From contig JACQQY010000019.1 of assembly GCA_016206825.1 (NCBI GenBank), positions 1-45,820 of the forward strand: a stretch of 45,820 nt of DNA. Direction: 5' to 3'. The number at the start of each line of letters is the position of its first letter. The first letter of the stretch is position 1. Below the pieces are notes generated by a model, which was not told where the DNA came from, searched no databases, and saw only the letters and a program-made list of their open reading frames with translations. Below are positions 1 through 45,820 of this stretch, one piece after another. The translations under genes and the position numbers were made by a program. Source of the DNA: Candidatus Omnitrophota bacterium. Its GTDB lineage: Bacteria > Omnitrophota > Gorgyraeia > 2-02-FULL-51-18.

Positions 1-14
1 TCCAGCGGAAGATC

Positions 15-125
15 TCAAATCCCCCCTACCCCCTTTCAAATAAAAAGGGGGTTGCTCTTTTGCTCTTTAGTGGAAAGAAAGCCCTTACCCCCTTTTCTCT
101 TCAAAGGGGGCAGGGGGGATTTAAA
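15..125. repeat. Palindromic MITE-like element, family A, full-length intergenic copy
   Basis: Terminal inverted repeat AAATCCCCCCTACCCCCTTT (17-36) and AAAGGGGGCAGGGGGGATTT (103-122), one mismatch. Each half also self-pairs (CCCCCTTT...AAAGGGGG). Close copies lie at 18063-18174 and 18363-18465, with a half copy at 27645-27730. Confidence 0.8.
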
Positions 126-200
126 CCGTTCTCAATCGTCATTAATTAATGCTACAGAGTACTAGTTGAATTTTTGAAGAAAGGGTGGTAAAAAGGCTGC

Positions 201-1958
201 ATGCGTTGGACGAAGACGTTGATCCCCACTTTGAAAGAGGTTCCGCAGGAGGCGGAGGCGAAGAGTCATCGCCTCATGCTGCGGGCGGGGCTTATTCGGA
301 AGCTCGCGAGCGGCACCTATAACTATCTTCCTTTGGGATTAAGGGCTTTGAATAAGGCCATTGCCATCGTGCGGGAGGAGATGGATCGCGCGGGGGCGCT
401 GGAGGTGCTTTTGCCGGCGATCCATCCGGTGGAGCTTTGGAAGGAGTCGGGCCGCTGTGATATCTTGGGGGACGACATGATCCATTTTAAGGACCGCCAC
501 GGCCGGGAGAACGTGCTCGGGCCCACTCATGAGGAAGTGATCACGGATCTCGTGCGGCGGGAGGTGCGTTCCTATAAGCAATTGCCGCTCACCCTGTACC
601 AAATTCAAACCAAGTTTCGCGATGAAATGCGTCCGCGTTCGGGGGTCATTCGCAGCCGCGAGTTTATCATGAAAGACGCCTATAGTTTTCACGCGACCGC
701 CGAAAGCCTTGATGAAACGTACGAGATCATGCGCCGAACCTACGAGCGGATCTTCAAGCGGTGCGGCCTTGAGTTTTACGTGGTGCAGGCGGATCCGGGC
801 GCCATGGGCGGGAACCTGTCCCAGGAATTCGTGCTCTTTTCGGACGCGGGGGAGGACTGGATGGTGCAGGTTGGGGACTCGGACCGTGTGGTGAGCGTGG
901 AGATGGCCAGAAGAAAGCTTAAAGGTCTTTCTCTGCCGCAGGAAGGCGCCGCCGGAAAGCGTCGTCCCATGCCGACGCCCGGGCATAGCAGTGTGGAGAG
1001 TGTCAGTAAGTACTTAAAGAAGAAGCCCTCGGATCTTTTGAAAACGATGATTTACGAAGCGCTGGACCCTACGGCTCCTTACCGGCCCCCTTTTGCAGTT
1101 TTGGTGCGGGGAGATCATGAGGTCAGTAATTTTAAGGTTCGGGAGAAAGTACCTGGAGCCTACATGGCTTCTCCGGAGGTGATTCAGTATGTTGGATCTC
1201 GGTTCGGCTTTAGCGGGCCGTTAGGTCTCCATGATAAGAACGATCCCATCCCTTTTTATATTGATGAGGATGTGTTGCTCATGAAGGATTTTATTACGGG
1301 CGCCAATGAGAAGGATCTACATTTTGCGGACGTCAATCTCATGGATATTTTGAACTATGCTCCGGACCGGAAGATAGTGGTTGGCGATTTCCGCCAAGCC
1401 CTTCCAGGGGACAAAGGTGTGCTGGAGAACGGCGAGGAAACGGAGCTTCATTTCCGGACAGCCATTGAGCTGGGCCATATTTTTAAACTGGGCTGTCGAT
1501 ACTCGGAACCGTTCAAGGCGCAGTTTTTGGACAAGGGCGGAAAGCTGACTTCGATGGTCATGGGTTGTTATGGGATTGGGATTAACCGGATTCTCGCGGC
1601 CGCTGTCGAACAGTATGCGGATGAAAAAGGGATCGTGTGGCCCCAAGCGATCAGTCCGTTTCGACTGTTGGTCTTGGTGCTCGATCCGGGGGATGCCCGG
1701 TCGCTTGAGATTGCGCGCTCGATCGAAGATTCCGAAGAGCTGGCCAGGCGCGGCATCGATATTTTGGTGGACGACCGGGATGAAACGCCGGGGGTCAAGT
1801 TCAACGATGCGGATCTTATCGGGATACCCTTTCGGGTGGTCATCGGACCCAAAGCACTGCGGTCGGGGAAGGTGGAGATTAAAATAAGGAAAACATCGGA
1901 GACCCTTCTCGTGGATATTCCGCAAGTTGTTTCTGAAATTGTAAAACAACTTGGGTGA
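201..1958 (+). CDS. proS: Prolyl-tRNA synthetase
   Basis: 585-aa ORF with class II aaRS / ProRS-like blocks (REFIMKDAYSFH, HIFKLGCRYSEPF, GCYGIGINR) and a C-terminal anticodon-binding-type region. Confidence 0.9.
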   Translation: MRWTKTLIPTLKEVPQEAEAKSHRLMLRAGLIRKLASGTYNYLPLGLRALNKAIAIVREEMDRAGALEVLLPAIHPVELWKESGRCDILGDDMIHFKDRHGRENVLGPTHEEVITDLVRREVRSYKQLPLTLYQIQTKFRDEMRPRSGVIRSREFIMKDAYSFHATAESLDETYEIMRRTYERIFKRCGLEFYVVQADPGAMGGNLSQEFVLFSDAGEDWMVQVGDSDRVVSVEMARRKLKGLSLPQEGAAGKRRPMPTPGHSSVESVSKYLKKKPSDLLKTMIYEALDPTAPYRPPFAVLVRGDHEVSNFKVREKVPGAYMASPEVIQYVGSRFGFSGPLGLHDKNDPIPFYIDEDVLLMKDFITGANEKDLHFADVNLMDILNYAPDRKIVVGDFRQALPGDKGVLENGEETELHFRTAIELGHIFKLGCRYSEPFKAQFLDKGGKLTSMVMGCYGIGINRILAAAVEQYADEKGIVWPQAISPFRLLVLVLDPGDARSLEIARSIEDSEELARRGIDILVDDRDETPGVKFNDADLIGIPFRVVIGPKALRSGKVEIKIRKTSETLLVDIPQVVSEIVKQLG

Positions 1959-1984
1959 AAATTTTTGGGGAAGGAGGGTTTGGC

Positions 1985-2013
1985 TTGACAAACGGAGGGG
2001 AATTTGGTACCTT
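1985..2013 (+). promoter_or_regulatory. Candidate sigma-70-type promoter (TTGACA-N17-TACCTT, TGn extended -10)
   Basis: TTGACA at 1985-1990, 17-nt spacer ending TGG, TACCTT at 2008-2013. The identical hexamer pair and spacing recur at 27773-27801. Confidence 0.3.
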
Positions 2014-2044
2014 GAGATTTCGAGTTTAAGGGGCGTTTCTCGAG

Positions 2045-2076
2045 AAAAGTGGGTGTGAAGACCCACTTTTTTTATT
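2045..2076 (+). terminator. Rho-independent terminator downstream of proS, in the rimP leader
   Basis: 8-bp stem AAGTGGGT (2047-2054) / ACCCACTT (2061-2068), 6-nt loop. The T-run at 2067-2073 is 7 nt, its first two T being the last two stem bases. Confidence 0.7.
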
Positions 2077-2093
2077 GGATGAGGGATTCTTTT

Positions 2094-2588
2094 ATGCCGG
2101 TTCCAGGGATGGAGGGTCTTCGTGAGGCGATTCAAAAGGAAGTGGAGAGCTTGGACGCCAGGCTTGTGGATTTGACTTTGAGAAAGGGGAGGGGAAGGAA
2201 CGTTTTGACGGTTCTGGCGGATAAAGAGGGCGGCATTACCTTAGGCGATTGCGCGGCGATCAATAACCATTTGAGCGGTTTTTTGGACCGGATGGCAAGG
2301 GCAGAGGCGGGTGCGGAGGCGCTTGGGTTTGGGATTTTCGATGCGCCCTGCGACTTGGAGGTCAACAGCCCCGGGCTTGACCGGCCGCTTGAGACGCCGG
2401 AGGATTTTTTGCGGGTTGCGGGGAAGCTTGTCCGCGTAGTGATGAAACCGGAGGCGGGGGCCGGCGTTTATCGCGGGAAACTCCTTTCGGTGAAGGAAGG
2501 AATGGTTGAATTGAAAGGCAAGGAAGCCGCACCCGTTTATTTACCGATTCGTTCTATTTTAAAAGGCATTCAAGAAATATCATTCTAA
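2094..2588 (+). CDS. rimP: Ribosome maturation factor RimP
   Basis: The RimP-like sequence sits directly upstream of nusA-infB. The ORF-track start at 2049 falls inside the terminator hairpin. ATG 2094 is preceded by GAGGGA (2081-2086), so I use it as the start. Confidence 0.75.
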   Translation: MPVPGMEGLREAIQKEVESLDARLVDLTLRKGRGRNVLTVLADKEGGITLGDCAAINNHLSGFLDRMARAEAGAEALGFGIFDAPCDLEVNSPGLDRPLETPEDFLRVAGKLVRVVMKPEAGAGVYRGKLLSVKEGMVELKGKEAAPVYLPIRSILKGIQEISF

Positions 2589-2604
2589 GAATTAGAGGAC
2601 GGTC

Positions 2605-3837
2605 ATGAGCACGGAACTTTCGGCCATTTTGGACAGCATTCAACGGGAAAAGGGGATCAGCCGCGAGGTGTTGATCGAATCGATCGAGGCGGCCCTTGTT
2701 TCAGCCGCGAAGAAAGTGCTTCACGATAAGGACAAAGAGGTCCAGGTGAAGATGGATCTGGAATCGGGCAGGATCCGTATTTTCTCGGAGGACAAGGAGA
2801 TCGTGTCGAGCGAATTCGGGCGCATCGCCGCTCAGACCGCGAAGCAGGTGATTTTTCAAAAAATCCGGGAAGCGGAGCGGGACGTGATCTTTCAGGAGTT
2901 CTCCGGAAAGATCCACTCTATCGTGAATGGAACGGTTTATCGCTTTGAAAAAGGAGCCCTGTTGGTGGATCTGGGGAAGACCGAGGCCATTCTTCCCCGG
3001 AAGGAGCTGTCGCCGCGGGATAATTACCGGCAGGGGGATACGATCCGGGCGTACGTCCTGGACGTCAATCGCACCGGCAGGGGATCCCAGATCCTTCTTT
3101 CGAGGAGCCATCCGGGTTTTGTGAAACGTCTTTTTGAGCTTGAGGTTCCCGAGGTGGCCGAGGGCACGGTGCAGATGAAATCGGTCTCCCGTGAGGCGGG
3201 CGATCGGACGAAGATAGCCGTTTGGTCGGAGAATGAGAAGATCGACTGCGTGGGCGCCTGCGTGGGCGTGAGGGGATCGAGGGTGAAGGGCGTGGTGAGG
3301 GAGCTCCAGGGGGAAAAGATCGATATCATCCGGTGGAGCGAAAATATTGAGGAGTTCATCCAGGCGGCTTTGAGCCCGGCGACGGTTTCTTCCGTGAAGG
3401 TTTTAAGCCGTGAAGATAAAAAGGTGGAAGTGGTCGTGAGCGACGACCAGTTGTCGCTGGCGATCGGGAAGAACGGACAGAACGTGCGTTTGGCGTCGAA
3501 GCTGACGGGCTGGTCCATCGACATTCGTTCCAAGAAGGAGATCGTGAAAGAAAAATTGGAAGAGATGGCGGCTGAGGCCGGGGCCGAAGAGCCTTCCGCC
3601 GGGATCGAATCGATCGAAGGAGTAGGACCTAAGACGGTCCTTGCTCTGGCCGAGGCAGGGTACCGGTCGCTTGAGGATTTGAAGAAGGCCAAGGAAGAGG
3701 ACTTATTGGCGGTTAAGGGCATCGGCAAAAAGACGCTTGAGAAAATCCTGGCGGCCTTGGGAAAAAGCGCCCAAGCGAGTGACGCAAGCGAAGGGAAAAA
3801 AGAGGAAGCGGCGCCCGAAGAGGGAGAAGCTTCATAA
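2605..3837 (+). CDS. nusA: Transcription termination/antitermination factor NusA
   Basis: 410 aa with an N-terminal domain, S1 and KH regions and a C-terminal helix-hairpin-helix (VKGIGKKTLEKI). Conserved rimP-nusA-infB order. Confidence 0.9.
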   Translation: MSTELSAILDSIQREKGISREVLIESIEAALVSAAKKVLHDKDKEVQVKMDLESGRIRIFSEDKEIVSSEFGRIAAQTAKQVIFQKIREAERDVIFQEFSGKIHSIVNGTVYRFEKGALLVDLGKTEAILPRKELSPRDNYRQGDTIRAYVLDVNRTGRGSQILLSRSHPGFVKRLFELEVPEVAEGTVQMKSVSREAGDRTKIAVWSENEKIDCVGACVGVRGSRVKGVVRELQGEKIDIIRWSENIEEFIQAALSPATVSSVKVLSREDKKVEVVVSDDQLSLAIGKNGQNVRLASKLTGWSIDIRSKKEIVKEKLEEMAAEAGAEEPSAGIESIEGVGPKTVLALAEAGYRSLEDLKKAKEEDLLAVKGIGKKTLEKILAALGKSAQASDASEGKKEEAAPEEGEAS

Positions 3838-3854
3838 AGGCGGGGGTAAGATCG

Positions 3855-6137
3855 GTGTCTCTGAGAGTTCATGAATTGGCGAAGGAATTGAAGCTCACGT
3901 CCAAAGAGCTCATCGATAAGCTGAAATCGCTTCGGATTAAAGCGAAAAGCCACATGAGCGTTTTGGCGGATGAGGATACAACCCTTATCCGGAAGTCTTT
4001 GAAAGCTTCCTCAAAGCCGGCTTCTGCCGGCCCTTTGTCTTCCAAGTCCTCCGCGGTTAAATTAGAGAAGCCTCAAACCATTCCGTCTCTTGAAAGCGTC
4101 AAAAGAGAAATTGCCGCGGGGAAGTCTCAGGTGAGAACGTCTTTTGAGCCGCGCATCCCCTTTAAAAGGCCCGCCCCCTCCCCGCCGAAGCCGTCCCCTT
4201 TCTCCAAGCCGGATCGGATCGTCGTTTCGCCTCCTAAACCGAGAGTGGAAATTGCCCAGGAAACGGCCAAACGGCCTGTGGAGGAAGCGCGCAAAGAACC
4301 TCCGGCTCCCGCGGAGCGTTTTGAACCCCTTGAGCCCAAAGCTCCTCCAGAGAAGCCCCAGCCGTCTTCGCCTCCCCCCGCAAAAAAGGTAGAAATCAGG
4401 ACGCCCATTGTCGTGAAGGAATTGGCAGGGGTGTTGGGGGCGAGGCCCAATGAGTTGATTGAGCGGTTGATCTCCATCGGTATTTTCGCGAACATCAATC
4501 AGTCGCTTAACTTCGATGTGGCTTCCCGGGCGGCCGGCGGACTGGGATTTGAATTGGTCGAGTCCGAAAGGACCGAGGGAGTTTCGGCCGCCGTCAGAGG
4601 GGAGGTCAAAGATAAAAAAGGACAGGTGTGGCGGGCTCCGATCGTGACCTTTATGGGCCATGTGGATCATGGGAAGACCTCTCTCCTGGACGCGATTCGG
4701 AAAACCAAAGTGGCCGCCCAAGAGGCCGGAGGGATTACCCAGCATATCGGAGCGTATCAAGTGTTTCTTCCAAAAGGCGCCGTCACTTTTTTGGATACGC
4801 CGGGGCATGAGGCGTTTACCGCGATGCGCGCCAGAGGCGCGCGGGTAACGGATGTGGTGGTCCTCGTAGTGGCGGCCGATGACAGCGTGATGCCCCAAAC
4901 GGTAGAGGCGATCGATCATGCGAAGGCGGCAGGGGTGCCCATCGTTGTGGCGATCAATAAAATGGATTTACCGGCCGCAAATCCCGATCGTGTGAAGCGC
5001 GATCTTATGGCTCATGGGCTCATGCCCGAAGAGTTGGGCGGCAAGACCGTCATGGTGGGAGTGTCCGCCAAAACGGGCCAAGGGATCGATGAGCTTTTGG
5101 AGATGCTTGCTCTTGAATCCGAACTTTTGGAGCTCAGGGCGGATCCTTCGGCGGCGTCCGCCGGCGTGGTCATTGAGGCGGAACTTTCGCGGGAGAGAGG
5201 CATTTTAGCGACGCTTTTGGTGCAGGATGGGACGCTTCGCGTAGGGGATCCGGTCGTTGCGGGGGCCTGCTATGGAAAGGTGCGCGCAATGGTGAACGAT
5301 CGGGGCCAGCGCATCAAGGAAGCATTGCCTTCGACGCCCGTGGAAGTGATGGGGCTTTCCGACGTTCCTCAGGCAGGGGATGGTTTTTACATCATGAAGG
5401 ACGAGCGCCGCGCCAGGGAAATCATAGAAGAAAAGCAAAGACAGATCAAGGAGAGAGGCAGAAACGGAGCTTCTCACATCACGCTCGAGCACCTCTATGA
5501 GAAGTTTAAAGAGGGAAAAGTGCAGGAGCTCAAGCTTATTTTGAAATCGGACGTGCAGGGATCTCTCGAAGCTCTCCGGACGACGCTGGCGAAGATACCC
5601 TCGAAGAACGTTCAGTTGAACGTCCTGCATGCGGGCACGGGAGACGTCAGCGAGTCGGACGTGATGCTCGCGGCGGCTTCGGATGCGGTCGTGATCGGGT
5701 TTCATGTGGGTATTTCTCAAACGGCCAAGGAGGCGGGCGAGAGAGAGAAGGTGGACGTCCGCTTTTACGAGATCATTTACGAGGCCCAGGCGTCCATCCA
5801 AAAAGCGATGGAAGGACTTCTGGAACCGGAGCTCAAAGAGGTTTTGGTGGGGACGGCGGAGGTCCGCCAAGTGTTCAAGGTCTCCAAGATGGGCGCCATT
5901 GCCGGATGCTCGGTTCAAAAGGGAAAGATCGTCCGAAACTTCGCCTGCCGCGTGGTCCGGGACGGTCAGAAGATCCATGAAGGAAAGATCGGGAGTTTGA
6001 AGCGTTTTAAAGAGGACGCGCGCGATGTCTCGGAAGGTTTTGAATGCGGGATCAGCGTGTCGGGCTTTGATGACTATCACGTGGGAGACCGCATCGAAGT
6101 CTTTGAAATTCAAAAGTTCGCTCAAAAGCTAGAATAA
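3855..6137 (+). CDS. infB: Translation initiation factor IF-2
   Basis: GTG start. Pro/Lys-rich N-terminus. GTPase motifs [20 protein letters not shown] and NKMD. Confidence 0.9.
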
Positions 6138-6144
6138 CCCCGAA

Positions 6145-7155
6145 GTGACCGTGTCCGTTCAGCGAAAAGAAATAGTCTTGTCCGGAATGCGGCCGACCGG
6201 CCCGCTTCATTTGGGCCATTGGCTGGGGGCTCTGCGTAATTGGGTCCAATTGCAGGACGCCTATGAATGTTACTTCATGGTGGCGGATCTCCACGCCCTC
6301 ATGGGAGAATATGAAAATCCCGCCCAGATCGAGAAAAGCTCGATGGAGATGGTGATGGACTGGCTTGCCTGCGGCATCGATCCTGAGAAGTCGGTTCTTT
6401 TCGTTCAATCCCAGATTCCGGAGCATGCGGAGCTCGCCATGATCCTGGGGATGATCACCCCCTTGGGGTGGCTCGAGAGAAATCCCACTTACAAAGAGCA
6501 GTTAAGAGAGATCGCCGGACGGGACCTTACGACCTACGGTTTTTTGGGGTATCCCGTTTTGCAGGCCGCGGATATCCTTTTATATAAAGCGAACAAGGTC
6601 CCCGTGGGGGAGGATCAGTTGGCTCATCTGGAGCTTGCCCGCGAAATCCTCCGCCGGTTCGAGCATTTTTATAAAAAGAGCCTTTTCCCCGAACCGGAGG
6701 CCCTCCTGACGGAAGAGCCGCGCCTTTTGGGAATCGACAGACGCAAGATGTCGAAGAGTTACGGCAACGCGATTAATCTGTCGGATTCGGAAGACGCCGT
6801 TCGAAAGAAGGTGCTCTCGATGATCACGGATCCCGAGCGCATCAAGATGTCGGATCCCGGTCACCCGGAGGTTTGCAACGTTTTCTCTTATTACCAGATT
6901 TTCGCCGATGCTCCGCTTACGGAAAAGGCCCATGCCTGGTGCGCCGGCGCAAAACTCGGGTGCGTCGACTGTAAAAAGACGTTTGCGGAGGTTTTGATCG
7001 AGGCGCTTCGTCCCCTCATGAAGCGGCGGCGGGAGATTGCCGCGAGGCCTGAAACCGTGAGGCAGATTTTGCAGGAAGGGCATGGCCGCGCCAAGGCCAG
7101 GGCGGAACAAACGATGCGCGAGGTAAAGGAATTTTTGCATCTGGTTCGGATTTGA
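6145..7155 (+). CDS. trpS: Tryptophanyl-tRNA synthetase
   Basis: 336 aa. Class I motifs TGPLHLGH (HIGH-type) and KMSKS (RRKMSKSYGN). Confidence 0.9.
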   Translation: MTVSVQRKEIVLSGMRPTGPLHLGHWLGALRNWVQLQDAYECYFMVADLHALMGEYENPAQIEKSSMEMVMDWLACGIDPEKSVLFVQSQIPEHAELAMILGMITPLGWLERNPTYKEQLREIAGRDLTTYGFLGYPVLQAADILLYKANKVPVGEDQLAHLELAREILRRFEHFYKKSLFPEPEALLTEEPRLLGIDRRKMSKSYGNAINLSDSEDAVRKKVLSMITDPERIKMSDPGHPEVCNVFSYYQIFADAPLTEKAHAWCAGAKLGCVDCKKTFAEVLIEALRPLMKRRREIAARPETVRQILQEGHGRAKARAEQTMREVKEFLHLVRI

Positions 7156-7166
7156 TAAGAGGCCTT

Positions 7167-7898
7167 ATGACGGATTACAAAGTCCGCTTGGACGTCTTTG
7201 AGGGGCCGCTCGATCTCCTGCTTTATTTGATCAAAAAAGACGAGCTGAACATCTATGACATCCCGATGACGCGCATTACGGGACAGTATTTGGAGTATTT
7301 GGAGCTCATGCAAGCGTTGGATCTCGAGGGTGCGGGGGAATTTTTGGTGATCGCGGCCGTCTTGACGCACCTGAAATCCAAGATGCTTTTGCCGCCGGAT
7401 CCGGAGGCTCTCCCGGAAGAGCCGGATCCGAGGGCGGAGCTCGTGAAGAGGCTTTTGGAGTATAAGGCTTTCAAGGAAGCGGCGGGGACCCTGCGGGTTT
7501 TTGAGGAAAAGCGAAGCGGGCTTTTTACGCGCTGGGGGGTAGAGCCTGAAACCGATCCGGGCGATCTTTCGTTTCTGGAAGTTTCTCTTTTTGATCTGCT
7601 TTCCAGCTTTCTCAAGGCGCTCAAGAATCTTCCGAAGGAAACCGTTCATCAAGTTTCGGCCGAGGAGTTTACCGTCGCCGACAAGATCGGGTTTATCCGG
7701 AAGCTTTTATCCAGGAAAGAGAGCGTGCGATTCGGCATTCTTTTCGCGTCGGTGAGGAGCAAGCCGGAAGCGGTGGTGGTTTTCCTCGCCCTTTTGGAGC
7801 TTGTGCGTTTAAGGGAAGTGACGGCGCGCCAGGAGGAGCCTTTCGGAGAAATTGAGATCGGTCGGAGCGTAAGGATTGCGGAGAGCCGGCATGAATGA
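7167..7898 (+). CDS. scpA: Segregation and condensation protein A
   Basis: FEGPLDLLLYLIKKDEL kleisin motif. ATG 7167 is preceded by AAGAGG. The ORF-track TTG at 7152 is also possible. Confidence 0.8.
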   Translation: MTDYKVRLDVFEGPLDLLLYLIKKDELNIYDIPMTRITGQYLEYLELMQALDLEGAGEFLVIAAVLTHLKSKMLLPPDPEALPEEPDPRAELVKRLLEYKAFKEAAGTLRVFEEKRSGLFTRWGVEPETDPGDLSFLEVSLFDLLSSFLKALKNLPKETVHQVSAEEFTVADKIGFIRKLLSRKESVRFGILFASVRSKPEAVVVFLALLELVRLREVTARQEEPFGEIEIGRSVRIAESRHE

Positions 7899-8442
7899 GC
7901 TGCGATACGCGGTCGAGGCGCTTCTTTTCGCGAGTGAACGGCCTCTTTCGGTCAAAGAGATGGGGGAGGCTTTTGGGGAGGAGGCGGATGAGAAGGCGCT
8001 GGAGGCTGGTTTACATGAGCTGAAAAACGAATACGAATCCCAAGGGAGGGGTTTTAAGCTCGTGGAGATCGCCGGCGGGTTTCAGTTGGTATCCGATCCG
8101 CGGTTCGCTTCGACCCTCAAGCGGTTTTACCAAGCCCGTGAGAAAAAGAGGCTCACCCAGGCGAGCTTGGAGACGCTGTCCATCGTCGCTTACAAACAGC
8201 CGGTGAGCCGCGCCGATGTCGAATTTATCCGCGGCGTTCAGGTGGACGGCGCTTTGAAGACGCTCTTGGAACGGAACTTGATTCGCATCGCCGGGCGGAA
8301 GGACGTCCCCGGGCGGCCGCTCCTTTATGGCACCACGCGGGAGTTTTTGGAGTATTTCGGGTTGAAAGGCCTTGAGGAACTGCCTCCACTCAAGGAGTTT
8401 ACGGAGGCGCCGCTCGAACAGGCAAAACAGGAGGAATCATGA
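7891..8442 (+). CDS. scpB: Segregation and condensation protein B
   Basis: ScpB-like winged-helix sequence (VEALLFASERPLS ... IVAYKQPVSRADVEFIRGV). ATG 7891 overlaps the scpA stop. An alternative TTG lies at 7876. Confidence 0.8.
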   Translation: MNELRYAVEALLFASERPLSVKEMGEAFGEEADEKALEAGLHELKNEYESQGRGFKLVEIAGGFQLVSDPRFASTLKRFYQAREKKRLTQASLETLSIVAYKQPVSRADVEFIRGVQVDGALKTLLERNLIRIAGRKDVPGRPLLYGTTREFLEYFGLKGLEELPPLKEFTEAPLEQAKQEES

Positions 8443-9524
8443 GTGGAACCGTCGATAAAATCCGCCGCGAGGTGGATCGGTTGGATGAGGATATCCTGAG
8501 GCTCTTGAATCAAAGAGCCGGCGCTTGCCGAAAGATCGGTCAGATCAAGATTCAGAAGGGCGATGGGATTTATTCTCCTCAGCGGGAAAAGGAAGTGCTG
8601 GATCGCTTGAAGGCTTTGAATAAAGGACCTTTGACCCCTCAGGCGATCGACGCCATTTACCGGGAGGTCATGTCGTCTTCCATCAGCCTTGAGAAGAAGG
8701 TGGTGATCGCTTACTTGGGCCCGGAGTTCACTTATACGCATCAGGCGGCGAAGAAGAAGTTTGGCTCGTCGGTGGATTATTTTCCCTGCACGAACATTTC
8801 GGATATTTTTACGGAGGTAGAAAGAAGGCGCAGTGATTATGGAGTCGTGCCCGTCGAGAATTCGACGGAAGGCGCGGTGAGCTATACACTGGATATGTTT
8901 ATCGAATCACCTCTTAAAATTTGCGCGGAGATTTATTTGCCGGTCGGCCATCATTTGCTTTCCAAGGCAAGGACGCTTGGGACTATCCGGAACGTTTATT
9001 CGAACGTCCAGGCCTTCGGTCAGTGCCGCTTATGGCTTGAGTCCAATTTGCCGGGCGCTAAGCTTCTGCCGATCAGCAGTACGGCGGAAGCGGCAAGATG
9101 GGTTGCGGGGCTTTCTCAAAATAAGAAGGAGGACGCTTGCATTGCGAGCCTCTCGGCCGGGGAGGCTTATGGGCTCAAGGTATTGGCTCGTTCCATTGAG
9201 GATAATCCTCAGAACACGACGCGTTTTCTTGTTATCTCTCGTTTGGAATCGAGGCCTACGCGGGAGGATAAGACGTCCATTGTCCTGGCCGTCAAAGATA
9301 GAGTGGGGGCGCTTCATGATATCTTGGTTCCTTTTAAGAAAGCCAAGGTTAATTTGACCAAAATCGAATCACGCCCTTCGAAGAAAAAAGCATGGAACTA
9401 TTACTTCTTTGTTGATTTTGAAGGCCACCACACGGACCCTCGTGTCCGGAAGACTTTGAAAATTCTTGAGAGGCATTGCACGCTCCTGAAGATCTTGGGT
9501 TCTTATCCAAAAGCCGAGGAATGA
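8439..9524 (+). CDS. pheA: Bifunctional chorismate mutase / prephenate dehydratase (P-protein)
   Basis: N-terminal chorismate-mutase helix region, a PDT domain and a C-terminal ACT-type region with the ESRPS motif (TKIESRPSKK). ATGA overlap with scpB. Confidence 0.85.
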   Translation: MSGTVDKIRREVDRLDEDILRLLNQRAGACRKIGQIKIQKGDGIYSPQREKEVLDRLKALNKGPLTPQAIDAIYREVMSSSISLEKKVVIAYLGPEFTYTHQAAKKKFGSSVDYFPCTNISDIFTEVERRRSDYGVVPVENSTEGAVSYTLDMFIESPLKICAEIYLPVGHHLLSKARTLGTIRNVYSNVQAFGQCRLWLESNLPGAKLLPISSTAEAARWVAGLSQNKKEDACIASLSAGEAYGLKVLARSIEDNPQNTTRFLVISRLESRPTREDKTSIVLAVKDRVGALHDILVPFKKAKVNLTKIESRPSKKKAWNYYFFVDFEGHHTDPRVRKTLKILERHCTLLKILGSYPKAEE

Positions 9525-9529
9525 CGACC

Positions 9530-10627
9530 ATGCCTTTTCCGAGCGCGAGACCCTGCTTATTGAAAGTAAAAAATTATGAGCCGGGAAAGCCGCTTGAGGA
9601 ATTGGAAAGGGAATATGGCATTCGCCGCGCCGTCAAGATGGCTTCCAATGAAAATGCCCTTGGGCCTTCTCCCAAAGCGGTTCTCGCCATGCGAAAGGCC
9701 TTAAAGCGCGTGCACCGTTATCCAGAGAGCAAGTGCCACGCTTTAAGGCAGGCTCTTTCGCGGCGTCTGGGCGTTTCACCGGAGTCTCTTATTTTCGGCA
9801 ACGGGTCGGATGAGGTTTTGGTGCTGGCGGTGAGGGCGTTTGTGGAGGGCGGGGATCAAGTGGTGATTGCGGACCCCACTTTTCTTATTTATGAGATCGC
9901 CGCGCGGACCCAGAACGGCGGCGTGGTCAAAGTTCCCATGAAGGATTTTCGGTACGATTTGGAGGGCATGAGAAGAAAGTTGAGCGCCAAAACAAAGGTT
10001 ATTTTCATTGCGAACCCGGATAACCCCGTTGGGACTTACGTGCGGGAAAAGGATTTGGTCCGCTTTTTACGGGCGGTTCCACGGCGCGTGGTCGTGGTAT
10101 TGGACGAAGCTTACTATGAATTTGCGAGGGACATGGAAGGGTATCCGGATTCGCTTTCGCTCCTTAAGACTTTCAAAAATTTACTGGTGACCAGGACTTT
10201 TTCCAAGGCTTATGGTTTAAGCGGCTTACGAATGGGTTACGGCATCGCTCATCCTTCGATTGTTGAAGCTTTGAATAAGGTGCGCGAGCCTTTTAACGTG
10301 AATCTTCTCGCTCAAGAAGCGGCCGCTGCGGCCCTGGACGATCGTTCGCATCTCGAAAGGACGCTGGAGATGGTGCGTAAGGGCAGGGAATATTTTTATG
10401 ACGAATTCAAGGAGCTCCGCTTGAGTTACGTGGAAACGGTCACAAACTTCGTGCTGGCGGATCTTCGAACGGACGCGCGGGTTGTTTACGAAAAGCTTCT
10501 TAGAAAAGGAGTGATCGTGAGGCCCATGACGGCGTGGGGTCTTAAGACATTTATTCGGGTGACGATCGGGAAAATGAATGAAAACCGAAGGTTTGTGAAG
10601 GCGCTCAAAGAAACGTTAACCAAATAG
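9530..10627 (+). CDS. hisC: Histidinol-phosphate / aromatic aminotransferase (class II)
   Basis: PLP-lysine block TFSKAYGLSGLRMGY. I chose the start at ATG 9530, downstream of GAGGA. The ORF-track start at 9476 would overlap pheA by 49 nt. Confidence 0.8.
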   Translation: MPFPSARPCLLKVKNYEPGKPLEELEREYGIRRAVKMASNENALGPSPKAVLAMRKALKRVHRYPESKCHALRQALSRRLGVSPESLIFGNGSDEVLVLAVRAFVEGGDQVVIADPTFLIYEIAARTQNGGVVKVPMKDFRYDLEGMRRKLSAKTKVIFIANPDNPVGTYVREKDLVRFLRAVPRRVVVVLDEAYYEFARDMEGYPDSLSLLKTFKNLLVTRTFSKAYGLSGLRMGYGIAHPSIVEALNKVREPFNVNLLAQEAAAAALDDRSHLERTLEMVRKGREYFYDEFKELRLSYVETVTNFVLADLRTDARVVYEKLLRKGVIVRPMTAWGLKTFIRVTIGKMNENRRFVKALKETLTK

Positions 10628-10643
10628 CCATGGAGAGCACAGC

Positions 10644-11660
10644 ATGATCATCGTTTTCAAGCCGGACGCAGACAAAAAAGAAATAAAACACGTTATGGAC
10701 AAGATTCAGGAGCTGGGCCTCAGGCCGATGCTCTCGGTCGGCAAAGAAAGGACGATCATCGGCGTTATCGGCGAGGAGGATAAGGCAAGGATTCAGCCTT
10801 TCGAAGCTTATCCCGGCGTCGAGAGCGTCGTTCCGATCCAGAAACCTTATAAGCTGGTCTCGCGGGAGTTTAAGAAGGAGAACAGCGTTATCCGTCTTGC
10901 TCCCGGCGTGGAAATCGGCGGGGAGTCCGTTGTCGTGATGGCGGGGCCCTGCACCGTGGAGAGTCACGACCGGCTTTTGGCCATCGCAAGGAGCGTGAAG
11001 AAAAGCGGCGCCAAGGTTCTGCGCGGAGGCGCTTTCAAACCCCGCACCTCTCCTTATTCTTTTCAGGGTTTGGGAGAAAAAGGAATGCGGTATCTTCATG
11101 AGGCCAAGAAGACGGTGGGGCTTCCGGTCGTGACGGAGCTCATGGATCCGAGGGACCTTCCGCTTTTTGTGAAATATGCGGACGTGATTCAAATCGGGGC
11201 GCGGAATATGCAGAATTTCGAGCTCTTGAAGGAAGTGGGTAAAGTGAAAAAGCCCGTTCTTTTGAAAAGGGGCATGGCCAGCACCGTCAAAGATTTCCTT
11301 CTTTCCGCGGAGTACGTCATTTCTTCCGGCAATCCGAACTGCGTGCTGTGCGAAAGGGGGATACGCACTTTTGAGGACTCCACCCGCTTTACCCTCGACA
11401 TCAGCGCGGTTCCCGTCATCAAAAAACTTAGCCATCTGCCGGTGGTGGTGGACCCTTCCCATTCTTCAGGGGCATGGGACTATGTGGGTCCCTTGGCCAA
11501 AGCCGCCGTGGCCGTGGGAGCCGACGGCCTTTTGATCGAAGTCCACGACGATCCGGAAAAGGCGCTCTGCGACGGCCCCCAGGCGCTCAAGCCCGCCAAG
11601 TTTGACATCCTCATGGAAGAGCTTCGTGTGATCGCCAAAGCAGTGGGGAGAAGTATTTGA
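10644..11660 (+). CDS. aroF: 3-deoxy-7-phosphoheptulonate (DAHP) synthase, type I-beta, with an N-terminal regulatory domain
   Basis: GPCTVES, LRGGAFKPRTSPYSFQG and VVDPSHS blocks, preceded by an extra domain of about 70 aa, as in Thermotoga-type enzymes. Confidence 0.85.
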   Translation: MIIVFKPDADKKEIKHVMDKIQELGLRPMLSVGKERTIIGVIGEEDKARIQPFEAYPGVESVVPIQKPYKLVSREFKKENSVIRLAPGVEIGGESVVVMAGPCTVESHDRLLAIARSVKKSGAKVLRGGAFKPRTSPYSFQGLGEKGMRYLHEAKKTVGLPVVTELMDPRDLPLFVKYADVIQIGARNMQNFELLKEVGKVKKPVLLKRGMASTVKDFLLSAEYVISSGNPNCVLCERGIRTFEDSTRFTLDISAVPVIKKLSHLPVVVDPSHSSGAWDYVGPLAKAAVAVGADGLLIEVHDDPEKALCDGPQALKPAKFDILMEELRVIAKAVGRSI

Positions 11661-12511
11661 AAAAGCCGTTTTTTGGTAAAGTTTGCATTGTAGGCGTAGG
11701 TCTTATCGGCGGATCGATCGGAATGGCCGTCAAGAAAAGGAGATTGGCCCGGTCGGTCGCAGGGGTCGTCCGCCGGAGACAGACGGCCGAAGCCGCTTTG
11801 AAACGCAAGGCTGTGGATGAAACCGTGTTTGATTTGGCATCGGGAGTGTCCTGCGCCGATCTCGTTATTTTAAGTTCTCCGGTTCGAACCATTCTTCAGC
11901 ATCTAAAGATTTTGGATTCCCTTGTCAAACCCGGCGCTATTGTTATCGATGTCGGCAGTTCTAAGTATCGGATTGACAAGACGGCAAAGCGGCATTTAAA
12001 AAAAGCGGTGTTTGTCGGATGTCATCCCATGGCCGGATCGTCCAAGCGCGGGGTTGACTGCACGGACGCAAGTCCGGATTTGTTTCTGGGGGCCGTGTGC
12101 TTCATGACCTCCAAAAATGTGAAGATCAGGAAGTTCTGGAATTTGCTGGGTTCGAGAGTGGTGGACACCCTTTCTTCCAGGGAGCACGATGAATGGGCGG
12201 CCGGGACGAGTTATAGCACGCACGTGGCGGCTTGCGCGCTCTTAAGGGACGACGGGTTGAGGAAGCTTTTGCGGTTTAAAATGATCGCTGATAATCCAAG
12301 CTTCAAGGAGGCCGCCCGGCTCTCCAAGTGCGATCCCGATTTGTGGGCCGATATTTTATTGTCCAATCCGTATTCTGCCCGGCATGTGTTGAGCTTTGAA
12401 AAAAGCATCGCCGAATTCAGGGAGGCCCTGGCGGCCGGCGACAGGCCGAAATTAAAAAAACTAATCGCTCAAGCGAACGTTTTTTCCAACAAGCTGTCCC
12501 CGGATGAATAA
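11657..12511 (+). CDS. tyrA: Prephenate/arogenate dehydrogenase
   Basis: Rossmann motif IVGVGLIGGSIG and the GCHPMAGS block. TTG start overlapping the aroF stop. Confidence 0.8.
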   Translation: MKKPFFGKVCIVGVGLIGGSIGMAVKKRRLARSVAGVVRRRQTAEAALKRKAVDETVFDLASGVSCADLVILSSPVRTILQHLKILDSLVKPGAIVIDVGSSKYRIDKTAKRHLKKAVFVGCHPMAGSSKRGVDCTDASPDLFLGAVCFMTSKNVKIRKFWNLLGSRVVDTLSSREHDEWAAGTSYSTHVAACALLRDDGLRKLLRFKMIADNPSFKEAARLSKCDPDLWADILLSNPYSARHVLSFEKSIAEFREALAAGDRPKLKKLIAQANVFSNKLSPDE

Positions 12512-13223
12512 AAGACTCATTATAGCCATCGACGGGCCGGCGGGGAGCGGGAAATCCACCGTTGCCAAACGAATCGCGGTGAGGCTCGGAATTCCCTACA
12601 TTGATACCGGGGCGATGTACCGGGCGTTGACGCTAAGGGTTTTGCAAAAGCGAATTTCTCTTACGGATACACGGGCGTTGGTCCGGCTTTCTAAAACCAC
12701 TTCCATTGCTCTTCAAGGTTCTCACCCGGAGCGGCAAAGGGTTTTGCTGGATGGGGCGGATGTGACCCGTGAGATCAGGACGCCGGAGCTTACCCAGAAG
12801 GTTTTTTATGTGGCGCAGGTTCCGAAGGTCCGGCGGGAGATGGTCAGGAAACAGCGGACGCTGGGCGAGAAGTGCGGCGCCGTGATGGAAGGCAGAGACA
12901 TCGGGACGGTCGTTTTTCCCGATGCGGACTACAAATTTTATTTGACGGCTTCCTCCTCCGTCAGGGCCATGCGCCGTTACCGGGAGCTTATTCAAACCGG
13001 TCATTCGGCAAGCCGCAGGGAGGTTCTTGCCGATTTAAAGCGTCGGGACAAGACCGACTTGGAAAGGAAGGAGGGCCCTTTGAGAAGGGCGAAGGACGCT
13101 TTTTGGGTCCCTACGACTTCGTTGACAATTTCCCAAGTAGTTGATAAAATCCTTCAGATTATCCGGACCCATTCTGCGAAAAATCCGAAGGTTTCCGGAA
13201 GTTTTACCCTAAACAGTGTTTAA
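12504..13223 (+). CDS. cmk: Cytidylate kinase
   Basis: P-loop IDGPAGSGKST. Conserved cmk-rpsA neighbourhood. Confidence 0.9.
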   Translation: MNKRLIIAIDGPAGSGKSTVAKRIAVRLGIPYIDTGAMYRALTLRVLQKRISLTDTRALVRLSKTTSIALQGSHPERQRVLLDGADVTREIRTPELTQKVFYVAQVPKVRREMVRKQRTLGEKCGAVMEGRDIGTVVFPDADYKFYLTASSSVRAMRRYRELIQTGHSASRREVLADLKRRDKTDLERKEGPLRRAKDAFWVPTTSLTISQVVDKILQIIRTHSAKNPKVSGSFTLNSV

Positions 13224-13890
13224 AAAGCAGGCGCTTATTCAAAGACCCGGTTTCTCTTATAGAGTTGCCAGGTTTATTCTTTTTGTCTTTTACAAGATGT
13301 TTTTTCGCTTTCGGGCTTATGGCATCGAGAACGTGCCCGATCCGGCGGACGAGCGAGGGGTGATTCTGGCGCCGAATCATGCGAGTTATCTGGACCCTCC
13401 GGTGGTGGCGATTGCCCTCCGGCGTGTGGTGACTTTCCTGGCCAAGGGGTATTTGTTTCAAAAATTTTTTATAGGATCGTTTCTACGCTCGGCAGGGGTC
13501 GTTCCCATCAAGACCCGCACGGATGATTTCCGGACCATCAGGCAGATTTTGGGGATTTTAAAAGAGGGTCACTGCGTCGCCATTTTCCCGGAGGGGACCC
13601 GTTCCGTCGACGGCGCTTTCAAAAAGCCGGAAAGCGGGATCGGGTTTCTGGCTATGAAAAGCCAAGCGTACGTGGTTCCGGTTTACATTCAGGGGACGTA
13701 CGAGGTTTTGCCCAAAGGCGCCAAGTGGTTTCGGCCAAGGCCCGTGAGCGCTTATTTTGGACGTTCGTTTATACCGGCTCTTGAGAAGGATTGTCTTGAA
13801 AACCCCAGTCCTTATGAAGCCGTCGCCGAAAAGATCATGCGAGAAATAAAGAGGATGAAAGAACGGGTTGAAACCAAGTTGTCGTGTTAG
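13216..13890 (+). CDS. plsC: 1-acyl-sn-glycerol-3-phosphate acyltransferase
   Basis: Acyltransferase motifs NHASYLD (HxxxxD) and FPEGTRS. The GTG start is uncertain. Confidence 0.75.
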   Translation: MFKKQALIQRPGFSYRVARFILFVFYKMFFRFRAYGIENVPDPADERGVILAPNHASYLDPPVVAIALRRVVTFLAKGYLFQKFFIGSFLRSAGVVPIKTRTDDFRTIRQILGILKEGHCVAIFPEGTRSVDGAFKKPESGIGFLAMKSQAYVVPVYIQGTYEVLPKGAKWFRPRPVSAYFGRSFIPALEKDCLENPSPYEAVAEKIMREIKRMKERVETKLSC

Positions 13891-13916
13891 ACTCTAGGTA
13901 AGGAGGATCCGATTTT

Positions 13917-15524
13917 ATGCGGGAAAGCATTCAGCGGTTTGCGATCGATGAACCTGAAGAGGGGCAGGGAGGCAGCGTCTCGATTAATTACGAGAGCACT
14001 TTTAGGGAGATCGGAGAAGGCCGTGTGATTAAGGGGCGCATTATATTCGTTTCCCCCAAGGAAGTGGTCGTGGATATTGGGTACAAATCGGAGGGAGTCA
14101 TTCCTGCTCACGAGTTCGACCAGTTGGATTCCTTGAAAGCGGGCGATGAAATTGACGTTTTGCTGGAAGAAGCGGAGGATGAGGGGGGAAGAGTCGTTCT
14201 TTCGAGGAGAAAGGCGGAGAGAAGCCAGACGTGGGAGCGCGTCGCCGAGCAGTACAAGGAGGGGGATTTCGTTGAGGGGAGAGTCACCCGGAAGGTGAAG
14301 GGCGGTTTGATGATCGATATCGGAGTGGAAACTTTTTTGCCGGCTTCTTTAGTTTTTCTCAAGGGTTTTGGGAGTTTAAATTCGCTCATCGGGCAAACCA
14401 TTCAAGTGAGAATTGTAAAGATCACCCCTGCCCGCAAGAACATCATCGTTTCAAGGAAGGATGCCCTGGAAAAGGAAAAGCAGGAAACAAGGGCCAAGGT
14501 GCTGGAAGAGCTTCAAGCGGGAACGACCCGCAAAGGGGTCGTGAAGAACATAACCGATTTCGGAGCGTTTATCAATCTGGGCGGGATCGACGGCCTGCTT
14601 CATATTACGGATATGAGCTGGGGCCGCATCAACCATCCTTCGGAAATGTTGAAAGTGGGCGATAAAGTGGAGGTCATGATCCTTTCTTTCGACAAGGAGA
14701 GCATGAAGGTTTCGCTTGGGTTAAAGCAGAAAGAGCCGAATCCGTGGCTGGACGTGGATCAGAAGTTTCCGATAGGCACCAAAGTAAAAGGGCGCATCGT
14801 CAACGTGGTTCCGTACGGAATCTTTGTGGAATTGGCGAAAGGCATTGAGGGGCTTGTCCACGTGTCCGAAATCTCCTGGTCCAAGCGCATCACGAATCCT
14901 TCCGAAATCTTTAAGGCCGGCGATACGGTGGAGGTGATGGTCTTGAACATCGATAAGGACAACCAGAAGATTTCCCTGGGCATCAAGCAGACCGAATCGA
15001 ATCCGTGGCTGGCAGTCGAAGGGCGTTACTCCGTCGGGATGAGACTGAAGGGGGTCGTCAGGAATTTGACGGATTTTGGCGCTTTTGTGGAATTGGAGGA
15101 GGGGATCGACGGGCTTGTCCATGTTTCGGACATGTCGTGGACGCGCAAGGTCAACCATCCGCGGGACGTTTTGAAGAAAGGGCAGGAGGTGGAGGCGGTG
15201 GTTCTCATGGTGGATCCCGCCAATCGTAAGATATCCCTGGGGTTAAAGCAGTTGATTGCCGATCCGTGGGAGGAGATTGCCTCCAAACTTTCGGTCGGAT
15301 CGATTGTGTTGGGCGTCGTGACGAAAGTGGCAAGCTTCGGGGTGTTTGTGGAAATCGAGAAGGACGTAGAGGGGCTCCTCCATATTTCGGAAACCGATCT
15401 TGCTTCGGCTCAGCTTCTTGAAAGCGCGTATCCCGTCGGCAAAAAGATCCAAGCGCGCGTCATCAAGATCGACGTCTCCTCTCGAAAGATCGCCTTGAGC
15501 ACCAAAGGAGTCGGACAGATTTAA
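13917..15524 (+). CDS. rpsA: 30S ribosomal protein S1
   Basis: 535 aa made of repeated S1 domains (recurring G..V.G.V..I..FGAFV blocks). Strong SD AAGGAGGA upstream. Confidence 0.9.
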   Translation: MRESIQRFAIDEPEEGQGGSVSINYESTFREIGEGRVIKGRIIFVSPKEVVVDIGYKSEGVIPAHEFDQLDSLKAGDEIDVLLEEAEDEGGRVVLSRRKAERSQTWERVAEQYKEGDFVEGRVTRKVKGGLMIDIGVETFLPASLVFLKGFGSLNSLIGQTIQVRIVKITPARKNIIVSRKDALEKEKQETRAKVLEELQAGTTRKGVVKNITDFGAFINLGGIDGLLHITDMSWGRINHPSEMLKVGDKVEVMILSFDKESMKVSLGLKQKEPNPWLDVDQKFPIGTKVKGRIVNVVPYGIFVELAKGIEGLVHVSEISWSKRITNPSEIFKAGDTVEVMVLNIDKDNQKISLGIKQTESNPWLAVEGRYSVGMRLKGVVRNLTDFGAFVELEEGIDGLVHVSDMSWTRKVNHPRDVLKKGQEVEAVVLMVDPANRKISLGLKQLIADPWEEIASKLSVGSIVLGVVTKVASFGVFVEIEKDVEGLLHISETDLASAQLLESAYPVGKKIQARVIKIDVSSRKIALSTKGVGQI

Positions 15525-16736
15525 GTGGATTTGCATGAGACCCTCAGGTTTCTTTGCCAAAACACGGTCGACATCCTGTCGAAGGAAGAGCTGAAAACCC
15601 GCCTTTTGTCGGCCGAAAAAGAAAAGCGCCCCCTTCGAATCAAAGCGGGGTTTGATCCGACCGCTCCCGACATTCACCTGGGTCATGCGGTTCTTCTCAG
15701 GAAGCTGAGACAGTTTCAAGACTTGGGTCATCAGGTTGTTTTGATTATCGGCGATTACACGGCGATGATCGGCGATCCGAGCGGGAGGGGTCAAGTACGC
15801 CAGGCCCTGACGCGCGAGGAAGCCCTGAAGAATGCCAAGACTTACCAGGCGCAGGCCTTCAAGATTTTGGACAGCGGTTCCGACAAACTGGAGCTTGTTT
15901 TCAACAGCGGCTGGTTCTTTGATAAAGACATGTTTCGTACTTTTTTGGAGAAGGTCGGGACCTGTTACACCGTTGCCCGTCTGCTCGAGCGGGATGATTT
16001 TGAAAAGAGAATGAAGGCGAATGAACCGATCACCATCCGCGAGTTTATCTATCCCTTGCTTCAGGGCTATGATTCCGTGAAGGTTCGATCGGATGTGGAG
16101 ATAGGCGGCACGGATCAAAAGTTCAATCTTCTTGTTGGGCGTAACTTGCAGAGAGCCTATGGCATGGAGCCTCAGGTTGTGATGACGATGCCGCTCCTTG
16201 TCGGTTTGGATGGAGTTCAGAAGATGTCCAAATCGCTCGGCAATTATGTGGGAGTCGCCGAGTCTCCCAAGGACGTATTTGGAAAGATCATGTCCATTCC
16301 CGACGGTTTGATGGAAATGTACTTTGATTTGCTGACCCCATGGGAAGGGCGTAAGATTTCGAAGGAGATACAGGAGAAAAAAGTTCATCCGAAGGAGGCA
16401 AAGAAGAGGCTTGCTTCTTTTATTGTTTCCTGGCTTTTTGGGGAAAGAAAGGGAGAGGAAGAGGCGGAAGAATTTGACAGAGTTTTTAGCGCCAAGGCGC
16501 TTCCAAAGGCGCTTTCTGAATTAGAGCTTGACGAGACAACCATTTGGATCGTGGAGCTTTTGAAGCGAGCCGGCATGTCTTCAACAGGCGGCGAGGCGAG
16601 AAGGCTCATTGAGCAGGGGGCCGTGGCTCTCGATGGTAAAAAGGTCACCGACCCCAAAGCGCACGTCGGGGTAAAAACAGGGAGCGTTTTGAAGGCAGGA
16701 AAGGTTCGATTCGTGCGGTTAAAAGTGAGAAAATAA
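15525..16736 (+). CDS. tyrS: Tyrosyl-tRNA synthetase
   Basis: DIHLGH (HIGH) and KMSKSLGN motifs, with a C-terminal S4-like domain. GTG start directly after the rpsA stop. Confidence 0.9.
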   Translation: MDLHETLRFLCQNTVDILSKEELKTRLLSAEKEKRPLRIKAGFDPTAPDIHLGHAVLLRKLRQFQDLGHQVVLIIGDYTAMIGDPSGRGQVRQALTREEALKNAKTYQAQAFKILDSGSDKLELVFNSGWFFDKDMFRTFLEKVGTCYTVARLLERDDFEKRMKANEPITIREFIYPLLQGYDSVKVRSDVEIGGTDQKFNLLVGRNLQRAYGMEPQVVMTMPLLVGLDGVQKMSKSLGNYVGVAESPKDVFGKIMSIPDGLMEMYFDLLTPWEGRKISKEIQEKKVHPKEAKKRLASFIVSWLFGERKGEEEAEEFDRVFSAKALPKALSELELDETTIWIVELLKRAGMSSTGGEARRLIEQGAVALDGKKVTDPKAHVGVKTGSVLKAGKVRFVRLKVRK

Positions 16737-16747
16737 TAACTCCGAAA

Positions 16748-19700
16748 ATGGACATGTTAAGAAATAAGAAAAATAAGAAAACCATGAAAGCCGGAAGGGC
16801 TATTTTTTCTCTCACTTCCTCATATCTTTTAAAAATTATCGCTGTTTTTCTTGTTGGTTCCCTCACTTTCGAGCAGTTCGCCTTCGCCTTTCCGGAAAAG
16901 AGGGTGGTGGGTAGTGGGTCGTGGGTGGTGGATGGGAAAAAAGAAGAAAAACTTGCAGGTTTTCGTCTGCCCGAATCGATCGCTTCCGTAGAAGATTCTT
17001 ATTTTCCTTCACCCACCACCCACAACCCACCACCCACGAGCCTGGTTTACCTCCTCCAAGACCCCCATACCAATTTCTCCGGGCAAATAAACTTAGCCAA
17101 AACCATTGATTGGGTTGTGGGTAGTGGGTCGTGGATTGTGGATAAAGAAAAAGCCCCAAAAGGTTTCACCCGCCACCCTTTCTACGTCTTCTTAGAAGCA
17201 GGCCAAGGCAACCACACCCTATCTTTCCTAAAAAAATACGCCTCCAAAGAAAAAACAAAAGAAATCGCTGAAAACTTCTTAAGGCAAGGTAAACTCCATG
17301 GAAGTGAATACCTCAATCTTACCTCAGACTACGACGTCACTCTCTGGGGAGTGGAGAATCTCCCGCTTTATTTTAAAGCTCTGGAAAGCTACAAGAAGAC
17401 AGCCTCCCAGAGAAACAAATTCCAAAGCTACCTAACCCAAATAGAATCCGCAATCAACGCTCTAAAACCAAGAATCTACAACCCTTCCGCCTATACCCTT
17501 GATAAGCAAAAAGACAAGTACGAAAAAGGAGAGTTGTCTCTGGCGGAATACTTTGAAGTTCTTTCCAATAGCTCAGAACACACCAAAACCTTCCCTCACC
17601 TTAAACTTCTAAACAAACTAAAGAAACTGGAAGACTCCATCGATTTCAACAAAGCCCGGGAAGAAGAACAAAAAGCCATCCACTCCCTTTCCATCCAAGA
17701 CCAAAAAGAATTAAAAGACCTCGCCCAATCCACCATGAAGCCTCTACAACGGCTTAACTCCAAAGAAGACCAAGCCTTCTTCTTTCTCGTGGAGGAAAAA
17801 CTAAATTCCAGACTTCCAGCGTACCCCCATCTTTCAAGTTACTTCCATTACCTAAAACTCTCAAAGAAACTCAAAGCCAACAACCTCTTAAAAGAACTAA
17901 AAGCCCTTGAAGCCCAGGCCTTTGATTCCTTGCTCATTAGCCAGGATGAAAAGACCCTCTTTCGTTCTTCCAAGACGCTGTCACTTCTCAAGAAGCTCTT
18001 TAACTTTCAACTGACTCCGGAAGAATGGCAAGAGTACCAGAAGCTTAAAGAAGAATGGATTCAAATCCCCCCCGCCCCCTTTCAAATAAAAAGGGGGTTG
18101 CTCTTTAGCTCTTTTTCTTTAAGTAAAAGAAAGCCCTTACCCCCTTTTCCTTTCAAAGGGGGCAGGGGGGATTTTATCACCGCCCTCACAGGCTTCCTCA
18201 ACAAGAAAATCATGGATTTTAAGGATTATTACAGGGAAACCGTGTTTCTTGAACCCGGCTTCGAAAAAATCGAGAAAGAAGCGGAAGCCTTCTATGACCT
18301 CACCTTCCAAAGAGACCAGGCTTTCATTCAAAACATGCTCCACAAACTCTCTCAAAGCTCTCAAATCCCCCCTGCCCCCTTTGAAGGGAAAAGGGGGTTG
18401 GTCGGGTTGGTTGAACCCCAGCGAACCTCACCCCCTTTTCTTCTTAAAGGGGGCAGGGGGGATTTAAACCCCTCCACCCACCACCCTGTTTTCCTCATGA
18501 CCGGAGGTTTTCATACTCCCAATCTCAAGAAACTCTTAAAAGAAAAAGGAATCTCCTACGTCGTCATCACTCCCCAAGTCTTCCACGAAACCAACCAAAA
18601 GCGCTACGAGAAGCTTCTCTTAAGCCGGGACCTTTCTTCGAAGCCCTTCACCCACGCCATTCCCCTTGGCCTGACACGTCCTTCTTACATCGGCGTTGAT
18701 CTTTTGCTGTACAAAGGAGATCTAGCCCATGGTTTTGCCAATACCGGGGAAGAGCTAAACTCAAAAGAAGAAGAAAGAGCGATCCTCGAAGAAATGAAAC
18801 GCCGCCTTGGAGGAAGAGACCCCCAAGTGGCCGAGCAAGGTTCTGTTCGTCCCACGGGGACGGGAGCGAGGCTGGCTTTGGAAGATCAAAAAATTCAAGT
18901 TTCAAGCTCTGGCCCTAAGGATGCAAGAATTGACCCAAAAGCTGGCAGGTTGACTCTTGCCAAAACTTTTATCAATTTTCTAAAGGCTTACTTTATTGTT
19001 GGGCTGGTTATTTTTTTCTGCTCCTGTAATTTGGGGCATCAAGATAAGAATGTTCAAAAGAACGCCTTGTCTCTCGCCGGAGAAACAAACATTCCCAAAG
19101 ACTTAGAATCTCTAAAACCCTTCTTGGAGCATCAAAATGACGATGTTCGGTCTGACGCCTGGCTTTTCGCCGGAGGAACAAACCTTTTCAAAAACTTGGA
19201 ATCTCTGAAACCATTGTTAGAGCATAAGGATGCGAATATTCGATCAGAAGCCTGGTTTCTTGCCAGAGAAAAAAACTTTTTCAAAGACTTGGAATCTCTA
19301 AAACCCTTCTTGGAGCATCAAAATGTCGGTGTTCAGGTTAGAGCCTGGTCTCTCGCCAAAGAAACAAACCTTTTCAAAGACTTAGAATCTCTAAAACCCT
19401 TGTTGGAGCATCAAGATAGCTATGTTCAGTCCACAGCCTGGTCTCTCGCCCGAGAAACAAACCTTTTCAAAGACTCGGAATCTCTAAAACCCTTCTTGGA
19501 ACATCAAAATGGCTATGTTCAGTTTAGAGCCTGCTCTTTCGCTCGAGAAACAAACCTTTTTAAAGACTTAGAATCTCTAAAACCCTTGTTGGAGTATCAA
19601 AATAGCTATGTTCAGTCCACAGCCTGGTCTCTCGCCAAAGAAACAAACCTTTTTAAAGATTTGGAATCTCTAAAGCCCTTCTTGAAACATCAAAATAACG

Positions 19701-22700
19701 ATGTTCGGTGTAAAGCCTGGTCTCTCGTCCGAGAAACAAACCTTTTCAAAGATTTGGAATCTCTAAAGCCCTTTTTATACGATAAAGGCAGGATAGTTTA
19801 TAAAGATGCGGTTTACTGTTTATCTGAATGTAAACTCTTTGAGAAAGAAAAAGACCTGAGCCCTTATTTAAAAGATACAAACCACCTAGAAATTGCTTGT
19901 GAGGCCTTAAAAGTTCTTATTGAAAGAAAAGAGTTTTCTTTGGACCCTTACGAAAACCTCCTCCGAGCCATTTCTATTGCCGAATACGATGCTGGGCATG
20001 GTTCCTTTGTCAATAAACCTAACAGTGAACTTTTTACGGAATTATACTCCCAATTTATTTCCAGGTTAAACAATCACTATGCTCAAAATAAGCTTACCCC
20101 TCTCCAAGAACTCGAAGATATCGGACTGCCCGTCCTTCACACACTTTCTTACTACAAGGAATACCTTAAAACCCTCCAAGAAGAAGACCGGCTTCTTTTT
20201 ACCAGAAAAGTTGCCGATCTCATCGTGGAGCAAAGAACGGCTCATCAAGATAAAATAATGATTGGAAGCGGTATGAAAGTCATTGTAGCGGCCCATGGAG
20301 AGCTTGGAGAAGGAGACTTGAGATTTGCGGATGCGAAGTTTATGAAGTTTCTTAAACAAATCACCGGTTTGGAAACTATCCCCGTTTTTAGAGGCTCCGA
20401 GGAAGACGTTAAGACCACCCAAGAAAAAAACAAATACCTCAAAGAACTGGAAGAGCTTTCAAGACAAAAAAAAGAATGTGTAATCATTGATCTTGGCCAT
20501 GGAGGCAAAGAGCATTTTTGGTTTTCCGGTGGACAGATAGAGAGTGAAGAGTCGGCCTCTCCTTATCATCCATTGGCCGTGAGTTTTAGGGAATATGCCG
20601 AAGCCTTTGTGAAGGGGCAGTCCCAAGAAAAAGAAATAGATCTTTCACACATCGCTATCATTCAGTCCGCTTGTTATCAGTATGATCTTGTTGAGAGGAT
20701 GTTCCAAGAGATTCTAAAGGTCACCAAGGAAGAGAAAAAATCCGTCAAATCACTTCCATTTGTTATGACACTAGCCAATAAAAACAGATTTGGTTTGTCA
20801 AATAAGCCAGGTACTTATACCTCAGAGCCTATTTTCAATGCCATTTATTCTCTTCGATTAAGGCATGGAATTCCTGTTCGTTTAAAGCACCTCTATCAAA
20901 TAGATCAAATGATTCGAGGAGAGGGTGGGCAAAACCCGGCTATTTTTATACCGATCGACCCACTCAAAGTCCAAGAGAAATTAGGGCTTCCCAAGGAAGT
21001 GGAAATAAAGCCGTTTCTTGAAATCGGCGCAAGATTAGCCCAACCCGGATCCCGCCCCGAGGAACTCACAGAAGTTTCTGCACAAACCCAAACCGGACGG
21101 GGTCCCGAAAAGGCGAAAGGGGACACGTTAGCCAAGGGGTCAAGTCTAGACAATAGACAAAGCGGTGTTAAGGTGCCGGAGTTGGGGGGCATGCGGTCAG
21201 GAGGAGATTTGACCCCTTCCGCAGGGACCGGCCTCTTCTCTAGTGAGAGTGCCGGTGGCGGTAGTATTGCTCTACCTTCATCGCCACGTAAAAGCCGACG
21301 AAGGTTAGAAGAATCACCGCTGAAAAGAATATTAGCGACTTTTCATCCACTTTTCTTTTCCTCCTCTGGTTGGAGTATGAATCCTGATAAAATCAAGCCG
21401 GCAAATATGACACCCAATATTATCACCCATACGGTAACACATCCATTGAGTGAAATCAAACCAAGCATGTGGACTGGCAATAAGGAGAAGGTTTCTACCG
21501 GCGCGAGGCTGGCGGGGCGGGTGCCGGGGTATTTTAAGAATCCGGACTTTCCTGAGTTCCGGGATTGGCTGCTTTCTTCGGATTCGCCGCTGACTGAGAG
21601 AGAGAAGGAGTTTTTGAAGATCCGTTATTGGTGGGGGGACGCCGGGACGGTTCAATCGTTAAAAGAGGTGATCTCAAAAAAAGAAATTCGTTCCAGACTT
21701 GGCTTGGGAAGGTGGGGAATAGCAAGGCTTTCCGCTCATTTGCGGCGGAAGATAAAAGAGCTTTACCGCCTGCGCCATGCACAAAAAGGATTTTATCCTT
21801 CAAACGAAGGGGAAACGGCCGCCGGCGTCAACTTTTTGCAGAGCTCTGGTTCAAGACCGGCAAAGGTGAACCACTCCAAGAATGCCGGGGCGAGGCTGGG
21901 GGAGAAAGAAAGTCAGGTTTCAGGGGCTGACCCCTTGATCGAACCCTCTTTATTAAAAGCGTGGTGGTTTGGGCGGGCTCATCGGTATGCGGCGGCGATG
22001 GGGGTTCCCGAGAAGAAAGCGTGGGAGGTGATCGACCGCGTTTTGGAGAGGTCGTCGTGGTTTGCCTGGAAGCGCGTTTGGCGAAAGGTGTGGATGGAAG
22101 AGGCCCTGAAAGAAAGCGAAGACATTATCTTGAAAGCGAACATGATTTACACCGCAAAAAGCTTTGTTTCAAGAGAAACTTCTTTTACCAATGAGGAAAA
22201 GGAAATATTCAAAGAAGCTCATGAACGGTATTTTCGTCTGAAAAACGGCGGGAAAGCCCGGATAGAACATGACGTCGAAATCCCTTCGAAAAATTTTGAT
22301 TATCCAATCCCGGCGGACTTCCTTCTTCCTCCTAACGCTTCAGGCTCGCATCCGGTTCCGGCGGTCATTCTCGTGCATGGGATGACTCACACGCGGTTTG
22401 AACCGGATCTTAATCCCTTGGTGAGGCGATTGCTGGAGAAAGGGATCGCCGTTTTGCGCGTCGAGCTTCCTTCCCATGGGGACAACCAAAATCGATTCAA
22501 AAAACCAGATGATCTCGATTGGATGGTGAAAGACTCGCTCGATTATCTTAAGAAAGATCCAAGAATCAAATCAGCGGCGATAGGCATCGCGGGTTTTAGT
22601 TTTGGAGCTTACGTGGTATTGAGATCGATTTTGGATGAGAAGATCGCTCCTTATTTGCGCGGTTTTGCGGCCATAGCGCCTCCCGCGATCCGCACGCTTA

Positions 22701-25700
22701 CTTCGTTTGTCCATCTGGTCGTCATTTTGCGCCCGATGAAATCGCAATTGATGAGAGTTTTTGGGGAGCGCTTTTCTTGGCCGCTGCACTCTAAGATTTC
22801 GAAGCTGGCGTTAAATGAAAATAGACTGCTGGAGCTGACCCAGGATACGCCGAGTTTGGAAAAGATCGCCGTGGTGTCGATGGGAAGCGACAGAGTGATT
22901 CACGATGCTGACATTAAAATTCTCTTTGAGGTTTTTGGAAAAGGACCGTCCCAGTATCGATTTTTTAAAAAGGCCTCCCATAACCTTATTGGCCAAGACA
23001 GGCAAGAAGCCGACGCGTTCATTGCCGACCATTTTGAGAAAGCCTTGGGATCAAATGGCGCGAGGTTGGGGGTGAAAGAAAGTGTCAAAAGTCAACGACT
23101 GACCCCAGAACCAAAAGAGGAAAAAAAGAAAGAAGCCGGTGCCCGGCTGGCAATTAATCAGCTTCTTATGTCAGCGGCTAAGGAAGATGTCTATGACAAA
23201 GCGGAAAGAGCGTTTCAGCTTTATCAACAAACGCCCCAGGGCAAACCATCGTTAACATCTGATGACAGAATTAGTTTGGAAACTCTGACCATTCTTCTGC
23301 TTAAAGCTTCACACGCCCAAGCAGGAGAACAGTCTATGTGGGCGCGGTTCTTTTGCCAAATAGATTCTGTTCGAAGAGCATGGCAAGAGCAGCACTTTCC
23401 AGGTGTTATCGAATGGCTGCAAAATTTCTCGGGGGATTCGGTTGTGGCTCAGGCACTCACAAGGTTTGGAACACAGACAAGGCTATCCGATCAGTCTCTT
23501 CCTGCCAAGGTGTCAGAAATTGTATTAGCCGATACATCCGGAGAAGGCAAAGATCTCATCGCCATCCCTACGGTCCAAGACGCATCAAAAACGAAAGAGT
23601 TTATCATGATTTTGAAACCACCTACATCATTTAATCCGGAAACCATTATTGAAATTGTGAAAAGGCTCATTTATTTCGGATACCACGTCGTAGGAATCAG
23701 AGTTTATTCGGGAGAACATTTTGCCGCGCATCCTGAAATCATTGGAAGCCAATACATGGAAGCTTGGGAAGGCTGTCAAAATGGAATTCAAAAAGCGGAA
23801 GAATGGGCCGAGATCAGAAGAATCTACGACACGGATGAGTTTGAAGCGACATTCGGTGAGCGTTACAGTGATCAAATGGTAATTCCAGCCGCTGAATTAG
23901 GAAAACGCTATGGATTTTCCAACGAAGAAATTACGGCTCTATGGGAAAGAGGAAGACGAGAAGCTTTATTTCATAATGGCCGCGCCACAGGCTTAAATAA
24001 GGTAGGCTCAGGGCGAAGCGTTTTTCCGGTCAAAGATCCACGAATCAACAGTGGCAGACCCATCATCATGGTTAATGGCTATGTGCCCAGTTTATTGAAA
24101 CTTTTCCAGGGGCCTGATGCCAGGACAGTGGTTTTTCTGATAAGGAATAGGGAGGATGTTCAGTTCCCTATGTCATGGGAATCTCTTCGCAAACAATTGC
24201 TTGGAAATGAAAATGATCCAAGCGCCAACCCTGCCGGCAGTATACGAAGAGATGCATGGACGGGAAATTTGCCGGTCAGACTTCAAGGCGTCTTGAACGG
24301 ACAAAAAAATGTGGCCCACCTCAGTTCGGGTCCGCTCGAAGGCTTGCGAGAAGCTCACATCATGATGGGGCGTGCCATTCAAGATGCGCCCTTTGGTCAA
24401 CAACTTCTTGCGGCAGGTTATCCAGAATCCCAAATCAAGTATCTCATGGGAAACCCAAAAGTGAGGTATTTGAATAAAGCAACCGGAATGTATGCTGTGG
24501 AATCACTTTTTCGATTGACGGAGTATCGAGAACCCAAAGAAGCTCTAGCAATCATCCTCGAATATTTTCCGCCGTATCGCGAATCAAATCCAGATTTAGC
24601 TTCAAGCGTTCCGTTTGACGAGTTTCTGGAAATACAACAAGCCTACCAGGAAGGAAGTTTGTCCGTGCGAACTAACCGCGTACAGGCGAATGTCGTCCAG
24701 ACATCCAGCGTCGAGCCAATCTACTTTCCTGGAATACCCGAAGATGAGATGAGGCGTCTCAATGAGACAGGCGTTGCCGGATTTCAGGCAGGAGAAGCGG
24801 CGCTTATTGTTCCCGGAGGCGGCACAGGAGGGCGTTATGGTGGTTACCATCTTCCGGAAAGTCATCCTGACCGCCAGAAGGTGTTGGCAAAAGCGCTTGA
24901 GGCAGCAAATGGCCTGCGAAGTCCCTTAGAAGTCAGAGCGGCGCACGTCCTGTGGTGGTCTCGTCATCATCAAGCAAAAATTCCGATTTTAATCATGGGA
25001 AATGAATCGAACCTTCCAGCCATAAATGACGCGCTGGAAGAAAATGACTATTACGGCCTTAATCCGAAACAAGTCGACGCCTATCAGCAAAACGGTATTT
25101 ACAGAATCAATCCTATGGCTAATGATTTATCCGGCCAGTCTGATGCCGCGCTGATTTTAGCCTCAAATGGAGAACCTGGTGGAATCTTTCGGGACGATGA
25201 GGGTCATGTCAGCGCTAAGCCTGCGGGTCACGTAGAAATTATTGCTCAGGCCGTCTTAAACCGCCGTCTCCTGAAACTGGCTCGACAAGGCGTCAAAGTG
25301 CTTGTAACCGCAAATGGGGATGATATGAGATTCCTCTTGGATCCTGCAAAGATTGCCTATTTCATGGAAAGTCCTGAGCAAATGATGGCTGTCCTAGCCT
25401 TAAAAGATGTGACTTATGCCATTCAAGTCTCAGGTCAAAAACATCGTTTGATTGTGCGAGGCCAAAAAGTCGTGCAATCAAGCTTGCCGAAGGAATTTCA
25501 TATCGAGATAGATGGAAACCAAGCACTGAAAATCACTCAAGACGGCAATCTCGTGGATATAGCCATTGAAAGTAAAAAAGTGGAAAAAGGCGGATCCCTG
25601 GTGGACTTGAAAGGTACTGATGAAATCCGGAGGCCTGTGATTCTCGAGGGGCCGGCGTTTCCAGACGAGGCAGACCAAGGTCAATTTCCGTACTTCAACA

Positions 25701-27217
25701 CCAATCAGTTGTATTTCAAAGTTGATGCGCTTCTTCAGTTTTTTGGTATCAGCAATTTAGATGAGTACGAAAGGATGCCACAAAAAGAACTGGCTCATCG
25801 AGTCAGGACGGCTTTATCCCAATTACCTCTTTATGTCGAAATAAAAGATGTCATTACTTCCGGAGAAGATACAAAGGAGCCTCAAACACGCAAAGCAGCC
25901 CAAGTTGTCAGGCTTATAGGAGATTTCAGCCGTGTTTTCAAGACTCGTTACATTACAATTGATCGAGATGGCGAAGAAGGCGTAGGAGGATATGGAGCGC
26001 TCAAAGAAAAACAAGATACCACCGCCGCTTCGCATTGGCTCGAGGAAACCAACAACAAACAGAGAATATTTTTATTCGACCCAACTCCGGGAAAAAGTGA
26101 ATTTAATCCTACGCCGGTTGTTGCTCTTACAATAACTACAACTACAAGCGCTTCCAGTTCGCCTTACCCTCACAAAGATGACGTCAAGGAAGGACTTGAG
26201 CCCTTTGCGAACAATCAATCCAAAAATCCTGTCGTTTTAAACCAAGGCTCCCCCATCGAACAAAAAGACGAGCTCATCTTCGCTTTGAACGTCTACGACA
26301 ATACACGCAAAGAAGGTTACTTCGCGCTTGCCCGAAAACCGGAAGGGACGCCCGATATTCTTGGAATTGAGTTTAATAAAGAAAAGAATACCGTCATCGT
26401 TCATTTTAGCGGCCAAAAGAAAGTCGAAGTTAAAAATTACAGAGCCATTCTTCAGAGAAAAAGGACAGCCCGGCATTATGAGAAGGGAAGTCTTGTTTTA
26501 TCGAGAAAAGAGCTGATTCTCTCGGATATCGCTTTTGAGCTTAAAGAAGAGACGCTCGCCGTCGAAGAAAAGGCCAAGGGTCTCATCACCAACTCCCCTA
26601 AACTCTTGAAACTCAAGCTTCCCGGATTTATGAATGAAAACACCAAGACCACCGATGCCCTCTTTGTCGACTGGCTTATTCACGCCGCCCATAAGGCCAA
26701 GAGAGACAACGCGCTTCTTCTTTTGGAAGAAGGAAGCAGTTTCCGGATGGCGGAGATTCTGAAGAGGGCCTCCAAACTCTATCCGACAGAAAGATTTGTC
26801 TATTCCAGTGAACAAGAATTGCCCGAATCCCACAAAAATGCCAAGAGCGTCACGCTAACAGCCTTCAATCCTGAAGAGGCCCCCCACTTAGAAGAAAACC
26901 AGCTTTACCTCATCTCCCAAACCCTTGAAAAGGGCGCCATGCATAACCTGACGGCTCTTATTCAGACAGCTCTCGTTGAAGCGGAGGTGGGCCTTGAGGG
27001 AATGAGGGCAGACAACCCTCAATTTGACGGATTCAGAAATGTTTATGAAGCCCTGGGCGTGAAGATAGGGGATGACATCAACGGCTTTATCCAATTCACC
27101 AAAGGCATCGGCTTAAACCCACAGAAGATGGAACAGTGGGCCATCCCTTTTCACCGTGTCGATGAAATGCTGAGAGCTTATGCTCTGGGCGCCCGCATGG
27201 CTGAGCAGTCGGCGTAA
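16748..27217 (+). CDS. Giant multidomain protein (3,489 aa), hypothetical; signal-peptide-bearing modular protein, possibly a polyprotein
   Basis: Single stop-free frame of 10,470 nt. N-terminal basic plus hydrophobic segment ending AFA|FP. Recognisable modules are listed as separate 'other' features. Seven G-A-R-[LM]-[AG] junction motifs. No obvious SD; the ATG lies 11 nt after the tyrS stop. Confidence 0.8.
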   Translation: MDMLRNKKNKKTMKAGRAIFSLTSSYLLKIIAVFLVGSLTFEQFAFAFPEKRVVGSGSWVVDGKKEEKLAGFRLPESIASVEDSYFPSPTTHNPPPTSLVYLLQDPHTNFSGQINLAKTIDWVVGSGSWIVDKEKAPKGFTRHPFYVFLEAGQGNHTLSFLKKYASKEKTKEIAENFLRQGKLHGSEYLNLTSDYDVTLWGVENLPLYFKALESYKKTASQRNKFQSYLTQIESAINALKPRIYNPSAYTLDKQKDKYEKGELSLAEYFEVLSNSSEHTKTFPHLKLLNKLKKLEDSIDFNKAREEEQKAIHSLSIQDQKELKDLAQSTMKPLQRLNSKEDQAFFFLVEEKLNSRLPAYPHLSSYFHYLKLSKKLKANNLLKELKALEAQAFDSLLISQDEKTLFRSSKTLSLLKKLFNFQLTPEEWQEYQKLKEEWIQIPPAPFQIKRGLLFSSFSLSKRKPLPPFPFKGGRGDFITALTGFLNKKIMDFKDYYRETVFLEPGFEKIEKEAEAFYDLTFQRDQAFIQNMLHKLSQSSQIPPAPFEGKRGLVGLVEPQRTSPPFLLKGGRGDLNPSTHHPVFLMTGGFHTPNLKKLLKEKGISYVVITPQVFHETNQKRYEKLLLSRDLSSKPFTHAIPLGLTRPSYIGVDLLLYKGDLAHGFANTGEELNSKEEERAILEEMKRRLGGRDPQVAEQGSVRPTGTGARLALEDQKIQVSSSGPKDARIDPKAGRLTLAKTFINFLKAYFIVGLVIFFCSCNLGHQDKNVQKNALSLAGETNIPKDLESLKPFLEHQNDDVRSDAWLFAGGTNLFKNLESLKPLLEHKDANIRSEAWFLAREKNFFKDLESLKPFLEHQNVGVQVRAWSLAKETNLFKDLESLKPLLEHQDSYVQSTAWSLARETNLFKDSESLKPFLEHQNGYVQFRACSFARETNLFKDLESLKPLLEYQNSYVQSTAWSLAKETNLFKDLESLKPFLKHQNNDVRCKAWSLVRETNLFKDLESLKPFLYDKGRIVYKDAVYCLSECKLFEKEKDLSPYLKDTNHLEIACEALKVLIERKEFSLDPYENLLRAISIAEYDAGHGSFVNKPNSELFTELYSQFISRLNNHYAQNKLTPLQELEDIGLPVLHTLSYYKEYLKTLQEEDRLLFTRKVADLIVEQRTAHQDKIMIGSGMKVIVAAHGELGEGDLRFADAKFMKFLKQITGLETIPVFRGSEEDVKTTQEKNKYLKELEELSRQKKECVIIDLGHGGKEHFWFSGGQIESEESASPYHPLAVSFREYAEAFVKGQSQEKEIDLSHIAIIQSACYQYDLVERMFQEILKVTKEEKKSVKSLPFVMTLANKNRFGLSNKPGTYTSEPIFNAIYSLRLRHGIPVRLKHLYQIDQMIRGEGGQNPAIFIPIDPLKVQEKLGLPKEVEIKPFLEIGARLAQPGSRPEELTEVSAQTQTGRGPEKAKGDTLAKGSSLDNRQSGVKVPELGGMRSGGDLTPSAGTGLFSSESAGGGSIALPSSPRKSRRRLEESPLKRILATFHPLFFSSSGWSMNPDKIKPANMTPNIITHTVTHPLSEIKPSMWTGNKEKVSTGARLAGRVPGYFKNPDFPEFRDWLLSSDSPLTEREKEFLKIRYWWGDAGTVQSLKEVISKKEIRSRLGLGRWGIARLSAHLRRKIKELYRLRHAQKGFYPSNEGETAAGVNFLQSSGSRPAKVNHSKNAGARLGEKESQVSGADPLIEPSLLKAWWFGRAHRYAAAMGVPEKKAWEVIDRVLERSSWFAWKRVWRKVWMEEALKESEDIILKANMIYTAKSFVSRETSFTNEEKEIFKEAHERYFRLKNGGKARIEHDVEIPSKNFDYPIPADFLLPPNASGSHPVPAVILVHGMTHTRFEPDLNPLVRRLLEKGIAVLRVELPSHGDNQNRFKKPDDLDWMVKDSLDYLKKDPRIKSAAIGIAGFSFGAYVVLRSILDEKIAPYLRGFAAIAPPAIRTLTSFVHLVVILRPMKSQLMRVFGERFSWPLHSKISKLALNENRLLELTQDTPSLEKIAVVSMGSDRVIHDADIKILFEVFGKGPSQYRFFKKASHNLIGQDRQEADAFIADHFEKALGSNGARLGVKESVKSQRLTPEPKEEKKKEAGARLAINQLLMSAAKEDVYDKAERAFQLYQQTPQGKPSLTSDDRISLETLTILLLKASHAQAGEQSMWARFFCQIDSVRRAWQEQHFPGVIEWLQNFSGDSVVAQALTRFGTQTRLSDQSLPAKVSEIVLADTSGEGKDLIAIPTVQDASKTKEFIMILKPPTSFNPETIIEIVKRLIYFGYHVVGIRVYSGEHFAAHPEIIGSQYMEAWEGCQNGIQKAEEWAEIRRIYDTDEFEATFGERYSDQMVIPAAELGKRYGFSNEEITALWERGRREALFHNGRATGLNKVGSGRSVFPVKDPRINSGRPIIMVNGYVPSLLKLFQGPDARTVVFLIRNREDVQFPMSWESLRKQLLGNENDPSANPAGSIRRDAWTGNLPVRLQGVLNGQKNVAHLSSGPLEGLREAHIMMGRAIQDAPFGQQLLAAGYPESQIKYLMGNPKVRYLNKATGMYAVESLFRLTEYREPKEALAIILEYFPPYRESNPDLASSVPFDEFLEIQQAYQEGSLSVRTNRVQANVVQTSSVEPIYFPGIPEDEMRRLNETGVAGFQAGEAALIVPGGGTGGRYGGYHLPESHPDRQKVLAKALEAANGLRSPLEVRAAHVLWWSRHHQAKIPILIMGNESNLPAINDALEENDYYGLNPKQVDAYQQNGIYRINPMANDLSGQSDAALILASNGEPGGIFRDDEGHVSAKPAGHVEIIAQAVLNRRLLKLARQGVKVLVTANGDDMRFLLDPAKIAYFMESPEQMMAVLALKDVTYAIQVSGQKHRLIVRGQKVVQSSLPKEFHIEIDGNQALKITQDGNLVDIAIESKKVEKGGSLVDLKGTDEIRRPVILEGPAFPDEADQGQFPYFNTNQLYFKVDALLQFFGISNLDEYERMPQKELAHRVRTALSQLPLYVEIKDVITSGEDTKEPQTRKAAQVVRLIGDFSRVFKTRYITIDRDGEEGVGGYGALKEKQDTTAASHWLEETNNKQRIFLFDPTPGKSEFNPTPVVALTITTTTSASSSPYPHKDDVKEGLEPFANNQSKNPVVLNQGSPIEQKDELIFALNVYDNTRKEGYFALARKPEGTPDILGIEFNKEKNTVIVHFSGQKKVEVKNYRAILQRKRTARHYEKGSLVLSRKELILSDIAFELKEETLAVEEKAKGLITNSPKLLKLKLPGFMNENTKTTDALFVDWLIHAAHKAKRDNALLLLEEGSSFRMAEILKRASKLYPTERFVYSSEQELPESHKNAKSVTLTAFNPEEAPHLEENQLYLISQTLEKGAMHNLTALIQTALVEAEVGLEGMRADNPQFDGFRNVYEALGVKIGDDINGFIQFTKGIGLNPQKMEQWAIPFHRVDEMLRAYALGARMAEQSA
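16902..17143. repeat. G-tract / C-tract inverted repeat set inside the 5' end of the giant ORF
   Basis: GGGTGGTGGGTAGTGGGTCGTGGGTGGTGGATGGG (16902-16935). Its approximate reverse complement is CACCCACCACCCACAACCCACCACCCACGA (about 17010-17039). A second G-rich copy lies at 17112-17143. They are translated as VVGSGSWVVD / PTTHNPPPT / VVGSGSWIVD. Confidence 0.75.
18063..18174. repeat. Family-A palindromic element inserted in-frame in the giant ORF (copy 1)
   Basis: AAATCCCCCCCGCCCCCTTT ... AAAGGGGGCAGGGGGGATTT. Read through as IPPAPFQIKRGLLFSSFSLSKRKPLPPFPFKGGRGDF. Confidence 0.85.
18363..18465. repeat. Family-A palindromic element inserted in-frame in the giant ORF (copy 2)
   Basis: AAATCCCCCCTGCCCCCTTT ... 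AAAGGGGGCAGGGGGGATTT. Read through in the same frame as IPPAPFEGKRGLVGLVEPQRTSPPFLLKGGRGDL. Confidence 0.85.
19088..19831 (+). repeat. Eight tandem 93-nt (31-aa) HEAT-like coding repeats
   Basis: Units start at 19088, 19181, 19274, 19367, 19460, 19553, 19646 and 19739. Consensus NLFKDLESLKPFLEHQNxxVxxxAWSLAxET. A partial unit lies before 19088 and degenerate units after 19831. Confidence 0.85.
20260..20720 (+). other. Caspase-fold (clan CD)-like cysteine peptidase module of the giant protein
   Basis: Hydrophobic strand plus His-Gly (CVIIDLGHGG, His1251 at 20498-20500), and hydrophobic strand plus Cys (IAIIQSACYQ, Cys1309 at 20672-20674), 58 aa apart. An earlier strand reads KVIVAAHGE. Motif-level evidence only. 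Confidence 0.45.
21515..21886 (+). other. Sigma-70 region-4/LuxR-like helix-turn-helix module of the giant protein
   Basis: LTEREKEFLKIRYWWG...SLKEV...LGLGRWGIARLSAHLRRKIKELY resembles the L.eRer.vl.lry...s..eIa..lg.s...v......a..kLr pattern. Bounded by GARLA (21500) and GARLG (21887). Confidence 0.35.
22260..23056 (+). other. Alpha/beta-hydrolase module of the giant protein
   Basis: VILVHG strand; nucleophile elbow G-F-S-F-G (Ser1951, 22598-22600); GSDRVI (Asp2048, 22889-22891); ASHNL (His2078, 22979-22981). The order is the canonical Ser-Asp-His. Confidence 0.6.
23594..24400 (+). other. Nucleoside-diphosphate-kinase-like module with a large insertion
   Basis: KEFIMILKP (compare ERTFIMIKPD), LLGNENDPSANPAGSIRRDAW (compare GaTnP..A.pGTIRgDf) and KNVAHLSSGPLEGLREAHIM (compare N.iHGSDS.e.A.rEi; His2524 at 24317-24319). 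The first and last blocks are about 240 aa apart, versus about 105 in canonical NDK. Confidence 0.5.
24690..26050 (+). other. UDP-sugar pyrophosphorylase (UDPGP family)-like nucleotidyltransferase module
   Basis: LIVPGGGTGGRYGG (compare LNGGLGTsMG), AKPAGHVEI, VTANGDD and PYFNTNQLYF (compare FNTNN). Confidence 0.55.
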
Positions 27218-27228
27218 AAAGGGTTGTA

Positions 27229-27250
27229 GGGGCAGGTTCCAAACCTGCCC
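27229..27250. repeat. REP-like GC hairpin immediately after the giant-ORF stop
   Basis: GGGCAGGTT (27230-27238) / AACCTGCCC (27242-27250), 3-nt loop, no T-tract. Same GGGGCAG-type stem as the hairpins at 35584-35638. Confidence 0.7.
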
Positions 27251-27315
27251 AGAGACTGTCAAACCTGATTTGATGGACTCCCGTTTCCGAAGAAGACTTA
27301 CGGAGGAAACCGCCA

Positions 27316-27363
27316 ATGCGAGCTCTCTACGAGCTCTCTACAGCGCTTGACGGAAGGTTGTGA
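27316..27363 (+). CDS. Candidate 15-codon mini-ORF (MRALYELSTALDGRL)
   Basis: ATG 27316 lies 7 nt after a strong SD GGAGGAA (27302-27308). It contains an 11-nt tandem duplication GAGCTCTCTAC x2 (27320-27341). Confidence 0.2.
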   Translation: MRALYELSTALDGRL

Positions 27364-27366
27364 GAA

Positions 27367-27537
27367 ATGATACAGTTTAGGTGTATGAATTTGATATCCG
27401 AAAGAAAGATAGAATTTATTTCTAAGACTATCACGGACTTGGGAAAAGCGATGTTCGCCGTTGGCGTTGCCAGTTACTTTTTTGAGCGGTTCCCATTCGC
27501 TTGGAGAATCGTGATGGGCGGGTTGATGGAAGCCTGA
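27367..27537 (+). CDS. Candidate 56-aa small membrane protein
   Basis: My own translation: MIQFRCMNLISERKIEFISKTITDLGKAMFAVGVASYFFERFPFAWRIVMGGLMEA. One hydrophobic helix. GGAAGG lies 10 nt upstream. Below the ORF-track length cutoff. Confidence 0.3.
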   Translation: MIQFRCMNLISERKIEFISKTITDLGKAMFAVGVASYFFERFPFAWRIVMGGLMEA

Positions 27538-27620
27538 TGGAAATGATCGTTGCGGCAATTGTAGTGTTGCTATTTTCTCTGGCCTATGTTTACTTTGGCC
27601 GGCACCGCCACTCTCACTAA
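27537..27620 (+). CDS. Candidate 27-aa single-TM peptide
   Basis: My own translation: MEMIVAAIVVLLFSLAYVYFGRHRHSH. Its ATG overlaps the TGA of the preceding small ORF (TGATG). Confidence 0.3.
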   Translation: MEMIVAAIVVLLFSLAYVYFGRHRHSH

Positions 27621-27644
27621 CCCCATTGGGATTAGATTCTCTCC

Positions 27645-27730
27645 AAATCCCCCCTGCCCCCTTTTAAATAAAAAGGGGGTTGGTCAAACCCCGCTTCCTT
27701 CAGTAGTAGTTGCTCTTTAGTTCTTTCTCT
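27645..27730. repeat. Family-A palindromic element, truncated (left-half) copy
   Basis: AAATCCCCCCTGCCCCCTTTTAAATAAAAAGGGGGTTGG... plus the internal GTTGCTCTTTAG block. The right terminal repeat is absent. Confidence 0.7.
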
Positions 27731-27772
27731 ATAATGACAAATTGTAAAAATTGTAAAAAGTCGTAAAATATA

Positions 27773-27801
27773 TTGACAATTCTTTTCACGGATGATACCT
27801 T
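27773..27801 (+). promoter_or_regulatory. Candidate promoter upstream of rplM (TTGACA-N17-TACCTT, TGn)
   Basis: TTGACA 27773-27778, spacer ending TGA, TACCTT 27796-27801, in an AT-rich stretch that also holds TATAAT (27730-27735) and the direct repeat ATTGTAAAA x2. It lies very close to the rplM start, so the call is uncertain. Confidence 0.25.
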
Positions 27802-27812
27802 TAAAGGCCATT

Positions 27813-28259
27813 ATGCGGCAGAAATTGACGGGTTTTGTGAAGCCAAAGGATTGTCAGGAAAAGACGTGGCATTTGGTGGACGCGCAGGGGCAGGTGCTGG
27901 GGCGTCTGGCGTCGAGGATTGCGCGTATGCTGACGGGAAAGACCCGGACGAATTACACGCCTCATGTCGACATGGGAGAGGGCGTGATCGTCGTCAACGC
28001 TTCCCAGGTTCGGGTCACCGGAGATAAGATGAAGGCCAAGCGCTACACCTCTTTTTCGGGATATCCCGACGGATTCAAGGAAAGGCCTTACGAGAGGGTT
28101 CTCCGGGAAAACCCCGCTTATCTCTTGAAACATGCGGTCAAGGGCATGCTGCCGAAGACGAGGCTTGGGCGGCGGATGATGACGAGGTTTCTGGTTTATC
28201 CCGGGAGCAAACACCCGCATGAAGCGCAAAGGCCCAAAACCTTGGATTTTAAACTTTAG
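27813..28259 (+). CDS. rplM: 50S ribosomal protein L13
   Basis: WHLVDAQGQVLGRLASRIARMLTGK is a typical L13 N-terminus. ATG 27813 is preferred over the ORF-track 27792 because of N-terminal length. Confidence 0.9.
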   Translation: MRQKLTGFVKPKDCQEKTWHLVDAQGQVLGRLASRIARMLTGKTRTNYTPHVDMGEGVIVVNASQVRVTGDKMKAKRYTSFSGYPDGFKERPYERVLRENPAYLLKHAVKGMLPKTRLGRRMMTRFLVYPGSKHPHEAQRPKTLDFKL

Positions 28260-28268
28260 AGTTACCCC

Positions 28269-28715
28269 ATGGACGAAATTTCTCAAAACGCGGTTCAGGA
28301 ACAGAAGAGCGTGAAGCCGAAGGCGCCTCATCAGAAACAGATGGCGACGGGGCGCCGCAAAGAGGCGACCGCCCGCGTCCAGCTTTTTGAAGGCACCGGC
28401 AAAATTTACGTCAACAAACGGGAGATTCAGGACTATTTTACTCGTCCGACGCTCCGGATGATCGTGAAACAACCCCTTGAGGCGCTGAGATTACAGGACA
28501 AATTGGACGTCATCGCCAACGTTCGGGGAGGGGGCCTTGCCGGCCAAGCCGGCGCCGTTCGTCTGGCCATTTCGAGAGCTCTCACCCAACACGACCCCAG
28601 TCTCCGGCCTTTCTTAAGGCGGGGGGACTACCTCACCCGGGATCCCCGAATGAAGGAACGTAAAAAGTACGGGCGCAAGGGAGCCCGCCGCCGCTTCCAG
28701 TTCTCCAAGAGATAA
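28269..28715 (+). CDS. rpsI: 30S ribosomal protein S9
   Basis: [30 protein letters not shown] and the C-terminal [17 protein letters not shown]. The N-terminal extension is about 24 aa if 28269 is the true start. An alternative ATG lies at 28341. Confidence 0.9.
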
Positions 28716-28748
28716 GAAGGTGTGAAAAAATTCCTTCGGCCCTTTGTC

Positions 28749-28826
28749 ACCCCCGCAATGTTTAAGCGGGGGTCTTTCACTGAGGGGCCCCTCCACGAGA
28801 GATTCCCGCTAAAACATTGCGGGAAT
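28749..28826. repeat. Composite imperfect palindrome (two inverted hairpins flanking GAGGGGCCCCTC); hairpin 1 is a possible rpsI terminator
   Basis: ACCCCCGC-aatgtttaa-GCGGGGGT (28749-28773). 12-nt palindrome GAGGGGCCCCTC (28782-28793). ATTCCCGC-taaaacatt-GCGGGAAT (28802-28826), which approximates the reverse complement of hairpin 1. Confidence 0.65.
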
Positions 28827-28853
28827 GACAGGAGGCGATTTTTACGCGAGTCG

Positions 28854-28862
28854 TGATATAAT
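28854..28862 (+). promoter_or_regulatory. Candidate extended -10 promoter for the arg operon
   Basis: TGATATAAT (TGn + TATAAT at 28857-28862), 15 nt upstream of the argC ATG (28878). No good -35 element. Confidence 0.4.
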
Positions 28863-28877
28863 GAAGGAATTTATCCC

Positions 28878-29909
28878 ATGAAGAAACTACGCGTCGGCGT
28901 CATTGGAGCAACGGGGTACACGGGCGAGGAGATCGTGCGTCTTTTGGCGAGGCATCCTCGTGTCGAAGTCACTTATGCCTCCGGAAAAGAGGAAAGAAAC
29001 CTCCGCCTGCAGGAGATATTCCCTTATCTTCAGGGACGAATCGATCTCGAATGCAGGGCCTTTTCCCCCGAAGAGGCGCTTAAGGAATGCGATTTCGTTT
29101 TCCTGTCTCTGCCCCATACCGTTTCGATGCGGGTGGCGCCGCTTTTTCTCAAGGCGGCGAAGCCGGTCGTGGATACGAGCGCCGATTACCGGTTGAAGGA
29201 CGTGAAAATTTACGAGAGGTTTTATAAAACGCCGCATGCGGACCCCGTTTATTTAAAGCGGGCCGTTTACGGATTGCCGGAGCTCCATCGCGCCAGGATC
29301 AAAAAGGCGAAACTCATCGCCAATCCCGGATGTTATCCGACGGCGGCGATTTTGGGAGTCCTGCCGGGTTTTTCGGACGGCCTTTTTCATCCGAAGGGAA
29401 TCGTGATCGACGCCAAGAGCGGAGTGACGGGCGCCGGCCGCAAGGCGGACAAGGCGCTTCTATTTTCCGAGGTGAACGAATCTTTCAAGGCCTATAAAGT
29501 TTTTGAGCATCAGCACGTGCCGGAGATGAACCAGGAGCTCACCCAATGGGCCAAAAAAGCCGTGGACGTGGTCTTTGTGCCGCACCTTTTGCCCCTTAAC
29601 CGCGGGATTTTGAGCACGATTTATGTTTCGCTGGCGGGAAGGATTTCTACGGCAAGTCTTGTGGAGCGCTATCGATCCTTTTATGCCCAAGAACCGTTTG
29701 TGCGGGTCCTGGAGAACGGGGCGCTTCCGGAGGTGAAGCACGCGGCTCATACGAATTTTTGCCACATCGGCCTCCGCGTCGATGAAACCAAGAAGCTTGC
29801 CGTGATCGTCACGGCCATCGATAATTTGGGAAAGGGAGCGGCCGGGCAGGCGATTCAAAATATGAATCTGATGCGCGGATTCGATGAGAGGGAAGGGCTT
29901 TATTCGTGA
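28878..29909 (+). CDS. argC: N-acetyl-gamma-glutamyl-phosphate reductase
   Basis: GATGYTGEE Rossmann start and active-site block IANPGCYPTA. Confidence 0.9.
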   Translation: MKKLRVGVIGATGYTGEEIVRLLARHPRVEVTYASGKEERNLRLQEIFPYLQGRIDLECRAFSPEEALKECDFVFLSLPHTVSMRVAPLFLKAAKPVVDTSADYRLKDVKIYERFYKTPHADPVYLKRAVYGLPELHRARIKKAKLIANPGCYPTAAILGVLPGFSDGLFHPKGIVIDAKSGVTGAGRKADKALLFSEVNESFKAYKVFEHQHVPEMNQELTQWAKKAVDVVFVPHLLPLNRGILSTIYVSLAGRISTASLVERYRSFYAQEPFVRVLENGALPEVKHAAHTNFCHIGLRVDETKKLAVIVTAIDNLGKGAAGQAIQNMNLMRGFDEREGLYS

Positions 29910-31129
29910 GGATGATCGAGGGGGGCGTCACGGCGCCCCTGGGTTTCAAGGCCAATGGAGCGGCCTGCGGGATCAAAAGGTCGAAGAAAAGGGATCTTTC
30001 GCTTATTGTTTCGGAAAGACGGTGCGACGCGGCGGGGGTTTTCACGACCAATAAGGTCCAGGCGCCCTGCGTCATCATCAACAAGGAGCGCCTGAAGGAT
30101 CAGAAGGCCCAGGCCATTATCGCGAATTCCGGCAATGCCAATTGCATGACGGGAAAAAGCGGTTTTAAAAATTCGGAGCTCATGGCCCGGACCGCCGCTC
30201 GTTCTTTGAAAATCAAAGCCGATGACGTTTTAACGGCTTCCACCGGAGTGATCGGAAAGCCCCTGCCGATCAAAAAAATCATGGCGGCGCTTCCGGCGCT
30301 GGTTAAGGGTTTAAGCCGGAAGGGCCACGAGCCCGCCGCCCACGGCATTTTGACGACGGACCGGGTGATCAAGGAAACGGCGGCTGAATTCCATGTCGCA
30401 GGAAAGAAGGTGCGTATCGGGGCCATGGCGAAAGGGGCGGGGATGATCCACCCTCAGATGGAACTGCCGCCGCTGAAGCACGCCACGATGCTTTGTTTTA
30501 TCACGACCGATGCGGTGATCGCTTCCACGGCGCTTCGCGACGCCCTGAAACAGGCGGTCGACAAAACGTTCAACCTGATGACCATCGACGGCGACATGTC
30601 AACCAATGACATGGCGCTCATTTTGGCCAGCGGTTTGGCCCAGAACAAAAGAATCGTCGAGAAAACAAAAGAATTTCGCGCCTTTTGCGGGGTTTTGGAA
30701 GCCCTTTGCCTCGCCTTGGCCAAGGAGATGGTGAAGGACGCGGAGGGCGCCACTAAATTCGTCGAAATTTTGGTACGAAGAGCCGAAACCCGCGAAGATG
30801 CGAGGCGCGTGGCCAGAACCGTGGCCGGCTCCAATCTGGTCAAGTGCGCCCTCTTTGGCTCCGATCCCAATTGGGGCAGAATCGCGGCCGCCGTGGGGTA
30901 TGCTCCGGCGCGCGTGGATCCCTGGAAGCTTCATTTGTATCTGGGGAAGGAGCTGGTGCTGAGAAACGGCGGGCGCGTCAAAAAAAAGGCGGTGATTTTG
31001 AATCGTATCTTTGCGCATAAAAATATCAAGATCACCGTGGATTTGGGGCTTGGCCGGTACGGCGCCACGGCCTATACGTGCGATTTGTCGACGAATTACG
31101 TGAGGATCAATTCGGCTTACAGGACTTAA
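29906..31129 (+). CDS. argJ: Bifunctional ornithine acetyltransferase / N-acetylglutamate synthase
   Basis: ArgJ family with the self-cleavage block KHATMLCFITTDA. GTG start overlapping the argC stop, with an alternative ATG at 29912. Confidence 0.9.
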   Translation: MRMIEGGVTAPLGFKANGAACGIKRSKKRDLSLIVSERRCDAAGVFTTNKVQAPCVIINKERLKDQKAQAIIANSGNANCMTGKSGFKNSELMARTAARSLKIKADDVLTASTGVIGKPLPIKKIMAALPALVKGLSRKGHEPAAHGILTTDRVIKETAAEFHVAGKKVRIGAMAKGAGMIHPQMELPPLKHATMLCFITTDAVIASTALRDALKQAVDKTFNLMTIDGDMSTNDMALILASGLAQNKRIVEKTKEFRAFCGVLEALCLALAKEMVKDAEGATKFVEILVRRAETREDARRVARTVAGSNLVKCALFGSDPNWGRIAAAVGYAPARVDPWKLHLYLGKELVLRNGGRVKKKAVILNRIFAHKNIKITVDLGLGRYGATAYTCDLSTNYVRINSAYRT

Positions 31130-31130
31130 A

Positions 31131-31232
31131 AGACCCTCCCCCTGATAAGGGGGAGCCGGAGGGGGTTTGGAGCAGGCTTTGTAGACAAACCCAAACCCCC
31201 TCTAACTCCCCCTTGACAGGGGGAGGAAGGTC
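31131..31232. repeat. Palindromic MITE-like element, family B, between argJ and argB
   Basis: Left arm CCCTCCCCCTGATAAGGGGGAGCCGGAGGGGGTTTGG (31134-31170). Right arm CCAAACCCCCTCTAACTCCCCCTTGACAGGGGGAGG (31191-31226). The arms are near-perfect reverse complements, and each also self-pairs. Confidence 0.8.
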
Positions 31233-31252
31233 TACGGGAAACAGAGGTGGTT

Positions 31253-32116
31253 ATGGATGAGATGATTCGAAAAGCGGATGTGTTGATCGAGGCTTTGCCT
31301 TACATCCAAAGTTTTTATGACAAGACGATCGTAATCAAGTATGGGGGAGCGGCTCTGACGGACCCGGTTATCCGGAGGGATGTGCTGGAAGACATCGTCT
31401 TCATGAGCTACGTGGGGATGCGGCCGGCGCTGGTTCACGGCGGAGGGCCTTTTATCACGAAGCGCCTGGAAGAGCTGGGGAAGGAAGTCAAGTTCGTGAA
31501 AGGCTTTCGCGTCACGGATGCCGAAACCATGGAGGTTGTCGAGGAGGAACTCGGCAAAATCAACCGCGAGATCGTGCGGGAGATTATGTCCTTGGGAGGG
31601 AGCGCCATTTCTTTGAGCGGGAATGAAGATCATTTGATCGAGGTCAAAAAGCATCCCGAAGTGGATGGGGTGGATGTCGGTTTTGTCGGCGAAATCAGCA
31701 AGATCAACGGCGACGTCATCCAGAAGATGCTGACGAGCGACATCATCCCGGTTATCTCCCCGATCGGCATCGGAAAAGACGGTTTTATCTACAACGTGAA
31801 CGCGGATCAAGCGGCGGCCGAAATCGCCCGTAACCTTCGCGCGCAGAAACTCGTTCTCCTGACGAACGTGAGGGGAATTTTGGCGGAGTTGGCGAAACCG
31901 GAATCTCTCCTTTCGCACGTCAGCGCTTCGGAAGTGGATTCTCTGATCGAATCCAAGGTCGTCAACGGCGGAATGATTCCGAAGGCGAAGGCGTGCTTGA
32001 GGGCGTTGGACCGCGGGGTCAAAAAGACGCACATCATCGACGGCAAGATTCCCCACGGGCTGTTGTTGGAGATTTTTACGGACAAAGGGATCGGGACGGA
32101 GATCGTGAAACGGTAA
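31253..32116 (+). CDS. argB: Acetylglutamate kinase
   Basis: Amino-acid kinase family (VIKYGGAAL, VHGGGP). ATG 31253 follows AGAGG. The ORF-track GTG at 31247 is also possible. Confidence 0.9.
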   Translation: MDEMIRKADVLIEALPYIQSFYDKTIVIKYGGAALTDPVIRRDVLEDIVFMSYVGMRPALVHGGGPFITKRLEELGKEVKFVKGFRVTDAETMEVVEEELGKINREIVREIMSLGGSAISLSGNEDHLIEVKKHPEVDGVDVGFVGEISKINGDVIQKMLTSDIIPVISPIGIGKDGFIYNVNADQAAAEIARNLRAQKLVLLTNVRGILAELAKPESLLSHVSASEVDSLIESKVVNGGMIPKAKACLRALDRGVKKTHIIDGKIPHGLLLEIFTDKGIGTEIVKR

Positions 32117-32130
32117 CTGACGAAGCCAAC

Positions 32131-33354
32131 ATGGATTACCGCAAAATCATCAGGCTTTACTACGACTACGTGATCCCCTGCTACAACAAGACGCCGCTGG
32201 TTCTTGAGCGGGGAAGGGGGACCCGCGTGTGGGACGTTCACGGCGAGGAGTACCTGGATTTTTTTCCGGGGTGGGCCGTGAGCGGGCTTGGCCATTGCCA
32301 CAAGCGCGTGACCGAAGCGATCAAGCGGCAGGTGGAACGGCTGATCCACGTGTCGAACAATTACTACCATGAGCTCCAGGGCCGCCTTGCCGAAGAGATT
32401 ATCCGGCATTCCTTTCCCGGCAAGGTGTTCTTCTGCAACTCCGGCGCCGAGGCGATCGAAGCGGCGATCAAACTCGCCAGAAAATTCGGAAATCCGGAGA
32501 GGCACGAAATCATCACCATGGAGCAATCCTTCCACGGGAGGACCCTTGCCGCGATCACGGCAACCGGCCAGAAAAAATACCAGCAGGGCTTCGAGCCTTT
32601 GCCCGCCGGGTTTGTCACGGTTCCTTTTAACGATTTCCAGGCTTTGGAAGCGGCCGTGACGCCGAAGACGGCGGCTGTTTTCCTTGAGTTGATCCAGGGG
32701 GAAGGGGGCATCCGGGTGGCGGATCATGACACCGTTTTGCGGGTGAAGAGACTCTGCCAGGATAAAAAAATCCTCCTTCTCTTTGATGAAGTCCAAACGG
32801 GCATGGGACGGACCGGACGGATGTTTTGCTATAAGAATTTCGGGATCGAGCCCGACATGATGACGCTTGCCAAATCCTTGGGAGGCGGTTTTCCCATCGG
32901 GGCGCTTGTCGCCAAGAAGGACATCGCCGACGTGCTTGAGCCGGGGACGCACGCGACGACCTTTGGGGGCAGTCCTCTCGCCTGCGCGGCCGCTTTGGCC
33001 GTGTTTGAAGCGATCGAAAAGGAAAAGCTCGTGAGCAACGCGGTGATCGCGGGTTCTTTTTTATTCAAAAAATTAAACGAGCTGAAAAAACGGCACGCCA
33101 TCATCAAAGAAGTCCGGGGGATGGGGTTGATGGCGGGCGTGGAGCTCAAAACCGAAGGCAAGCCGGTTTATGAGGAATGTTTGAAGCGCAAGCTTTTGAT
33201 CAATTGCACCCAGGGCAATGTCTTGAGGCTCATGCCGCCTCTTATCGTGAAGGAAAAAGAGATTGAACGGGCCGTGGAGATACTGGACGAAGTCTTGACC
33301 ATCGAAGGGGAAAAACTTTTATCCTCACTCATAAAGAAGGGAGCTGTCGAATGA
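32131..33354 (+). CDS. argD: Acetylornithine aminotransferase
   Basis: Class III aminotransferase blocks (NSGAEAIEAAIKLAR, DEVQTGMGRTG). ATG 32131 is chosen because the ORF-track start at 31993 would overlap argB by 124 nt. Confidence 0.9.
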   Translation: MDYRKIIRLYYDYVIPCYNKTPLVLERGRGTRVWDVHGEEYLDFFPGWAVSGLGHCHKRVTEAIKRQVERLIHVSNNYYHELQGRLAEEIIRHSFPGKVFFCNSGAEAIEAAIKLARKFGNPERHEIITMEQSFHGRTLAAITATGQKKYQQGFEPLPAGFVTVPFNDFQALEAAVTPKTAAVFLELIQGEGGIRVADHDTVLRVKRLCQDKKILLLFDEVQTGMGRTGRMFCYKNFGIEPDMMTLAKSLGGGFPIGALVAKKDIADVLEPGTHATTFGGSPLACAAALAVFEAIEKEKLVSNAVIAGSFLFKKLNELKKRHAIIKEVRGMGLMAGVELKTEGKPVYEECLKRKLLINCTQGNVLRLMPPLIVKEKEIERAVEILDEVLTIEGEKLLSSLIKKGAVE

Positions 33355-34394
33355 AAAAGGCCAAACCGCGCGTGAAATCCAAAAAAACGAAACCCTCCTC
33401 CAAGAAATCCAAAAGGCAAAAGCCGCCGGCTCTCTTTCCGGAAAAGGATCTGTTGAGTCTGAAAGAGGCGTCGCGGGGGGATTTGGAGACCCTCTTTAAG
33501 TTGACGGATCGAATGAAAAAGGCGCCGGGGGATTTCCTGGGAAAGCTGAAAGGGAAATCCATCACGCTTCTTTTCCAAAAACCGTCCATTCGGACGAGGG
33601 TTTCCTTTCAGGTCGGCGCGAGCGAGCTGGGGAGCTCTTCGGTTTACATGGGGCCGGAGGAACTGCCGCTCGGCCAGCGGGAATCGATCAAGGACGTGGC
33701 AAGAGTCTTGTCCCGCTATACGGATGCCGTCGTGACCAGGACCTACCTGCATTCCGATGCGGTGGAACTGGCGAGGTACGCGGGCATTCCCGTGGTGAAC
33801 GGTCTTTCGGATCTTTTTCATCCTTGTCAGACTCTGGCGGATCTTTATACGATCCGTGAAAAATTCGGGGAGCTCGGCAAGGTTCACATCGCTTACGTGG
33901 GGGATTCGAACAACGTCCTCAACTCTCTTTTATACGGCGTCAGTAAAATGGGGGGGCATCTTTCCATCGCGGCTCCGCGCGGCTATGAACCGAACGAGGA
34001 AATTTTAAAGGACATCAAACTCATCGCGAAGGAAAGCGGGTCCAAAATCACTTTGTCGAACAATCCCTTCACGGCCGTCAAAAATGCGCAGGTGATTTAC
34101 ACGGACGTGTGGGTGAGCATGGGCCAGGAAAAGCAAAAGGAGCAGAGACTGCGGGATTTTCAGCCTTTTCAAATCAACGGCGCCATTGTCGGAAAAGCGC
34201 CGCGGGAGGCGCTCATCATGCATTGTTTGCCGGCTCATCGCGGGGAGGAGATCACCGATGAGGTGATCGAAAGCCCGCGCTCGATTATTTTTGATCAGGC
34301 GGAAAACCGGCTTCACACGCAAAAGGCGCTTTTGGTTCTCCTGCTGACGCGGAAGAGCTTCCGGCAGGCGGAGGCAGTCACGCAAAATCCATAG
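33351..34394 (+). CDS. argF: Ornithine carbamoyltransferase, with a Lys-rich N-terminal extension
   Basis: KPSIRTRVSF, HPCQTLAD and HCLPAHRGEE motifs. ATGA overlap with argD. Confidence 0.9.
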   Translation: MKKAKPRVKSKKTKPSSKKSKRQKPPALFPEKDLLSLKEASRGDLETLFKLTDRMKKAPGDFLGKLKGKSITLLFQKPSIRTRVSFQVGASELGSSSVYMGPEELPLGQRESIKDVARVLSRYTDAVVTRTYLHSDAVELARYAGIPVVNGLSDLFHPCQTLADLYTIREKFGELGKVHIAYVGDSNNVLNSLLYGVSKMGGHLSIAAPRGYEPNEEILKDIKLIAKESGSKITLSNNPFTAVKNAQVIYTDVWVSMGQEKQKEQRLRDFQPFQINGAIVGKAPREALIMHCLPAHRGEEITDEVIESPRSIIFDQAENRLHTQKALLVLLLTRKSFRQAEAVTQNP

Positions 34395-34407
34395 AGGGAG
34401 AGACCTG

Positions 34408-35583
34408 ATGAAAAAAGTCGTTTTGGCCTATTCCGGAGGGCTCGATACCTCTGTCGCCATCCGATGGCTTAAAACAAAAGGTTATGAAGTGATCGCGTTT
34501 ATGGCGGATATCGGCCAGGAAAAAACGACGGATGCCGCCATCCGGCGGGCCAGGACGGCCGGGGCTTCCAAGGTGGTGGTGAGGGATTTGAAAAAGAAGT
34601 TTATTGCGGAGTATCTCTGGCCCGCTCTCAAGGCGGACGCCGTTTATGAAGGCCGTTACACGCTGGCGACGGCCCTTTCGAGGCCCCTCATCGCCGCCGA
34701 GCAGGTGGCGGTGGCTCACGAGGAAAAGGCGGCGGCGGTCGCTCATGGGTGCACGGGAAAGGGAAACGACCAGGTGCGGTTTGAGGTGACCGTTCAGGCG
34801 CTGGACGGGCGGCTGGAAATCCTCGCGCCCGTGCGCGAGTGGGAATTTAAATCCAGAGAGGAAGAGGTTCTCTACGCCCAAAGGCATGGGATTCCCATCG
34901 ATGTTTCCAAGAAGAACCCCTTTTCCATCGATAAAAATATCTGGGGAGTGAGCGTCGAAGCGGGGATTCTTGAGAATCCGAATGCGGAGCCTCCGGAAGA
35001 AGCCTTTCAGTGGACTCGGGGGGCCGGGAAGCGGAACGTGAAGGAACGTTTGATCGAAGTGGAGTTTCTGAAGGGGATCCCTATCGGCCTAAACGGGAGG
35101 AGGAAGGAAGCGCTTTCGTTGATCGAAGAGCTCAACCAAATCGGCGCCCTCTACGGAATCGGACGGACGGATATGATGGAAAACCGCCTCGTCGGCATCA
35201 AGTCGCGCGAGACTTATGAGGCCCCTGCCGCCACGCTTCTTCTGCAGGCCCACAAGGATCTTGAGAGTTTGGTGCTGGATCGGGAACTTCTGCATTATAA
35301 GGAAAGCGTTTCTCAAAAGGTCGCCGAAATCATCTACTACGGCCTTTGGTTTACTCCTTTAAGGAAAGCGCTCGACGCTTTTGTGAACGCGACGCAGGGG
35401 AAGGTGACGGGCAGGGTGCGCTTGAAGCTTAGAAAGTATTCCGCTCAAGTCGTGGGAAGAAATTCTCCTTATTCCTTATACCGGGAGAGTCTTGCCACGT
35501 ATGGGGCGAAAGACGCGTTCGACCAGCGCCTGGCAAAGGGATTCATCGATCTGTGGGCCCTGCCTTATAAAAGCAATCGGTAG
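34408..35583 (+). CDS. argG: Argininosuccinate synthase
   Basis: AYSGGLDTS ATP-pyrophosphatase motif. SD GGGAGAG upstream. Confidence 0.9.
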   Translation: MKKVVLAYSGGLDTSVAIRWLKTKGYEVIAFMADIGQEKTTDAAIRRARTAGASKVVVRDLKKKFIAEYLWPALKADAVYEGRYTLATALSRPLIAAEQVAVAHEEKAAAVAHGCTGKGNDQVRFEVTVQALDGRLEILAPVREWEFKSREEEVLYAQRHGIPIDVSKKNPFSIDKNIWGVSVEAGILENPNAEPPEEAFQWTRGAGKRNVKERLIEVEFLKGIPIGLNGRRKEALSLIEELNQIGALYGIGRTDMMENRLVGIKSRETYEAPAATLLLQAHKDLESLVLDRELLHYKESVSQKVAEIIYYGLWFTPLRKALDAFVNATQGKVTGRVRLKLRKYSAQVVGRNSPYSLYRESLATYGAKDAFDQRLAKGFIDLWALPYKSNR

Positions 35584-35638
35584 GGGCAGACCTGTGTGTC
35601 TGCCCTGACCTAGGTTGGGCGAACACATAGGTTCGCCC
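35584..35638. repeat. Two tandem REP-like hairpins between argG and argH
   Basis: GGGCAGAC-ctgtgt-GTCTGCCC (35584-35605) and GGGCGAAC-acatag-GTTCGCCC (35617-35638). Each has an 8-bp stem and a 6-nt loop. Confidence 0.75.
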
Positions 35639-35650
35639 CTATGGGAACAA

Positions 35651-37081
35651 ATGGCCATGGGTAAATCGTTGAGAAAAGCTCTAAAAACAAACCCCAAACT
35701 CTGGGGGGGGCGGTTTCGGAAGAAAACGGATCCGCAGTTCGAACGATTCAGCTCGTCGCTCAAATGGGACGCGAGGCTCCTTCCGTATGATTTGAAAATC
35801 GATGCGGCGCATGTGCGGGCGCTTGGGCGGTGCGGGGTTTTGTCAGGAAAGGAAACAAAGAAGCTTCTGGCCGCGATCGACGCATTGGAGAGAAGGCGCC
35901 AAAGCGGTTCTTTAAAGCTGGACGGACGCGCTGAGGACGTCCATTCGGCGATTCAAATGGAACTGGAAAAGCTTGTCGGGGAGCTTGCCTATAAAATTCA
36001 TACGGGAAGATCCCGCAATGACTTGGTGAGCCAAAGCGCCCGGCTTTATTGCAAGGAGCACGCCCGCACCCTTTTTTCTTTGTTGGTTCAAGTTCAAAAA
36101 GAAATCGCCGCGAAGGCGCGGGGCTGTGTCCGAGTTTTCGTGCCAGGCATGACTCATTTACAAAACGCCCAAGTTGTTTCGCAGGCCCACATTTTCCTGG
36201 CTTATGTCGAAATGCTGGAACGGGTGAAGGCGCGGATTCAAGGCGCGATGCCTTTTTTCGACGTTTGTGTCCTTGGAAGCGGAGCGCTTGCAGGAGCGGC
36301 TTTTCCTTTGAACCAGAAGCGGATGGCGAAGGAGCTCGGCCTTTCCGCCATTGCCGGCAACAGCTACGACGCTGCCGGCGACAGGGATTTTGTGTTGAAT
36401 TTTCTCTCCTGTCTTTTGTTTTTGGGGATCCAGCTTTCAAGGATTGCCGAAGATTGGATGTTGAGACAGTTGAACGGAGTGTCGCTGATCGAGGTCGATC
36501 AGGCGTTCTGCACGGGAAGCTCGATGATGCCCCAGAAGCGAAACGCCGATTTTGTCGAGCTTTTGAGGGGGGCCGCCGGGATCTTTGCCGGGAATTTTTT
36601 TGGACTTGTCACGACGCTTAAAGGCCTTCCCACGTCGTACAACCGGGATCTGCAATGGGATAAAAAGTATCTTTTCGATTCCGTGGAGGTTGGCGAGGAG
36701 ATCTTGCGAATGACCGCGCGTGTCGTCCGAACGTTGAAAATCAACAAGGCGAGGGCGAGGATGCTCTTGGCGGATGAGAGCCTCTATGCCACTGATTTGG
36801 CGGACTATTTGGCGAAAAAAGGAGAGCCCTTTAAAAAAGCGCATGACCAAGTCGGCGAAATAGTCCGCTTTGCCGAAGAAAACGGAAAGCCGATCTCCAA
36901 AATCGGATTGGATATTTTGCGAACGTTCGCCCCCAAAATCGACGGGGACGTCTACGGCCTCTTTGATCCGGAGCATTCGGTCAGGATGAAAAAAACGCAG
37001 GGAAGCACCCATCCCCATGAGGTGGAACGCCAAATCAAGCGGTGGGAGAGGAACTTGAACCATGCATCGATTTCATTATAA
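35651..37081 (+). CDS. argH: Argininosuccinate lyase
   Basis: KLWGGRF N-terminus and fumarate-lyase signature GSSMMPQKRN. The start is set at ATG 35651 (or 35657) because the ORF-track TTG at 35615 lies inside the REP hairpin. Confidence 0.9.
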   Translation: MAMGKSLRKALKTNPKLWGGRFRKKTDPQFERFSSSLKWDARLLPYDLKIDAAHVRALGRCGVLSGKETKKLLAAIDALERRRQSGSLKLDGRAEDVHSAIQMELEKLVGELAYKIHTGRSRNDLVSQSARLYCKEHARTLFSLLVQVQKEIAAKARGCVRVFVPGMTHLQNAQVVSQAHIFLAYVEMLERVKARIQGAMPFFDVCVLGSGALAGAAFPLNQKRMAKELGLSAIAGNSYDAAGDRDFVLNFLSCLLFLGIQLSRIAEDWMLRQLNGVSLIEVDQAFCTGSSMMPQKRNADFVELLRGAAGIFAGNFFGLVTTLKGLPTSYNRDLQWDKKYLFDSVEVGEEILRMTARVVRTLKINKARARMLLADESLYATDLADYLAKKGEPFKKAHDQVGEIVRFAEENGKPISKIGLDILRTFAPKIDGDVYGLFDPEHSVRMKKTQGSTHPHEVERQIKRWERNLNHASISL

Positions 37082-38336
37082 AGGCAGAGAACTGTATTGC
37101 GAAGAAACGCCCCTGTCCAAGATCGCCCAAGAAGCGGGCACGCCTTTTTACCTCTACAGCATCCGGACGTTTCTCGACCATTTTTTTAAACTGAAGGAGG
37201 CTTTCGCCCCGGCAAGGCCTCTGATTTGTTTTTCGGTGAAGGCCAATTCCAATTTGACGATTCTCAAGACCCTTGTCAAAAAAGGGGCGGGGCTCGATAT
37301 CGTGTCAGGCGGCGAGCTTTTCCGCGCGAAGAAGGCGGGCGCCGACCCCCAAAAAATCGTTTTTGCCTCCGTGGGAAAGCGGGAGGATGAAATTGAAACG
37401 GCCATTCGTTCGAAGATTTTGATGTTCAACGTGGAATCGGTGGATGAGCTCGACGTGATCAATGCCGTGGCCTGCAAGTTAAAGACGACTCAAAAGATCG
37501 CCATCCGCCTGAATCCCGACGTGACGCCGGGGACCCATCATTACATCACCACGGGCGCCCGTGAGAATAAATTCGGGCTTGACGCGGAGACGGCCTACAA
37601 GCTTTTTGCCGAGTCCTACCGGTATCCCTTCCTGCGTTTCTCGGGCGTCCATATTCATATCGGGTCGCAGATCACTCAGGCCCGGCCTTTTGTCCTGGCG
37701 ATTCGCAGGGCGCTTGCGTTCATCGACAGCGTCCGCTCGGTTGGAAGCCCCGTGGAATACTTGAACATCGGGGGAGGCCTTGGGATTATTTATTCGAAAG
37801 AGAAGCCTCAGACCGCTCAACGGTTTGCGGAGGCGGTGCTTCCGCTTTTTAAGGCGTATGATCTGGAGCGGGATCTCAAGATCATTTTGGAGCCCGGGAG
37901 GTTTATTTCAGGCAACAGCGGGATATTGGTGACCAAGGTGCTTTATGAAAAGCGCACGAAGCAGAAGTCCTTTGTGGTCGTGGATGCGGGGATGAACGAT
38001 CTGATCCGCCCGGCCTTTTACGGCGCTTACCATGAGATTTTGCCTGTGATCAGAAGGAGGAGCGCGTCTTTGCGCGTTGCGGACGTGGTGGGGCCGGTCT
38101 GTGAGAGCGGAGATTTTTTGGCCAAAGACAGGAAACTTCCGCCGTTTGAAAAGGGGGATCTCCTTGCCGTTATGTCCTGCGGAGCTTATGGCTTCGTCAT
38201 GTCGAGCAACTATAACTCGCGTCCGCGGGTGCCGGAGGTCGTCGTCAAGGGCAGGCGCTTTTTTGTGGCAAGAAAGAGGGAGACTTTCGGGGATTTGATT
38301 CGAAATGAAAAGATCGTCAAAGAGGTTCTCTCATGA
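37062..38336 (+). CDS. lysA: Diaminopimelate decarboxylase
   Basis: CFSVKANSN PLP-lysine block and GPVCESGDFL. Overlaps the argH 3' end by 20 nt. Confidence 0.9.
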   Translation: MHRFHYKGRELYCEETPLSKIAQEAGTPFYLYSIRTFLDHFFKLKEAFAPARPLICFSVKANSNLTILKTLVKKGAGLDIVSGGELFRAKKAGADPQKIVFASVGKREDEIETAIRSKILMFNVESVDELDVINAVACKLKTTQKIAIRLNPDVTPGTHHYITTGARENKFGLDAETAYKLFAESYRYPFLRFSGVHIHIGSQITQARPFVLAIRRALAFIDSVRSVGSPVEYLNIGGGLGIIYSKEKPQTAQRFAEAVLPLFKAYDLERDLKIILEPGRFISGNSGILVTKVLYEKRTKQKSFVVVDAGMNDLIRPAFYGAYHEILPVIRRRSASLRVADVVGPVCESGDFLAKDRKLPPFEKGDLLAVMSCGAYGFVMSSNYNSRPRVPEVVVKGRRFFVARKRETFGDLIRNEKIVKEVLS

Positions 38337-39142
38337 GAGAGCTTTCCTTCACCAAAATGGCCGGCGCCGGCAACGATTTTATCCTGCTGGATAACCGGAG
38401 AAACCGCCTGAAAGGTGATTTTTCGGATTTGGCCAGGCGGCTCTGCCGCCGCAAAGAGTCCGTCGGCGCCGACGGCCTTTTGCTCCTTGAAAAATCGAAG
38501 GAGGCGGACGTCCGGATGCGGATATGGAATCCTGACGGAAGCGAAGCCGACATGTGCGGAAACGGCGTGCGCTGCCTCGCGAAATTTGCCGTAGAAAACC
38601 GGCTTGCCGGGCCCAGGCTTTCGATCGAAACGCCCGCTGGAATCATCAGGGCCCGTGTTTTAGATTCCCGCGTCAAAGTAAAGATGCTGAATCCGAAAGA
38701 CTTAAGGCTGAACATCGACCTTCCGGCAGGCCGGAAGAAGGTGCGTCTTCACTTTATCCATACGGGCGTTCCTCACGCCGTTTTGTTTTATCCGTCGCTC
38801 CATGATTGCGACGTGGCGGGATTGGGAAGGGCCATCCGCCGTCATCCTTATTTCGGTCCCAGGGGGACGAACGTGAATTTTGTGTCTCTTCGCGTGGGAA
38901 ACGGCATCGACATTCGCACGTACGAGAGGGGGGTGGAGGGAGAAACGCTCTCCTGCGGCACGGGCTCCACGGCGGGGGCTCTCATTTTGGCCGCTTTGAA
39001 GGGGTTCCGGCCGCCCGTGAGCGTTCATACGAGAAGCGGAGAGATTTTGAAAATTTATTTCAAGAGAAAAGGCCTCGCCTTTCGTGAAGTTTATCTCGAA
39101 GGGCCGGTTCAAAAAACGTTCGAAGGGAGAGTGGGCTTATGA
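38333..39142 (+). CDS. dapF: Diaminopimelate epimerase
   Basis: GAGNDF start and the two catalytic-Cys blocks MCGNG and SCGTGS. Confidence 0.9.
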   Translation: MRELSFTKMAGAGNDFILLDNRRNRLKGDFSDLARRLCRRKESVGADGLLLLEKSKEADVRMRIWNPDGSEADMCGNGVRCLAKFAVENRLAGPRLSIETPAGIIRARVLDSRVKVKMLNPKDLRLNIDLPAGRKKVRLHFIHTGVPHAVLFYPSLHDCDVAGLGRAIRRHPYFGPRGTNVNFVSLRVGNGIDIRTYERGVEGETLSCGTGSTAGALILAALKGFRPPVSVHTRSGEILKIYFKRKGLAFREVYLEGPVQKTFEGRVGL

Positions 39143-40014
39143 AATTTCATGGATCGATCGTGGCGCTCGTGACTCCTTTTAAAAATGGAAAAGTCGACGA
39201 GAAAGCGCTTCGGCGTCTTGTCCGTTATCACGTGGATTCGGGAACCGACGGGATCGTGCCCGTGGGAACGACGGGCGAAGCTCCGACTCTCTCTTATGAA
39301 GAGCATGAGCGGGTGATTCAAATCGTGGTGGAGACGGCCGAAGGCAGGATACCGGTCATCGCCGGAACGGGTTCCAACAGCACGGAAGAGGCGCTCTTTT
39401 TGACCCGGTTTGCCAAGAAGGTGAAGGCGGACGGCGCGCTCCTCGTGACCCCTTATTATAACCGCCCCACCCAAGAGGGTCTCTACCGCCACTATGAAAC
39501 CATCGCCAGAAAGGCGGAATTTCCCCTTGTTCTTTACAACGTGCCGTCGCGGACGGGGGTGGCCTTAAGTCCCGAGACCGTGGCTCGCTTGGCCAAGATT
39601 CCCCATATCGTGGCCATTAAGGAAGCGACGGGGAGCATGGATCAGACTTCGCAGATCCTTTCCTTGTGCGGCATCACGGTCTTAAGCGGCGACGACTCTC
39701 TGACGCTCCCCCTTTTGGCATTAGGGGCCAAAGGGGTCATTTCGGTCATTGCGAACATTCTGCCGGCTGATCTCTCGCGAATGATCGAGTATTTTTTCGA
39801 GGGAGATTTGGAAAAGGCGAAGGAGATTCATTACAAGATGTTTCCGCTCTGCCGGGCCCTTTTCATCGAGACAAACCCCATTCCGGTGAAGCGCGCGATG
39901 AAGCTTTTGGGGCTTTGCGGGGATGAGCTTCGCCTGCCCCTTTGCCCGATGGAGCCGAACAACGAAAAGCGGCTTGCGGAGGCGATGAGACGGTACGGCC
40001 TTAAAGTGAGGTGA
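39139..40014 (+). CDS. dapA: 4-hydroxy-tetrahydrodipicolinate synthase
   Basis: GTTGE motif, Schiff-base lysine block AIKEATGS and YNVPSRTG. Confidence 0.9.
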   Translation: MKFHGSIVALVTPFKNGKVDEKALRRLVRYHVDSGTDGIVPVGTTGEAPTLSYEEHERVIQIVVETAEGRIPVIAGTGSNSTEEALFLTRFAKKVKADGALLVTPYYNRPTQEGLYRHYETIARKAEFPLVLYNVPSRTGVALSPETVARLAKIPHIVAIKEATGSMDQTSQILSLCGITVLSGDDSLTLPLLALGAKGVISVIANILPADLSRMIEYFFEGDLEKAKEIHYKMFPLCRALFIETNPIPVKRAMKLLGLCGDELRLPLCPMEPNNEKRLAEAMRRYGLKVR

Positions 40015-40017
40015 GCG

Positions 40018-40818
40018 ATGGTCAAGATTGCGGTCAATGGCGCCTTGGGACGGATGGGAAGCCGGATTTTAAACCTGGCTTACCAGTCCAGAGATTTTCA
40101 AATCGTCGGCGTTTTTGAACATGCCGAGAACGAGCATTTGGGGAAGAGCATGGCTCTTCTTCTTGGTTTGACGGAGCTTTCGAAGCTGAAGCTCTCCGCG
40201 GTGTCTTCCAAAGCTCTTAAAGGTTGTCAGGTTCTCATCGATTTTTCAAGCCCTCCGGGAACCCGCAAGTGTCTGGAGGCCGCTTTGAGAAGCAAGACGG
40301 CGATGGTCATCGGAACGACTGGGCTGGGTCCGGACGGTGAGGAAGCGATCCGCCGGGCGTCGAAGCGCTTGCCCCTCCTTTTTTCTCCCAACATGAGCAT
40401 CGGGGCGAATTTTCTCTTTGAGTTGGCGCGGACCGCCGCCGCGAGGCTGAAGGCCGGCTACGACATCGAGATCATCGAGGCGCATCACCGGTTGAAGAAA
40501 GACGCGCCGAGCGGCACCGCCAAAAAAATTGCCGAGGTGATCGCCAAAGAAAAAGGCTGGGACCTTGATAAAGTCGCCCGATTTGGGCGTCAGGGGGTGA
40601 CGGGGGAGCGCGCGAACGAAGAAATAGGGATTCACGCCGTGCGTGCCGGAGACATCGTGGGCGATCACACCGTTCTTTTGAGCGGCGCCGGCGAATCCAT
40701 TGAAATCACCCACCGCGCCCACTCCCGCGACGCCTTCGCCCGCGGCGCCCTCGCCGCCGCCGCCTTCCTTGCCGGAAGGCCTAAAGGTTTGTACGACATG
40801 CAGGATGTTTTAAAATGA
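40018..40818 (+). CDS. dapB: 4-hydroxy-tetrahydrodipicolinate reductase
   Basis: EAHHRLKKDAPSGTA signature. Confidence 0.9.
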   Translation: MVKIAVNGALGRMGSRILNLAYQSRDFQIVGVFEHAENEHLGKSMALLLGLTELSKLKLSAVSSKALKGCQVLIDFSSPPGTRKCLEAALRSKTAMVIGTTGLGPDGEEAIRRASKRLPLLFSPNMSIGANFLFELARTAAARLKAGYDIEIIEAHHRLKKDAPSGTAKKIAEVIAKEKGWDLDKVARFGRQGVTGERANEEIGIHAVRAGDIVGDHTVLLSGAGESIEITHRAHSRDAFARGALAAAAFLAGRPKGLYDMQDVLK

Positions 40819-41987
40819 GCTTTTTTCTCGAAGAATCTGCGAGGCTCAAAAGTCTTCCGCCTTATCTTTTTTTGGAAATAGACAGGGCAAAGCGCCGGGC
40901 AGTCGATAAGGGAGTAAAGGTCATTGATTTTGGCGTGGGGGATCCCGATGGGCCTACGCCGGATTTTGTTCTTCGGGCGATGTCCCGGTTTATGAAAGAG
41001 GGGAAGAATCACCATTATCCGCTTGACCGTGGAAACGCCCCGTTCCGTGAGACTATCGCCCATTGGTTTAGCCGGCGCTTTGGCGCGGCGGTGGATCCCG
41101 ATCAAGAGGTTCTTCCCCTTATCGGATCCAAAGAAGGGATCGCCCACCTGCCCCTTGCCTTCATCAATCCCGGCGACACGGCGCTTGTGCCGGATCCCTG
41201 CTATCCGCCTTACAAGAGCGGGACCCTCTTTGCCGGGGGCAAACCCTATCTTTTGCCGCTTCGGGAATCCCACGGTTTCCTGCCGGACCTGGAAGGGATT
41301 CCAAGAGAAGCGGCCCGGAAGGCAAAAATGATCTTCGTCAATTATCCGAATAATCCCACGGGAGCCGTCGCTTCCAGATCCTTTTATGGGAAGCTCGTTT
41401 CGTGGGCGCGCCGTCACCGGATTTTGATCGCGGCGGATCTGGCCTATTCGGAGGTTTATTTTGGAAAGGAAAAGCCGCTCAGCGTCCTGCAAATTCCGGG
41501 CGCGAAGGAAATCACGATAGAATTTCATTCGCTGTCCAAGACGTGCAGCATGACCGGCTGGAGGGTGGGATTCGCGGTAGGCTGTAAGGAAGCCATCAAC
41601 GCCCTCTTACGGGTGAAATCTAACATGGATTCGGGGGTTTTTACGGCGATTCAACTGACCGCCGCCGAAGCCTTGAAAAACAGCTTCCGTTTCTCCGAAA
41701 AGACAAACCGGGTGTACCGGAAAAGACGCGATCTGCTGGCGGCGGGATTGAAAGAGCTGGGTTTTCCGGCGAAACCCAACCCGGCGACTTTTTATCTTTT
41801 TACGAGGCTTCCCCACGGGCAGGAGGACTCGGCGCTTTTTTGCAAGGATCTGCTTGAAAAGGCGGGTGTCGTTGCGACGCCCGGGGTGGGGTTTGGAGCT
41901 TCGGGGGAAGGGTACGTGCGTTTTGCGCTCACGGTGCCGGAGCCCGGCATCCGCGAGGCTCTCTCCCGGATGAGGAAAATACGGTAA
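40815..41987 (+). CDS. dapL: LL-diaminopimelate aminotransferase (class I aminotransferase, DapL-type)
   Basis: LPPYLFLEIDRAK...VIDFGVGDPDGPTP N-terminus and the SLSKT PLP-lysine block. Sits with dapF/dapA/dapB/lysA, with no dapD/dapE in the cluster. The substrate assignment is an inference. Confidence 0.6.
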   Translation: MSFFLEESARLKSLPPYLFLEIDRAKRRAVDKGVKVIDFGVGDPDGPTPDFVLRAMSRFMKEGKNHHYPLDRGNAPFRETIAHWFSRRFGAAVDPDQEVLPLIGSKEGIAHLPLAFINPGDTALVPDPCYPPYKSGTLFAGGKPYLLPLRESHGFLPDLEGIPREAARKAKMIFVNYPNNPTGAVASRSFYGKLVSWARRHRILIAADLAYSEVYFGKEKPLSVLQIPGAKEITIEFHSLSKTCSMTGWRVGFAVGCKEAINALLRVKSNMDSGVFTAIQLTAAEALKNSFRFSEKTNRVYRKRRDLLAAGLKELGFPAKPNPATFYLFTRLPHGQEDSALFCKDLLEKAGVVATPGVGFGASGEGYVRFALTVPEPGIREALSRMRKIR

Positions 41988-41988
41988 A

Positions 41989-42474
41989 ATGGCCGTCGTC
42001 TTTCTTGGGATAGGATCGAATCTGGGAGATCGGGAGGCGAACGTCCGGCGGGCCGTCGACCTTCTTAAGGAAAACGAGGCCATTCGCGTTTTGTCGGTTT
42101 CGGGCTTGGTCGAGACGGAACCGGAAGGAGGTCCCCCTCAAGGGAAATACCTGAACGCCGCCGCCAAGATCGAAACCGACCTTCTGCCGCTTGAGCTTTT
42201 GTCCCAGCTTAAGATGATCGAAAGACGCCTTGGCCGGGTCAAAGGGGAGCCCAATGCCCCGCGACCGATGGATCTTGATATTTTGTTTTATGACGACGTG
42301 GTTATCTTCGAAGGAAGAAACCTTTGCTTGCCCCATCCGCGATTGGAAAAGCGGTTTTTTGTCTTGAAGCCCCTTCTTGAAATAGCCCCCGATTGGATTC
42401 ACCCGAGGCTTCGCAAATCGGTGAAGGTTCTCCACGATGAGTTGACCCATGAGAGTTGTCCAGAATCCCGCTAA
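41989..42474 (+). CDS. folK: 2-amino-4-hydroxy-6-hydroxymethyldihydropteridine pyrophosphokinase
   Basis: LGIGSNLGDR and PRPMDLDIL motifs. Confidence 0.85.
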   Translation: MAVVFLGIGSNLGDREANVRRAVDLLKENEAIRVLSVSGLVETEPEGGPPQGKYLNAAAKIETDLLPLELLSQLKMIERRLGRVKGEPNAPRPMDLDILFYDDVVIFEGRNLCLPHPRLEKRFFVLKPLLEIAPDWIHPRLRKSVKVLHDELTHESCPESR

Positions 42475-43300
42475 GCTTCAGACGGCGCTTGCCCGTTTGA
42501 AAAGGCAAGACAAGAAAATCGGCTTTGTGCCGACGATGGGGTATTTGCACGAGGGGCACCTGTCACTCGTTCGGCTTGCCCGGAAGGAAAACGACGTCGT
42601 CGTCGCGAGTATTTTCGTGAATCCTTTGCAATTCGGCCCGAGGGAGGATTTTAAAAGGTATCCGAGAGATTTTCCAAGAGACGCCCGGCTTTTGAAAAAA
42701 GAAAAGGCCGATTTTCTTCTTGCGCCGGCGGCTGAAGAGTTTTATCCAAAGGATTTCCAAACGGAAGTGAAGGTGACGCGCCTAAGCGGCCGGCTTTGCG
42801 GCGCTTCAAGACCCGCTCATTTTGCCGGGGTATGTACGGTGGTTCTGAAGCTTTTGAATATCGTGAAGCCCGATCGACTGTATCTCGGACAAAAAGATTA
42901 CCAGCAGGTCCAAGTGATTGGGCAAATGATCAAAGACTTAGGTTTCTCTGTCATGATCCGCATGGCGCCCATTGTGCGTGAGCCGGACGGTCTTGCGATG
43001 AGCTCTCGAAACGTTTTGTTGTCAAAAAAAGAGCGGGAAGAAGCGCCTTGCCTTCACCGCGCCCTTTGCGAAGGGGCGCGTCTTGTGAAAAGAGGCGTAC
43101 GCGATGCCGGGGGGCTTCAGAAACCCATGCGGGAGATCCTGAAAAGGGCGGCATCCGCCCGGGTGGACTACCTCGAAATAGTCGATGTCCGAACCCTCCG
43201 GCCTGTGGTAAAATTGAAAAAAGGTCAAAAAGCGCTTTTGACGGGGGCGGTCTTTTTTAAAAAGACGCGCCTCATCGATAATGAGCTTGTGAGGGTGTGA
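42449..43300 (+). CDS. panC: Pantoate--beta-alanine ligase
   Basis: VPTMGYLHEGH motif. Overlaps folK by 26 nt. Confidence 0.9.
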   Translation: MRVVQNPAKLQTALARLKRQDKKIGFVPTMGYLHEGHLSLVRLARKENDVVVASIFVNPLQFGPREDFKRYPRDFPRDARLLKKEKADFLLAPAAEEFYPKDFQTEVKVTRLSGRLCGASRPAHFAGVCTVVLKLLNIVKPDRLYLGQKDYQQVQVIGQMIKDLGFSVMIRMAPIVREPDGLAMSSRNVLLSKKEREEAPCLHRALCEGARLVKRGVRDAGGLQKPMREILKRAASARVDYLEIVDVRTLRPVVKLKKGQKALLTGAVFFKKTRLIDNELVRV

Positions 43301-43301
43301 C

Positions 43302-43655
43302 ATGCTGAGAGTGCTCATGAAATCCAAAATCCACGGAGCGACGGTGACGGAAGCGAATTTGAAGTACACCGGCTCCATCACCATCGACAAGAATCTTTTG
43401 CGGTGCTCCAACATCTGCCCTTTTGAGCGCGTGCAGATCGTGAACCTTCATAACGGCACTCGCGTGGAGACCTACGTGATGGAAGGAAAGGCGGGGTCCG
43501 GAACGATCTGCATGAACGGCGCCGCCGCCCGCTGGGCGCAGGCGGGGGATAAGGTCATCATCATTTCTTACGGGCTCTTTGGCGAAAGCGAGACAAAGGC
43601 GCACAAACCCAAGATCGTCTTTGTTGATCCTCAAAACCGCCCGAAAAAGACTTAA
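43302..43655 (+). CDS. panD: Aspartate 1-decarboxylase
   Basis: MKSKIHGATVTEANLKYTGSITID, with the Gly-Ser self-processing site. Confidence 0.9.
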   Translation: MLRVLMKSKIHGATVTEANLKYTGSITIDKNLLRCSNICPFERVQIVNLHNGTRVETYVMEGKAGSGTICMNGAAARWAQAGDKVIIISYGLFGESETKAHKPKIVFVDPQNRPKKT

Positions 43656-43661
43656 CCCTTT

Positions 43662-44471
43662 ATGATTAAAGTCGGCATCATCGGCTGTGGGACGATCGGA
43701 AGCGCCCTTTCTCTGGCGTGCCGGACCCGGTTTCGTGAGGAGGTGACGCTGGAGGCCGTTTCGGATATCGATCTTTCCCGCGCCCAGCGCCTGCAAAGGA
43801 AACTGCATCCCAGGCCGAAAATCCTAACCACCGACGAGATCATTCGCCACTGCGACTTGATTATCGAGGCGGCTTCGACCACGCTTGTTTATGAAGTGGT
43901 GAAGAAGGCCCTCTCTCTGGGGAAAGAGGTCATGGCGATGAGCACGGGAGGGCTTTTGGGAAAGGAGAAGGAGCTCTTTGAGCTGGCCAAGACGCATCGT
44001 TCCTGTCTTTATTTGCCGAGCGGAGGCGTGGTGGGCGTCGACGGCTTGAAGGCGGCTAAAATGGGAAAAATCCATTCCGTTTCTTTGACCACGCGCAAAC
44101 CCCCGCAAGGGTTCCTGGACGCCCCTTATGTTTTGAAACACCGGATTCGCTTGAACGATCTGAAAGACGAGAAAGTTCTTTTTGAAGGAGACGCGGCGGA
44201 GGCCGTTCAGTGGTTTCCCAAAAACATCAACGTCTCGGCGACCTTAAGCCTTGCCGGCTTGGGGGCCCGCAAGACGCGCGTGAAGATCATCGCCTGTCCT
44301 CATATGAAAGTGAACGTGCATGAGCTGTATGTTCAAGGCGACTTTGGTTCTTTCTATACGCGCACGGAGAATTTTCCGTGCAAAGAAAATCCTAAAACGA
44401 GCCGCATTGCCGTGCTTTCGGCCGTCGCGACGCTTGAGCGGATTTTGAAGAACGTTAAAATGGGCACTTAG
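43662..44471 (+). CDS. nadX: L-aspartate dehydrogenase-like protein
   Basis: N-terminal GIIGCGTIG Rossmann motif. LPSGGVVGVDGLKAA, TTRKPP, FPKNINVSATLSLAG and ENPKTS blocks are typical of the aspartate dehydrogenase family. Confidence 0.6.
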   Translation: MIKVGIIGCGTIGSALSLACRTRFREEVTLEAVSDIDLSRAQRLQRKLHPRPKILTTDEIIRHCDLIIEAASTTLVYEVVKKALSLGKEVMAMSTGGLLGKEKELFELAKTHRSCLYLPSGGVVGVDGLKAAKMGKIHSVSLTTRKPPQGFLDAPYVLKHRIRLNDLKDEKVLFEGDAAEAVQWFPKNINVSATLSLAGLGARKTRVKIIACPHMKVNVHELYVQGDFGSFYTRTENFPCKENPKTSRIAVLSAVATLERILKNVKMGT

Positions 44472-44477
44472 TTTGTC

Positions 44478-45101
44478 ATGTTCAAGCGGACTTTGAGCGA
44501 CGGGGAGCTTGTGGCCGGGTGCATCCGGGGCGAGAAGGCGTCTTGGGATTTGTTCGTCGAGCGGTTTTCGAAGCTGGTTTACTGGAGCATCCAGCGGACG
44601 CTTGCAGGCGGCTCATGGAAAAAGCGAACGGAAGTGATCGACGAGATTTTCCAAGAGTTTTTCAAAAAGCTCCTTGAAAAAGAGACGCTTAGGAAAGTGC
44701 GTCAGGCGGATAATGTCGGAAGCTTTTTGGTCGTAATGGCTTGCCGGAATACCCTGGATATGCTCAAGTCTTTGTCCCGCCGTGAAAAGCGCATGACCAC
44801 TTTGCCGTCCGGCGCCGAAGAGGAAGAGGTTCTGCCCGAGCCGCTCTATGCCGTGGCGGGCCGCGATCCGACGAATCCGGCGGAAGAGGCTGTCTTGCGT
44901 GAAACCGGAACCTTGATGGAGGAAGTCCTTTCTCAGCTCTCCACGAAGGAGCGCGCCTGTCTTGAGCTCCATTATCTCGATGGAAGGACCCACGAAGAGG
45001 CAGGTCTCATCCTCGGGCTTCCGCATGACACGGTTTCGACGATTATTCGGAGAACGCGTGAAAAATTAAAGAAGAAGTGCCTGGAGAAGGGCCTCGATTA
45101 A
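44478..45101 (+). CDS. ECF-type RNA polymerase sigma factor
   Basis: A region-2-like segment, plus region 4: LSTKERACLELHYLDGRTHEEAGLILGLPHDTVSTIIRRTREKLKK. Confidence 0.8.
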   Translation: MFKRTLSDGELVAGCIRGEKASWDLFVERFSKLVYWSIQRTLAGGSWKKRTEVIDEIFQEFFKKLLEKETLRKVRQADNVGSFLVVMACRNTLDMLKSLSRREKRMTTLPSGAEEEEVLPEPLYAVAGRDPTNPAEEAVLRETGTLMEEVLSQLSTKERACLELHYLDGRTHEEAGLILGLPHDTVSTIIRRTREKLKKKCLEKGLD

Positions 45102-45157
45102 AAATTTTTTGAACGAAAAACGAGCCTTGCGTCGTCTAATAAAGTAGGGGGGCTCAA

Positions 45158-45742
45158 ATGGATAAAGTCGATCTGTCTATTAGAAACCATCTTGCGAAGC
45201 TCCGGCCTTTGCCGAAGCGTGAGGGTCTTGCCGCCGGTTATCCCGCGGATGAGGACTTCTATCGATTCATCACCGGCCGCATGGAAGGGGTGGAGCTTGA
45301 GCGGATGGTGGAGCATCTTCGAACCCACAGGGAAGATCAAGAGCTCGTGTTAAATATCCGTGAGCTTCTTGAGAAAGACTTGCCCCAAGGGACGGAAGCG
45401 CCTCGAGAGGCCGTTCAAAAAGCGAAGGCGCTTTTTCCGGAAGGCCAAAGGTTGGGCTGTCCTCATTGCGGAAAGGCTATCACCCCCTTTAAGAAACCTT
45501 TGTCTCGGCAGAGAGGGTTCAATGTCCTGTGGCTGGGATTGGGGATCGTTTCCTTTACTTTGTCTTTCGTTTTTCCGCGGTATTTTCTGCAATTTCTTGT
45601 TTTGACCTGTCTTTTTGGGGTGAAATGGATTGTCGACCAGAGAGTGACGAAGACCCAAATCATGGTTTACAAAGCGTTACAAGAGACGCAAGAGACTGAA
45701 GGGACAGCGTCACGGGTGTCAAACCGTATTTCCGGGATGTAG
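45158..45742 (+). CDS. Putative membrane-bound anti-sigma factor
   Basis: Lies immediately downstream of the ECF sigma gene. Soluble N-terminal helical domain, CPHCG motif and C-terminal hydrophobic helices (FNVLWLGLGIVSFTLSFVF, FLVLTCLFGV). No recognisable family motif. Confidence 0.35.
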   Translation: MDKVDLSIRNHLAKLRPLPKREGLAAGYPADEDFYRFITGRMEGVELERMVEHLRTHREDQELVLNIRELLEKDLPQGTEAPREAVQKAKALFPEGQRLGCPHCGKAITPFKKPLSRQRGFNVLWLGLGIVSFTLSFVFPRYFLQFLVLTCLFGVKWIVDQRVTKTQIMVYKALQETQETEGTASRVSNRISGM

Positions 45743-45806
45743 CGCAGTTTGGCTAGCGCGCCTGGTTCGGGACCAGGAGGCCGTGGGTTCGAATCCCACC
45801 ATCCCG
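45732..45806 (+). tRNA. tRNA-Pro (anticodon CGG)
   Basis: Hand-folded cloverleaf. Acceptor stem CGGGATG/CATCCCG, D stem GCGC/GCGC, anticodon stem CCTGG/CCAGG with loop TTCGGGA (CGG at 45767-45769), T arm GTGGG-TTCGAAT-CCCAC, discriminator A. CCA is not encoded. Confidence 0.9.
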
Positions 45807-45820
45807 ATAGTATTTTGAGA

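Follow-up and report, generated by a model that had tools for sequence, protein, structure and literature searches.

The giant open reading frame (ORF) lying between tyrS and rplM on a Candidatus Omnitrophota contig, analysed here within a window that is the whole stretch of DNA under study (45,820 nucleotides), is a real gene, and its product belongs with the giant multi-enzyme proteins of Omnitrophota. We propose, at a probability of roughly 0.55, that this genuine gene encodes an Omnitrophota-type modular giant built like a polyprotein, in which short recurring motifs would serve as processing or recognition sites, cleavage at them being putative. Variable cargo is enclosed between a conserved N-terminal module and a C-terminal tail, an arrangement that is apparently undescribed. 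Two preprints have already described proteins of this kind from Omnitrophota, very long, multi-enzyme and uncharacterised, which combine a signal peptide and TM segments with a scaffolding of HEAT repeats (10.1101/2023.11.21.568195; 10.64898/2026.06.07.730766), so that the statement of a first-pass annotation that no described family has such a combination does not stand. The junction motifs, their lineage variants, the frame of N-terminal module and tail, the match between units and stand-alone homologues and a motif-flanked TM-HEAT-caspase-fold unit are apparently new features.

The single frame runs on the plus strand from the ATG at 16748 to the stop codon at 27215-27217. tyrS ends at 16736, 11 nt upstream of the ATG, and no GGAGG-like sequence is found in the gap, in agreement with the missing Shine-Dalgarno sequence noted at first reading; no promoter-like or terminator-like site was found on the plus strand between tyrS and the ORF, and the translational coupling to tyrS suggested at first reading is putative. 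The rplM gene starts 574 nt downstream. NCBIfam models identified cmk, plsC, rpsA and tyrS in the upstream flank and rplM, rpsI and argCJBD downstream, while PADLOC gave no match and the sole PHROGs match was the esterase. The concatenation of unrelated modules claimed for this ORF holds, and most of the individual module calls stand:

16748-27217, plus strand: giant ORF, 3,489 aa, open frame
16799-16891, plus strand: basic stretch and hydrophobic segment, aa 18-48; signal peptide or signal anchor by hydropathy, ending in the family-conserved EQxxFA
16967-18667, plus strand: 'Seg A' core, aa about 74-640; conserved N-terminal module of an Omnitrophota paralogous family, 68 loci
18965-19033, plus strand: second hydrophobic segment, aa 740-762, by hydropathy; net positive charge on its N-side; resembles the module's own signal anchor
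19061-19783, plus strand: HEAT-like tandem repeats; TRF 7.7 copies of 93 nt (31 aa); Pfam HEAT_2, E = 9.5e-7
20045-21025, plus strand: clan-CD cysteine-peptidase-like domain, aa 1100-1426; modelled caspase/hemoglobinase fold; ends in PFLEI
21041-21499, plus strand: Gly/Ser/Pro-rich segment, aa 1432-1584; no homologues found
21515-21886, plus strand: Module D, aa 1590-1713; earlier called 'HTH'
21902-23056, plus strand: alpha/beta hydrolase, FrsA/Ayg1-like, aa 1719-2103; Pfam match; PDB 8qd7 at E = 5e-11
23579-24427, plus strand: NDK-like domain carrying a large insert, aa about 2278-2560; N-x-x-H-x-S without variation (NVAHLSS, aa 2521-2527)
24668-26017, plus strand: UDP-sugar pyrophosphorylase-like (UDPGP-like) domain, aa about 2641-3090; G-rich loop PGGGTGGR, aa 2689-2696
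26234-27214, plus strand: C-terminal module, aa 3163-3489; carried by relatives only at their C-termini

The composition of the ORF is foreign and mosaic, its GC3 ranging from 0.39 to 0.565 as compared with 0.662 +/- 0.032 in 16 flanking genes. Neither tyrS nor rplM lies nearby in any of 68 related loci, and the closest relative has gap-pgk-tpi after it; the deviant GC3 and the 0/68 count support the earlier claim of an insertion between tyrS and rplM. The gene looks horizontally acquired and put together from parts with different histories. Two copies of a palindromic element lie in frame within it:

18063-18174, unstranded: palindromic element copy 1, in frame, ~106 nt, genome-specific, encoding IPPAPF...KGGRGD
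18363-18465, unstranded: palindromic element copy 2, in frame, the same genome-specific element as at 18063-18174

Further copies occur outside the ORF, one at 17-122 and a half-copy at 27645-27696, between the ORF and rplM. The presence of the element both in flanking DNA and inside the ORF ties the ORF to this genome.

Could the ORF instead be an artefact, ordinary genes joined through sequencing errors or a chimeric contig? The sequence is metagenome-type, the GC3 of the ORF is far from that of its flanking genes, the half-copy could in principle mark an assembly join, and neither the ORF nor its neighbours has an exact copy on record: exact-sequence look-ups of the giant, of TyrS (with V or M as first residue) and of RpsI returned no match. 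However, a chance origin of a 3,489-codon ORF at 46 % GC is not credible, the copy at 17-122 matches those within the ORF, and an independent Logan assembly of SRR12113385 yields a C-terminal fragment that agrees with the final 310 aa in 99 % of residues. Scanning a metagenome collection for the pattern of the C-terminal module brought up a single contig, one found previously. The N-terminal module starts dozens of relatives, and the C-terminal module and tail occur only at the C-termini of relatives, which argues against hidden frameshifts or fused ORFs; this layout recurs in dozens of independent assemblies, in ORFs of 2,000-4,000 aa or more. An artefact is extremely improbable, and the uninterrupted ORF reported at first reading is real and intact.

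The feature on which the polyprotein-like reading centres is a pentapeptide found at seven positions in the ORF:

18863-18877, plus strand: junction motif 1, GARLA, aa 706-710, end of Seg A
21026-21040, plus strand: junction motif 2, GARLA, aa 1427-1431, immediately after PFLEI
21500-21514, plus strand: junction motif 3, GARLA, aa 1585-1589, after the Gly/Ser/Pro-rich segment
21887-21901, plus strand: junction motif 4, GARLG, aa 1714-1718, after Module D
23057-23071, plus strand: junction motif 5, GARLG, aa 2104-2108, after the alpha/beta hydrolase
23138-23152, plus strand: junction motif 6, GARLA, aa 2131-2135, motif match
27188-27202, plus strand: junction motif 7, GARMA, aa 3481-3485, with EQSA and then the stop codon after it

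Shuffled sequences predict 0.19 occurrences of GAR[LM][AG] in the ORF, as against the seven observed, which lie where modules meet and, in the last case, 8 residues short of the C-terminus, and no occurrence was found outside the ORF in six frames of the 45.8-kb window. Codon usage varies between the sites, indicating a constraint on the peptide and dismissing a DNA repeat as their origin; an effect of composition was rejected on shuffles and small-ORF controls, both at chance level. In the window no motif separates the UDPGP-like domain from the C-terminal module.

Motifs of the GAR[LM][AGS] type punctuate related proteins in dozens of Omnitrophota MAGs. Their density per 1000 aa is 1.46 in ORFs led by Seg A and 0.99 in the remaining ORFs that reach 800 aa or more, compared with 0.043, about chance level, in smaller ORFs of the same loci, and relatives contain up to 18 sites in 4,000 aa. 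Only 5-6 positions are conserved around the motif, the flanks being unconserved. The distance from the HTN marker of Seg A to the first motif is 415-773 aa, mostly 450-610, in 30 of the 32 Seg A-led ORFs listed, and the spacing from motif to motif has a domain-sized median of 244 aa. In BLAST alignments between giants, blocks extend across a motif 62 times where about 1151 crossings are expected; among interior blocks, which are 18 in number and non-independent, none crosses a motif against 9.4 expected, and block ends are only slightly enriched near motifs.

The motif differs by lineage, while within one contig or genome several proteins share the same form. Three adjacent ORFs of locus L002 contain nine copies of K[ST]SSAG; GARLA or GARLS occurs in four large ORFs of L005, to which AARLA in protein P0006 is added. 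Elsewhere [SA]ELR is found 15 times in P0017 (0.32 expected), R[SA]E[MVI]R 16 times in P0022 (1.4 expected) and [AK]SLG 13 times in P0028 (0.55 expected). No recurring motif was detected in the Seg A giants of one MAG (L047, L052, L054). A simple rule with Arg at P1 accommodates neither AASLG nor K[ST]SSAG.

Both hydrophobic segments reported by the first-pass annotation, the signal-like start and a second one further downstream, are present by hydropathy only. Seg A is characterised by the motifs QD[AP]HTNxSGQ, EAGxG, WGVE, TGGFHTPN and TPQVxxETNxxRYE, and its homologues in 68 GTDB loci belong nearly all to Omnitrophota/Omnitrophica or 'uncultured Planctomycetia' MAGs, with one in Auribacterota. 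The family profile had no PDB match at E up to 10, Pfam searches of 10 members returned nothing relevant, and Foldseek with the AF2 model of Seg A (pLDDT 64) gave a best E of 0.18, with EreC at rank 47 (E = 4.4). An assignment to the TIKI/TraB/ChaN/erythromycin-esterase type was rejected on these searches, and the ChaN/TraB-like region proposed earlier is without profile, Pfam or fold support. The resemblance of Seg A to TIKI/TraB/ChaN in a GGxH-type motif is a lead only.

At the other end, the ~390 aa at first considered anonymous contain a conserved C-terminal module. This ~330-aa module is not universal in giants, as jackhmmer finds it in one subfamily only; general to giants is only a tail of ~10-30 aa, consisting of a degenerate motif and then 4-8 residues. 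In the window GARMA is followed by EQSA and the stop, so that the chain ends ...GARMAEQSA-COOH. Complete ORFs of at least 1200 aa terminate in Ala in 26 of 31 cases, as compared with 36 of 398 smaller ORFs. The complete small relative P0016 consists of the N-terminus, GARLS, a methyltransferase-like unit, GARLA, the C-terminal module and GARMASQAA.

The boldest of the earlier calls, a caspase-fold module, is the best supported. In the AF2 model (pLDDT 89.7, pTM 0.89), aa 1100-1426 is a caspase-fold, clan-CD peptidase-like domain, any peptidase activity being putative. Its Foldseek matches are caspase-11, -4, -7 and -9, CED-3, legumain, metacaspase, MALT1 and SAVED-CHAT, at E values of 1e-5 to 1e-2; those to caspases, legumain, metacaspase and MALT1 have a probability of about 1. 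The domain has 78 homologues, and the only hints from searches with family members, to C13 and Raptor_N, are weak. Across the family (25 sequences) H1251-G1252 and C1309 do not vary, nor do E1282 and P1337; in the model, strands 145-150 and 203-208 directly precede H1251-G1252 and C1309. The call of HEAT-like repeats upstream is likewise supported, by both TRF and HEAT_2.

The order TM-HEAT-caspase recurs in P0017, P0019, P0022, P0025 and P0037. In the window protein, P0017, P0022, P0028 and P0037, the peptidase-like unit has the host protein's own type of motif on both sides, and in P0025 on the C-side. None of the inspected homologues of the unit is of the GARLA type. The idea that the unit accompanies GARLA-type proteins in cis was rejected, as it was found in none of the 68 Seg A loci (+/- 10 kb) and thus is not obligatory in such proteins. 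Stand-alone HEAT and caspase-fold homologues measure 606-774 aa as compared with 716 aa for the unit in the window; of those read by eye, most begin with a TM-like or Tat-like signal and most stop 10-18 residues past 'LEIG', where the window protein reads PFLEI-GARLA. The N-side is the more positive at both hydrophobic segments of the window protein (+6 versus 0 and +2 versus +1), a shared bias that separate units would readily explain and that a single continuous chain crossing the membrane twice would not. That every unit starts with a TM segment of its own was rejected: the enrichment is weak (n = 26) and a TM segment after Seg A is not universal.

Downstream of the peptidase-like unit, Module D has neither a Pfam match nor a homologue, and the HTH assignment is unsupported. 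The alpha/beta hydrolase is supported by Pfam scores above the cut-offs (Abhydrolase_6, 36.1 bits versus 26.3; FrsA-like, 27.5 versus 22) and by the nucleophile elbow GFSFG (aa 1949-1953), with a candidate Asp in GSDRV (2046-2050) and a candidate His in ASHNL (2076-2080); at 385 aa, the unit has the length of FrsA/Ayg1-type enzymes. The proposed NDK-like domain is weakly supported. N, H and S of N-x-x-H-x-S are invariant in the family alignment, the NDK catalytic motif being N-x-x-H-G-S, and homologue P0003 carries PF00334; however, the family profile matches NDK chains weakly and in two parts (E = 0.02-0.1). In relative P0004 the domain is paired with a TIR domain. The UDPGP-like domain of the window alone scores 12-16.9 bits, below the Pfam cut-off of 22, and its homologues P0001 and P0002 carry PF01704; the family profile matches solved UAP/UGP structures of UDP-sugar pyrophosphorylases at E about 1e-5, in favour of a still tentative call. 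The NDK-like and UDPGP-like domains are kept as one unit in P0001 and P0002. At the level of sequence, motif-bounded modules agree with stand-alone homologues in length and ends.

The pattern of the polyprotein class is present here, a recurrent short motif bordering autonomous units and a protease-like unit flanked by such motifs. The N-terminal signal-like segment with Seg A and the C-terminal module frame a variable set of autonomous cargo units: a membrane-anchored HEAT and caspase-fold unit, a disordered Gly/Ser/Pro segment, a small unit, the hydrolase, and the NDK-like plus UDPGP-like unit. Units close with [GA]-[AS]-R-[LM]-[AST]. We propose that a factor encoded by the lineage, and co-evolving with the motif, cuts the translated chain there into separate proteins or at least recognises each unit there. 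Released units would follow their own targeting: the membrane or periplasm would be the destination of Seg A and of the HEAT-peptidase unit, and the nucleotide-sugar enzymes would go elsewhere. More speculatively, the processing enzyme may be the clan-CD peptidase-like unit within the chain itself, or else a paralogue that stands alone. Most motif variants contain Arg or Lys, and several clan-CD peptidase families prefer Arg or Lys at P1. The Tat-like or TM signals of stand-alone peptidase homologues suggest a periplasmic enzyme, a poor fit to the cleavage of a cytoplasmic precursor. Extended to the long and giant proteins of Omnitrophota at large, the proposal would make them true polyproteins, each a single ORF with a changeable protein set released at lineage-specific motifs (GAR[LM]A, [SA]ELR, RSE[MV]R, [AK]SLG, K[ST]SSAG and others) by a co-evolving protease, possibly the widespread TM-HEAT-caspase-fold unit, with the N-terminal module and C-terminal tail as handling signals; this extension is tentative, at somewhat less than even odds.

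A single uncleaved, membrane-anchored multi-enzyme giant, with the motif as a structural or docking linker element that keeps the modules organised, appears rather unlikely, and several observations do speak for it. The two preprints treat such proteins as single chains, without cleavage evidence; a motif also lies a few residues from the C-terminus, where a cut separates nothing; HEAT repeats are protein-binding scaffolds; and a dedicated protease was not found. Binders of the motif could then be the HEAT repeats, Seg A, a chaperone or a secretion component. Such a chain is at odds with motif-bounded units that are complete stand-alone proteins including their own targeting signals, and with two hydrophobic segments whose orientation preferences clash within it. 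The motif is, moreover, swapped fast between lineages and uniform within a genome, as sites in viral polyproteins are, a behaviour that a co-evolving binding partner would fit too.

A secreted, MARTX-like multi-effector toxin of predatory or parasitic Omnitrophota, whose caspase-fold domain would free the enzymes inside prey, where nucleotides are available, is improbable. It would account for the signal-like N-terminus, for a clan-CD domain embedded between its own junction motifs, and for nucleotide-using enzymes as cargo, P0004 joining NDK-like and TIR domains; prey-directed roles of Omnitrophota giant proteins have also been proposed in the literature. Pfam, however, detected no RTX or other delivery repeats, secretion-system genes are absent from the 45.8-kb window, the radical-SAM/B12 and cytidylate-kinase units of relatives are unlikely Sec cargo, and the hydrolase, NDK-like and UDP-sugar pyrophosphorylase-like cargo looks biosynthetic rather than toxic. 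The likeness to multi-effector toxins remarked on at first reading is thus compatible in concept, while membership in the MARTX type fails for want of RTX, C80 or secretion genes.

The short, statistically overwhelming junction motif gives a testable map of unit boundaries that can be searched for in metaproteomes and used to split giant ORFs into foldable units, and a matching protease could be sought by motif co-variation across roughly 200 complete genomes. If processing takes place, it would be a bacterial counterpart to viral polyprotein expression, with cargo shuffled among paralogues, and would show where proteins as long as 147,000 aa are cleaved, a map that has long been missing; the polyprotein reading would then amount to an operon-like expression strategy without a described parallel in cellular prokaryotes. 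If processing is refuted, the motif is a still unexplained conserved linear signal in a very strange protein class.

The closest known systems are the Omnitrophota giants themselves. A 2026 preprint (10.64898/2026.06.07.730766) surveyed proteins above a threshold of 10,000 aa and named 'multi-enzyme metabolic clusters' as its class 1, while West-Roberts et al. 2023 (10.1101/2023.11.21.568195) stated that, with no known cleavage points, the proteins could not be split for structure prediction; both leave undecided whether one chain persists or is cut up (10.1101/2023.11.21.568195; 10.64898/2026.06.07.730766). Like these giants, the window protein has homologues almost only in Omnitrophota MAGs, many unrelated enzyme domains per chain, signal peptide, TM and HEAT scaffolding, sugar- and nucleotide-metabolism content and sequence-unique cargo. 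In contrast, at 3,489 aa it falls under the 10,000-aa threshold, the texts of both preprints are without a recurring junction motif, the N-terminal Seg A module or a conserved C-terminal tail, and the peptidase domains to which they point are C39 and S8, whereas the window protein has a clan-CD domain.

MARTX and large clostridial toxins combine unrelated effectors with an internal caspase-fold protease (MEROPS C80, clan CD) that cuts at short linker sites, and the window chain likewise joins several unrelated enzymes and an internal caspase-fold domain. Unlike MARTX, it has no RTX repeats, no C80 sequence match and no nearby type I secretion or acyltransferase genes by Pfam and NCBIfam; its motif has Arg before Leu, and relatives have far more sites. 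The gingipain RgpA/Kgp/HagA precursors of Porphyromonas gingivalis (clan CD, C25) are cleaved behind Arg or Lys where domains meet, by enzymes of the same class, and share with the window protein a bacterial chain that joins a clan-CD peptidase or peptidase-like domain to other domains. The window protein differs in having no C25, haemagglutinin domains or T9SS C-terminal domain, in carrying enzymes rather than adhesins as cargo, and in motifs that are longer and lineage-specific. In viral polyproteins processed by 3C/3CL or NIa-type proteases, short motifs uniform within a genome and varying between lineages mark where one mature protein ends and the next begins, and the protease has sites of its own on either side. 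The window ORF, in contrast, is a cellular gene on a bacterial chromosome, its protease-like unit has another fold, and its cargo is shuffled between paralogues within a genome; it resembles the viral systems in a motif that is uniform within the genome, differs by lineage and flanks a protease-like unit.

A single open frame on the + strand, from an ATG at 16748 to a stop ending at 27217, encodes a giant protein of 3,489 amino acids (aa). Its setting comprises the following features.

Upstream of the giant ORF: cmk, plsC, rpsA and tyrS (NCBIfam)
16748-27217, + strand: giant ORF
27218-27791: spacer of 574 nt between the giant ORF and rplM
Downstream of the spacer: rplM, rpsI, argC, argJ, argB and argD (NCBIfam)
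17-122, 18063-18174 and 18363-18465: palindromic MITE/REP-like element of ~106 nt
27645-27696: half-copy of this element

The uninterrupted ORF between tyrS and rplM reported in the first-pass annotation is thus confirmed as written. Inspection of the 11-nt gap between the tyrS stop and the ATG revealed no Shine-Dalgarno-like sequence, as had also been claimed, and neither promoter-like nor terminator-like sites were found on the + strand between tyrS and the giant ORF. The downstream spacer contains three promoter-like matches (0.7 expected), five terminator-like matches (0.9 expected) and two small hydrophobic ORFs, at 27367-27537 (56 aa) and 27501-27620 (39 aa, MEMIVAAIVVLLFSLAYVYFGRHRHSH).

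Homologues of the first 711 aa, the conserved N-terminal module Seg A, share 34-42 % identity with it, and those with names belong to 'Candidatus Omnitrophica'; the placement of the window in Omnitrophota is based on homologues of the giant protein. When one genome for each GTDB species was scanned with a pattern, 68 Seg A loci were obtained, nearly all from Omnitrophota MAGs, with at least six paralogues within single MAGs. At most loci Seg A opens ORFs of 2,000-4,000 aa or more, lengths that are often lower bounds, with the ORF running to the end of the retrieved DNA. Other giants (P0019, P0042, P0058, P0067 and, more distantly, P0066 and P0037) begin with a divergent Seg A family (IHIQDAHCNYxAQ ... 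GGFHTENL). Pfam, PDB-profile and fold comparisons of Seg A returned no match, leaving the earlier ChaN/TraB-like assignment unsupported. Giant genes were reported by West-Roberts et al. (2023, bioRxiv 10.1101/2023.11.21.568195), who raised cleavage of the products as a question, and 'multi-enzyme metabolic clusters' with a signal peptide, transmembrane topology and HEAT scaffolding were defined in a 2026 preprint (10.64898/2026.06.07.730766). The window ORF is a small example of this kind, and the earlier statement that no described protein family has its combination of domains was incorrect, although the two preprints describe the kind without experimental characterisation.

Several of the domains proposed in the first-pass annotation were recovered. 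The HEAT-like repeats correspond to 7.7 tandem copies of 93 nt with ~80 % identity (HEAT_2, E = 9.5e-7), and the alpha/beta hydrolase scores over the Pfam cut-off and has a GFSFG elbow. Searched exhaustively with HMMER, aa 1030-1720 had 78 matches, every one to aa ~1100-1430, the proposed caspase-fold-like His/Cys module. That proposal holds: His-Gly, Glu, Cys and Pro are invariant in an alignment of 25 sequences, the AF2 model is confident (pLDDT 89.7, pTM 0.89), Foldseek matches include caspases, CED-3, legumain, metacaspases, MALT1 and SAVED-CHAT, and a predicted beta-strand precedes the invariant His and Cys alike, in clan CD fashion. The unit at aa 2278-3090 is kept in P0001 and P0002 at 32-33 % identity. 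For its UDPGP-like part, the family profile matched solved UDP-sugar pyrophosphorylases at E ~1e-5; its NDK-like part matched NDKs weakly, with an invariant N-x-x-H-x-S motif in the alignment. The NDK-like part recurs in P0004 with a TIR domain and another nucleotidyltransferase. P0004 (841 aa) and P0005 (1474 aa) are homologues of aa ~2278-2560; fused to a TIR domain at the N-terminal side and to a MobA-like nucleotidyltransferase (PF12804), the NDK-like domain is in an architecture that points to nucleotide-signal or defence chemistry more than to sugar activation. Neither a homologue nor a Pfam match was found for the Gly/Ser/Pro-rich segment or for module D (aa 1590-1713), whose designation as HTH therefore lacks support.

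Composition sets the giant ORF apart from its 16 flanking genes, whose GC3 is 0.662 +/- 0.032 (minimum 0.594). Its units span 0.39-0.565 in two classes, a low one (~0.39-0.43; HEAT, caspase-fold and NDK-UDPGP units) and a higher one (0.51-0.565; Seg A, module D, hydrolase and C-terminal module). Relatives' giants differ from their own flanks by a mean GC of only -0.006. Neither tyrS nor rplM was found near any related locus, and the closest relative's giant is followed by gap-pgk-tpi-secG. On these comparisons, lateral acquisition of a mosaic insertion is the best account of the giant ORF. The ~106-nt element has 36-nt terminal inverted repeats (AAATCCCCCCTRCCCCCTTT ... AAAGGGGGCAGGGGGGATTT), which match seven times in the window (0.01 expected) and not at all in 76 other loci. 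Within the giant ORF there are two full copies, both in frame, encoding IPPAPF..KRG...PPFxxKGGRGD loops that are insertions against all homologues and have low AF2 confidence, and recall the in-frame palindromic elements of Rickettsia. Since this genome-specific element occurs in the flanks and in the giant ORF, the ORF has been resident in the genome for some time and is very unlikely to be a chimeric join.

Other palindromes are present. One in the 5' part of the giant ORF (16896-17048 and 17112-17153; GGGTGGTGGGTAGTGGGTCGTGGGTGGTGGA and its complement) encodes duplicated VVGSGSW[VI]VD peptides and a PTTHNPPPT stretch, also insertions relative to homologues, and probably underlies the strong local C-skew at 17-18 kb. 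Unusual peptides of this sort (GSWVV, SRLTT) are also present in the homologue P0010, and elements like these may thus be frequent in Seg A genes. Two more G/C-rich palindromes, at 28745-28830 after rpsI (43-nt arms) and 31135-31226 after argJ (36-nt arms), may be REP-like elements or terminators.

The modules are separated by a recurring peptide, G-A-R-[LM]-[AG], found at aa 706, 1427, 1585, 1714, 2104, 2131 and 3481 (seven copies; 0.19 in shuffles) and nowhere else in the six frames of the window. Its codons vary from site to site, and the last copy lies 8 residues before the C-terminus. Modules are separated by the same motif in P0007, P0008 and P0010, which are homologues of Seg A; four large ORFs on one contig (L005) carry GARLA or GARLS, and P0006 has AARLA. 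Across the 68 loci, GAR[LM][AGS] reaches 1.46 copies per 1000 aa where Seg A leads the ORF and 0.99 in the remaining ORFs of 800 aa or longer; smaller ORFs have 0.043, which equals chance expectation. The consensus is [GA]-[AS]-R-[LMF]-[AST], often preceded by Ser or Ala, with unconserved flanks. Counted from the Seg A marker, the first motif comes after 415-773 residues, mostly 450-610 (30/32 ORFs among those listed), and median spacing is 244 aa. BLAST blocks common to giants cross a motif 62 times overall (~1151 expected), and interior blocks never (9.4 expected, n = 18).

Between motifs 1 and 2 lies a unit of 716 aa in which a transmembrane segment is followed by HEAT repeats and then by the caspase-fold domain; it ends in PFLEI. 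This order is kept, bracketed by the host's own motif, in P0017, P0022, P0028 and P0037; in P0025 the host's motif follows the unit. Stand-alone versions have 606-774 aa, and most of those read by eye have a TM-like or Tat-like start and end 10-18 residues past 'LEIG'. In length the hydrolase unit agrees with FrsA/Ayg1-type enzymes that stand alone. The protein P0016 is complete at no more than 716 aa: a short N-terminus is followed by GARLS, then by a methyltransferase-like unit, GARLA and finally the C-terminal module. Units bounded by motifs match stand-alone proteins; the motifs therefore delimit what elsewhere are whole proteins.

Other lineages use other motifs. Among giants found via the caspase-fold module, P0017 has [SA]ELR (15 observed, 0.32 expected), P0022 has R[SA]E[MVI]R (16, 1.4 expected), as do P0025 and P0037, and P0028 has [AK]SLG (13, 0.55 expected); ASSA[AV] was seen by eye to repeat in P0034 and P0057. 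The P0002 contig lacks GARLA and has K[ST]SSAG nine times across three adjacent large ORFs. One MAG showed no recurring motif, nor did simple k-mer counting reveal one in the divergent-Seg A giants P0019, P0042, P0058 and P0067. A motif uniform over one genome's proteins and swapped wholesale between lineages is the pattern one would expect if the motif were a site that a partner encoded in the genome reads. P0002 itself (contigs L001-L004, JGI) combines a B12-binding radical SAM domain, NDK-like and UDPGP units, an HD domain and a cytidylate kinase; its gene is flanked by genes of >4,000 aa and 1,185 aa, with a small PilZ-domain gene just upstream, and K[ST]SSAG is common to all three large ORFs, as is a tail that ends in ...A.

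The C-terminus is also conserved. The last 150-330 aa have homologues at the very C-terminal ends of P0016, L031, L044, L045 and L057, and Ala is the final residue in 26/31 complete ORFs of at least 1200 aa versus 36/398 smaller ORFs. The tail consensus is a helix followed by R(-7), x, [VI](-5), x, x, [SA](-2), A(-1), a degenerate junction motif plus 4-8 residues (GARMAEQSA, GARLAIRMAEQSA, SELRVLESA). The divergent-Seg A lineage ends in [RKT]SL-COOH in place of [SA]A-COOH.

The most economical reading is a polyprotein in which each unit would be freed, or at the minimum recognised by itself, at the junction motifs, and from the sequence patterns we give such processing or recognition a probability of about 0.5-0.6. 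The main rival is that the motif serves as a docking element in an uncleaved chain. Both hydrophobic segments, called like the signal from hydropathy only, favour an N-in orientation; within one chain these preferences conflict, but they would be natural for units that are separate, which supports separation. That the embedded clan-CD unit is itself the enzyme acting at the motifs seems doubtful. Arg or Lys is present in most motif types, and clostripain, gingipains, metacaspases and separase prefer Arg or Lys at P1, but the unit was found in none of the 68 Seg A loci (within +/- 10 kb), no pairing of peptidase with motif was seen, and its stand-alone relatives look periplasmic. Separation draws further support from the arrangement in which a protease-like unit has its own sites on either side, which recalls viral polyproteins, MARTX toxins and gingipain precursors.

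Follow-up and report, generated by a model that had tools for sequence, protein, structure and literature searches.

As judged from sequence comparison and a structure model, a dispersed, non-autonomous palindromic repeat has most likely inserted on two separate occasions into a giant protein gene of a probable Omnitrophota bacterium, each time at a position encoding a variable surface loop of the conserved N-terminal domain. The two copies lie in one frame inside a single ORF of the window (the whole 45,820-nt stretch of DNA analysed here), and the coordinates given for them in the initial annotation were exact on recheck. The features concerned are as follows.

16748–27217, + strand: giant ORF of 3489 aa, which houses copies 1 and 2.
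17–122: intergenic full copy (106 nt), upstream of proS (201–1958), nearest relative of copy 1.
18063–18174: copy 1 (112 nt), arms 18063–18098 and 18139–18174, codons 439–476, in frame, QIPPAPFQIKRGLLFSSFSLSKRKPLPPFPFKGGRGDF.
18363–18465: copy 2 (103 nt), arms 18363–18398 and 18430–18465, codons 539–573, in frame, QIPPAPFEGKRGLVGLVEPQRTSPPFLLKGGRGDL.
27645–27734, + strand: half copy, left arm 27645–27680 intact, followed by a degraded centre, without a right arm.

The 20-nt terminus AAATCCCCCCTGCCCCCTTT was matched seven times in the window with at most one mismatch (starts at 17, 103(-), 18063, 18155(-), 18363, 18446(-), and 27645), compared with 0.02 matches expected, and seven or more matches occurred in none of 100 shuffles. 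The census of the 45.8 kb thus comprised three full palindromes (17–122, 18063–18174, and 18363–18465) and one half copy (27645–27680), the latter located between the stop of the giant ORF (27217) and rplM (27792). The repeat status of the termini, initially described as 20-nt terminal inverted repeats, was therefore upheld, whereas their length was not: the inverted arms are 36 nt long, 86–89% complementary when both come from one copy and up to 97% when they come from different copies. In each full copy, two inverted 36-nt modules are arranged as a doublet with a spacer of 31–40 nt between them. The core lengths of the full copies (103, 106, and 112 nt) are all 1 mod 3, and the inserted unit must therefore deviate by 2 nt from the visible core between the terminal repeats. 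As single-stranded DNA, the elements folded far better than shuffled sequences (z −5.0 to −7.6). Searching the window against Rfam at the gathering threshold returned a single tRNA and nothing at the elements, and a permissive search of 17900–18600 yielded sub-threshold miRNA-hairpin noise alone. The centre of copy 2 is unlike that of copy 1 and resembles the half copy; because the two centres differ, copies 1 and 2 were probably inserted independently. Segmental duplication as their source was rejected, since the flanks show no relationship and the centres are dissimilar.

The N-terminal ~640 aa of the giant ORF correspond to a domain common to nine homologues (identity 34–42%, E values 6e-114 to 7e-65), of which both that carry a source name are from Ca. 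Omnitrophica MAGs. Both element peptides are missing in all nine, whose alignment to the giant ORF stays in a single frame ahead of copy 1, in the stretch separating the copies, and beyond copy 2; the copy 1 peptide was not found in any homologue spanning its site, nor the copy 2 peptide in P0001–P0005. Conserved blocks flank the two sites in frame (...TPEEYxEY / LTGFLNKKIMD... and ...RDxAFxxNxLxK / LITGGxHTPNLK...), and other homologues carry different short inserts at these same two sites. In an AlphaFold model built on 10 sequences (pLDDT 71 overall), both peptides appeared as coil with pLDDT <50 (model residues 375–404 and 471–508) amid confident helices and strands. Since the homologues lack the peptides, the flanks align in frame, and the model shows low-confidence coil, copies 1 and 2 are best read as insertions into variable loops of the N-terminal domain, in agreement with the frame-keeping repeat insertions that had been proposed; the reading draws on homologues at 34–42% identity, with no near-identical empty site among the nine to define the exact ends. 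The insertions had also been placed between the putative motif blocks of a ChaN/TraB-like module. They do fall between conserved blocks of the shared domain, but a ChaN/TraB identity found no support, as the host module had no Pfam match, no PDB profile match, and no significant Foldseek match (best related match EreC 6xcq, E 0.5, non-significant, TM 0.12–0.16). The genomic context of homologue P0001 (L112) showed neither synteny nor the module.

The arm at 18139–18174 (+), compared directly with the architecture defined in PMC4666352, reads as an intrastrand triplex motif consisting of CCCCCTTT (C stem), TCCTTTC (loop), AAAGGGGG (purine stem), CA(G), and GGGGGATT(T) (mirrored third run). The layout is identical at 87–122 and 18430–18465, and is present as the complement at 17–52, 18063–18098, 18363–18398, and 27645–27680. 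The allowed triplets of CCCCCTTT-N7-AAAGGGGG-CA(G)-GGGGGATT are G.G-C (five), A.A-T (one), and T.A-T (two). The 36-nt module thus shares the architecture of the BoxC/PIT/TMECO motifs (Hoyne et al. 2000; Holder et al. 2015, PMC4666352), namely a C-rich stem, a loop, a purine stem, a short loop, and a mirrored G-rich run, with the triplex itself being predicted. Both also occur as singles and inverted doublets, and are widespread in bacteria, highly conserved, and without a known mobility gene. BoxC/PIT/TMECO motifs are tied to genome instability, and to our knowledge no mobility function has so far been found for them. The module nevertheless belongs to a different sequence family (CCCCCTTT/AAAGGGGG/GGGGGATT versus CCCTCNCCC/GGGNGAGGG in TMECO) and does not match the TMECO consensus CCCTCNCCC N3-6 GGGNGAGGG N3 GGGNGAGGG; moreover, its first loop, at 7 nt, is longer than the 6 nt to which ITxF searches are limited. 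In E. coli K-12, TMECO is described as ‘always intergenic’, in contrast to the two module-built copies in frame inside a gene here. Counts of G/C-rich motifs are high in Cyanobacteria, and a stable triplex of TMECO has not been seen in vivo (Holder et al., PMC4666352).

A contig scan located the 35-nt module, among the matches listed, at more than 111 loci, spread over more than 110 genomes from many phyla; judged by a strict pattern, 93 of the 115 listed matches continue as a CCCCCTTT-loop-AAAGGGGG hairpin. In-frame copies of the module were found elsewhere in HypF, Mur ligase, and radical-SAM genes, with three in-frame copies splitting the Pfam domains in the HypF case, and two other giant ORFs, in Omnitrophota and Armatimonadota, also contain in-frame copies of the module family. 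In-frame survival had been called rare outside Rickettsia, which these cases show to be overstated; a 2024 review likewise regards in-frame MITE fusions as ‘not unusual’ (PMC10969869). No evidence of phage carriage was obtained from 22 viral loci, at least 20 of which have another motif, ATCCCCCCTACCCCCTTTTTTG, without the hairpin; the module was present in L200 alone and DUF559 in none of them. Mimicry of the tRNA T-arm by TCAAATCCCCC was rejected on account of its upstream bases, which lack conservation from genome to genome, and a response-regulator/histidine-kinase cluster among the module loci was set aside, as this family is ubiquitous and its genes show no positional relation to the module. 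A literature search with the peptide strings returned RGD biomaterials papers alone.

The label ‘MITE-like’ in the initial annotation fits no more than loosely. The elements have terminal inverted repeats, are shorter than 300 bp, occur in several copies, and have neither a transposase gene nor any other coding capacity of their own, all of which would fit a classical MITE, i.e., an internally deleted IS that moves by cut-and-paste and relies on a DDE transposase, encoded elsewhere in the genome, to bind its terminal inverted repeats of 20–36 nt. We nevertheless consider this origin unlikely. A direct repeat of 2–10 bp flanks none of the three full copies (..ATCTC/../AAACCG, ..GATTC/../TATCAC, and ..CTCTC/../AAACCC), and the ends are 36-nt modules with their own hairpin and mirrored G/C run. 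The module also sits within repeats having other ends in Thiomargarita and the CBDUZI01 MAG, and solo modules are common. A parent IS with the same ends is absent from the window, no recurrent transposase family was seen among the ORFs of the 111 module loci listed, and Holder et al. (PMC4666352) found no transposase beside TMECO motifs.

Copies 1 and 2 have the same codon phase in the ORF at 16748–27217 and would add the peptides QIPPAPF...KGGRGDF (38 aa) and QIPPAPF...KGGRGDL (35 aa), respectively. A six-frame check found each of them stop-free solely in the frame used. The intergenic copy at 17–122 is open in the equivalent frame (QIPPTPF...KGGRGDL), as had been noted, and in two of six frames in total, while the half copy, also in line with the earlier description, meets a TAA immediately after ...CCCTTT. 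The arms would be readily tolerated because the C-runs and G-runs contain no stop codons. Selection on the host gene has probably removed every insertion that brought a frame shift or a stop, leaving inserts of 38 and 35 residues that are Pro/Gly-rich and would probably be translated as disordered loops. Pfam domains in the giant ORF were limited to Abhydrolase_6 (aa 1873–1992) and HEAT_2. Its GC content is atypical (44–47% versus 53–57% in the flanks), its first 600 codons contain at least five foreign in-frame blocks, and it has no close orthologue, which might suggest that the ORF is dying or unexpressed, with neutral insertions and an open frame that is a leftover rather than selected. This appears improbable given that 3489 codons are free of stops, that both elements, each with stops in all five alternative frames, keep the frame open, and that the blocks on both sides still align with homologues.

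The initial annotation described copies 1 and 2 as translated through, which overstates the case: such translation would be expected from the reading frame. The junction-type peptides of the predicted giant protein are ...EEWIQIPPAPF... and ...KGGRGDFITALTG.... At the RNA level, the two intragenic copies folded at −58 and −78 kcal/mol (z −6.3 and −8.7) with stems of 36–40 bp. Such stems could act as RNase III substrates, cleavage or stalling triggers, or ribosome roadblocks, and the full-length giant protein may consequently be rare or absent. These very stable hairpins join both ends of each element, so that one might envisage its removal from the transcript, either intron-like or by cutting and re-ligation at the long hairpin, giving a protein without the peptides. 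We regard this as very improbable: the elements match no Rfam family and resemble neither a ribozyme nor a group I/II intron, splicing would not need freedom from stops, yet both copies use the sole open frame, and exact excision of the cores, which are not multiples of 3, would shift the frame. One protein containing a pair of peptides that resemble each other and have PPxPF and KGGRGD ends might suggest that the peptides are native protein repeats (e.g., RGD-containing motifs) and the intergenic copies gene fragments. This can practically be dismissed, since the peptides are missing in all homologues, the likeness is palindromic and at the DNA level with intergenic copies present, and the module is found across many phyla, both between genes and within unrelated ones.

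Returning to independently inserted repeat copies, a candidate for the driver of their spread emerged from the module loci. Among the 111 loci listed, eight had a DUF559 gene (Pfam E values 1e-29 to 1e-32) within ~110 nt of the module. At 80 independently found DUF559 loci, the density of the module up to 160 nt from the gene was ~10 times that at greater distances, and the corresponding figure for the gut-type analogue was ~34 times (80 loci). The usual arrangement at DUF559 loci was F..R-gene-F..R, and the third run was a mirror in 21 cases and a direct repeat in none. In E. coli, a TMECO lies ~190 nt downstream of ycjD (DUF559); O157:H7-type E. coli have kept 12 TMECOs without ycjD, an E. 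coli contrast that is confounded by phylogeny. The 45.8-kb window has no DUF559 gene. The link between DUF559 and the repeat is correlative and serves as a hypothesis only; repeats might merely build up around DUF559 genes, or these genes might home into repeats. Target-site duplications are lacking, and modules of this family cluster on both sides of DUF559 genes; on these two grounds we tentatively propose that a structure-specific nuclease together with repair or recombination, by analogy with REPIN-RAYT and not a DDE transposase, drives copying in trans. On a bolder reading, less likely than not, DUF559 proteins (Vsr-like PD-(D/E)XK nucleases) would be the missing partner of BoxC/PIT/TM-type repeats in a cross-phylum system resembling REPIN-RAYT, in which the product of the flanked, small, usually low-copy gene might recognise the folded module and copy it by nick-and-repair, seeding intergenic DNA and those protein loops whose frame permits it (the giant gene, HypF, Mur ligase, and others).

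The analogy with REPIN-RAYT (Bertels and Rainey 2011, PMC3116915) extends to several features, as REPINs also consist of two inverted hairpin units and a spacer forming one long hairpin, decay into singlets, and leave no target-site duplication. There, the repeat-flanked, usually single-copy gene is the presumed mobiliser, and its counterpart for the module would be the DUF559 gene; the former encodes a Y1 (HUH) transposase, whereas the latter encodes a PD-(D/E)XK nuclease. The GTAG/CGTC tag of REPs is not in the module, which ends in (C)AAATCCCCCC, and REPINs are essentially extragenic and lineage-specific, whereas the module crosses phyla. A tblastn search with E. coli RayT, a single query of limited sensitivity, gave one weak match across the 193 loci covered (992 kb), and the window yielded none.

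The comparison with Rickettsia palindromic elements (RPEs) made in the initial annotation is apt as a phenomenon, i.e., palindromes in frame in genes. RPEs (Ogata et al. 2000, 2002, via PMC10969869) are likewise palindromes of ~100–150 bp found both in intergenic DNA and in frame inside genes, where they add a peptide and keep the ORF, and their inserts are thought to occupy fold-tolerant positions (PMC10969869). Compared by description, RPEs belong to the Rickettsia lineage, with dozens of coding copies, whereas the elements here have a probable Omnitrophota host (almost certainly not Rickettsia, to judge from the source-named homologues of the host protein), two coding copies, and C-run/G-run triplex-type arms common to many phyla. 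ERIC, Coxiella QMITE1, and Anabaena MITEb/e (PMC10969869, PMC5896051) are also small palindromes with occasional in-frame fusions to host ORFs, but they have recognisable TIRs and TSDs or IS relatives, whereas no TSD or IS partner was seen for the present elements.

In-frame palindromic repeats in genes are thus already known from Rickettsia and Coxiella, and the present one is a probable Omnitrophota case with a triplex-type module. Proteins are known to gain new loops from selfish palindromes that survive in frame; the present case extends this route to an uncultivated phylum and, taken with those of HypF, Mur ligase, and the radical-SAM protein, shows that one cross-phylum repeat family inserts in frame repeatedly. 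The strong two-way association with DUF559, E. coli ycjD included, provides a concrete and genetically testable hypothesis for the spread of triplex motifs. For annotation, IPPAPF...KGGRGD or GKGAGGIG in metagenomic proteins would indicate repeat-derived inserts and not motifs. On the L055 contig, modules are present at both ends, together with an HTH/AbiEii-like island and no transposase.

The 20-mer AAATCCCCCCTGCCCCCTTT (up to one mismatch) matched seven times in the window, versus 0.02 matches expected, and these matches resolved into three full palindromes and one lone arm. The two intragenic copies lie in the giant ORF (16748–27217, 3489 aa):

17–122, full palindrome, intergenic copy
18063–18174, full palindrome, copy 1, codons 439–476, QIPPAPF...KGGRGDF
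18363–18465, full palindrome, copy 2, codons 539–573, QIPPAPF...KGGRGDL
from 27645, lone arm, half copy

The sequence description in the initial annotation (coordinates, shared frame, freedom from stops, peptides, and TAA in the half copy) was accurate, except that the proposed 20-nt terminal inverted repeats are 36-nt triplex-motif modules. The complementary arms read AAATCCCCCCTGCCCCCTTT-caaat-AAAAAGGGGGT, and every arm contains a small hairpin, CCCCCTTT...AAAGGGGG. Single-strand DNA folds of the elements were far more stable than those of shuffled sequences (z-scores of −5.0 to −7.6), the RNA folding energies were −58 and −78 kcal/mol, and an Rfam search returned no family matching the element. 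Flanking direct repeats, and with them the target-site duplication considered in the initial annotation, were found at no copy in the window, which argues against DDE-type transposition. The central sequences of copies 1 and 2 differ, with copy 1 resembling the intergenic copy and copy 2 the half copy, and their flanks are unrelated; the two copies thus represent independent insertions and did not arise by duplication.

The first 700 residues of the giant ORF were compared with nine homologues (E-values of 6e-114 to 7e-65, 34–42% identity), and the two with named sources were both from Ca. Omnitrophica MAGs. In the alignment, the copy 1 peptide was missing from every homologue spanning its site, and the copy 2 peptide from all five spanning the other. 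The flanking blocks, TPEEYxEY and LTGFLNKKIMD at site 1 and RDxAFxxNxLxK and LITGGxHTPNLK at site 2, aligned in one frame across homologues, and both sites were variable, with unrelated short inserts in other homologues. In an AlphaFold2 model (10 sequences, pLDDT 71), both peptides were coil (pLDDT <50) between confident secondary-structure elements. The missing peptides and in-frame flanks support the core of the original reading, namely that mobile palindromes were inserted in frame, as are the Rickettsia palindromic elements (RPEs).

Copies 1 and 2 share an identical codon phase, and only one of the six frames of each is stop-free, which is the frame in use. The equivalent frame of the intergenic copy is also open, along with one other, and the half copy runs into TAA. 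The in-frame state is best read as survivorship, since only insertions in the sole open frame are visible in an intact ORF. Regarding the claim that the copies are translated through, the open frame stands across both, from which we infer translation; the 36–40 bp stems could be RNase III targets or ribosome obstacles.

The window otherwise carries housekeeping DNA, in the order proS, nusA, infB, cmk, rpsA, tyrS, giant ORF, rplM, rpsI, argC, and argJ. The GC content of the giant ORF is 44–47%, versus 53–57% in its flanks, and this low-GC ORF between tyrS and rplM suggests horizontal acquisition. The repeat remnant at 27645 is near its 3′ border. Both inserts were placed in a ChaN/TraB-like module by the initial annotation; they do sit within a domain common to the nine homologues, but the label is unproven, as Pfam and PDB sequence searches of this domain gave no matches and the best related Foldseek match was the erythromycin esterase EreC (E-value of 0.5). 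The ORF also contains at least seven tandem 93-nt (31-aa) HEAT-like repeats, LESLKP(F/L)LEHQ..., at 19031–19888. A G-A-R-L-(A/G) motif occurs six times at apparent domain borders (window positions 18863, 21026, 21500, 21887, 23057, and 23138; residues 706, 1427, 1585, 1714, 2104, and 2131, respectively), and similar (G/A)(A/S)RLA motifs are present in homologues P0001–P0003. The motif could mark a linker, or a site at which a polyprotein-like giant protein is processed.

A scan for ATCCCCCCYRCCCCCTTT, using one genome per species, retrieved at least 111 loci from Patescibacteria, Omnitrophota, Chloroflexota, Cyanobacteria, Nitrospinota, Thiotrichaceae, Myxococcota, Desulfobacterota, Bacteroidota, Planctomycetota, Leptospiraceae, Armatimonadota, and others. 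Among the 115 matches listed, 93 extended into the same hairpin under a strict pattern, and most others had longer loops; the two bases 5′ of the module were mostly AA, and the sequence outside the ~35-nt module was genome-specific. In Thiomargarita and one MAG, the module lay within longer repeats with other ends. Given these surroundings and repeat ends, conservation applies to the module and not to the palindrome as a whole. Its G-rich strand reads CCCCCTTT, loop, AAAGGGGG, CA(G), GGGGGATT, with the C stem and purine stem followed by a third run that is a mirror of the latter and uses the allowed triplets G.G-C, A.A-T, and T.A-T. This architecture matches that of the BoxC/PIT/TMECO intrastrand triplex motifs (Holder et al. 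2015, PMC4666352). That study describes strong conservation and a wide bacterial distribution for them, with G/C-rich motifs reaching very high numbers in certain Enterobacteria and Cyanobacteria. It reports that the motifs occur singly and as inverted doublets, are tied to local genome instability, and are ‘always intergenic’ in E. coli K-12, and it found neither transposase nor integrase nearby. Large phage contigs (IMG/VR, L194–L215) carry, several times per contig, a different conserved motif that includes the same 18-mer, tccgttgttccaATCCCCCCTACCCCCTTTTTTG, and leads into an AT-rich stretch and then a start codon; this motif bears no relation to the hairpin module and may have a regulatory or terminator role in phages.

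Members of the module family were read through in real genes at five of the at least 111 loci:

L098, HypF carbamoyltransferase, MAG ‘bacterium bins.121’ (JANRKU010000039.1), three in-frame palindromes
L064, Mur ligase, Moraniibacteriota
L013, radical-SAM protein, Moraniibacteriota
L002, giant ORF (>1590 codons, ...PFEKGGRGDL...), Omnitrophota
L025, giant ORF, Armatimonadota

The three HypF copies are of a related palindrome (..YPHPLTPSPQGGEGE..FSPPFSMQWGKGAGGIGD), and they split the Sua5/YrdC and Kae1-like Pfam domains of this protein, each into two stretches. Such survival, initially regarded as rare outside Rickettsia, is less rare than that in view of these loci and of the literature, where RPE, ERIC, QMITE1, and Anabaena MITEs are given as cases of in-frame MITE fusion, a phenomenon termed ‘not unusual’ (PMC10969869). 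In-ORF matches in MiaB (L011) and ProB (L068) were without the hairpin and were rejected as chance matches to native motifs.

When ORFs of the module loci were clustered, the sole family common to loci besides ubiquitous two-component proteins was a 100–140 aa protein identified as DUF559 (PF04480; Pfam E-values of 1e-29 to 1e-32). It was present in eight loci from different phyla, with the module within ~110 nt of the gene start or stop in all eight; the window has no DUF559 gene. In the reverse test, 80 DUF559 loci were retrieved from metagenomes by protein pattern, and the stretch up to 160 nt from the gene held C/G-run modules at ~10 times the density of the outer flanks (29 in 27.6 kb versus 17 in 160 kb). 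At gut-type loci, an analogous CCTCCCTC...GAGGGAGG hairpin was ~34 times denser near the gene (29 versus 5). The mirror GGAGGGAG followed 21 of 34 gut-type hairpins and a direct repeat followed none, which is the prediction of a triplex design. The usual arrangement was doublet-gene-doublet (F..R-gene-F..R). Within the PD-(D/E)XK superfamily, DUF559 falls in a group that also holds Vsr and a Vsr-like homing endonuclease (PMC3424549), and our literature search found no paper linking DUF559 to repeats. We hypothesize that DUF559 nucleases are partners of triplex-type repeats. An E. coli RayT query gave one weak match across 193 loci; this sole RAYT-like (Y1 transposase) match (L124, 108–419) lies ~1.1 kb upstream of a DUF559 gene.

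ycjD, a DUF559 gene of E. coli K-12 (locus L193, 1351100–1351760), was not mentioned by Holder et al. (PMC4666352); a canonical BoxC/TMECO lies ~190 nt downstream of it, and a partial TMECO spans its stop codon. ycjD was present in 3378 of 5426 complete E. coli genomes (missing from 38%). In a spread sample, ycjD-positive chromosomes (n = 37) carried 8–26 further TMECO places (median 16) and ycjD-negative ones (n = 22) 1–14 (median 3.5), a suggestive contrast that is confounded by phylogeny and the manner of sampling. Sampled chromosomes with four or fewer places always lacked ycjD, positive ones always had at least eight, and ycjD-negative O157:H7-type strains retained 12.

The host domain contains a second in-frame repeat family, three ~33-nt blocks of a G-rich heptamer, (GGGTNGT)n, which could form G-quadruplexes:

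16902–16937, forward strand
17005–17040, reverse strand
17112–17142, forward strand

Their peptides, VVGSGSWVVD twice and HNPPPTS from the reverse orientation, are missing from homologues at equivalent positions, and similar peptides occur elsewhere in homologues P0005 (SRGSWVVSKPEGSPTTDDS) and P0006 (ESGEWRVESG). Two further palindromes are intergenic:

31135–31226, just after argJ, arms CTCCCCCT-gata-AGGGGGAG-cc-GGAGGGGG
28745–28830, between rpsI and argC

The arms of the former also run from C stem through purine stem to a mirrored G-run; with it, the contig has two families of paired triplex-like repeats.

Follow-up and report, generated by a model that had tools for sequence, protein, structure and literature searches.

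A recurrent pentapeptide between the modules of a giant Omnitrophota protein as a candidate linker recognition signal

Whether the giant proteins of Omnitrophota bacteria each function as one chain or are processed into a multitude of products is an open question (West-Roberts et al.), which is addressed here from one locus. Two papers on these proteins describe the 'Archaeovorins' and a 'multi-enzyme metabolic cluster' class and record the authors' suspicion, left unresolved, of proteolytic processing (bioRxiv 10.1101/2023.11.21.568195; 10.64898/2026.06.07.730766); in term searches, neither paper was found to describe a cleavage site or a motif recurring at boundaries. The window, i.e. the whole stretch of 45,820 nucleotides analysed from a Candidatus Omnitrophota bacterium, contains one giant open reading frame (ORF) in whose translation the pentapeptide GAR[LM][AG] recurs. 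A first-pass annotation had proposed these recurrences either as cleavage sites for an embedded clan-CD-like peptidase or as junctions for the shuffling of modules. The motif was found to be non-random, conserved in distant homologues and placed at module boundaries, and a second motif class was found to exist. Our tentative reading, in which we place a little less than even confidence, is that GAR[LM][A/G] is a linker recognition signal, most likely an endopeptidase cleavage site, in a signal-anchored multi-enzyme polyprotein.

Seven motif sites in one giant reading frame

The features of the ORF are listed in Table 1. The NCBI annotation of the protein (P0152) starts at Met13 and comprises 3477 aa. 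The gene, with a GC content of ~0.46 versus ~0.54 in its flanks, has tyrS and rplM as neighbours, one on each side, with rplM and rpsI downstream. Its N-terminal hydrophobic segment resembles either a signal peptide or an anchor of that type. The domains recognised in the protein are an alpha/beta hydrolase, a UDPGP-like region, an NDK-like region and HEAT repeats, to which relatives add PGK, PfkB, 6PGL-like and DUF218 domains. The TM segment, the HEAT repeats and the hydrolase had been called in the first-pass annotation and were supported, as were, through homologues, its UDPGP-like and NDK-like regions, while an HTH call for aa 1585–1713 found no support in the domain profile search. The NDK-like/UDPGP-like block also occurs as stand-alone homologues of 800–1000 aa, and the C-terminal domain is conserved within the family, not variable.

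Table 1. Features of the giant ORF, in positions of the window.
Feature	Position (nt)	Strand	Remarks
Giant ORF, 3489 aa	16748..27217	+	ORF translation
N-terminal hydrophobic segment, aa 18–48, after a Lys/Arg-rich start	16799..16891	+	Feature shared by homologues
N-terminal domain, ~aa 72–630, Tiki/ChaN-superfamily-like	16961..18637	+	Family-wide; conserved residues
Motif site 1, GARLA, aa 706	18863..18877	+	Just past the N-domain, in a low-pLDDT polar stretch
Second hydrophobic segment, aa 737–763, lipobox-like FFCSC	18956..19036	+	30 aa past site 1
HEAT-like repeats, tandem array	19031..19888	+	Period of 93 nt (31 aa)
aa 1150–1426, earlier called clan-CD-like (H1251 in DLGHGG, C1309 in QSAC)	20195..21025	+	Residue pattern alone
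Motif site 2, GARLA, aa 1427	21026..21040	+	
Motif site 3, GARLA, aa 1585	21500..21514	+	
Motif site 4, GARLG-EKES, aa 1714	21887..21913	+	Left copy of 27-nt direct repeat
Alpha/beta-hydrolase domain, ~aa 1795–1992	22130..22723	+	
Motif site 5, GARLG-VKES, aa 2104	23057..23083	+	Right copy of 27-nt direct repeat
Motif site 6, GARLA, aa 2131	23138..23152	+	Directly before the NDK-like/UDPGP-like block
NDK-like + UDPGP-like block, ~aa 2255–3095	23510..26032	+	Conserved; common to at least 416 homologues
C-terminal domain, ~330 aa	26225..27214	+	42–52% identity to P0075, P0019 and P0041
Motif site 7, GARMA, aa 3481	27188..27202	+	Within the conserved C-terminal helix

All seven GAR[LM][AG] sites lie in this ORF, exactly where they had been reported, and divide the protein into the blocks of 705, 716, 153, 124, 385, 22 and 1345 aa counted earlier, besides a 4-aa tail. 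Every GAR tripeptide of the protein is followed by [LM][AG], and GARL is the sole 4-mer that recurs at least four times outside the HEAT array. The number of copies is indeed far above chance, as had been claimed, with seven seen against ~0.015 expected. Among 2000 composition-preserving shuffles, 1974 contained no copy and 26 contained one, so that none reached two, and no shuffle gave any 4-mer six times. Elsewhere in the window, GAR[LM][AG] is absent from all six frames. The 33 other genes (10,959 aa) hold seven GAR tripeptides, in which the next residue is P, V, N, R, E, L or K; hence, GAR by itself is ordinary in this genome, unlike the extended motif. The claim that GARL is found in none of the other proteins of the window was slightly wrong, as the pantoate ligase (42449–43300) has one GARLV, which is consistent with chance.

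The sites had been placed at module boundaries, and they do fall at the edges of homology blocks or in the valleys that separate them; site 7 lies inside the conserved C-terminal helix. Internal sites are found in polar, linker-like sequence (mean percentile 70; z = 4.2; n = 38), and AlphaFold models the stretch ahead of site 1 at low pLDDT. In six proteins, the first site always comes after the N-domain, at aa 706, 685, 616, 556, 648 and 669, and the modules between sites vary from relative to relative. Not all linkers bear a site: the junction between the UDPGP-like region and the C-terminal domain is without one in the window protein and has one in P0002, P0075 and P0019. As we propose it, the motif would occupy linkers between independently folding modules. 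A signal peptide past a motif site was seen at site 1 of the window protein only, and this signal-peptide/lipobox-like segment would fit a module that needs a free N-terminal region of its own.

The motif in relatives and a second motif class

Homologues were gathered by exhaustive HMMER search, and the statistics were derived from the best 150 of at least 416; their source names, where given, are Candidatus Omnitrophota or Omnitrophica. Among the matches listed, five relatives repeat GAR[LM]x, with 8, 7, 5, 3 and 2 copies. The GAR[LM] counts are 8 in P0075, 7 in P0033, 5 in P0002 and 3 in P0019, and in these four proteins all GAR tripeptides belong to the motif. The density of GAR[LM] is 23 per 10 kaa in the motif-class relatives versus 0.27 in the 141 other homologues listed (148,088 aa), in which GAR[LM][AG] is absent. 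The window protein and P0033 have seven GARL-type sites each, at 39% identity in the N-domain and ~31% in the enzyme block. The comparison of homologues that had been suggested came out in favour of the motif, which is conserved in their linkers even as the modules change. Nor is it common among ordinary proteins, judging by the other genes of the window and the loci of relatives; at the five loci examined, it was found within giant ORFs only.

The second class, RSE[VLIT]R, occurs in P0109 (seven copies), P0040 (four) and P0077 (two), at positions equivalent to the GAR[LM]x sites, and the P0109 contig encodes a second paralogue that bears it; GCA_028713205.1 is one of the MAGs with this class. 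Since paralogues on one contig share this class, we argue for a genome-specific reader of the motif. The recognition code would be specific to lineages, with GAR[LM]x in one set of relatives and RSE[VLIT]R in another, and because the class differs by lineage, the recognising factor is proposed to co-evolve with its sites. P0001, P0008, P0010, P0014 and P0041 have the same N-domain and no recurrent motif, either exact or in a reduced alphabet, and searches of motif-less relatives with one-wildcard or reduced-alphabet 5-mers found no degenerate equivalent. As many members of the N-domain family have no recurrent motif, the domain does not imply the motif, and fusions of modules can evidently do without it.

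Further searches were performed with the protein and its parts. Word-index homologue searches with aa 1239–2151 and aa 1052–1426 gave no match, and one with the C-domain alignment returned a fragment of the window protein itself and nothing else. An exact look-up of the giant protein sequence gave no match, a scan of genome, metagenome and viral contigs with the giant protein gave no relative, and a contig scan with the C-domain alignment gave no locus beyond those already known. The literature, when searched by the letters of the motif, returned surnames and acronyms only. The neighbourhoods of giant genes are not conserved among the loci compared. The closest tyrS locus, L001 (60% identity; from a MAG labelled Planctomycetia), reads plsC-rpsA-tyrS followed by a 153-aa ORF at the place of rplM, with no giant gene, and 23 related loci, searched by tblastn with the giant protein, gave no match.

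Selection on the peptide and readings other than cleavage

Across 30 sites, Gly and Ala are each encoded by all four of their codons, and Arg and Leu by six each, with the same synonymous variation at the RSE.R sites; this use of all synonymous codons indicates that selection acts on the motif at the level of the peptide. The first-pass alternative of recombination junctions is weakened by it. The nucleotide flanks reported as shared by sites 4 and 5 do form a 27-nt direct repeat (24/27 identical, 89%), which encloses the alpha/beta-hydrolase cassette and suggests that a junction was duplicated on module insertion. No sites other than 4 and 5 share 27 nt. If the motifs were scars or joints of cassette insertion or swapping, devoid of function at the protein level, one would expect such a repeat, and also the two to three extra downstream residues shared by pairs of sites in relatives, the lean of motif codons towards one nucleotide consensus (GGC-GCG-MGG-YTG-GCG), the lineage-specific middle cassettes and the lower GC of the gene relative to its flanks. 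Given the codon lean and the repeat, some of the similarity among sites is ascribed to common descent of junctions. As a full account, however, this reading is quite improbable: besides the codon variation, G-A-R is invariant across proteins that are 20–40% identical elsewhere, the flanks are wholly diverged, ten nucleotides in common would not suffice for homologous recombination, and no recombinase, immunity gene or spare cassette is found near the giant gene.

The same codons bear on whether the signal might reside in the nucleotides, as an internal ribosome-binding site with a start codon or as a Chi-like or other DNA site, with the peptide incidental. A fourth codon of ATG, CTG or TTG at 23 of the 30 sites, with AGG and CGG over-represented ahead of it, would agree with this, but the fourth codon is CTA, CTC, CTT or TTA at the other 7 sites, the Arg codon is CGN in 21 of the 30, which destroys any GAGG, the spacing to NTG would be zero, and the RSE.R sites are without a purine-rich stretch. 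We regard a nucleotide-level signal as extremely improbable.

Site 7 calls for separate treatment. It lies four residues from the C-terminus in a helix conserved family-wide (...LRAYALGARMAxQ[SA][AV]*), and relatives without the motif have other residues at this position. Cutting there would gain little, so site 7 may differ in nature. A docking motif, by which linkers and C-terminal tail bind a partner while the giant protein stays intact, explains a site at this position better than cleavage does. Possible partners would be scaffolds, chaperones, components of secretion or sorting, and other domains of the protein itself. Docking draws equally on the selection seen at the peptide level, the placement in linkers and the lineage-specific classes, and also on P0075, in which several sites come after amphipathic helices resembling the C-terminal tail. 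Against it, we could identify no partner, and the giant genes have no conserved neighbourhood; a protease site is what one would more typically expect of a compact, Arg-containing stretch of four to five residues set exactly between enzyme modules; and the second signal-peptide-like segment past site 1 would be hard to use in an uncut chain. We thus consider docking unlikely. If the protein is not cleaved, a linker motif shared by paralogues in one genome would still imply an unknown partner.

Under the preferred reading of cleavage, a site-specific endopeptidase would cut the ORF product at the motif, and the ORF would encode a bacterial polyprotein. The predicted products comprise the Tiki/ChaN-like N-domain, a TM/HEAT block, small linker modules, the alpha/beta hydrolase, and the NDK-like/UDPGP-like block together with the C-terminal domain. 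Cleavage, the scissile bond and the responsible enzyme are all matters that we infer from the sequence. The candidate enzyme would be the family-wide N-terminal domain with its Tiki-type Asp-x-His / Glu / His residues, the alternative being a protease acting in trans.

This domain had been described as ChaN-like, which is supported by sub-threshold matches to PF04187 and by conserved residues. In 11 sequences (18–39% identity), H107, E150, R522 and H589 are invariant and D105 nearly so; the set, which reads D105-x-H107, E150, R522 and GG-x-H589, contains a Tiki 2His/2Glu-type set in which the first Glu is replaced by Asp. PF04187 (ChaN) matched the best homologue with 25.9 bits (E = 1.1e-5), the window N-domain, once its helical insert had been spliced out, with 15.2 bits (E = 0.021), and one of the 11 unspliced members (E = 1.2e-4), all N-domain matches falling below the Pfam gathering score of 27.7 bits. 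The domain is an alpha/beta core broken by this helical insert of ~330 aa, and its model (pLDDT 68.9) places beta-strands beside the conserved residues. A Foldseek search of the PDB with the model gave nothing below E = 0.1, owing to the insert, which dominates the search, and a profile search of the domain against PDB sequences gave no match. RRSP, a MARTX effector of the Tiki superfamily, has a 2His/2Glu site and acts as an endopeptidase that is sequence-specific (PMC6254334).

By its residue set, the N-domain would be a better, if unproven, candidate enzyme for the motif than the block proposed in the first-pass annotation, a clan-CD-like cysteine peptidase (H1251/C1309) that, by analogy with the MARTX domain, would cleave GAR|L or GARL|A. 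Arg precedes the bond cut by clan CD enzymes, and Leu the one cut by the MARTX domain. The residue pattern of the block is clan-CD-like, with His-Gly (in VIIDLGH1251GG) and Ala-Cys (in AIIQSAC1309) each placed after a hydrophobic strand, but the pattern is short and carries no statistical weight. The proposal obtained no profile or fold support: aa 1150–1426 gave no Pfam, NCBIfam or PDB sequence match even at E<=10; aa 1052–1426, for which the word-index search found no homologues, gave no profile match to any clan CD family (C11, C13, C14, C25, C50, C80); and the single-sequence AlphaFold model of the putative peptidase had a mean pLDDT of 37.2, which makes it unusable. Furthermore, nothing equivalent to the block was found in the other motif-bearing homologues, even with a threshold of E<=10, and P0033 has seven GARL sites and zero cysteines. 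This peptidase as the cutting enzyme is, in our view, very improbable.

A broader possibility, which we hold with considerable doubt, is that some Omnitrophota make true polyproteins, cut at genome-specific pentapeptides (GAR[LM]A / RSE[VLI]R) by their own N-terminal Tiki-type hydrolase. If this reading is true, the giant proteins of the phylum would have their first code of cleavage sites, and mature products would be predictable from sequence. As it is, the motif offers the first concrete candidate cleavage sites for such bacterial giant proteins, and it predicts peptide termini for metaproteomes, residues for mutation and a domain to test as an enzyme. Cleavage would mean that bacteria can make metabolic enzymes from chromosomally encoded polyproteins, under a site code co-evolving with its reader; this would resemble RNA-virus polyproteins and MARTX toxins, but with other modules and another candidate protease family.

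Comparison with known multi-module systems

MARTX toxins resemble the window protein in being one very large bacterial polypeptide of unrelated enzyme modules with linkers between them, and in these toxins an internal protease cuts short sites between the modules. The N-domain residue set resembles that of RRSP, and the window protein is also cysteine-poor. In contrast to MARTX, it is without RTX repeats and without Peptidase_C80 (Pfam and NCBIfam; whole protein and nine sub-segments; E<=10), it has a signal/anchor segment at the N-terminus where MARTX has a type I secretion signal that is purely C-terminal, and its modules are of metabolic type (NDK-like, UDPGP-like and hydrolase, with PGK, PfkB and 6PGL-like in relatives). 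The site is a fixed pentapeptide here and Leu-X in MARTX, and the target of RRSP is host Ras, not its own polyprotein.

The Omnitrophota giants, as described in the two bioRxiv papers, match the window protein in phylum, by homologue names, and in combining sugar/nucleotide-metabolism domains with HEAT scaffolding in one polypeptide. They differ in size, at 10–150 kaa versus 3.5 kaa, and in their C39/S8 peptidase, dockerin and SecA, which the window protein is without. In viral polyproteins, sites for 3C-like or papain-like proteases are short, lineage-specific peptides at every junction of a multi-enzyme precursor, and the protease resides inside the same precursor and co-evolves with the site. 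The window gene, by contrast, is chromosomal and in a housekeeping neighbourhood, no relative turned up in viral contigs, and no protease of a viral type was recognised in the protein.

Polymorphic toxins (VENN in CdiA, DPxGL in Rhs) also have short peptides that border conserved versus variable modules, with one border per protein, ahead of the C-terminal toxin, and an immunity gene downstream. The proteins studied here differ in having up to eight borders, no toxin/immunity pair, rplM downstream of the gene, and motif codons that vary synonymously, with 27 nt shared by sites 4 and 5 alone. Signal peptidase I or lipoprotein processing was rejected as the origin of the motif, since Arg at position -3 is unsuitable. 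Encapsulin/BMC targeting peptides, sortase-type sorting signals and 2A-like skipping resemble it in length only and were rejected. Finally, the gingipain/adhesin polyproteins of Porphyromonas gingivalis (RgpA, Kgp and HagA) are surface proteins cut after Arg or Lys at domain boundaries. The window protein differs from them in phylum and is without Peptidase_C25, the type IX secretion C-terminal domain and haemagglutinin repeats; like the gingipain polyprotein sites, both motif classes described here contain Arg.

Recurrence of the pentapeptide

Translation of the giant ORF places GAR[LM][AG] at aa 706, 1427, 1585, 1714, 2104, 2131 and 3481 (sites 1–7, from the N- to the C-terminus), in agreement with the nucleotide coordinates and block lengths of the first-pass annotation. 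[LM][AG] comes after every GAR tripeptide of the protein, and GARL is the only 4-mer recurring at least four times outside the HEAT array. The recurrence is above chance, as had been claimed: 2000 shuffles yielded at most one occurrence each, compared with seven in the giant protein, and no 4-mer attained six copies. No further GAR[LM][AG] was found in the window in any frame, and the seven GAR tripeptides of the other 33 genes (10,959 aa) precede seven different residues. The statement that GARL is absent from the other window proteins was slightly off: the pantoate-beta-alanine ligase (42449–43300) holds a single GARLV, the sole other GARL among annotated window genes and compatible with chance.

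Homologues of the giant protein were not found by word-index search or locus scans; an exhaustive HMMER search with aa 2136–3335 retrieved 416, many of 2–4.8 kaa. All three whose source is named come from Candidatus Omnitrophota, and their annotations each reflect one domain (UTP-glucose-1-P uridylyltransferase, PGK or 6-phosphogluconolactonase). The motif is conserved in a subset of these relatives, namely P0075 (eight copies, GAR[LM][AS]), P0033 (seven, GARL[AVTI]), P0002 (five, GAR[LM]A), P0019 (three, GAR[LM][AS]) and the fragment P0045 (GARLG and GARMS), in each of which all GAR tripeptides belong to the motif. The P0045 motif may be due to chance, as one of its two sites falls within the conserved block. 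Motif density is 23 per 10 kaa in motif-bearing relatives versus 0.27 in the other 141 homologues among the matches listed, where GAR[LM][AG] is absent, and within five scanned loci the motif was confined to giant ORFs. The flanks of 32 motif instances have nothing in common and the full synonymous codon set is used, with a mere lean to GGC-GCG-MGG-YTG-GCG; selection therefore acts on the peptide, and signals at the nucleotide level are scarcely credible.

The nucleotide similarity reported for sites 4 and 5 reflects a 27-nt direct repeat of 89% identity, which brackets the alpha/beta-hydrolase block. Together with shared downstream residues, this repeat shows that junction duplication occurs, as invoked if the motifs were scars left by cassette insertion; such duplication cannot, however, account for the peptide-level conservation, and we consider this origin distinctly unlikely.

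Motif position and family architecture

Profile searches of the giant protein returned only three recognisable items (HEAT, alpha/beta hydrolase and UDPGP-like). The family-wide parts are a signal/anchor segment, the Tiki/ChaN-like N-domain (aa 27–650 align with the N-termini of 14 giants), an NDK-like/UDPGP-like block and a C-terminal helix ending in R-x-[SA]-A; a C-terminal domain of ~330 aa is present in a subset. The middle is variable: aa 706–2135 were without counterpart in any relative, where PGK, PfkB, 6PGL-like, DUF218 or HEAT modules stand instead.

Features of the giant ORF and its surroundings
Feature	Position	Strand	Details
Giant ORF	16748..27217	+	3489 codons
Genes upstream		same as giant ORF	proS, rimP, nusA, infB, trpS, scpAB, pheA
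Other genes upstream		same as giant ORF	aromatic amino-acid genes, cmk, plsC, rpsA, tyrS
Genes downstream		same as giant ORF	rplM, rpsI, arginine and lysine biosynthesis genes, panC
Hydrophobic segment 1	aa 18–48		N-terminal
Hydrophobic segment 2	aa 737–763		begins ~30 residues past site 1; lipobox-like FFCSC at its end
HEAT repeats			93-nt tandem array; profile search
Alpha/beta hydrolase	~aa 1795–1992		profile search
UDPGP/UDP-GlcNAc pyrophosphorylase-like region			weak profile match
REP/MITE-like element copies	17–36, 103–122, 18063–18174, 18363–18465, 27645–27680		window
7-nt repeat arrays	16902–16935, 17010–17037, 17111–17141		5′ part of giant ORF

The proposed location at module boundaries was upheld: with the exception of one P0045 site, all sites lie in the troughs that separate homology blocks or at the margins of such blocks. 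Internal sites occupy polar, linker-like sequence (mean percentile 70, z = 4.2, n = 38), the first site always directly follows the N-domain, and relatives' Pfam domains are located between sites. P0033, for example, has its 6PGL-like domain (869–1070) between sites 752 and 1105, and its NDK and UDPGP regions between sites 1398 and 2895. P0002 (locus L025, 8179–14754) starts at the point corresponding to window aa 359, so that the 323-aa gene just 5′ of it (7148–8119) may contain the N-domain's first half; the split, which would lie within the helical insert and not at a motif, is either a frameshift/assembly error or real.

In P0109, P0040 and P0077, which are devoid of GAR[LM], the equivalent boundary positions are occupied by RSE[VLIT]R, in seven, four and two copies respectively and with codons that also vary. 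The P0109 contig (JAQTOZ010000006.1, GCA_028713205.1) contains a second giant paralogue (locus L031, 20478–24288), 1.8 kb downstream of P0109 and truncated by the contig edge. It shares the signal peptide, the N-domain and, immediately after the latter, the boundary motif RSEIR. Several such genes can therefore coexist in one genome, and motif class thus goes with the genome or lineage, as would be expected if a co-evolving factor reads the motif. P0001, P0008, P0010, P0014 and P0041 were found to have no recurrent motif, exact or in a reduced alphabet; since such members exist, the punctuation is optional.

Reading of the motif and candidate enzymes

The best reading, which we hold tentatively, is that GAR[LM]x marks endopeptidase sites specific to a lineage, within a multi-enzyme polyprotein that is signal-anchored and would be cut by the N-terminal Tiki-like domain or by a trans-acting protease. 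Site 7 is the hardest to reconcile with a pure cleavage model. It sits in a conserved tail, LRAYALGARMAxQ[SA][AV]*, of the giant protein, P0075 and P0019 (GNRMA in P0041), which aligns with the family-wide C-terminal helix, where motif-less relatives have other residues; the motif may have had its ancestral setting here, or the site may serve for binding instead of cutting. An uncleaved docking motif throughout is rather unlikely.

The clan-CD peptidase proposed for block 2 (aa 706–1426) proved to be a residue pattern only (H1251, C1309). It had no profile or PDB sequence match, its AlphaFold model was unusable (pLDDT 37), other motif-bearing giants have no counterpart, and P0033 carries seven GARL sites with zero cysteine. 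Autoprocessing by this enzyme, taken literally, is very unlikely. Three giants are cysteine-free, P0033 (3360 aa), P0040 (3099 aa) and P0059 (2797 aa); nine of the 11 cysteines of the window protein are in block 2, and the depletion also concerns its aa 1–705 and 1427–2135. Cysteine depletion on this scale suggests that such proteins are exported unfolded or reside outside the cytoplasm.

As a reader of the motif under the cleavage interpretation, the N-domain is the better candidate. Its D105-x-H107, E150, R522 and GG-x-H589 are kept in 11 sequences of 18–39% identity and correspond to the 2His/2Glu residues of enzymes in the Tiki superfamily, among which RRSP is a sequence-specific endopeptidase (PMC6254334). 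PF04187 (ChaN, Tiki superfamily) matched the unspliced domain of one family member below threshold (E = 1.2e-4) and, once the helical insert was spliced out, gave E = 1.1e-5, 0.021 (window) and 0.083, all sub-threshold. The alignment-based AlphaFold model (mean pLDDT 68.9) shows strands beside the conserved residues and a helical insert of ~330 aa. As Foldseek yielded no PDB match to this model, superfamily membership stays putative; because the N-domain also occurs in motif-less relatives, it alone cannot explain motif occurrence.

Closest in working are MARTX toxins, gingipain polyproteins and viral polyproteins, but the giant protein lacks the defining features of each: C80 and RTX for the first, C25 and type IX secretion domains for the second, whereas its gene, unlike those of viral polyproteins, is chromosomal and in a housekeeping context. 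Its place is among the multi-enzyme giant proteins lately reported from Omnitrophota. In term searches of two papers on these, no description of a boundary motif or cleavage site came up, and one of the two states the cleavage points as unknown.

Gene neighbourhood and window-specific insertions

The neighbours of the giant ORF are housekeeping genes throughout, and no protease, recombinase or immunity-like genes were found among them in the window. The GC content of the giant ORF is ~0.46, compared with ~0.54 in the flanks, and the NCBI entry is a 3477-aa product. The nearest tyrS locus among GTDB representatives (60% identity) retains the plsC-rpsA-tyrS order, followed by a 153-aa ORF where rplM would be; as the giant gene is absent there, its presence in this core region is an insertion specific to the lineage. 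A GC-rich hairpin (GGGGCAGGTTccaaACCTGCCC) at 27218–27260, immediately 3′ of the stop codon, is terminator-like without a T-run.

Seven copies of a palindromic REP/MITE-like element of ~36 nt (AAATCCCCCCTGCCCCCTTT...AAAGGGGGT) occur in the window. The N-domain holds two complete inverted pairs in frame, translating as IPPAPF..KRGL and PPF.[FL]KGGRGD[FL]; these insertions are missing from all homologues and positioned in low-pLDDT loops, and the remaining copies are intergenic. The 7-nt arrays, G-rich (GGGTGGT) and C-rich (CACCCAC), together form inverted repeats, translate as VVGSGSW(V/I)VD (twice) and PTTHNPPPT, and are likewise window-specific insertions relative to the homologues.

Follow-up and report, generated by a model that had tools for sequence, protein, structure and literature searches.

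The window, that is, the whole 45,820-nucleotide stretch of Omnitrophota DNA analyzed here, carries a giant ORF whose features are collected in Table 1. GC content drops from about 54% in the flanks to 46.0% in the ORF, and GC3 from 60-71% to 46.8%. The neighbours scanned in the window are all housekeeping genes. The giant gene follows tyrS; it was absent from this position in the closest TyrRS relatives (64-66% identity), where the upstream gene order was kept. The encoded protein carries housekeeping-like enzymes as cargo, including an alpha/beta-hydrolase and a large C-terminal enzyme-like module. A putative protease is embedded in a module of about 720 residues that consists of GARLA-706, a membrane helix, HEAT-like repeats (Pfam HEAT_2, 29.5 bits, above the cutoff, with ESLKP recurring every 31 residues), the protease domain and GARLA-1427. 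Stand-alone homologues of 600-1,100 residues from other organisms display the same layout.

Table 1. Features of the giant ORF, its candidate protease domain and its GAR[LM] sites (window positions)
Feature	Residues (aa)	Position	Strand	Basis or remark
Giant ORF, 3,489 aa, holding all sites and domains below		16748..27217	+	ORF list and translation
GARLA site 1, N-terminal boundary of the protease module	706-710	18863..18877	+	TM-like helix 34 residues on
Hydrophobic helix (TFINFLKAYFIVGLVIFFC), predicted membrane anchor/signal of the protease module	740-758	18965..19021	+	Kyte-Doolittle mean 2.00 over 19 residues
HEAT-like repeats, 31-residue period, anchor-to-protease stretch	~763-1040	19034..19867	+	Pfam HEAT_2; ESLKP period
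Clan CD-type (caspase-fold) cysteine peptidase domain, ~330 residues	1100-1426	about 20045..21025	+	90 homologues; AF2 model; Foldseek
Strand beta1 and loop L1, KVIVAAHGE	1177-1185	20276..20302	+	Model strand at segment residues 78-83
Candidate catalytic His codon, motif GHGG in CVIIDLGHGG (aa 1244-1253)	1251	20498..20500	+	Invariant; aligns with PIGK His164
Candidate catalytic Cys codon, motif SAC in IAIIQSACYQ (aa 1302-1311)	1309	20672..20674	+	Invariant; aligns with PIGK Cys206
PFLEI, last beta-strand of the domain	1422-1426	21011..21025	+	Model strand, segment residues 324-326, block pLDDT about 91
GARLA site 2, abutting the protease domain end	1427-1431	21026..21040	+	
GARLA site 3	1585-1589	21500..21514	+	
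GARLG site 4	1714-1718	21887..21901	+	
GARLG site 5, after the alpha/beta-hydrolase module	2104-2108	23057..23071	+	
GARLA site 6	2131-2135	23138..23152	+	
GARMA site 7, nine residues from the C-terminus	3481-3485	27188..27202	+	

The first-pass annotation had proposed a caspase-like His/Cys pair in this protein. The three segments on which it relied, KVIVAAHGE, CVIIDLGHGG and IAIIQSACYQ, were recovered exactly in the translation, as were the spacing of 58 residues between His1251 and Cys1309 and the GARLA site (aa 1427) 118 residues past the Cys. The span it gave, 20260-20720, covers the catalytic core but falls short of the whole domain, which comprises a helical N-terminal subdomain (aa ~1100-1166) followed by an alpha/beta core. 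A loose pattern made of a hydrophobic run with HG, 30-70 residues and a hydrophobic run with [AGS]C occurs once in the giant protein and in 0.28% of 5,000 shuffles. Since this pattern was drawn up post hoc, conservation is the decisive evidence for the dyad.

To this end, 1.84 billion representative proteins were searched, which yielded 90 relatives of the domain, in Omnitrophota, Planctomycetota and DPANN archaea. They are very divergent (20-35% identity). Nevertheless, His1251 is present in 91/91 and Cys1309 in 92/92 of the aligned homologous domains, and in MAFFT alignment A1 the corresponding H152 and C210 show no variation; the dyad, which had been staked on its conservation among homologues, therefore stands. 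The two neighbouring residues that had been pointed out as typical are also family features, with Gly1252 in 88/90 and Ala or Ser before the Cys in 76/92. Two residues before the Cys, 64 of 92 relatives carry Asp, so that the family mostly reads D[AS]C, whereas the window protein has Ser1307. In the KVIVAAHGE segment, the position of His1183 is H in 72/88 and N in 13, and that of Glu1185 is E or D in 77/88. The L1 loop helps to form the S1 pocket of clan CD enzymes (PMC4357240). At the other end of the domain, PFLEI is an instance of a tail motif found throughout the family, h-h-E-[IVL]-[GAS]; in stand-alone homologues, 10-20 residues separate this motif from the C-terminus. This tail could be an autoprocessing or sorting signal; judging from the model, the simpler reading is that it forms the last structural beta-strand.

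Clan CD peptidases share an alpha/beta/alpha sandwich with a central six-stranded sheet and five flanking helices, and their catalytic His precedes the Cys in sequence, each on a loop after a core strand (b3 and b4). As enzymes they are endopeptidases that depend on this dyad and are strict about P1. The MSA-based AlphaFold2 model of the domain (pLDDT 92.5, pTM 0.91) has the element order b1-a1-b2-a2-b3-(small strands)-a3-b4-a4-b5-a5-b6. Strands 1244-1249 and 1302-1307 directly precede His1251 and Cys1309, as had been read from the hydrophobic runs. A single-sequence AlphaFold model, with pLDDT 41, was unusable. The 50 Foldseek matches listed against the PDB were almost only clan CD structures, among them caspase-11, -4, -7, -9, -1 and -8, CED-3, SAVED-CHAT, legumain, metacaspase-9 and Raptor, with a best E-value of 5e-6 at probability 1.00 and a target-normalised TM of 0.45-0.55 for the top matches. 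The domain thus shows the clan CD hallmarks, namely the fold, a His before a Cys with each after a core strand, and a Gly beside the His of a conserved dyad. The clan CD-type fold suggested in the first-pass annotation is accordingly upheld, and the region was not assigned to a non-peptidase fold.

Assignment to a known family gave a different picture. When the family profile was compared with PDB sequences, the best match was the GPI transamidase PIGK (E=0.064), with HGG and DxC aligned to His164 and Cys206. When 44 family members were scanned against Pfam and NCBIfam, the sub-threshold matches went to clan CD families only: Peptidase_C13, C25, C14, C11, Raptor_N and the NCBIfam model 'caspase, EACC1-associated type'. 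Peptidase_C13 (PF01650) was the commonest Pfam match, yet it was weak (7/44 members, best E 1.1e-3); these members remained below its gathering threshold, and the window domain had no match to it. The window domain likewise had no match to PF03415 (C11), for which the best member reached E 5.6e-5 and P0074 scored 20.1 bits (E 5.3e-4) against a gathering cutoff of 25.8; its residue at Cys-2 is Ser1307. PF00656 (C14) matched 2/44 members weakly (best E 4.9e-4, below the gathering threshold), and the EACC1-associated caspase model matched 8/44 weakly (best E 5.4e-4). C80, the family of the MARTX, TcdA and TcdB cysteine protease domains (CPD), had no match in any Pfam scan and was not among the 50 Foldseek matches listed. 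With the whole protein or the domain alone as query, no Pfam or NCBIfam model reached threshold for the protease domain, and the named relatives that were checked are all labelled 'hypothetical protein'. We therefore read the domain as a new family of clan CD peptidases. Single-sequence searches (phmmer against PDB sequences, a word-index homologue search and tblastn against plasmids) gave no match, nor did the word-index search when repeated with alignment A1. A genome and metagenome scan with the narrower alignment A2 returned only three genome loci and two metagenome loci, none above 32% identity.

The GAR[LM] motif occurs 7 times in the giant protein, whereas 0.107 occurrences are expected and none of 20,000 shuffles gave more than 2; the remaining 10,811 residues encoded in the window contain a single copy. 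The sites sit in hydrophilic linkers between recognisable modules. We also considered a double-glycine (C39-type) reading of the 'GA' and set it aside, as no leader consensus is present upstream and such a reading would not account for the conserved R-[LM]-[AG].

Related giant proteins carry dispersed motifs of their own. P0001 has [KR][SA]ELR 15 times compared with 0.71 expected; RSE[MVI][RK] occurs 13 times in P0007 (0.92 expected), 5 times in P0009 (0.67 expected) and 4 times in P0020 (0.56 expected); and P0012 has [GA][KR]SLG 8 times. An obvious dispersed motif is found in only about 6 of approximately 16 giant homologues, and P0002, P0042, P0052, P0075 and L001 have none. The protease domain is the sole region common to the motif-bearing giant proteins, all of which were chosen for carrying it, and their cargo is otherwise unrelated. 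A site lies 0-30 residues past the last strand of the protease in the window protein, P0001, P0007, P0009 and P0020. Further, 8 of 12 internal TM helices have a site at most 60 residues upstream, compared with 1.66 expected (P~1e-4). The site closest to the C-terminus varies together with the motif of the lineage, reading LGARMAEQSA in the window protein and LSELRVLESA in P0001. No alignment of the three motif types holds both the basic and the aliphatic residue in register, which leaves P1 ambiguous.

Taken together, we consider it probable, with moderate confidence, that aa ~1100-1426 form an active clan CD endopeptidase of an undescribed family, most likely processing its own chain at the seven GAR[LM][AG] sites. 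While the fold, the invariant dyad, the enrichment of the sites as peptides and the comparative pattern are shown, we infer catalytic activity, cleavage at the sites and the role of this domain as the responsible enzyme. The earlier suggestion that it would be the natural candidate to act on the GAR[LM] sites gains indirect support from the sequence comparison. His1251 would act as general base and Cys1309 as nucleophile, and the protease would recognise the seven linker sites of its own chain. The first cut would occur in cis, at the site abutting its last beta-strand. The N-terminal domain, the anchored protease module, the small modules, the alpha/beta-hydrolase and the large C-terminal enzyme-like module would then be freed, several of these pieces starting shortly before a membrane helix. 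The candidate scissile bonds are GAR/L, after Arg, and GARL/A, after Leu or Met. C11, C25 and metacaspase-type enzymes cleave after Arg. Given one helix at the N-terminus and a single internal one, the protease and the sites downstream of it may lie in the cytoplasm; such a location would differ from the compartment of the secreted homologues, which counts against this reading.

A broader proposal, which we put forward more tentatively and hold at slightly less than an even chance, is that certain giant ORFs in Omnitrophota and related phyla encode true cellular polyproteins, which are cut by a self-encoded clan CD protease of the new family at lineage-specific, co-evolving five-residue sites of the types GAR[LM][AG], [KR][SA]E[LVMI]R and [GA][KR]SLG. 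Under such processing, each freed module would gain an N-terminal anchor or signal, since many sites lie just upstream of a TM helix. If this is true, a 'giant gene' works like an operon translated as a single chain, and cleavage-site maps could be read straight from the sequence.

Several other explanations must be weighed against self-processing. The domain may be an active clan CD peptidase whose substrates are other proteins (envelope, prey or a partner), with the GAR[LM] sites cut by another enzyme or serving as uncleaved linker or docking elements; we regard this as the less probable course, with perhaps a modest chance of being right. Many homologues are secreted as stand-alone proteins, through Sec or Tat signal peptides, and contain no dispersed motif that would need processing; the usual substrates of the family may thus be other proteins outside the cytoplasm. 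In addition, most giant homologues lack a clear motif, and published work on Omnitrophota giant proteins favours C39 and S8 peptidases as candidate processors. However, Pfam and NCBIfam scans detected no C39, S8 or other peptidase family in the window protein, five giant proteins have a site at or shortly past the end of the protease domain, and the protease is the one element that the motif-bearing proteins have in common. It is unlikely, though worth noting, that the enzyme is mainly a transpeptidase or ligase like GPI8/PIGK, PorU or the legumain-type ligases, cutting at the motif and joining the released module onto an acceptor, for example a component of the envelope. PIGK as best PDB profile match with an aligned dyad, Peptidase_C13 as the Pfam family matched most often, the small residues after the sites, and a motif copy so close to the C-terminus that it would be pointless for simple module release all point this way. 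Against it, every supporting match is below significance thresholds, caspases rank above legumain in Foldseek, and among the neighbours scanned in the window, all of them housekeeping genes, there is no evident acceptor or partner subunit.

That the domain is a non-catalytic caspase-like scaffold with a structural His and Cys, as in the N-terminal domain of Raptor, seems very improbable to us. Raptor and other pseudo-caspases do appear among the fold and Pfam matches, but the invariance of His and Cys, with near-invariance of the Gly after the His, across some 90 such divergent sequences is what catalytic residues would be expected to show. Least credible of all is that the GAR[LM] repeats are signals at the level of the nucleic acid, either a DNA repeat or internal start codons with their ribosome-binding sites. 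At four sites the DNA is GCGAGG, similar to a Shine-Dalgarno sequence, and the Leu or Met at the fourth position of the motif could be encoded by a start codon. The GAGG, however, adjoins the Leu codon without a spacer, and one Leu is TTA. The Gly, Ala, Arg and Leu codons differ synonymously between the seven sites, with AGG, AGA, CGG and CGC for Arg and four different codons for Gly, and in P0001 the 15 sites draw on five codons for Leu, six for Arg and four for Ser. This synonymous variation implies that selection acts on the peptide, and both nucleic-acid readings were rejected on the codon evidence.

Self-processing by the embedded domain thus remains our preferred reading, and by analogy its closest functional counterpart would be the CPD of MARTX toxins. 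C80 enzymes are activated via an InsP6-binding beta-flap; InsP6, a eukaryotic cofactor, is not expected in an Omnitrophota setting. As in MARTX and large clostridial toxins, a His/Cys protease, here a putative one, is embedded in a multi-thousand-residue, multi-module protein with short inter-module sites, which here are candidates. The MARTX CPD, a clan CD domain, releases the modules of its own giant toxin by cleavage after Leu at several sites between domains (PMC3153235), with P1 Leu dominant and a small P1' (PMC3153235, PMC4357240). GARL/A, GARL/G and GARM/A would fit this specificity, and a P1 Arg fits the sites equally well. Unlike the CPD, to which it has no sequence match, the window domain is larger and has a helical N-terminal subdomain; it belongs to an Omnitrophota bacterium, the cargo resembles housekeeping enzymes and not toxin effectors, and the site motifs are five residues long and lineage-specific.

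Among bacterial clan CD enzymes, PmC11 (C11) has an extended sheet, processes itself, and carries an Asp at Cys-2 that makes its S1 pocket acidic, suited to Arg/Lys (PMC4850288). In the new family, most members read D-[AS]-C, whereas the window protein has Ser at Cys-2, and the His-Cys spacing and the C-terminal region differ. Legumain and GPI8 (PIGK, C13) resemble the domain in that GHGG and IDxC align with PIGK His164 and Cys206, but the E-values (0.064 and at or above 1e-3) fall short of significance, there is no evident legumain-type C-terminal prodomain, and the candidate sites contain neither Asn nor Asp.

Whether giant Omnitrophota proteins work as single chains or are cut is an open question in the papers that describe them, which contain no cleavage-site information. 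C39 and S8 domains have been proposed to cleave them (West-Roberts et al. 2023, bioRxiv 10.1101/2023.11.21.568195), in a paper that gives no cleavage sites and in which 'caspase' and 'legumain' do not occur. Our analysis addresses the same question of a built-in protease with a different peptidase clan. It supplies a candidate enzyme with two mutable residues, candidate sites in at least six proteins and a predicted set of products, and it adds to clan CD an unannotated family that spans Omnitrophota, Planctomycetota and DPANN archaea. Viral polyprotein proteases such as picornavirus 3C and coronavirus Mpro belong to an unrelated fold and clan, and here the gene lies on a cellular chromosome; the likeness is in the proposed logic, a single chain that contains a protease and, where its modules meet, short cognate sites that change together with the lineage of that protease.

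The first-pass annotation had read a caspase-like His/Cys dyad from three strings in the giant protein, KVIVAAHGE, CVIIDLGHGG and IAIIQSACYQ. All three are present in the 10.5 kb ORF with the residue numbering it gave, and the GARLA site at aa 1427 indeed starts 118 residues past Cys1309. A loose regular expression for the His/Cys pattern matched only the His1251/Cys1309 pair in the real protein and matched 0.28% of shuffled giant-protein sequences; the protein contains only 11 cysteines. Searched whole against Pfam and NCBIfam, it returned only HEAT repeats, an alpha/beta-hydrolase and a marginal UDPGP-like stretch.

Coordinates of features in the giant ORF and of site-bounded protease units in two homologues
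Feature	Residues (aa)	Nucleotides	Strand	Source
Giant ORF	3,489 aa	16748-27217	+	ORF list, translation
N-terminal region without Pfam match	65-438 and 580-626	16940-18061, 18485-18625
Internal duplication	~446-585	~18083-18500
Basic stretch and hydrophobic helix	711-761	18878-19030
HEAT repeats	763-835		+	Pfam/NCBIfam
KVIVAAHGE	1177-1185		+	translation
His1251, within CVIIDLGHGG	1251	20498-20500	+	translation
Cys1309, within IAIIQSACYQ	1309	20672-20674	+	translation
Tail motif of the domain		21011-21028
alpha/beta-hydrolase	~1858-1992		+	Pfam/NCBIfam
Segment between two GARL motifs	2109-2130	23072-23137
C-terminus		27140-27214
GAR[LM] sites (seven)	706, 1427, 1585, 1714, 2104, 2131, 3481		+	translation
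Protease unit, window protein	707-1427
Protease unit, P0001	1584-2192
Protease unit, P0007	1551-2155

The isolated protease domain (aa 1100-1426) had no match in Pfam, none in the PDB by sequence search and none in a word-index homologue search, and AlphaFold run on the single sequence gave a poor model (pLDDT 41). When aa 1100-1430 were searched exhaustively with phmmer against 1.84 billion representative proteins, 90 were recovered at E<=1e-3 (best 2.6e-40). About 16 of these are giant (2,000-8,000 aa) and carry the domain internally; the remainder are mostly 600-1,100 aa with a C-terminal domain, and many have Sec- or Tat-type signal peptides. Named cluster members are annotated 'hypothetical protein', and none of ten full-length short homologues showed a significant Pfam domain. 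Two cluster members belong to DPANN-type archaea, and relatives in GTDB genomes were found in one Omnitrophota MAG and two Planctomycetota MAGs.

In the HMM alignment of all domains, the dyad was conserved throughout (His1251 in 91/91, Cys1309 in 92/92), with Gly1252 in 88/90 and Ala or Ser directly before the Cys in 76/92. Within KVIVAAHGE, His1183 was kept in 72/88 and Glu1185 in 77/88. Only three columns are invariant in a MAFFT alignment of 44 family domains, those of His1251, Cys1309 and Pro1337. Most stand-alone homologues (among P0005-P0090) also share a tail motif, h-h-E-[IVL]-[GAS] (PFLEIG, YLEIS, VIEIA and others), 10-20 residues from the C-terminus; this motif forms the domain's final predicted beta-strand and may in addition serve as a processing or sorting signal. 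One homologue, P0075 (3,828 aa), has two domain copies; the upstream one is degenerate (HG lost, Cys context VTC), possibly a pseudo-protease that partners an active one.

With the 44-domain alignment as input, AlphaFold2 gave a model with mean pLDDT 92.5 and pTM 0.91. Its order is a helical N-subdomain, b1 (KVIVAA), a1, b2, a2, b3 (CVIIDL), His1251, small strands, a3, b4 (IAIIQS), Cys1309, a4, b5, a5, b6 (AIFIP), a short helix and a final strand, FLE (aa 1423-1425). Both candidate catalytic residues follow hydrophobic strands in this model (b3 and b4), as had been proposed, and caspases have the same element order, with the dyad on loops after b3 and b4 (PMC4357240). Foldseek against the PDB returned 15 matches at E<=1e-3 (best E 5e-6, probability 1.00, target-normalised TM 0.45-0.55), and almost all of the top 50 were clan CD; the matches listed include caspase-11, -4, -7, -9, -1 and -8, CED-3, SAVED-CHAT, legumain, metacaspase-9 and the Raptor caspase-like domain.

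Profile searches pointed the same way at lower strength. The best enzyme match of the alignment profile in the PDB was the GPI transamidase PIGK (E 0.064), whose His164 and Cys206 align with the profile GHGG and IIDxC, as counted on the printed alignment. Scanned singly against Pfam, the 44 members gave weak matches led by clan CD families (Peptidase_C13 7, C25 3, C14 2, Raptor_N 2, C11 1 at E 5.6e-5). The NCBIfam model 'caspase, EACC1-associated type' matched 8 members. Set against the curated threshold of Peptidase C11 (25.8 bits), P0074 stayed below it at 20.1 bits, and all other family-model matches were weak (best E 5.6e-5). Neither of the two outcomes that would have refuted the reading, a non-peptidase fold or a dyad not conserved among homologues, was found. 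The domain very probably has a clan CD fold with a His/Cys dyad, and a new family of that clan describes it best.

GAR[LM] occurs seven times in the giant protein against 0.107 expected (maximum 2 in 20,000 shuffles), and once in the other 10,811 encoded residues of the window. The sites sit between recognisable modules, the residue after L/M is always small (A or G), and hydrophilic or small residues make up 50-83% on each side vs 58% for the whole protein. Their codons differ (four for Gly; AGG, AGA, CGG and CGC for Arg; CTG, TTA and TTG for Leu), so what is conserved is the peptide; a reading as internal RBSs or DNA repeats does not fit this variety. The GARL motifs at 2104 and 2131 start 27 residues apart with 22 residues between them, and cutting both would free a small Lys/Glu-rich peptide. 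A basic stretch directly after GARLA-706 leads into a hydrophobic helix, TFINFLKAYFIVGLVIFFC-SC, which resembles a signal or lipoprotein-type leader and which cleavage at this first site would place near the new N-terminus.

Other domain-bearing giants have their own dispersed, strongly enriched 5-residue motifs: [KR][SA]ELR in P0001 (15 vs 0.71 expected), RSE[MVI][RK] in P0007 (13 vs 0.92), P0009 (5 vs 0.67) and P0020 (4 vs 0.56), and [GA][KR]SLG in P0012 (8 copies). The comparison was confined to giants that carry the domain, and a clear motif was seen in only about 6 of the ~16 giant homologues. Across the 15 sites of P0001, Leu is encoded by five different codons, Arg by six and Ser by four, so these too are selected as peptide. 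The cargo of the motif-bearing proteins is unrelated; in BLASTP among the six, the protease region was in every matching pair, with P0012 matching only the window protein and P0001 at threshold. A site lies 0-30 residues past the last protease strand in the window protein, P0001, P0007, P0009 and P0020. In the window protein, P0001 and P0007, the site-bounded unit that holds the protease begins with a membrane helix 14-34 residues past the upstream site and is built like the homologues that stand alone. In four proteins taken together, a site lies within 60 residues upstream of 8 of the 12 internal hydrophobic helices (1.66 expected, P about 1e-4). Further, the extreme C-terminal motif copy co-varies with lineage (...LGARMAEQSA in the window protein, ...LSELRVLESA in P0001).

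The N-terminal region is common to many giant homologues (P0002, P0007, P0020, P0025, P0042, P0050, P0052, P0087, P0088) and forms a second conserved element of the family. In the window protein, 'IPPAPFxxKRGL ... PPFxxKGGRGD' occurs twice, ~100 residues apart, each copy ending in RGD. The window protein and P0001, P0007, P0009, P0012, P0020, P0050, P0075, P0087 and P0088 have similar C-termini, with an amphipathic stretch and then ...[S/T/A][A/L]-COOH (for example EQSA, LESA, SRSA, EHSA, AVAA, ETAA, LRSL); we take these ends to resemble C-terminal type I secretion signals.

All neighbouring genes scanned are housekeeping and on the same strand (upstream proS, rimP, nusA, infB, trpS, scpAB, pheA, aroF, tyrA, cmk, plsC, rpsA and tyrS; downstream rplM and arg genes). 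For the adjacent TyrRS, identity to proteins named Candidatus Omnitrophica is 55-63%, and no database protein exceeds 66%. Its closest relatives (64-66%) keep the entire upstream gene order, but there tyrS precedes two other genes, one FecR-like and one CHASE2-GGDEF, with no giant gene. By its composition the giant gene looks foreign: GC is 46.0% vs 53.6% and 54.5% in the flanks, GC3 46.8% vs 60-71% in tyrS, rpsA and argJ, and the protease module (18863-21025) is lowest at 40.6% GC. This composition, together with the relatives' gene order, suggests a lineage-specific insertion or acquisition. The closest giant homologue, P0001 (locus L004, 4445-16924), has housekeeping neighbours too (thiG, an isocitrate/isopropylmalate dehydrogenase-family gene (Pfam Iso_dh), asd, truA). 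Its cargo includes a PPDK_N (pyruvate phosphate dikinase-type) domain, so the cargo of these giants resembles metabolic enzymes and not toxins.

Where the bond would be cut has two readings. Aligned as 5-mers, the three motif types always have an aliphatic residue at position four, which speaks for cuts at GARL|A, SEL|R and KSL|G, with a P1 like that of the MARTX toxin cysteine protease domain (CPD). Every type also has an invariant basic residue, and an Asp two positions before the Cys is the S1 residue that sets the Arg/Lys specificity of PmC11 and clostripain (PMC4850288). Most of the family shares this Asp (64/92 in the HMM alignment), unlike the window protein, which has Ser; the basic residue and the Asp together support GAR|L, SELR| and GK|SLG. 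Either cut may apply, as far as sequence can tell. Secreted stand-alone homologues may have other substrates.

Two earlier papers on giant Omnitrophota proteins raised possible self-cleavage via C39 and S8 peptidase domains, with no mention of caspase-like or legumain-like domains, and our search combining Omnitrophota/Omnitrophica with clan CD terms listed no publication that connects them. The cleavage points were described as unknown (West-Roberts et al. 2023, bioRxiv 10.1101/2023.11.21.568195). Whether giant proteins are cleaved at all now becomes experimentally testable. The analysis confirms the original observation and supports its interpretation. As a system it would belong to a known kind, that of giant proteins of many modules processed by a protease embedded in them. 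This putative protease is the leading candidate for GAR[LM] processing of the giant protein, a role we hold with moderate confidence. On the best-supported reading it would be a polyprotein-processing protease like the CPD, which belongs to clan CD, is embedded in a giant protein and cleaves at several sites between modules, after Leu and before a small P1' residue (PMC3153235).
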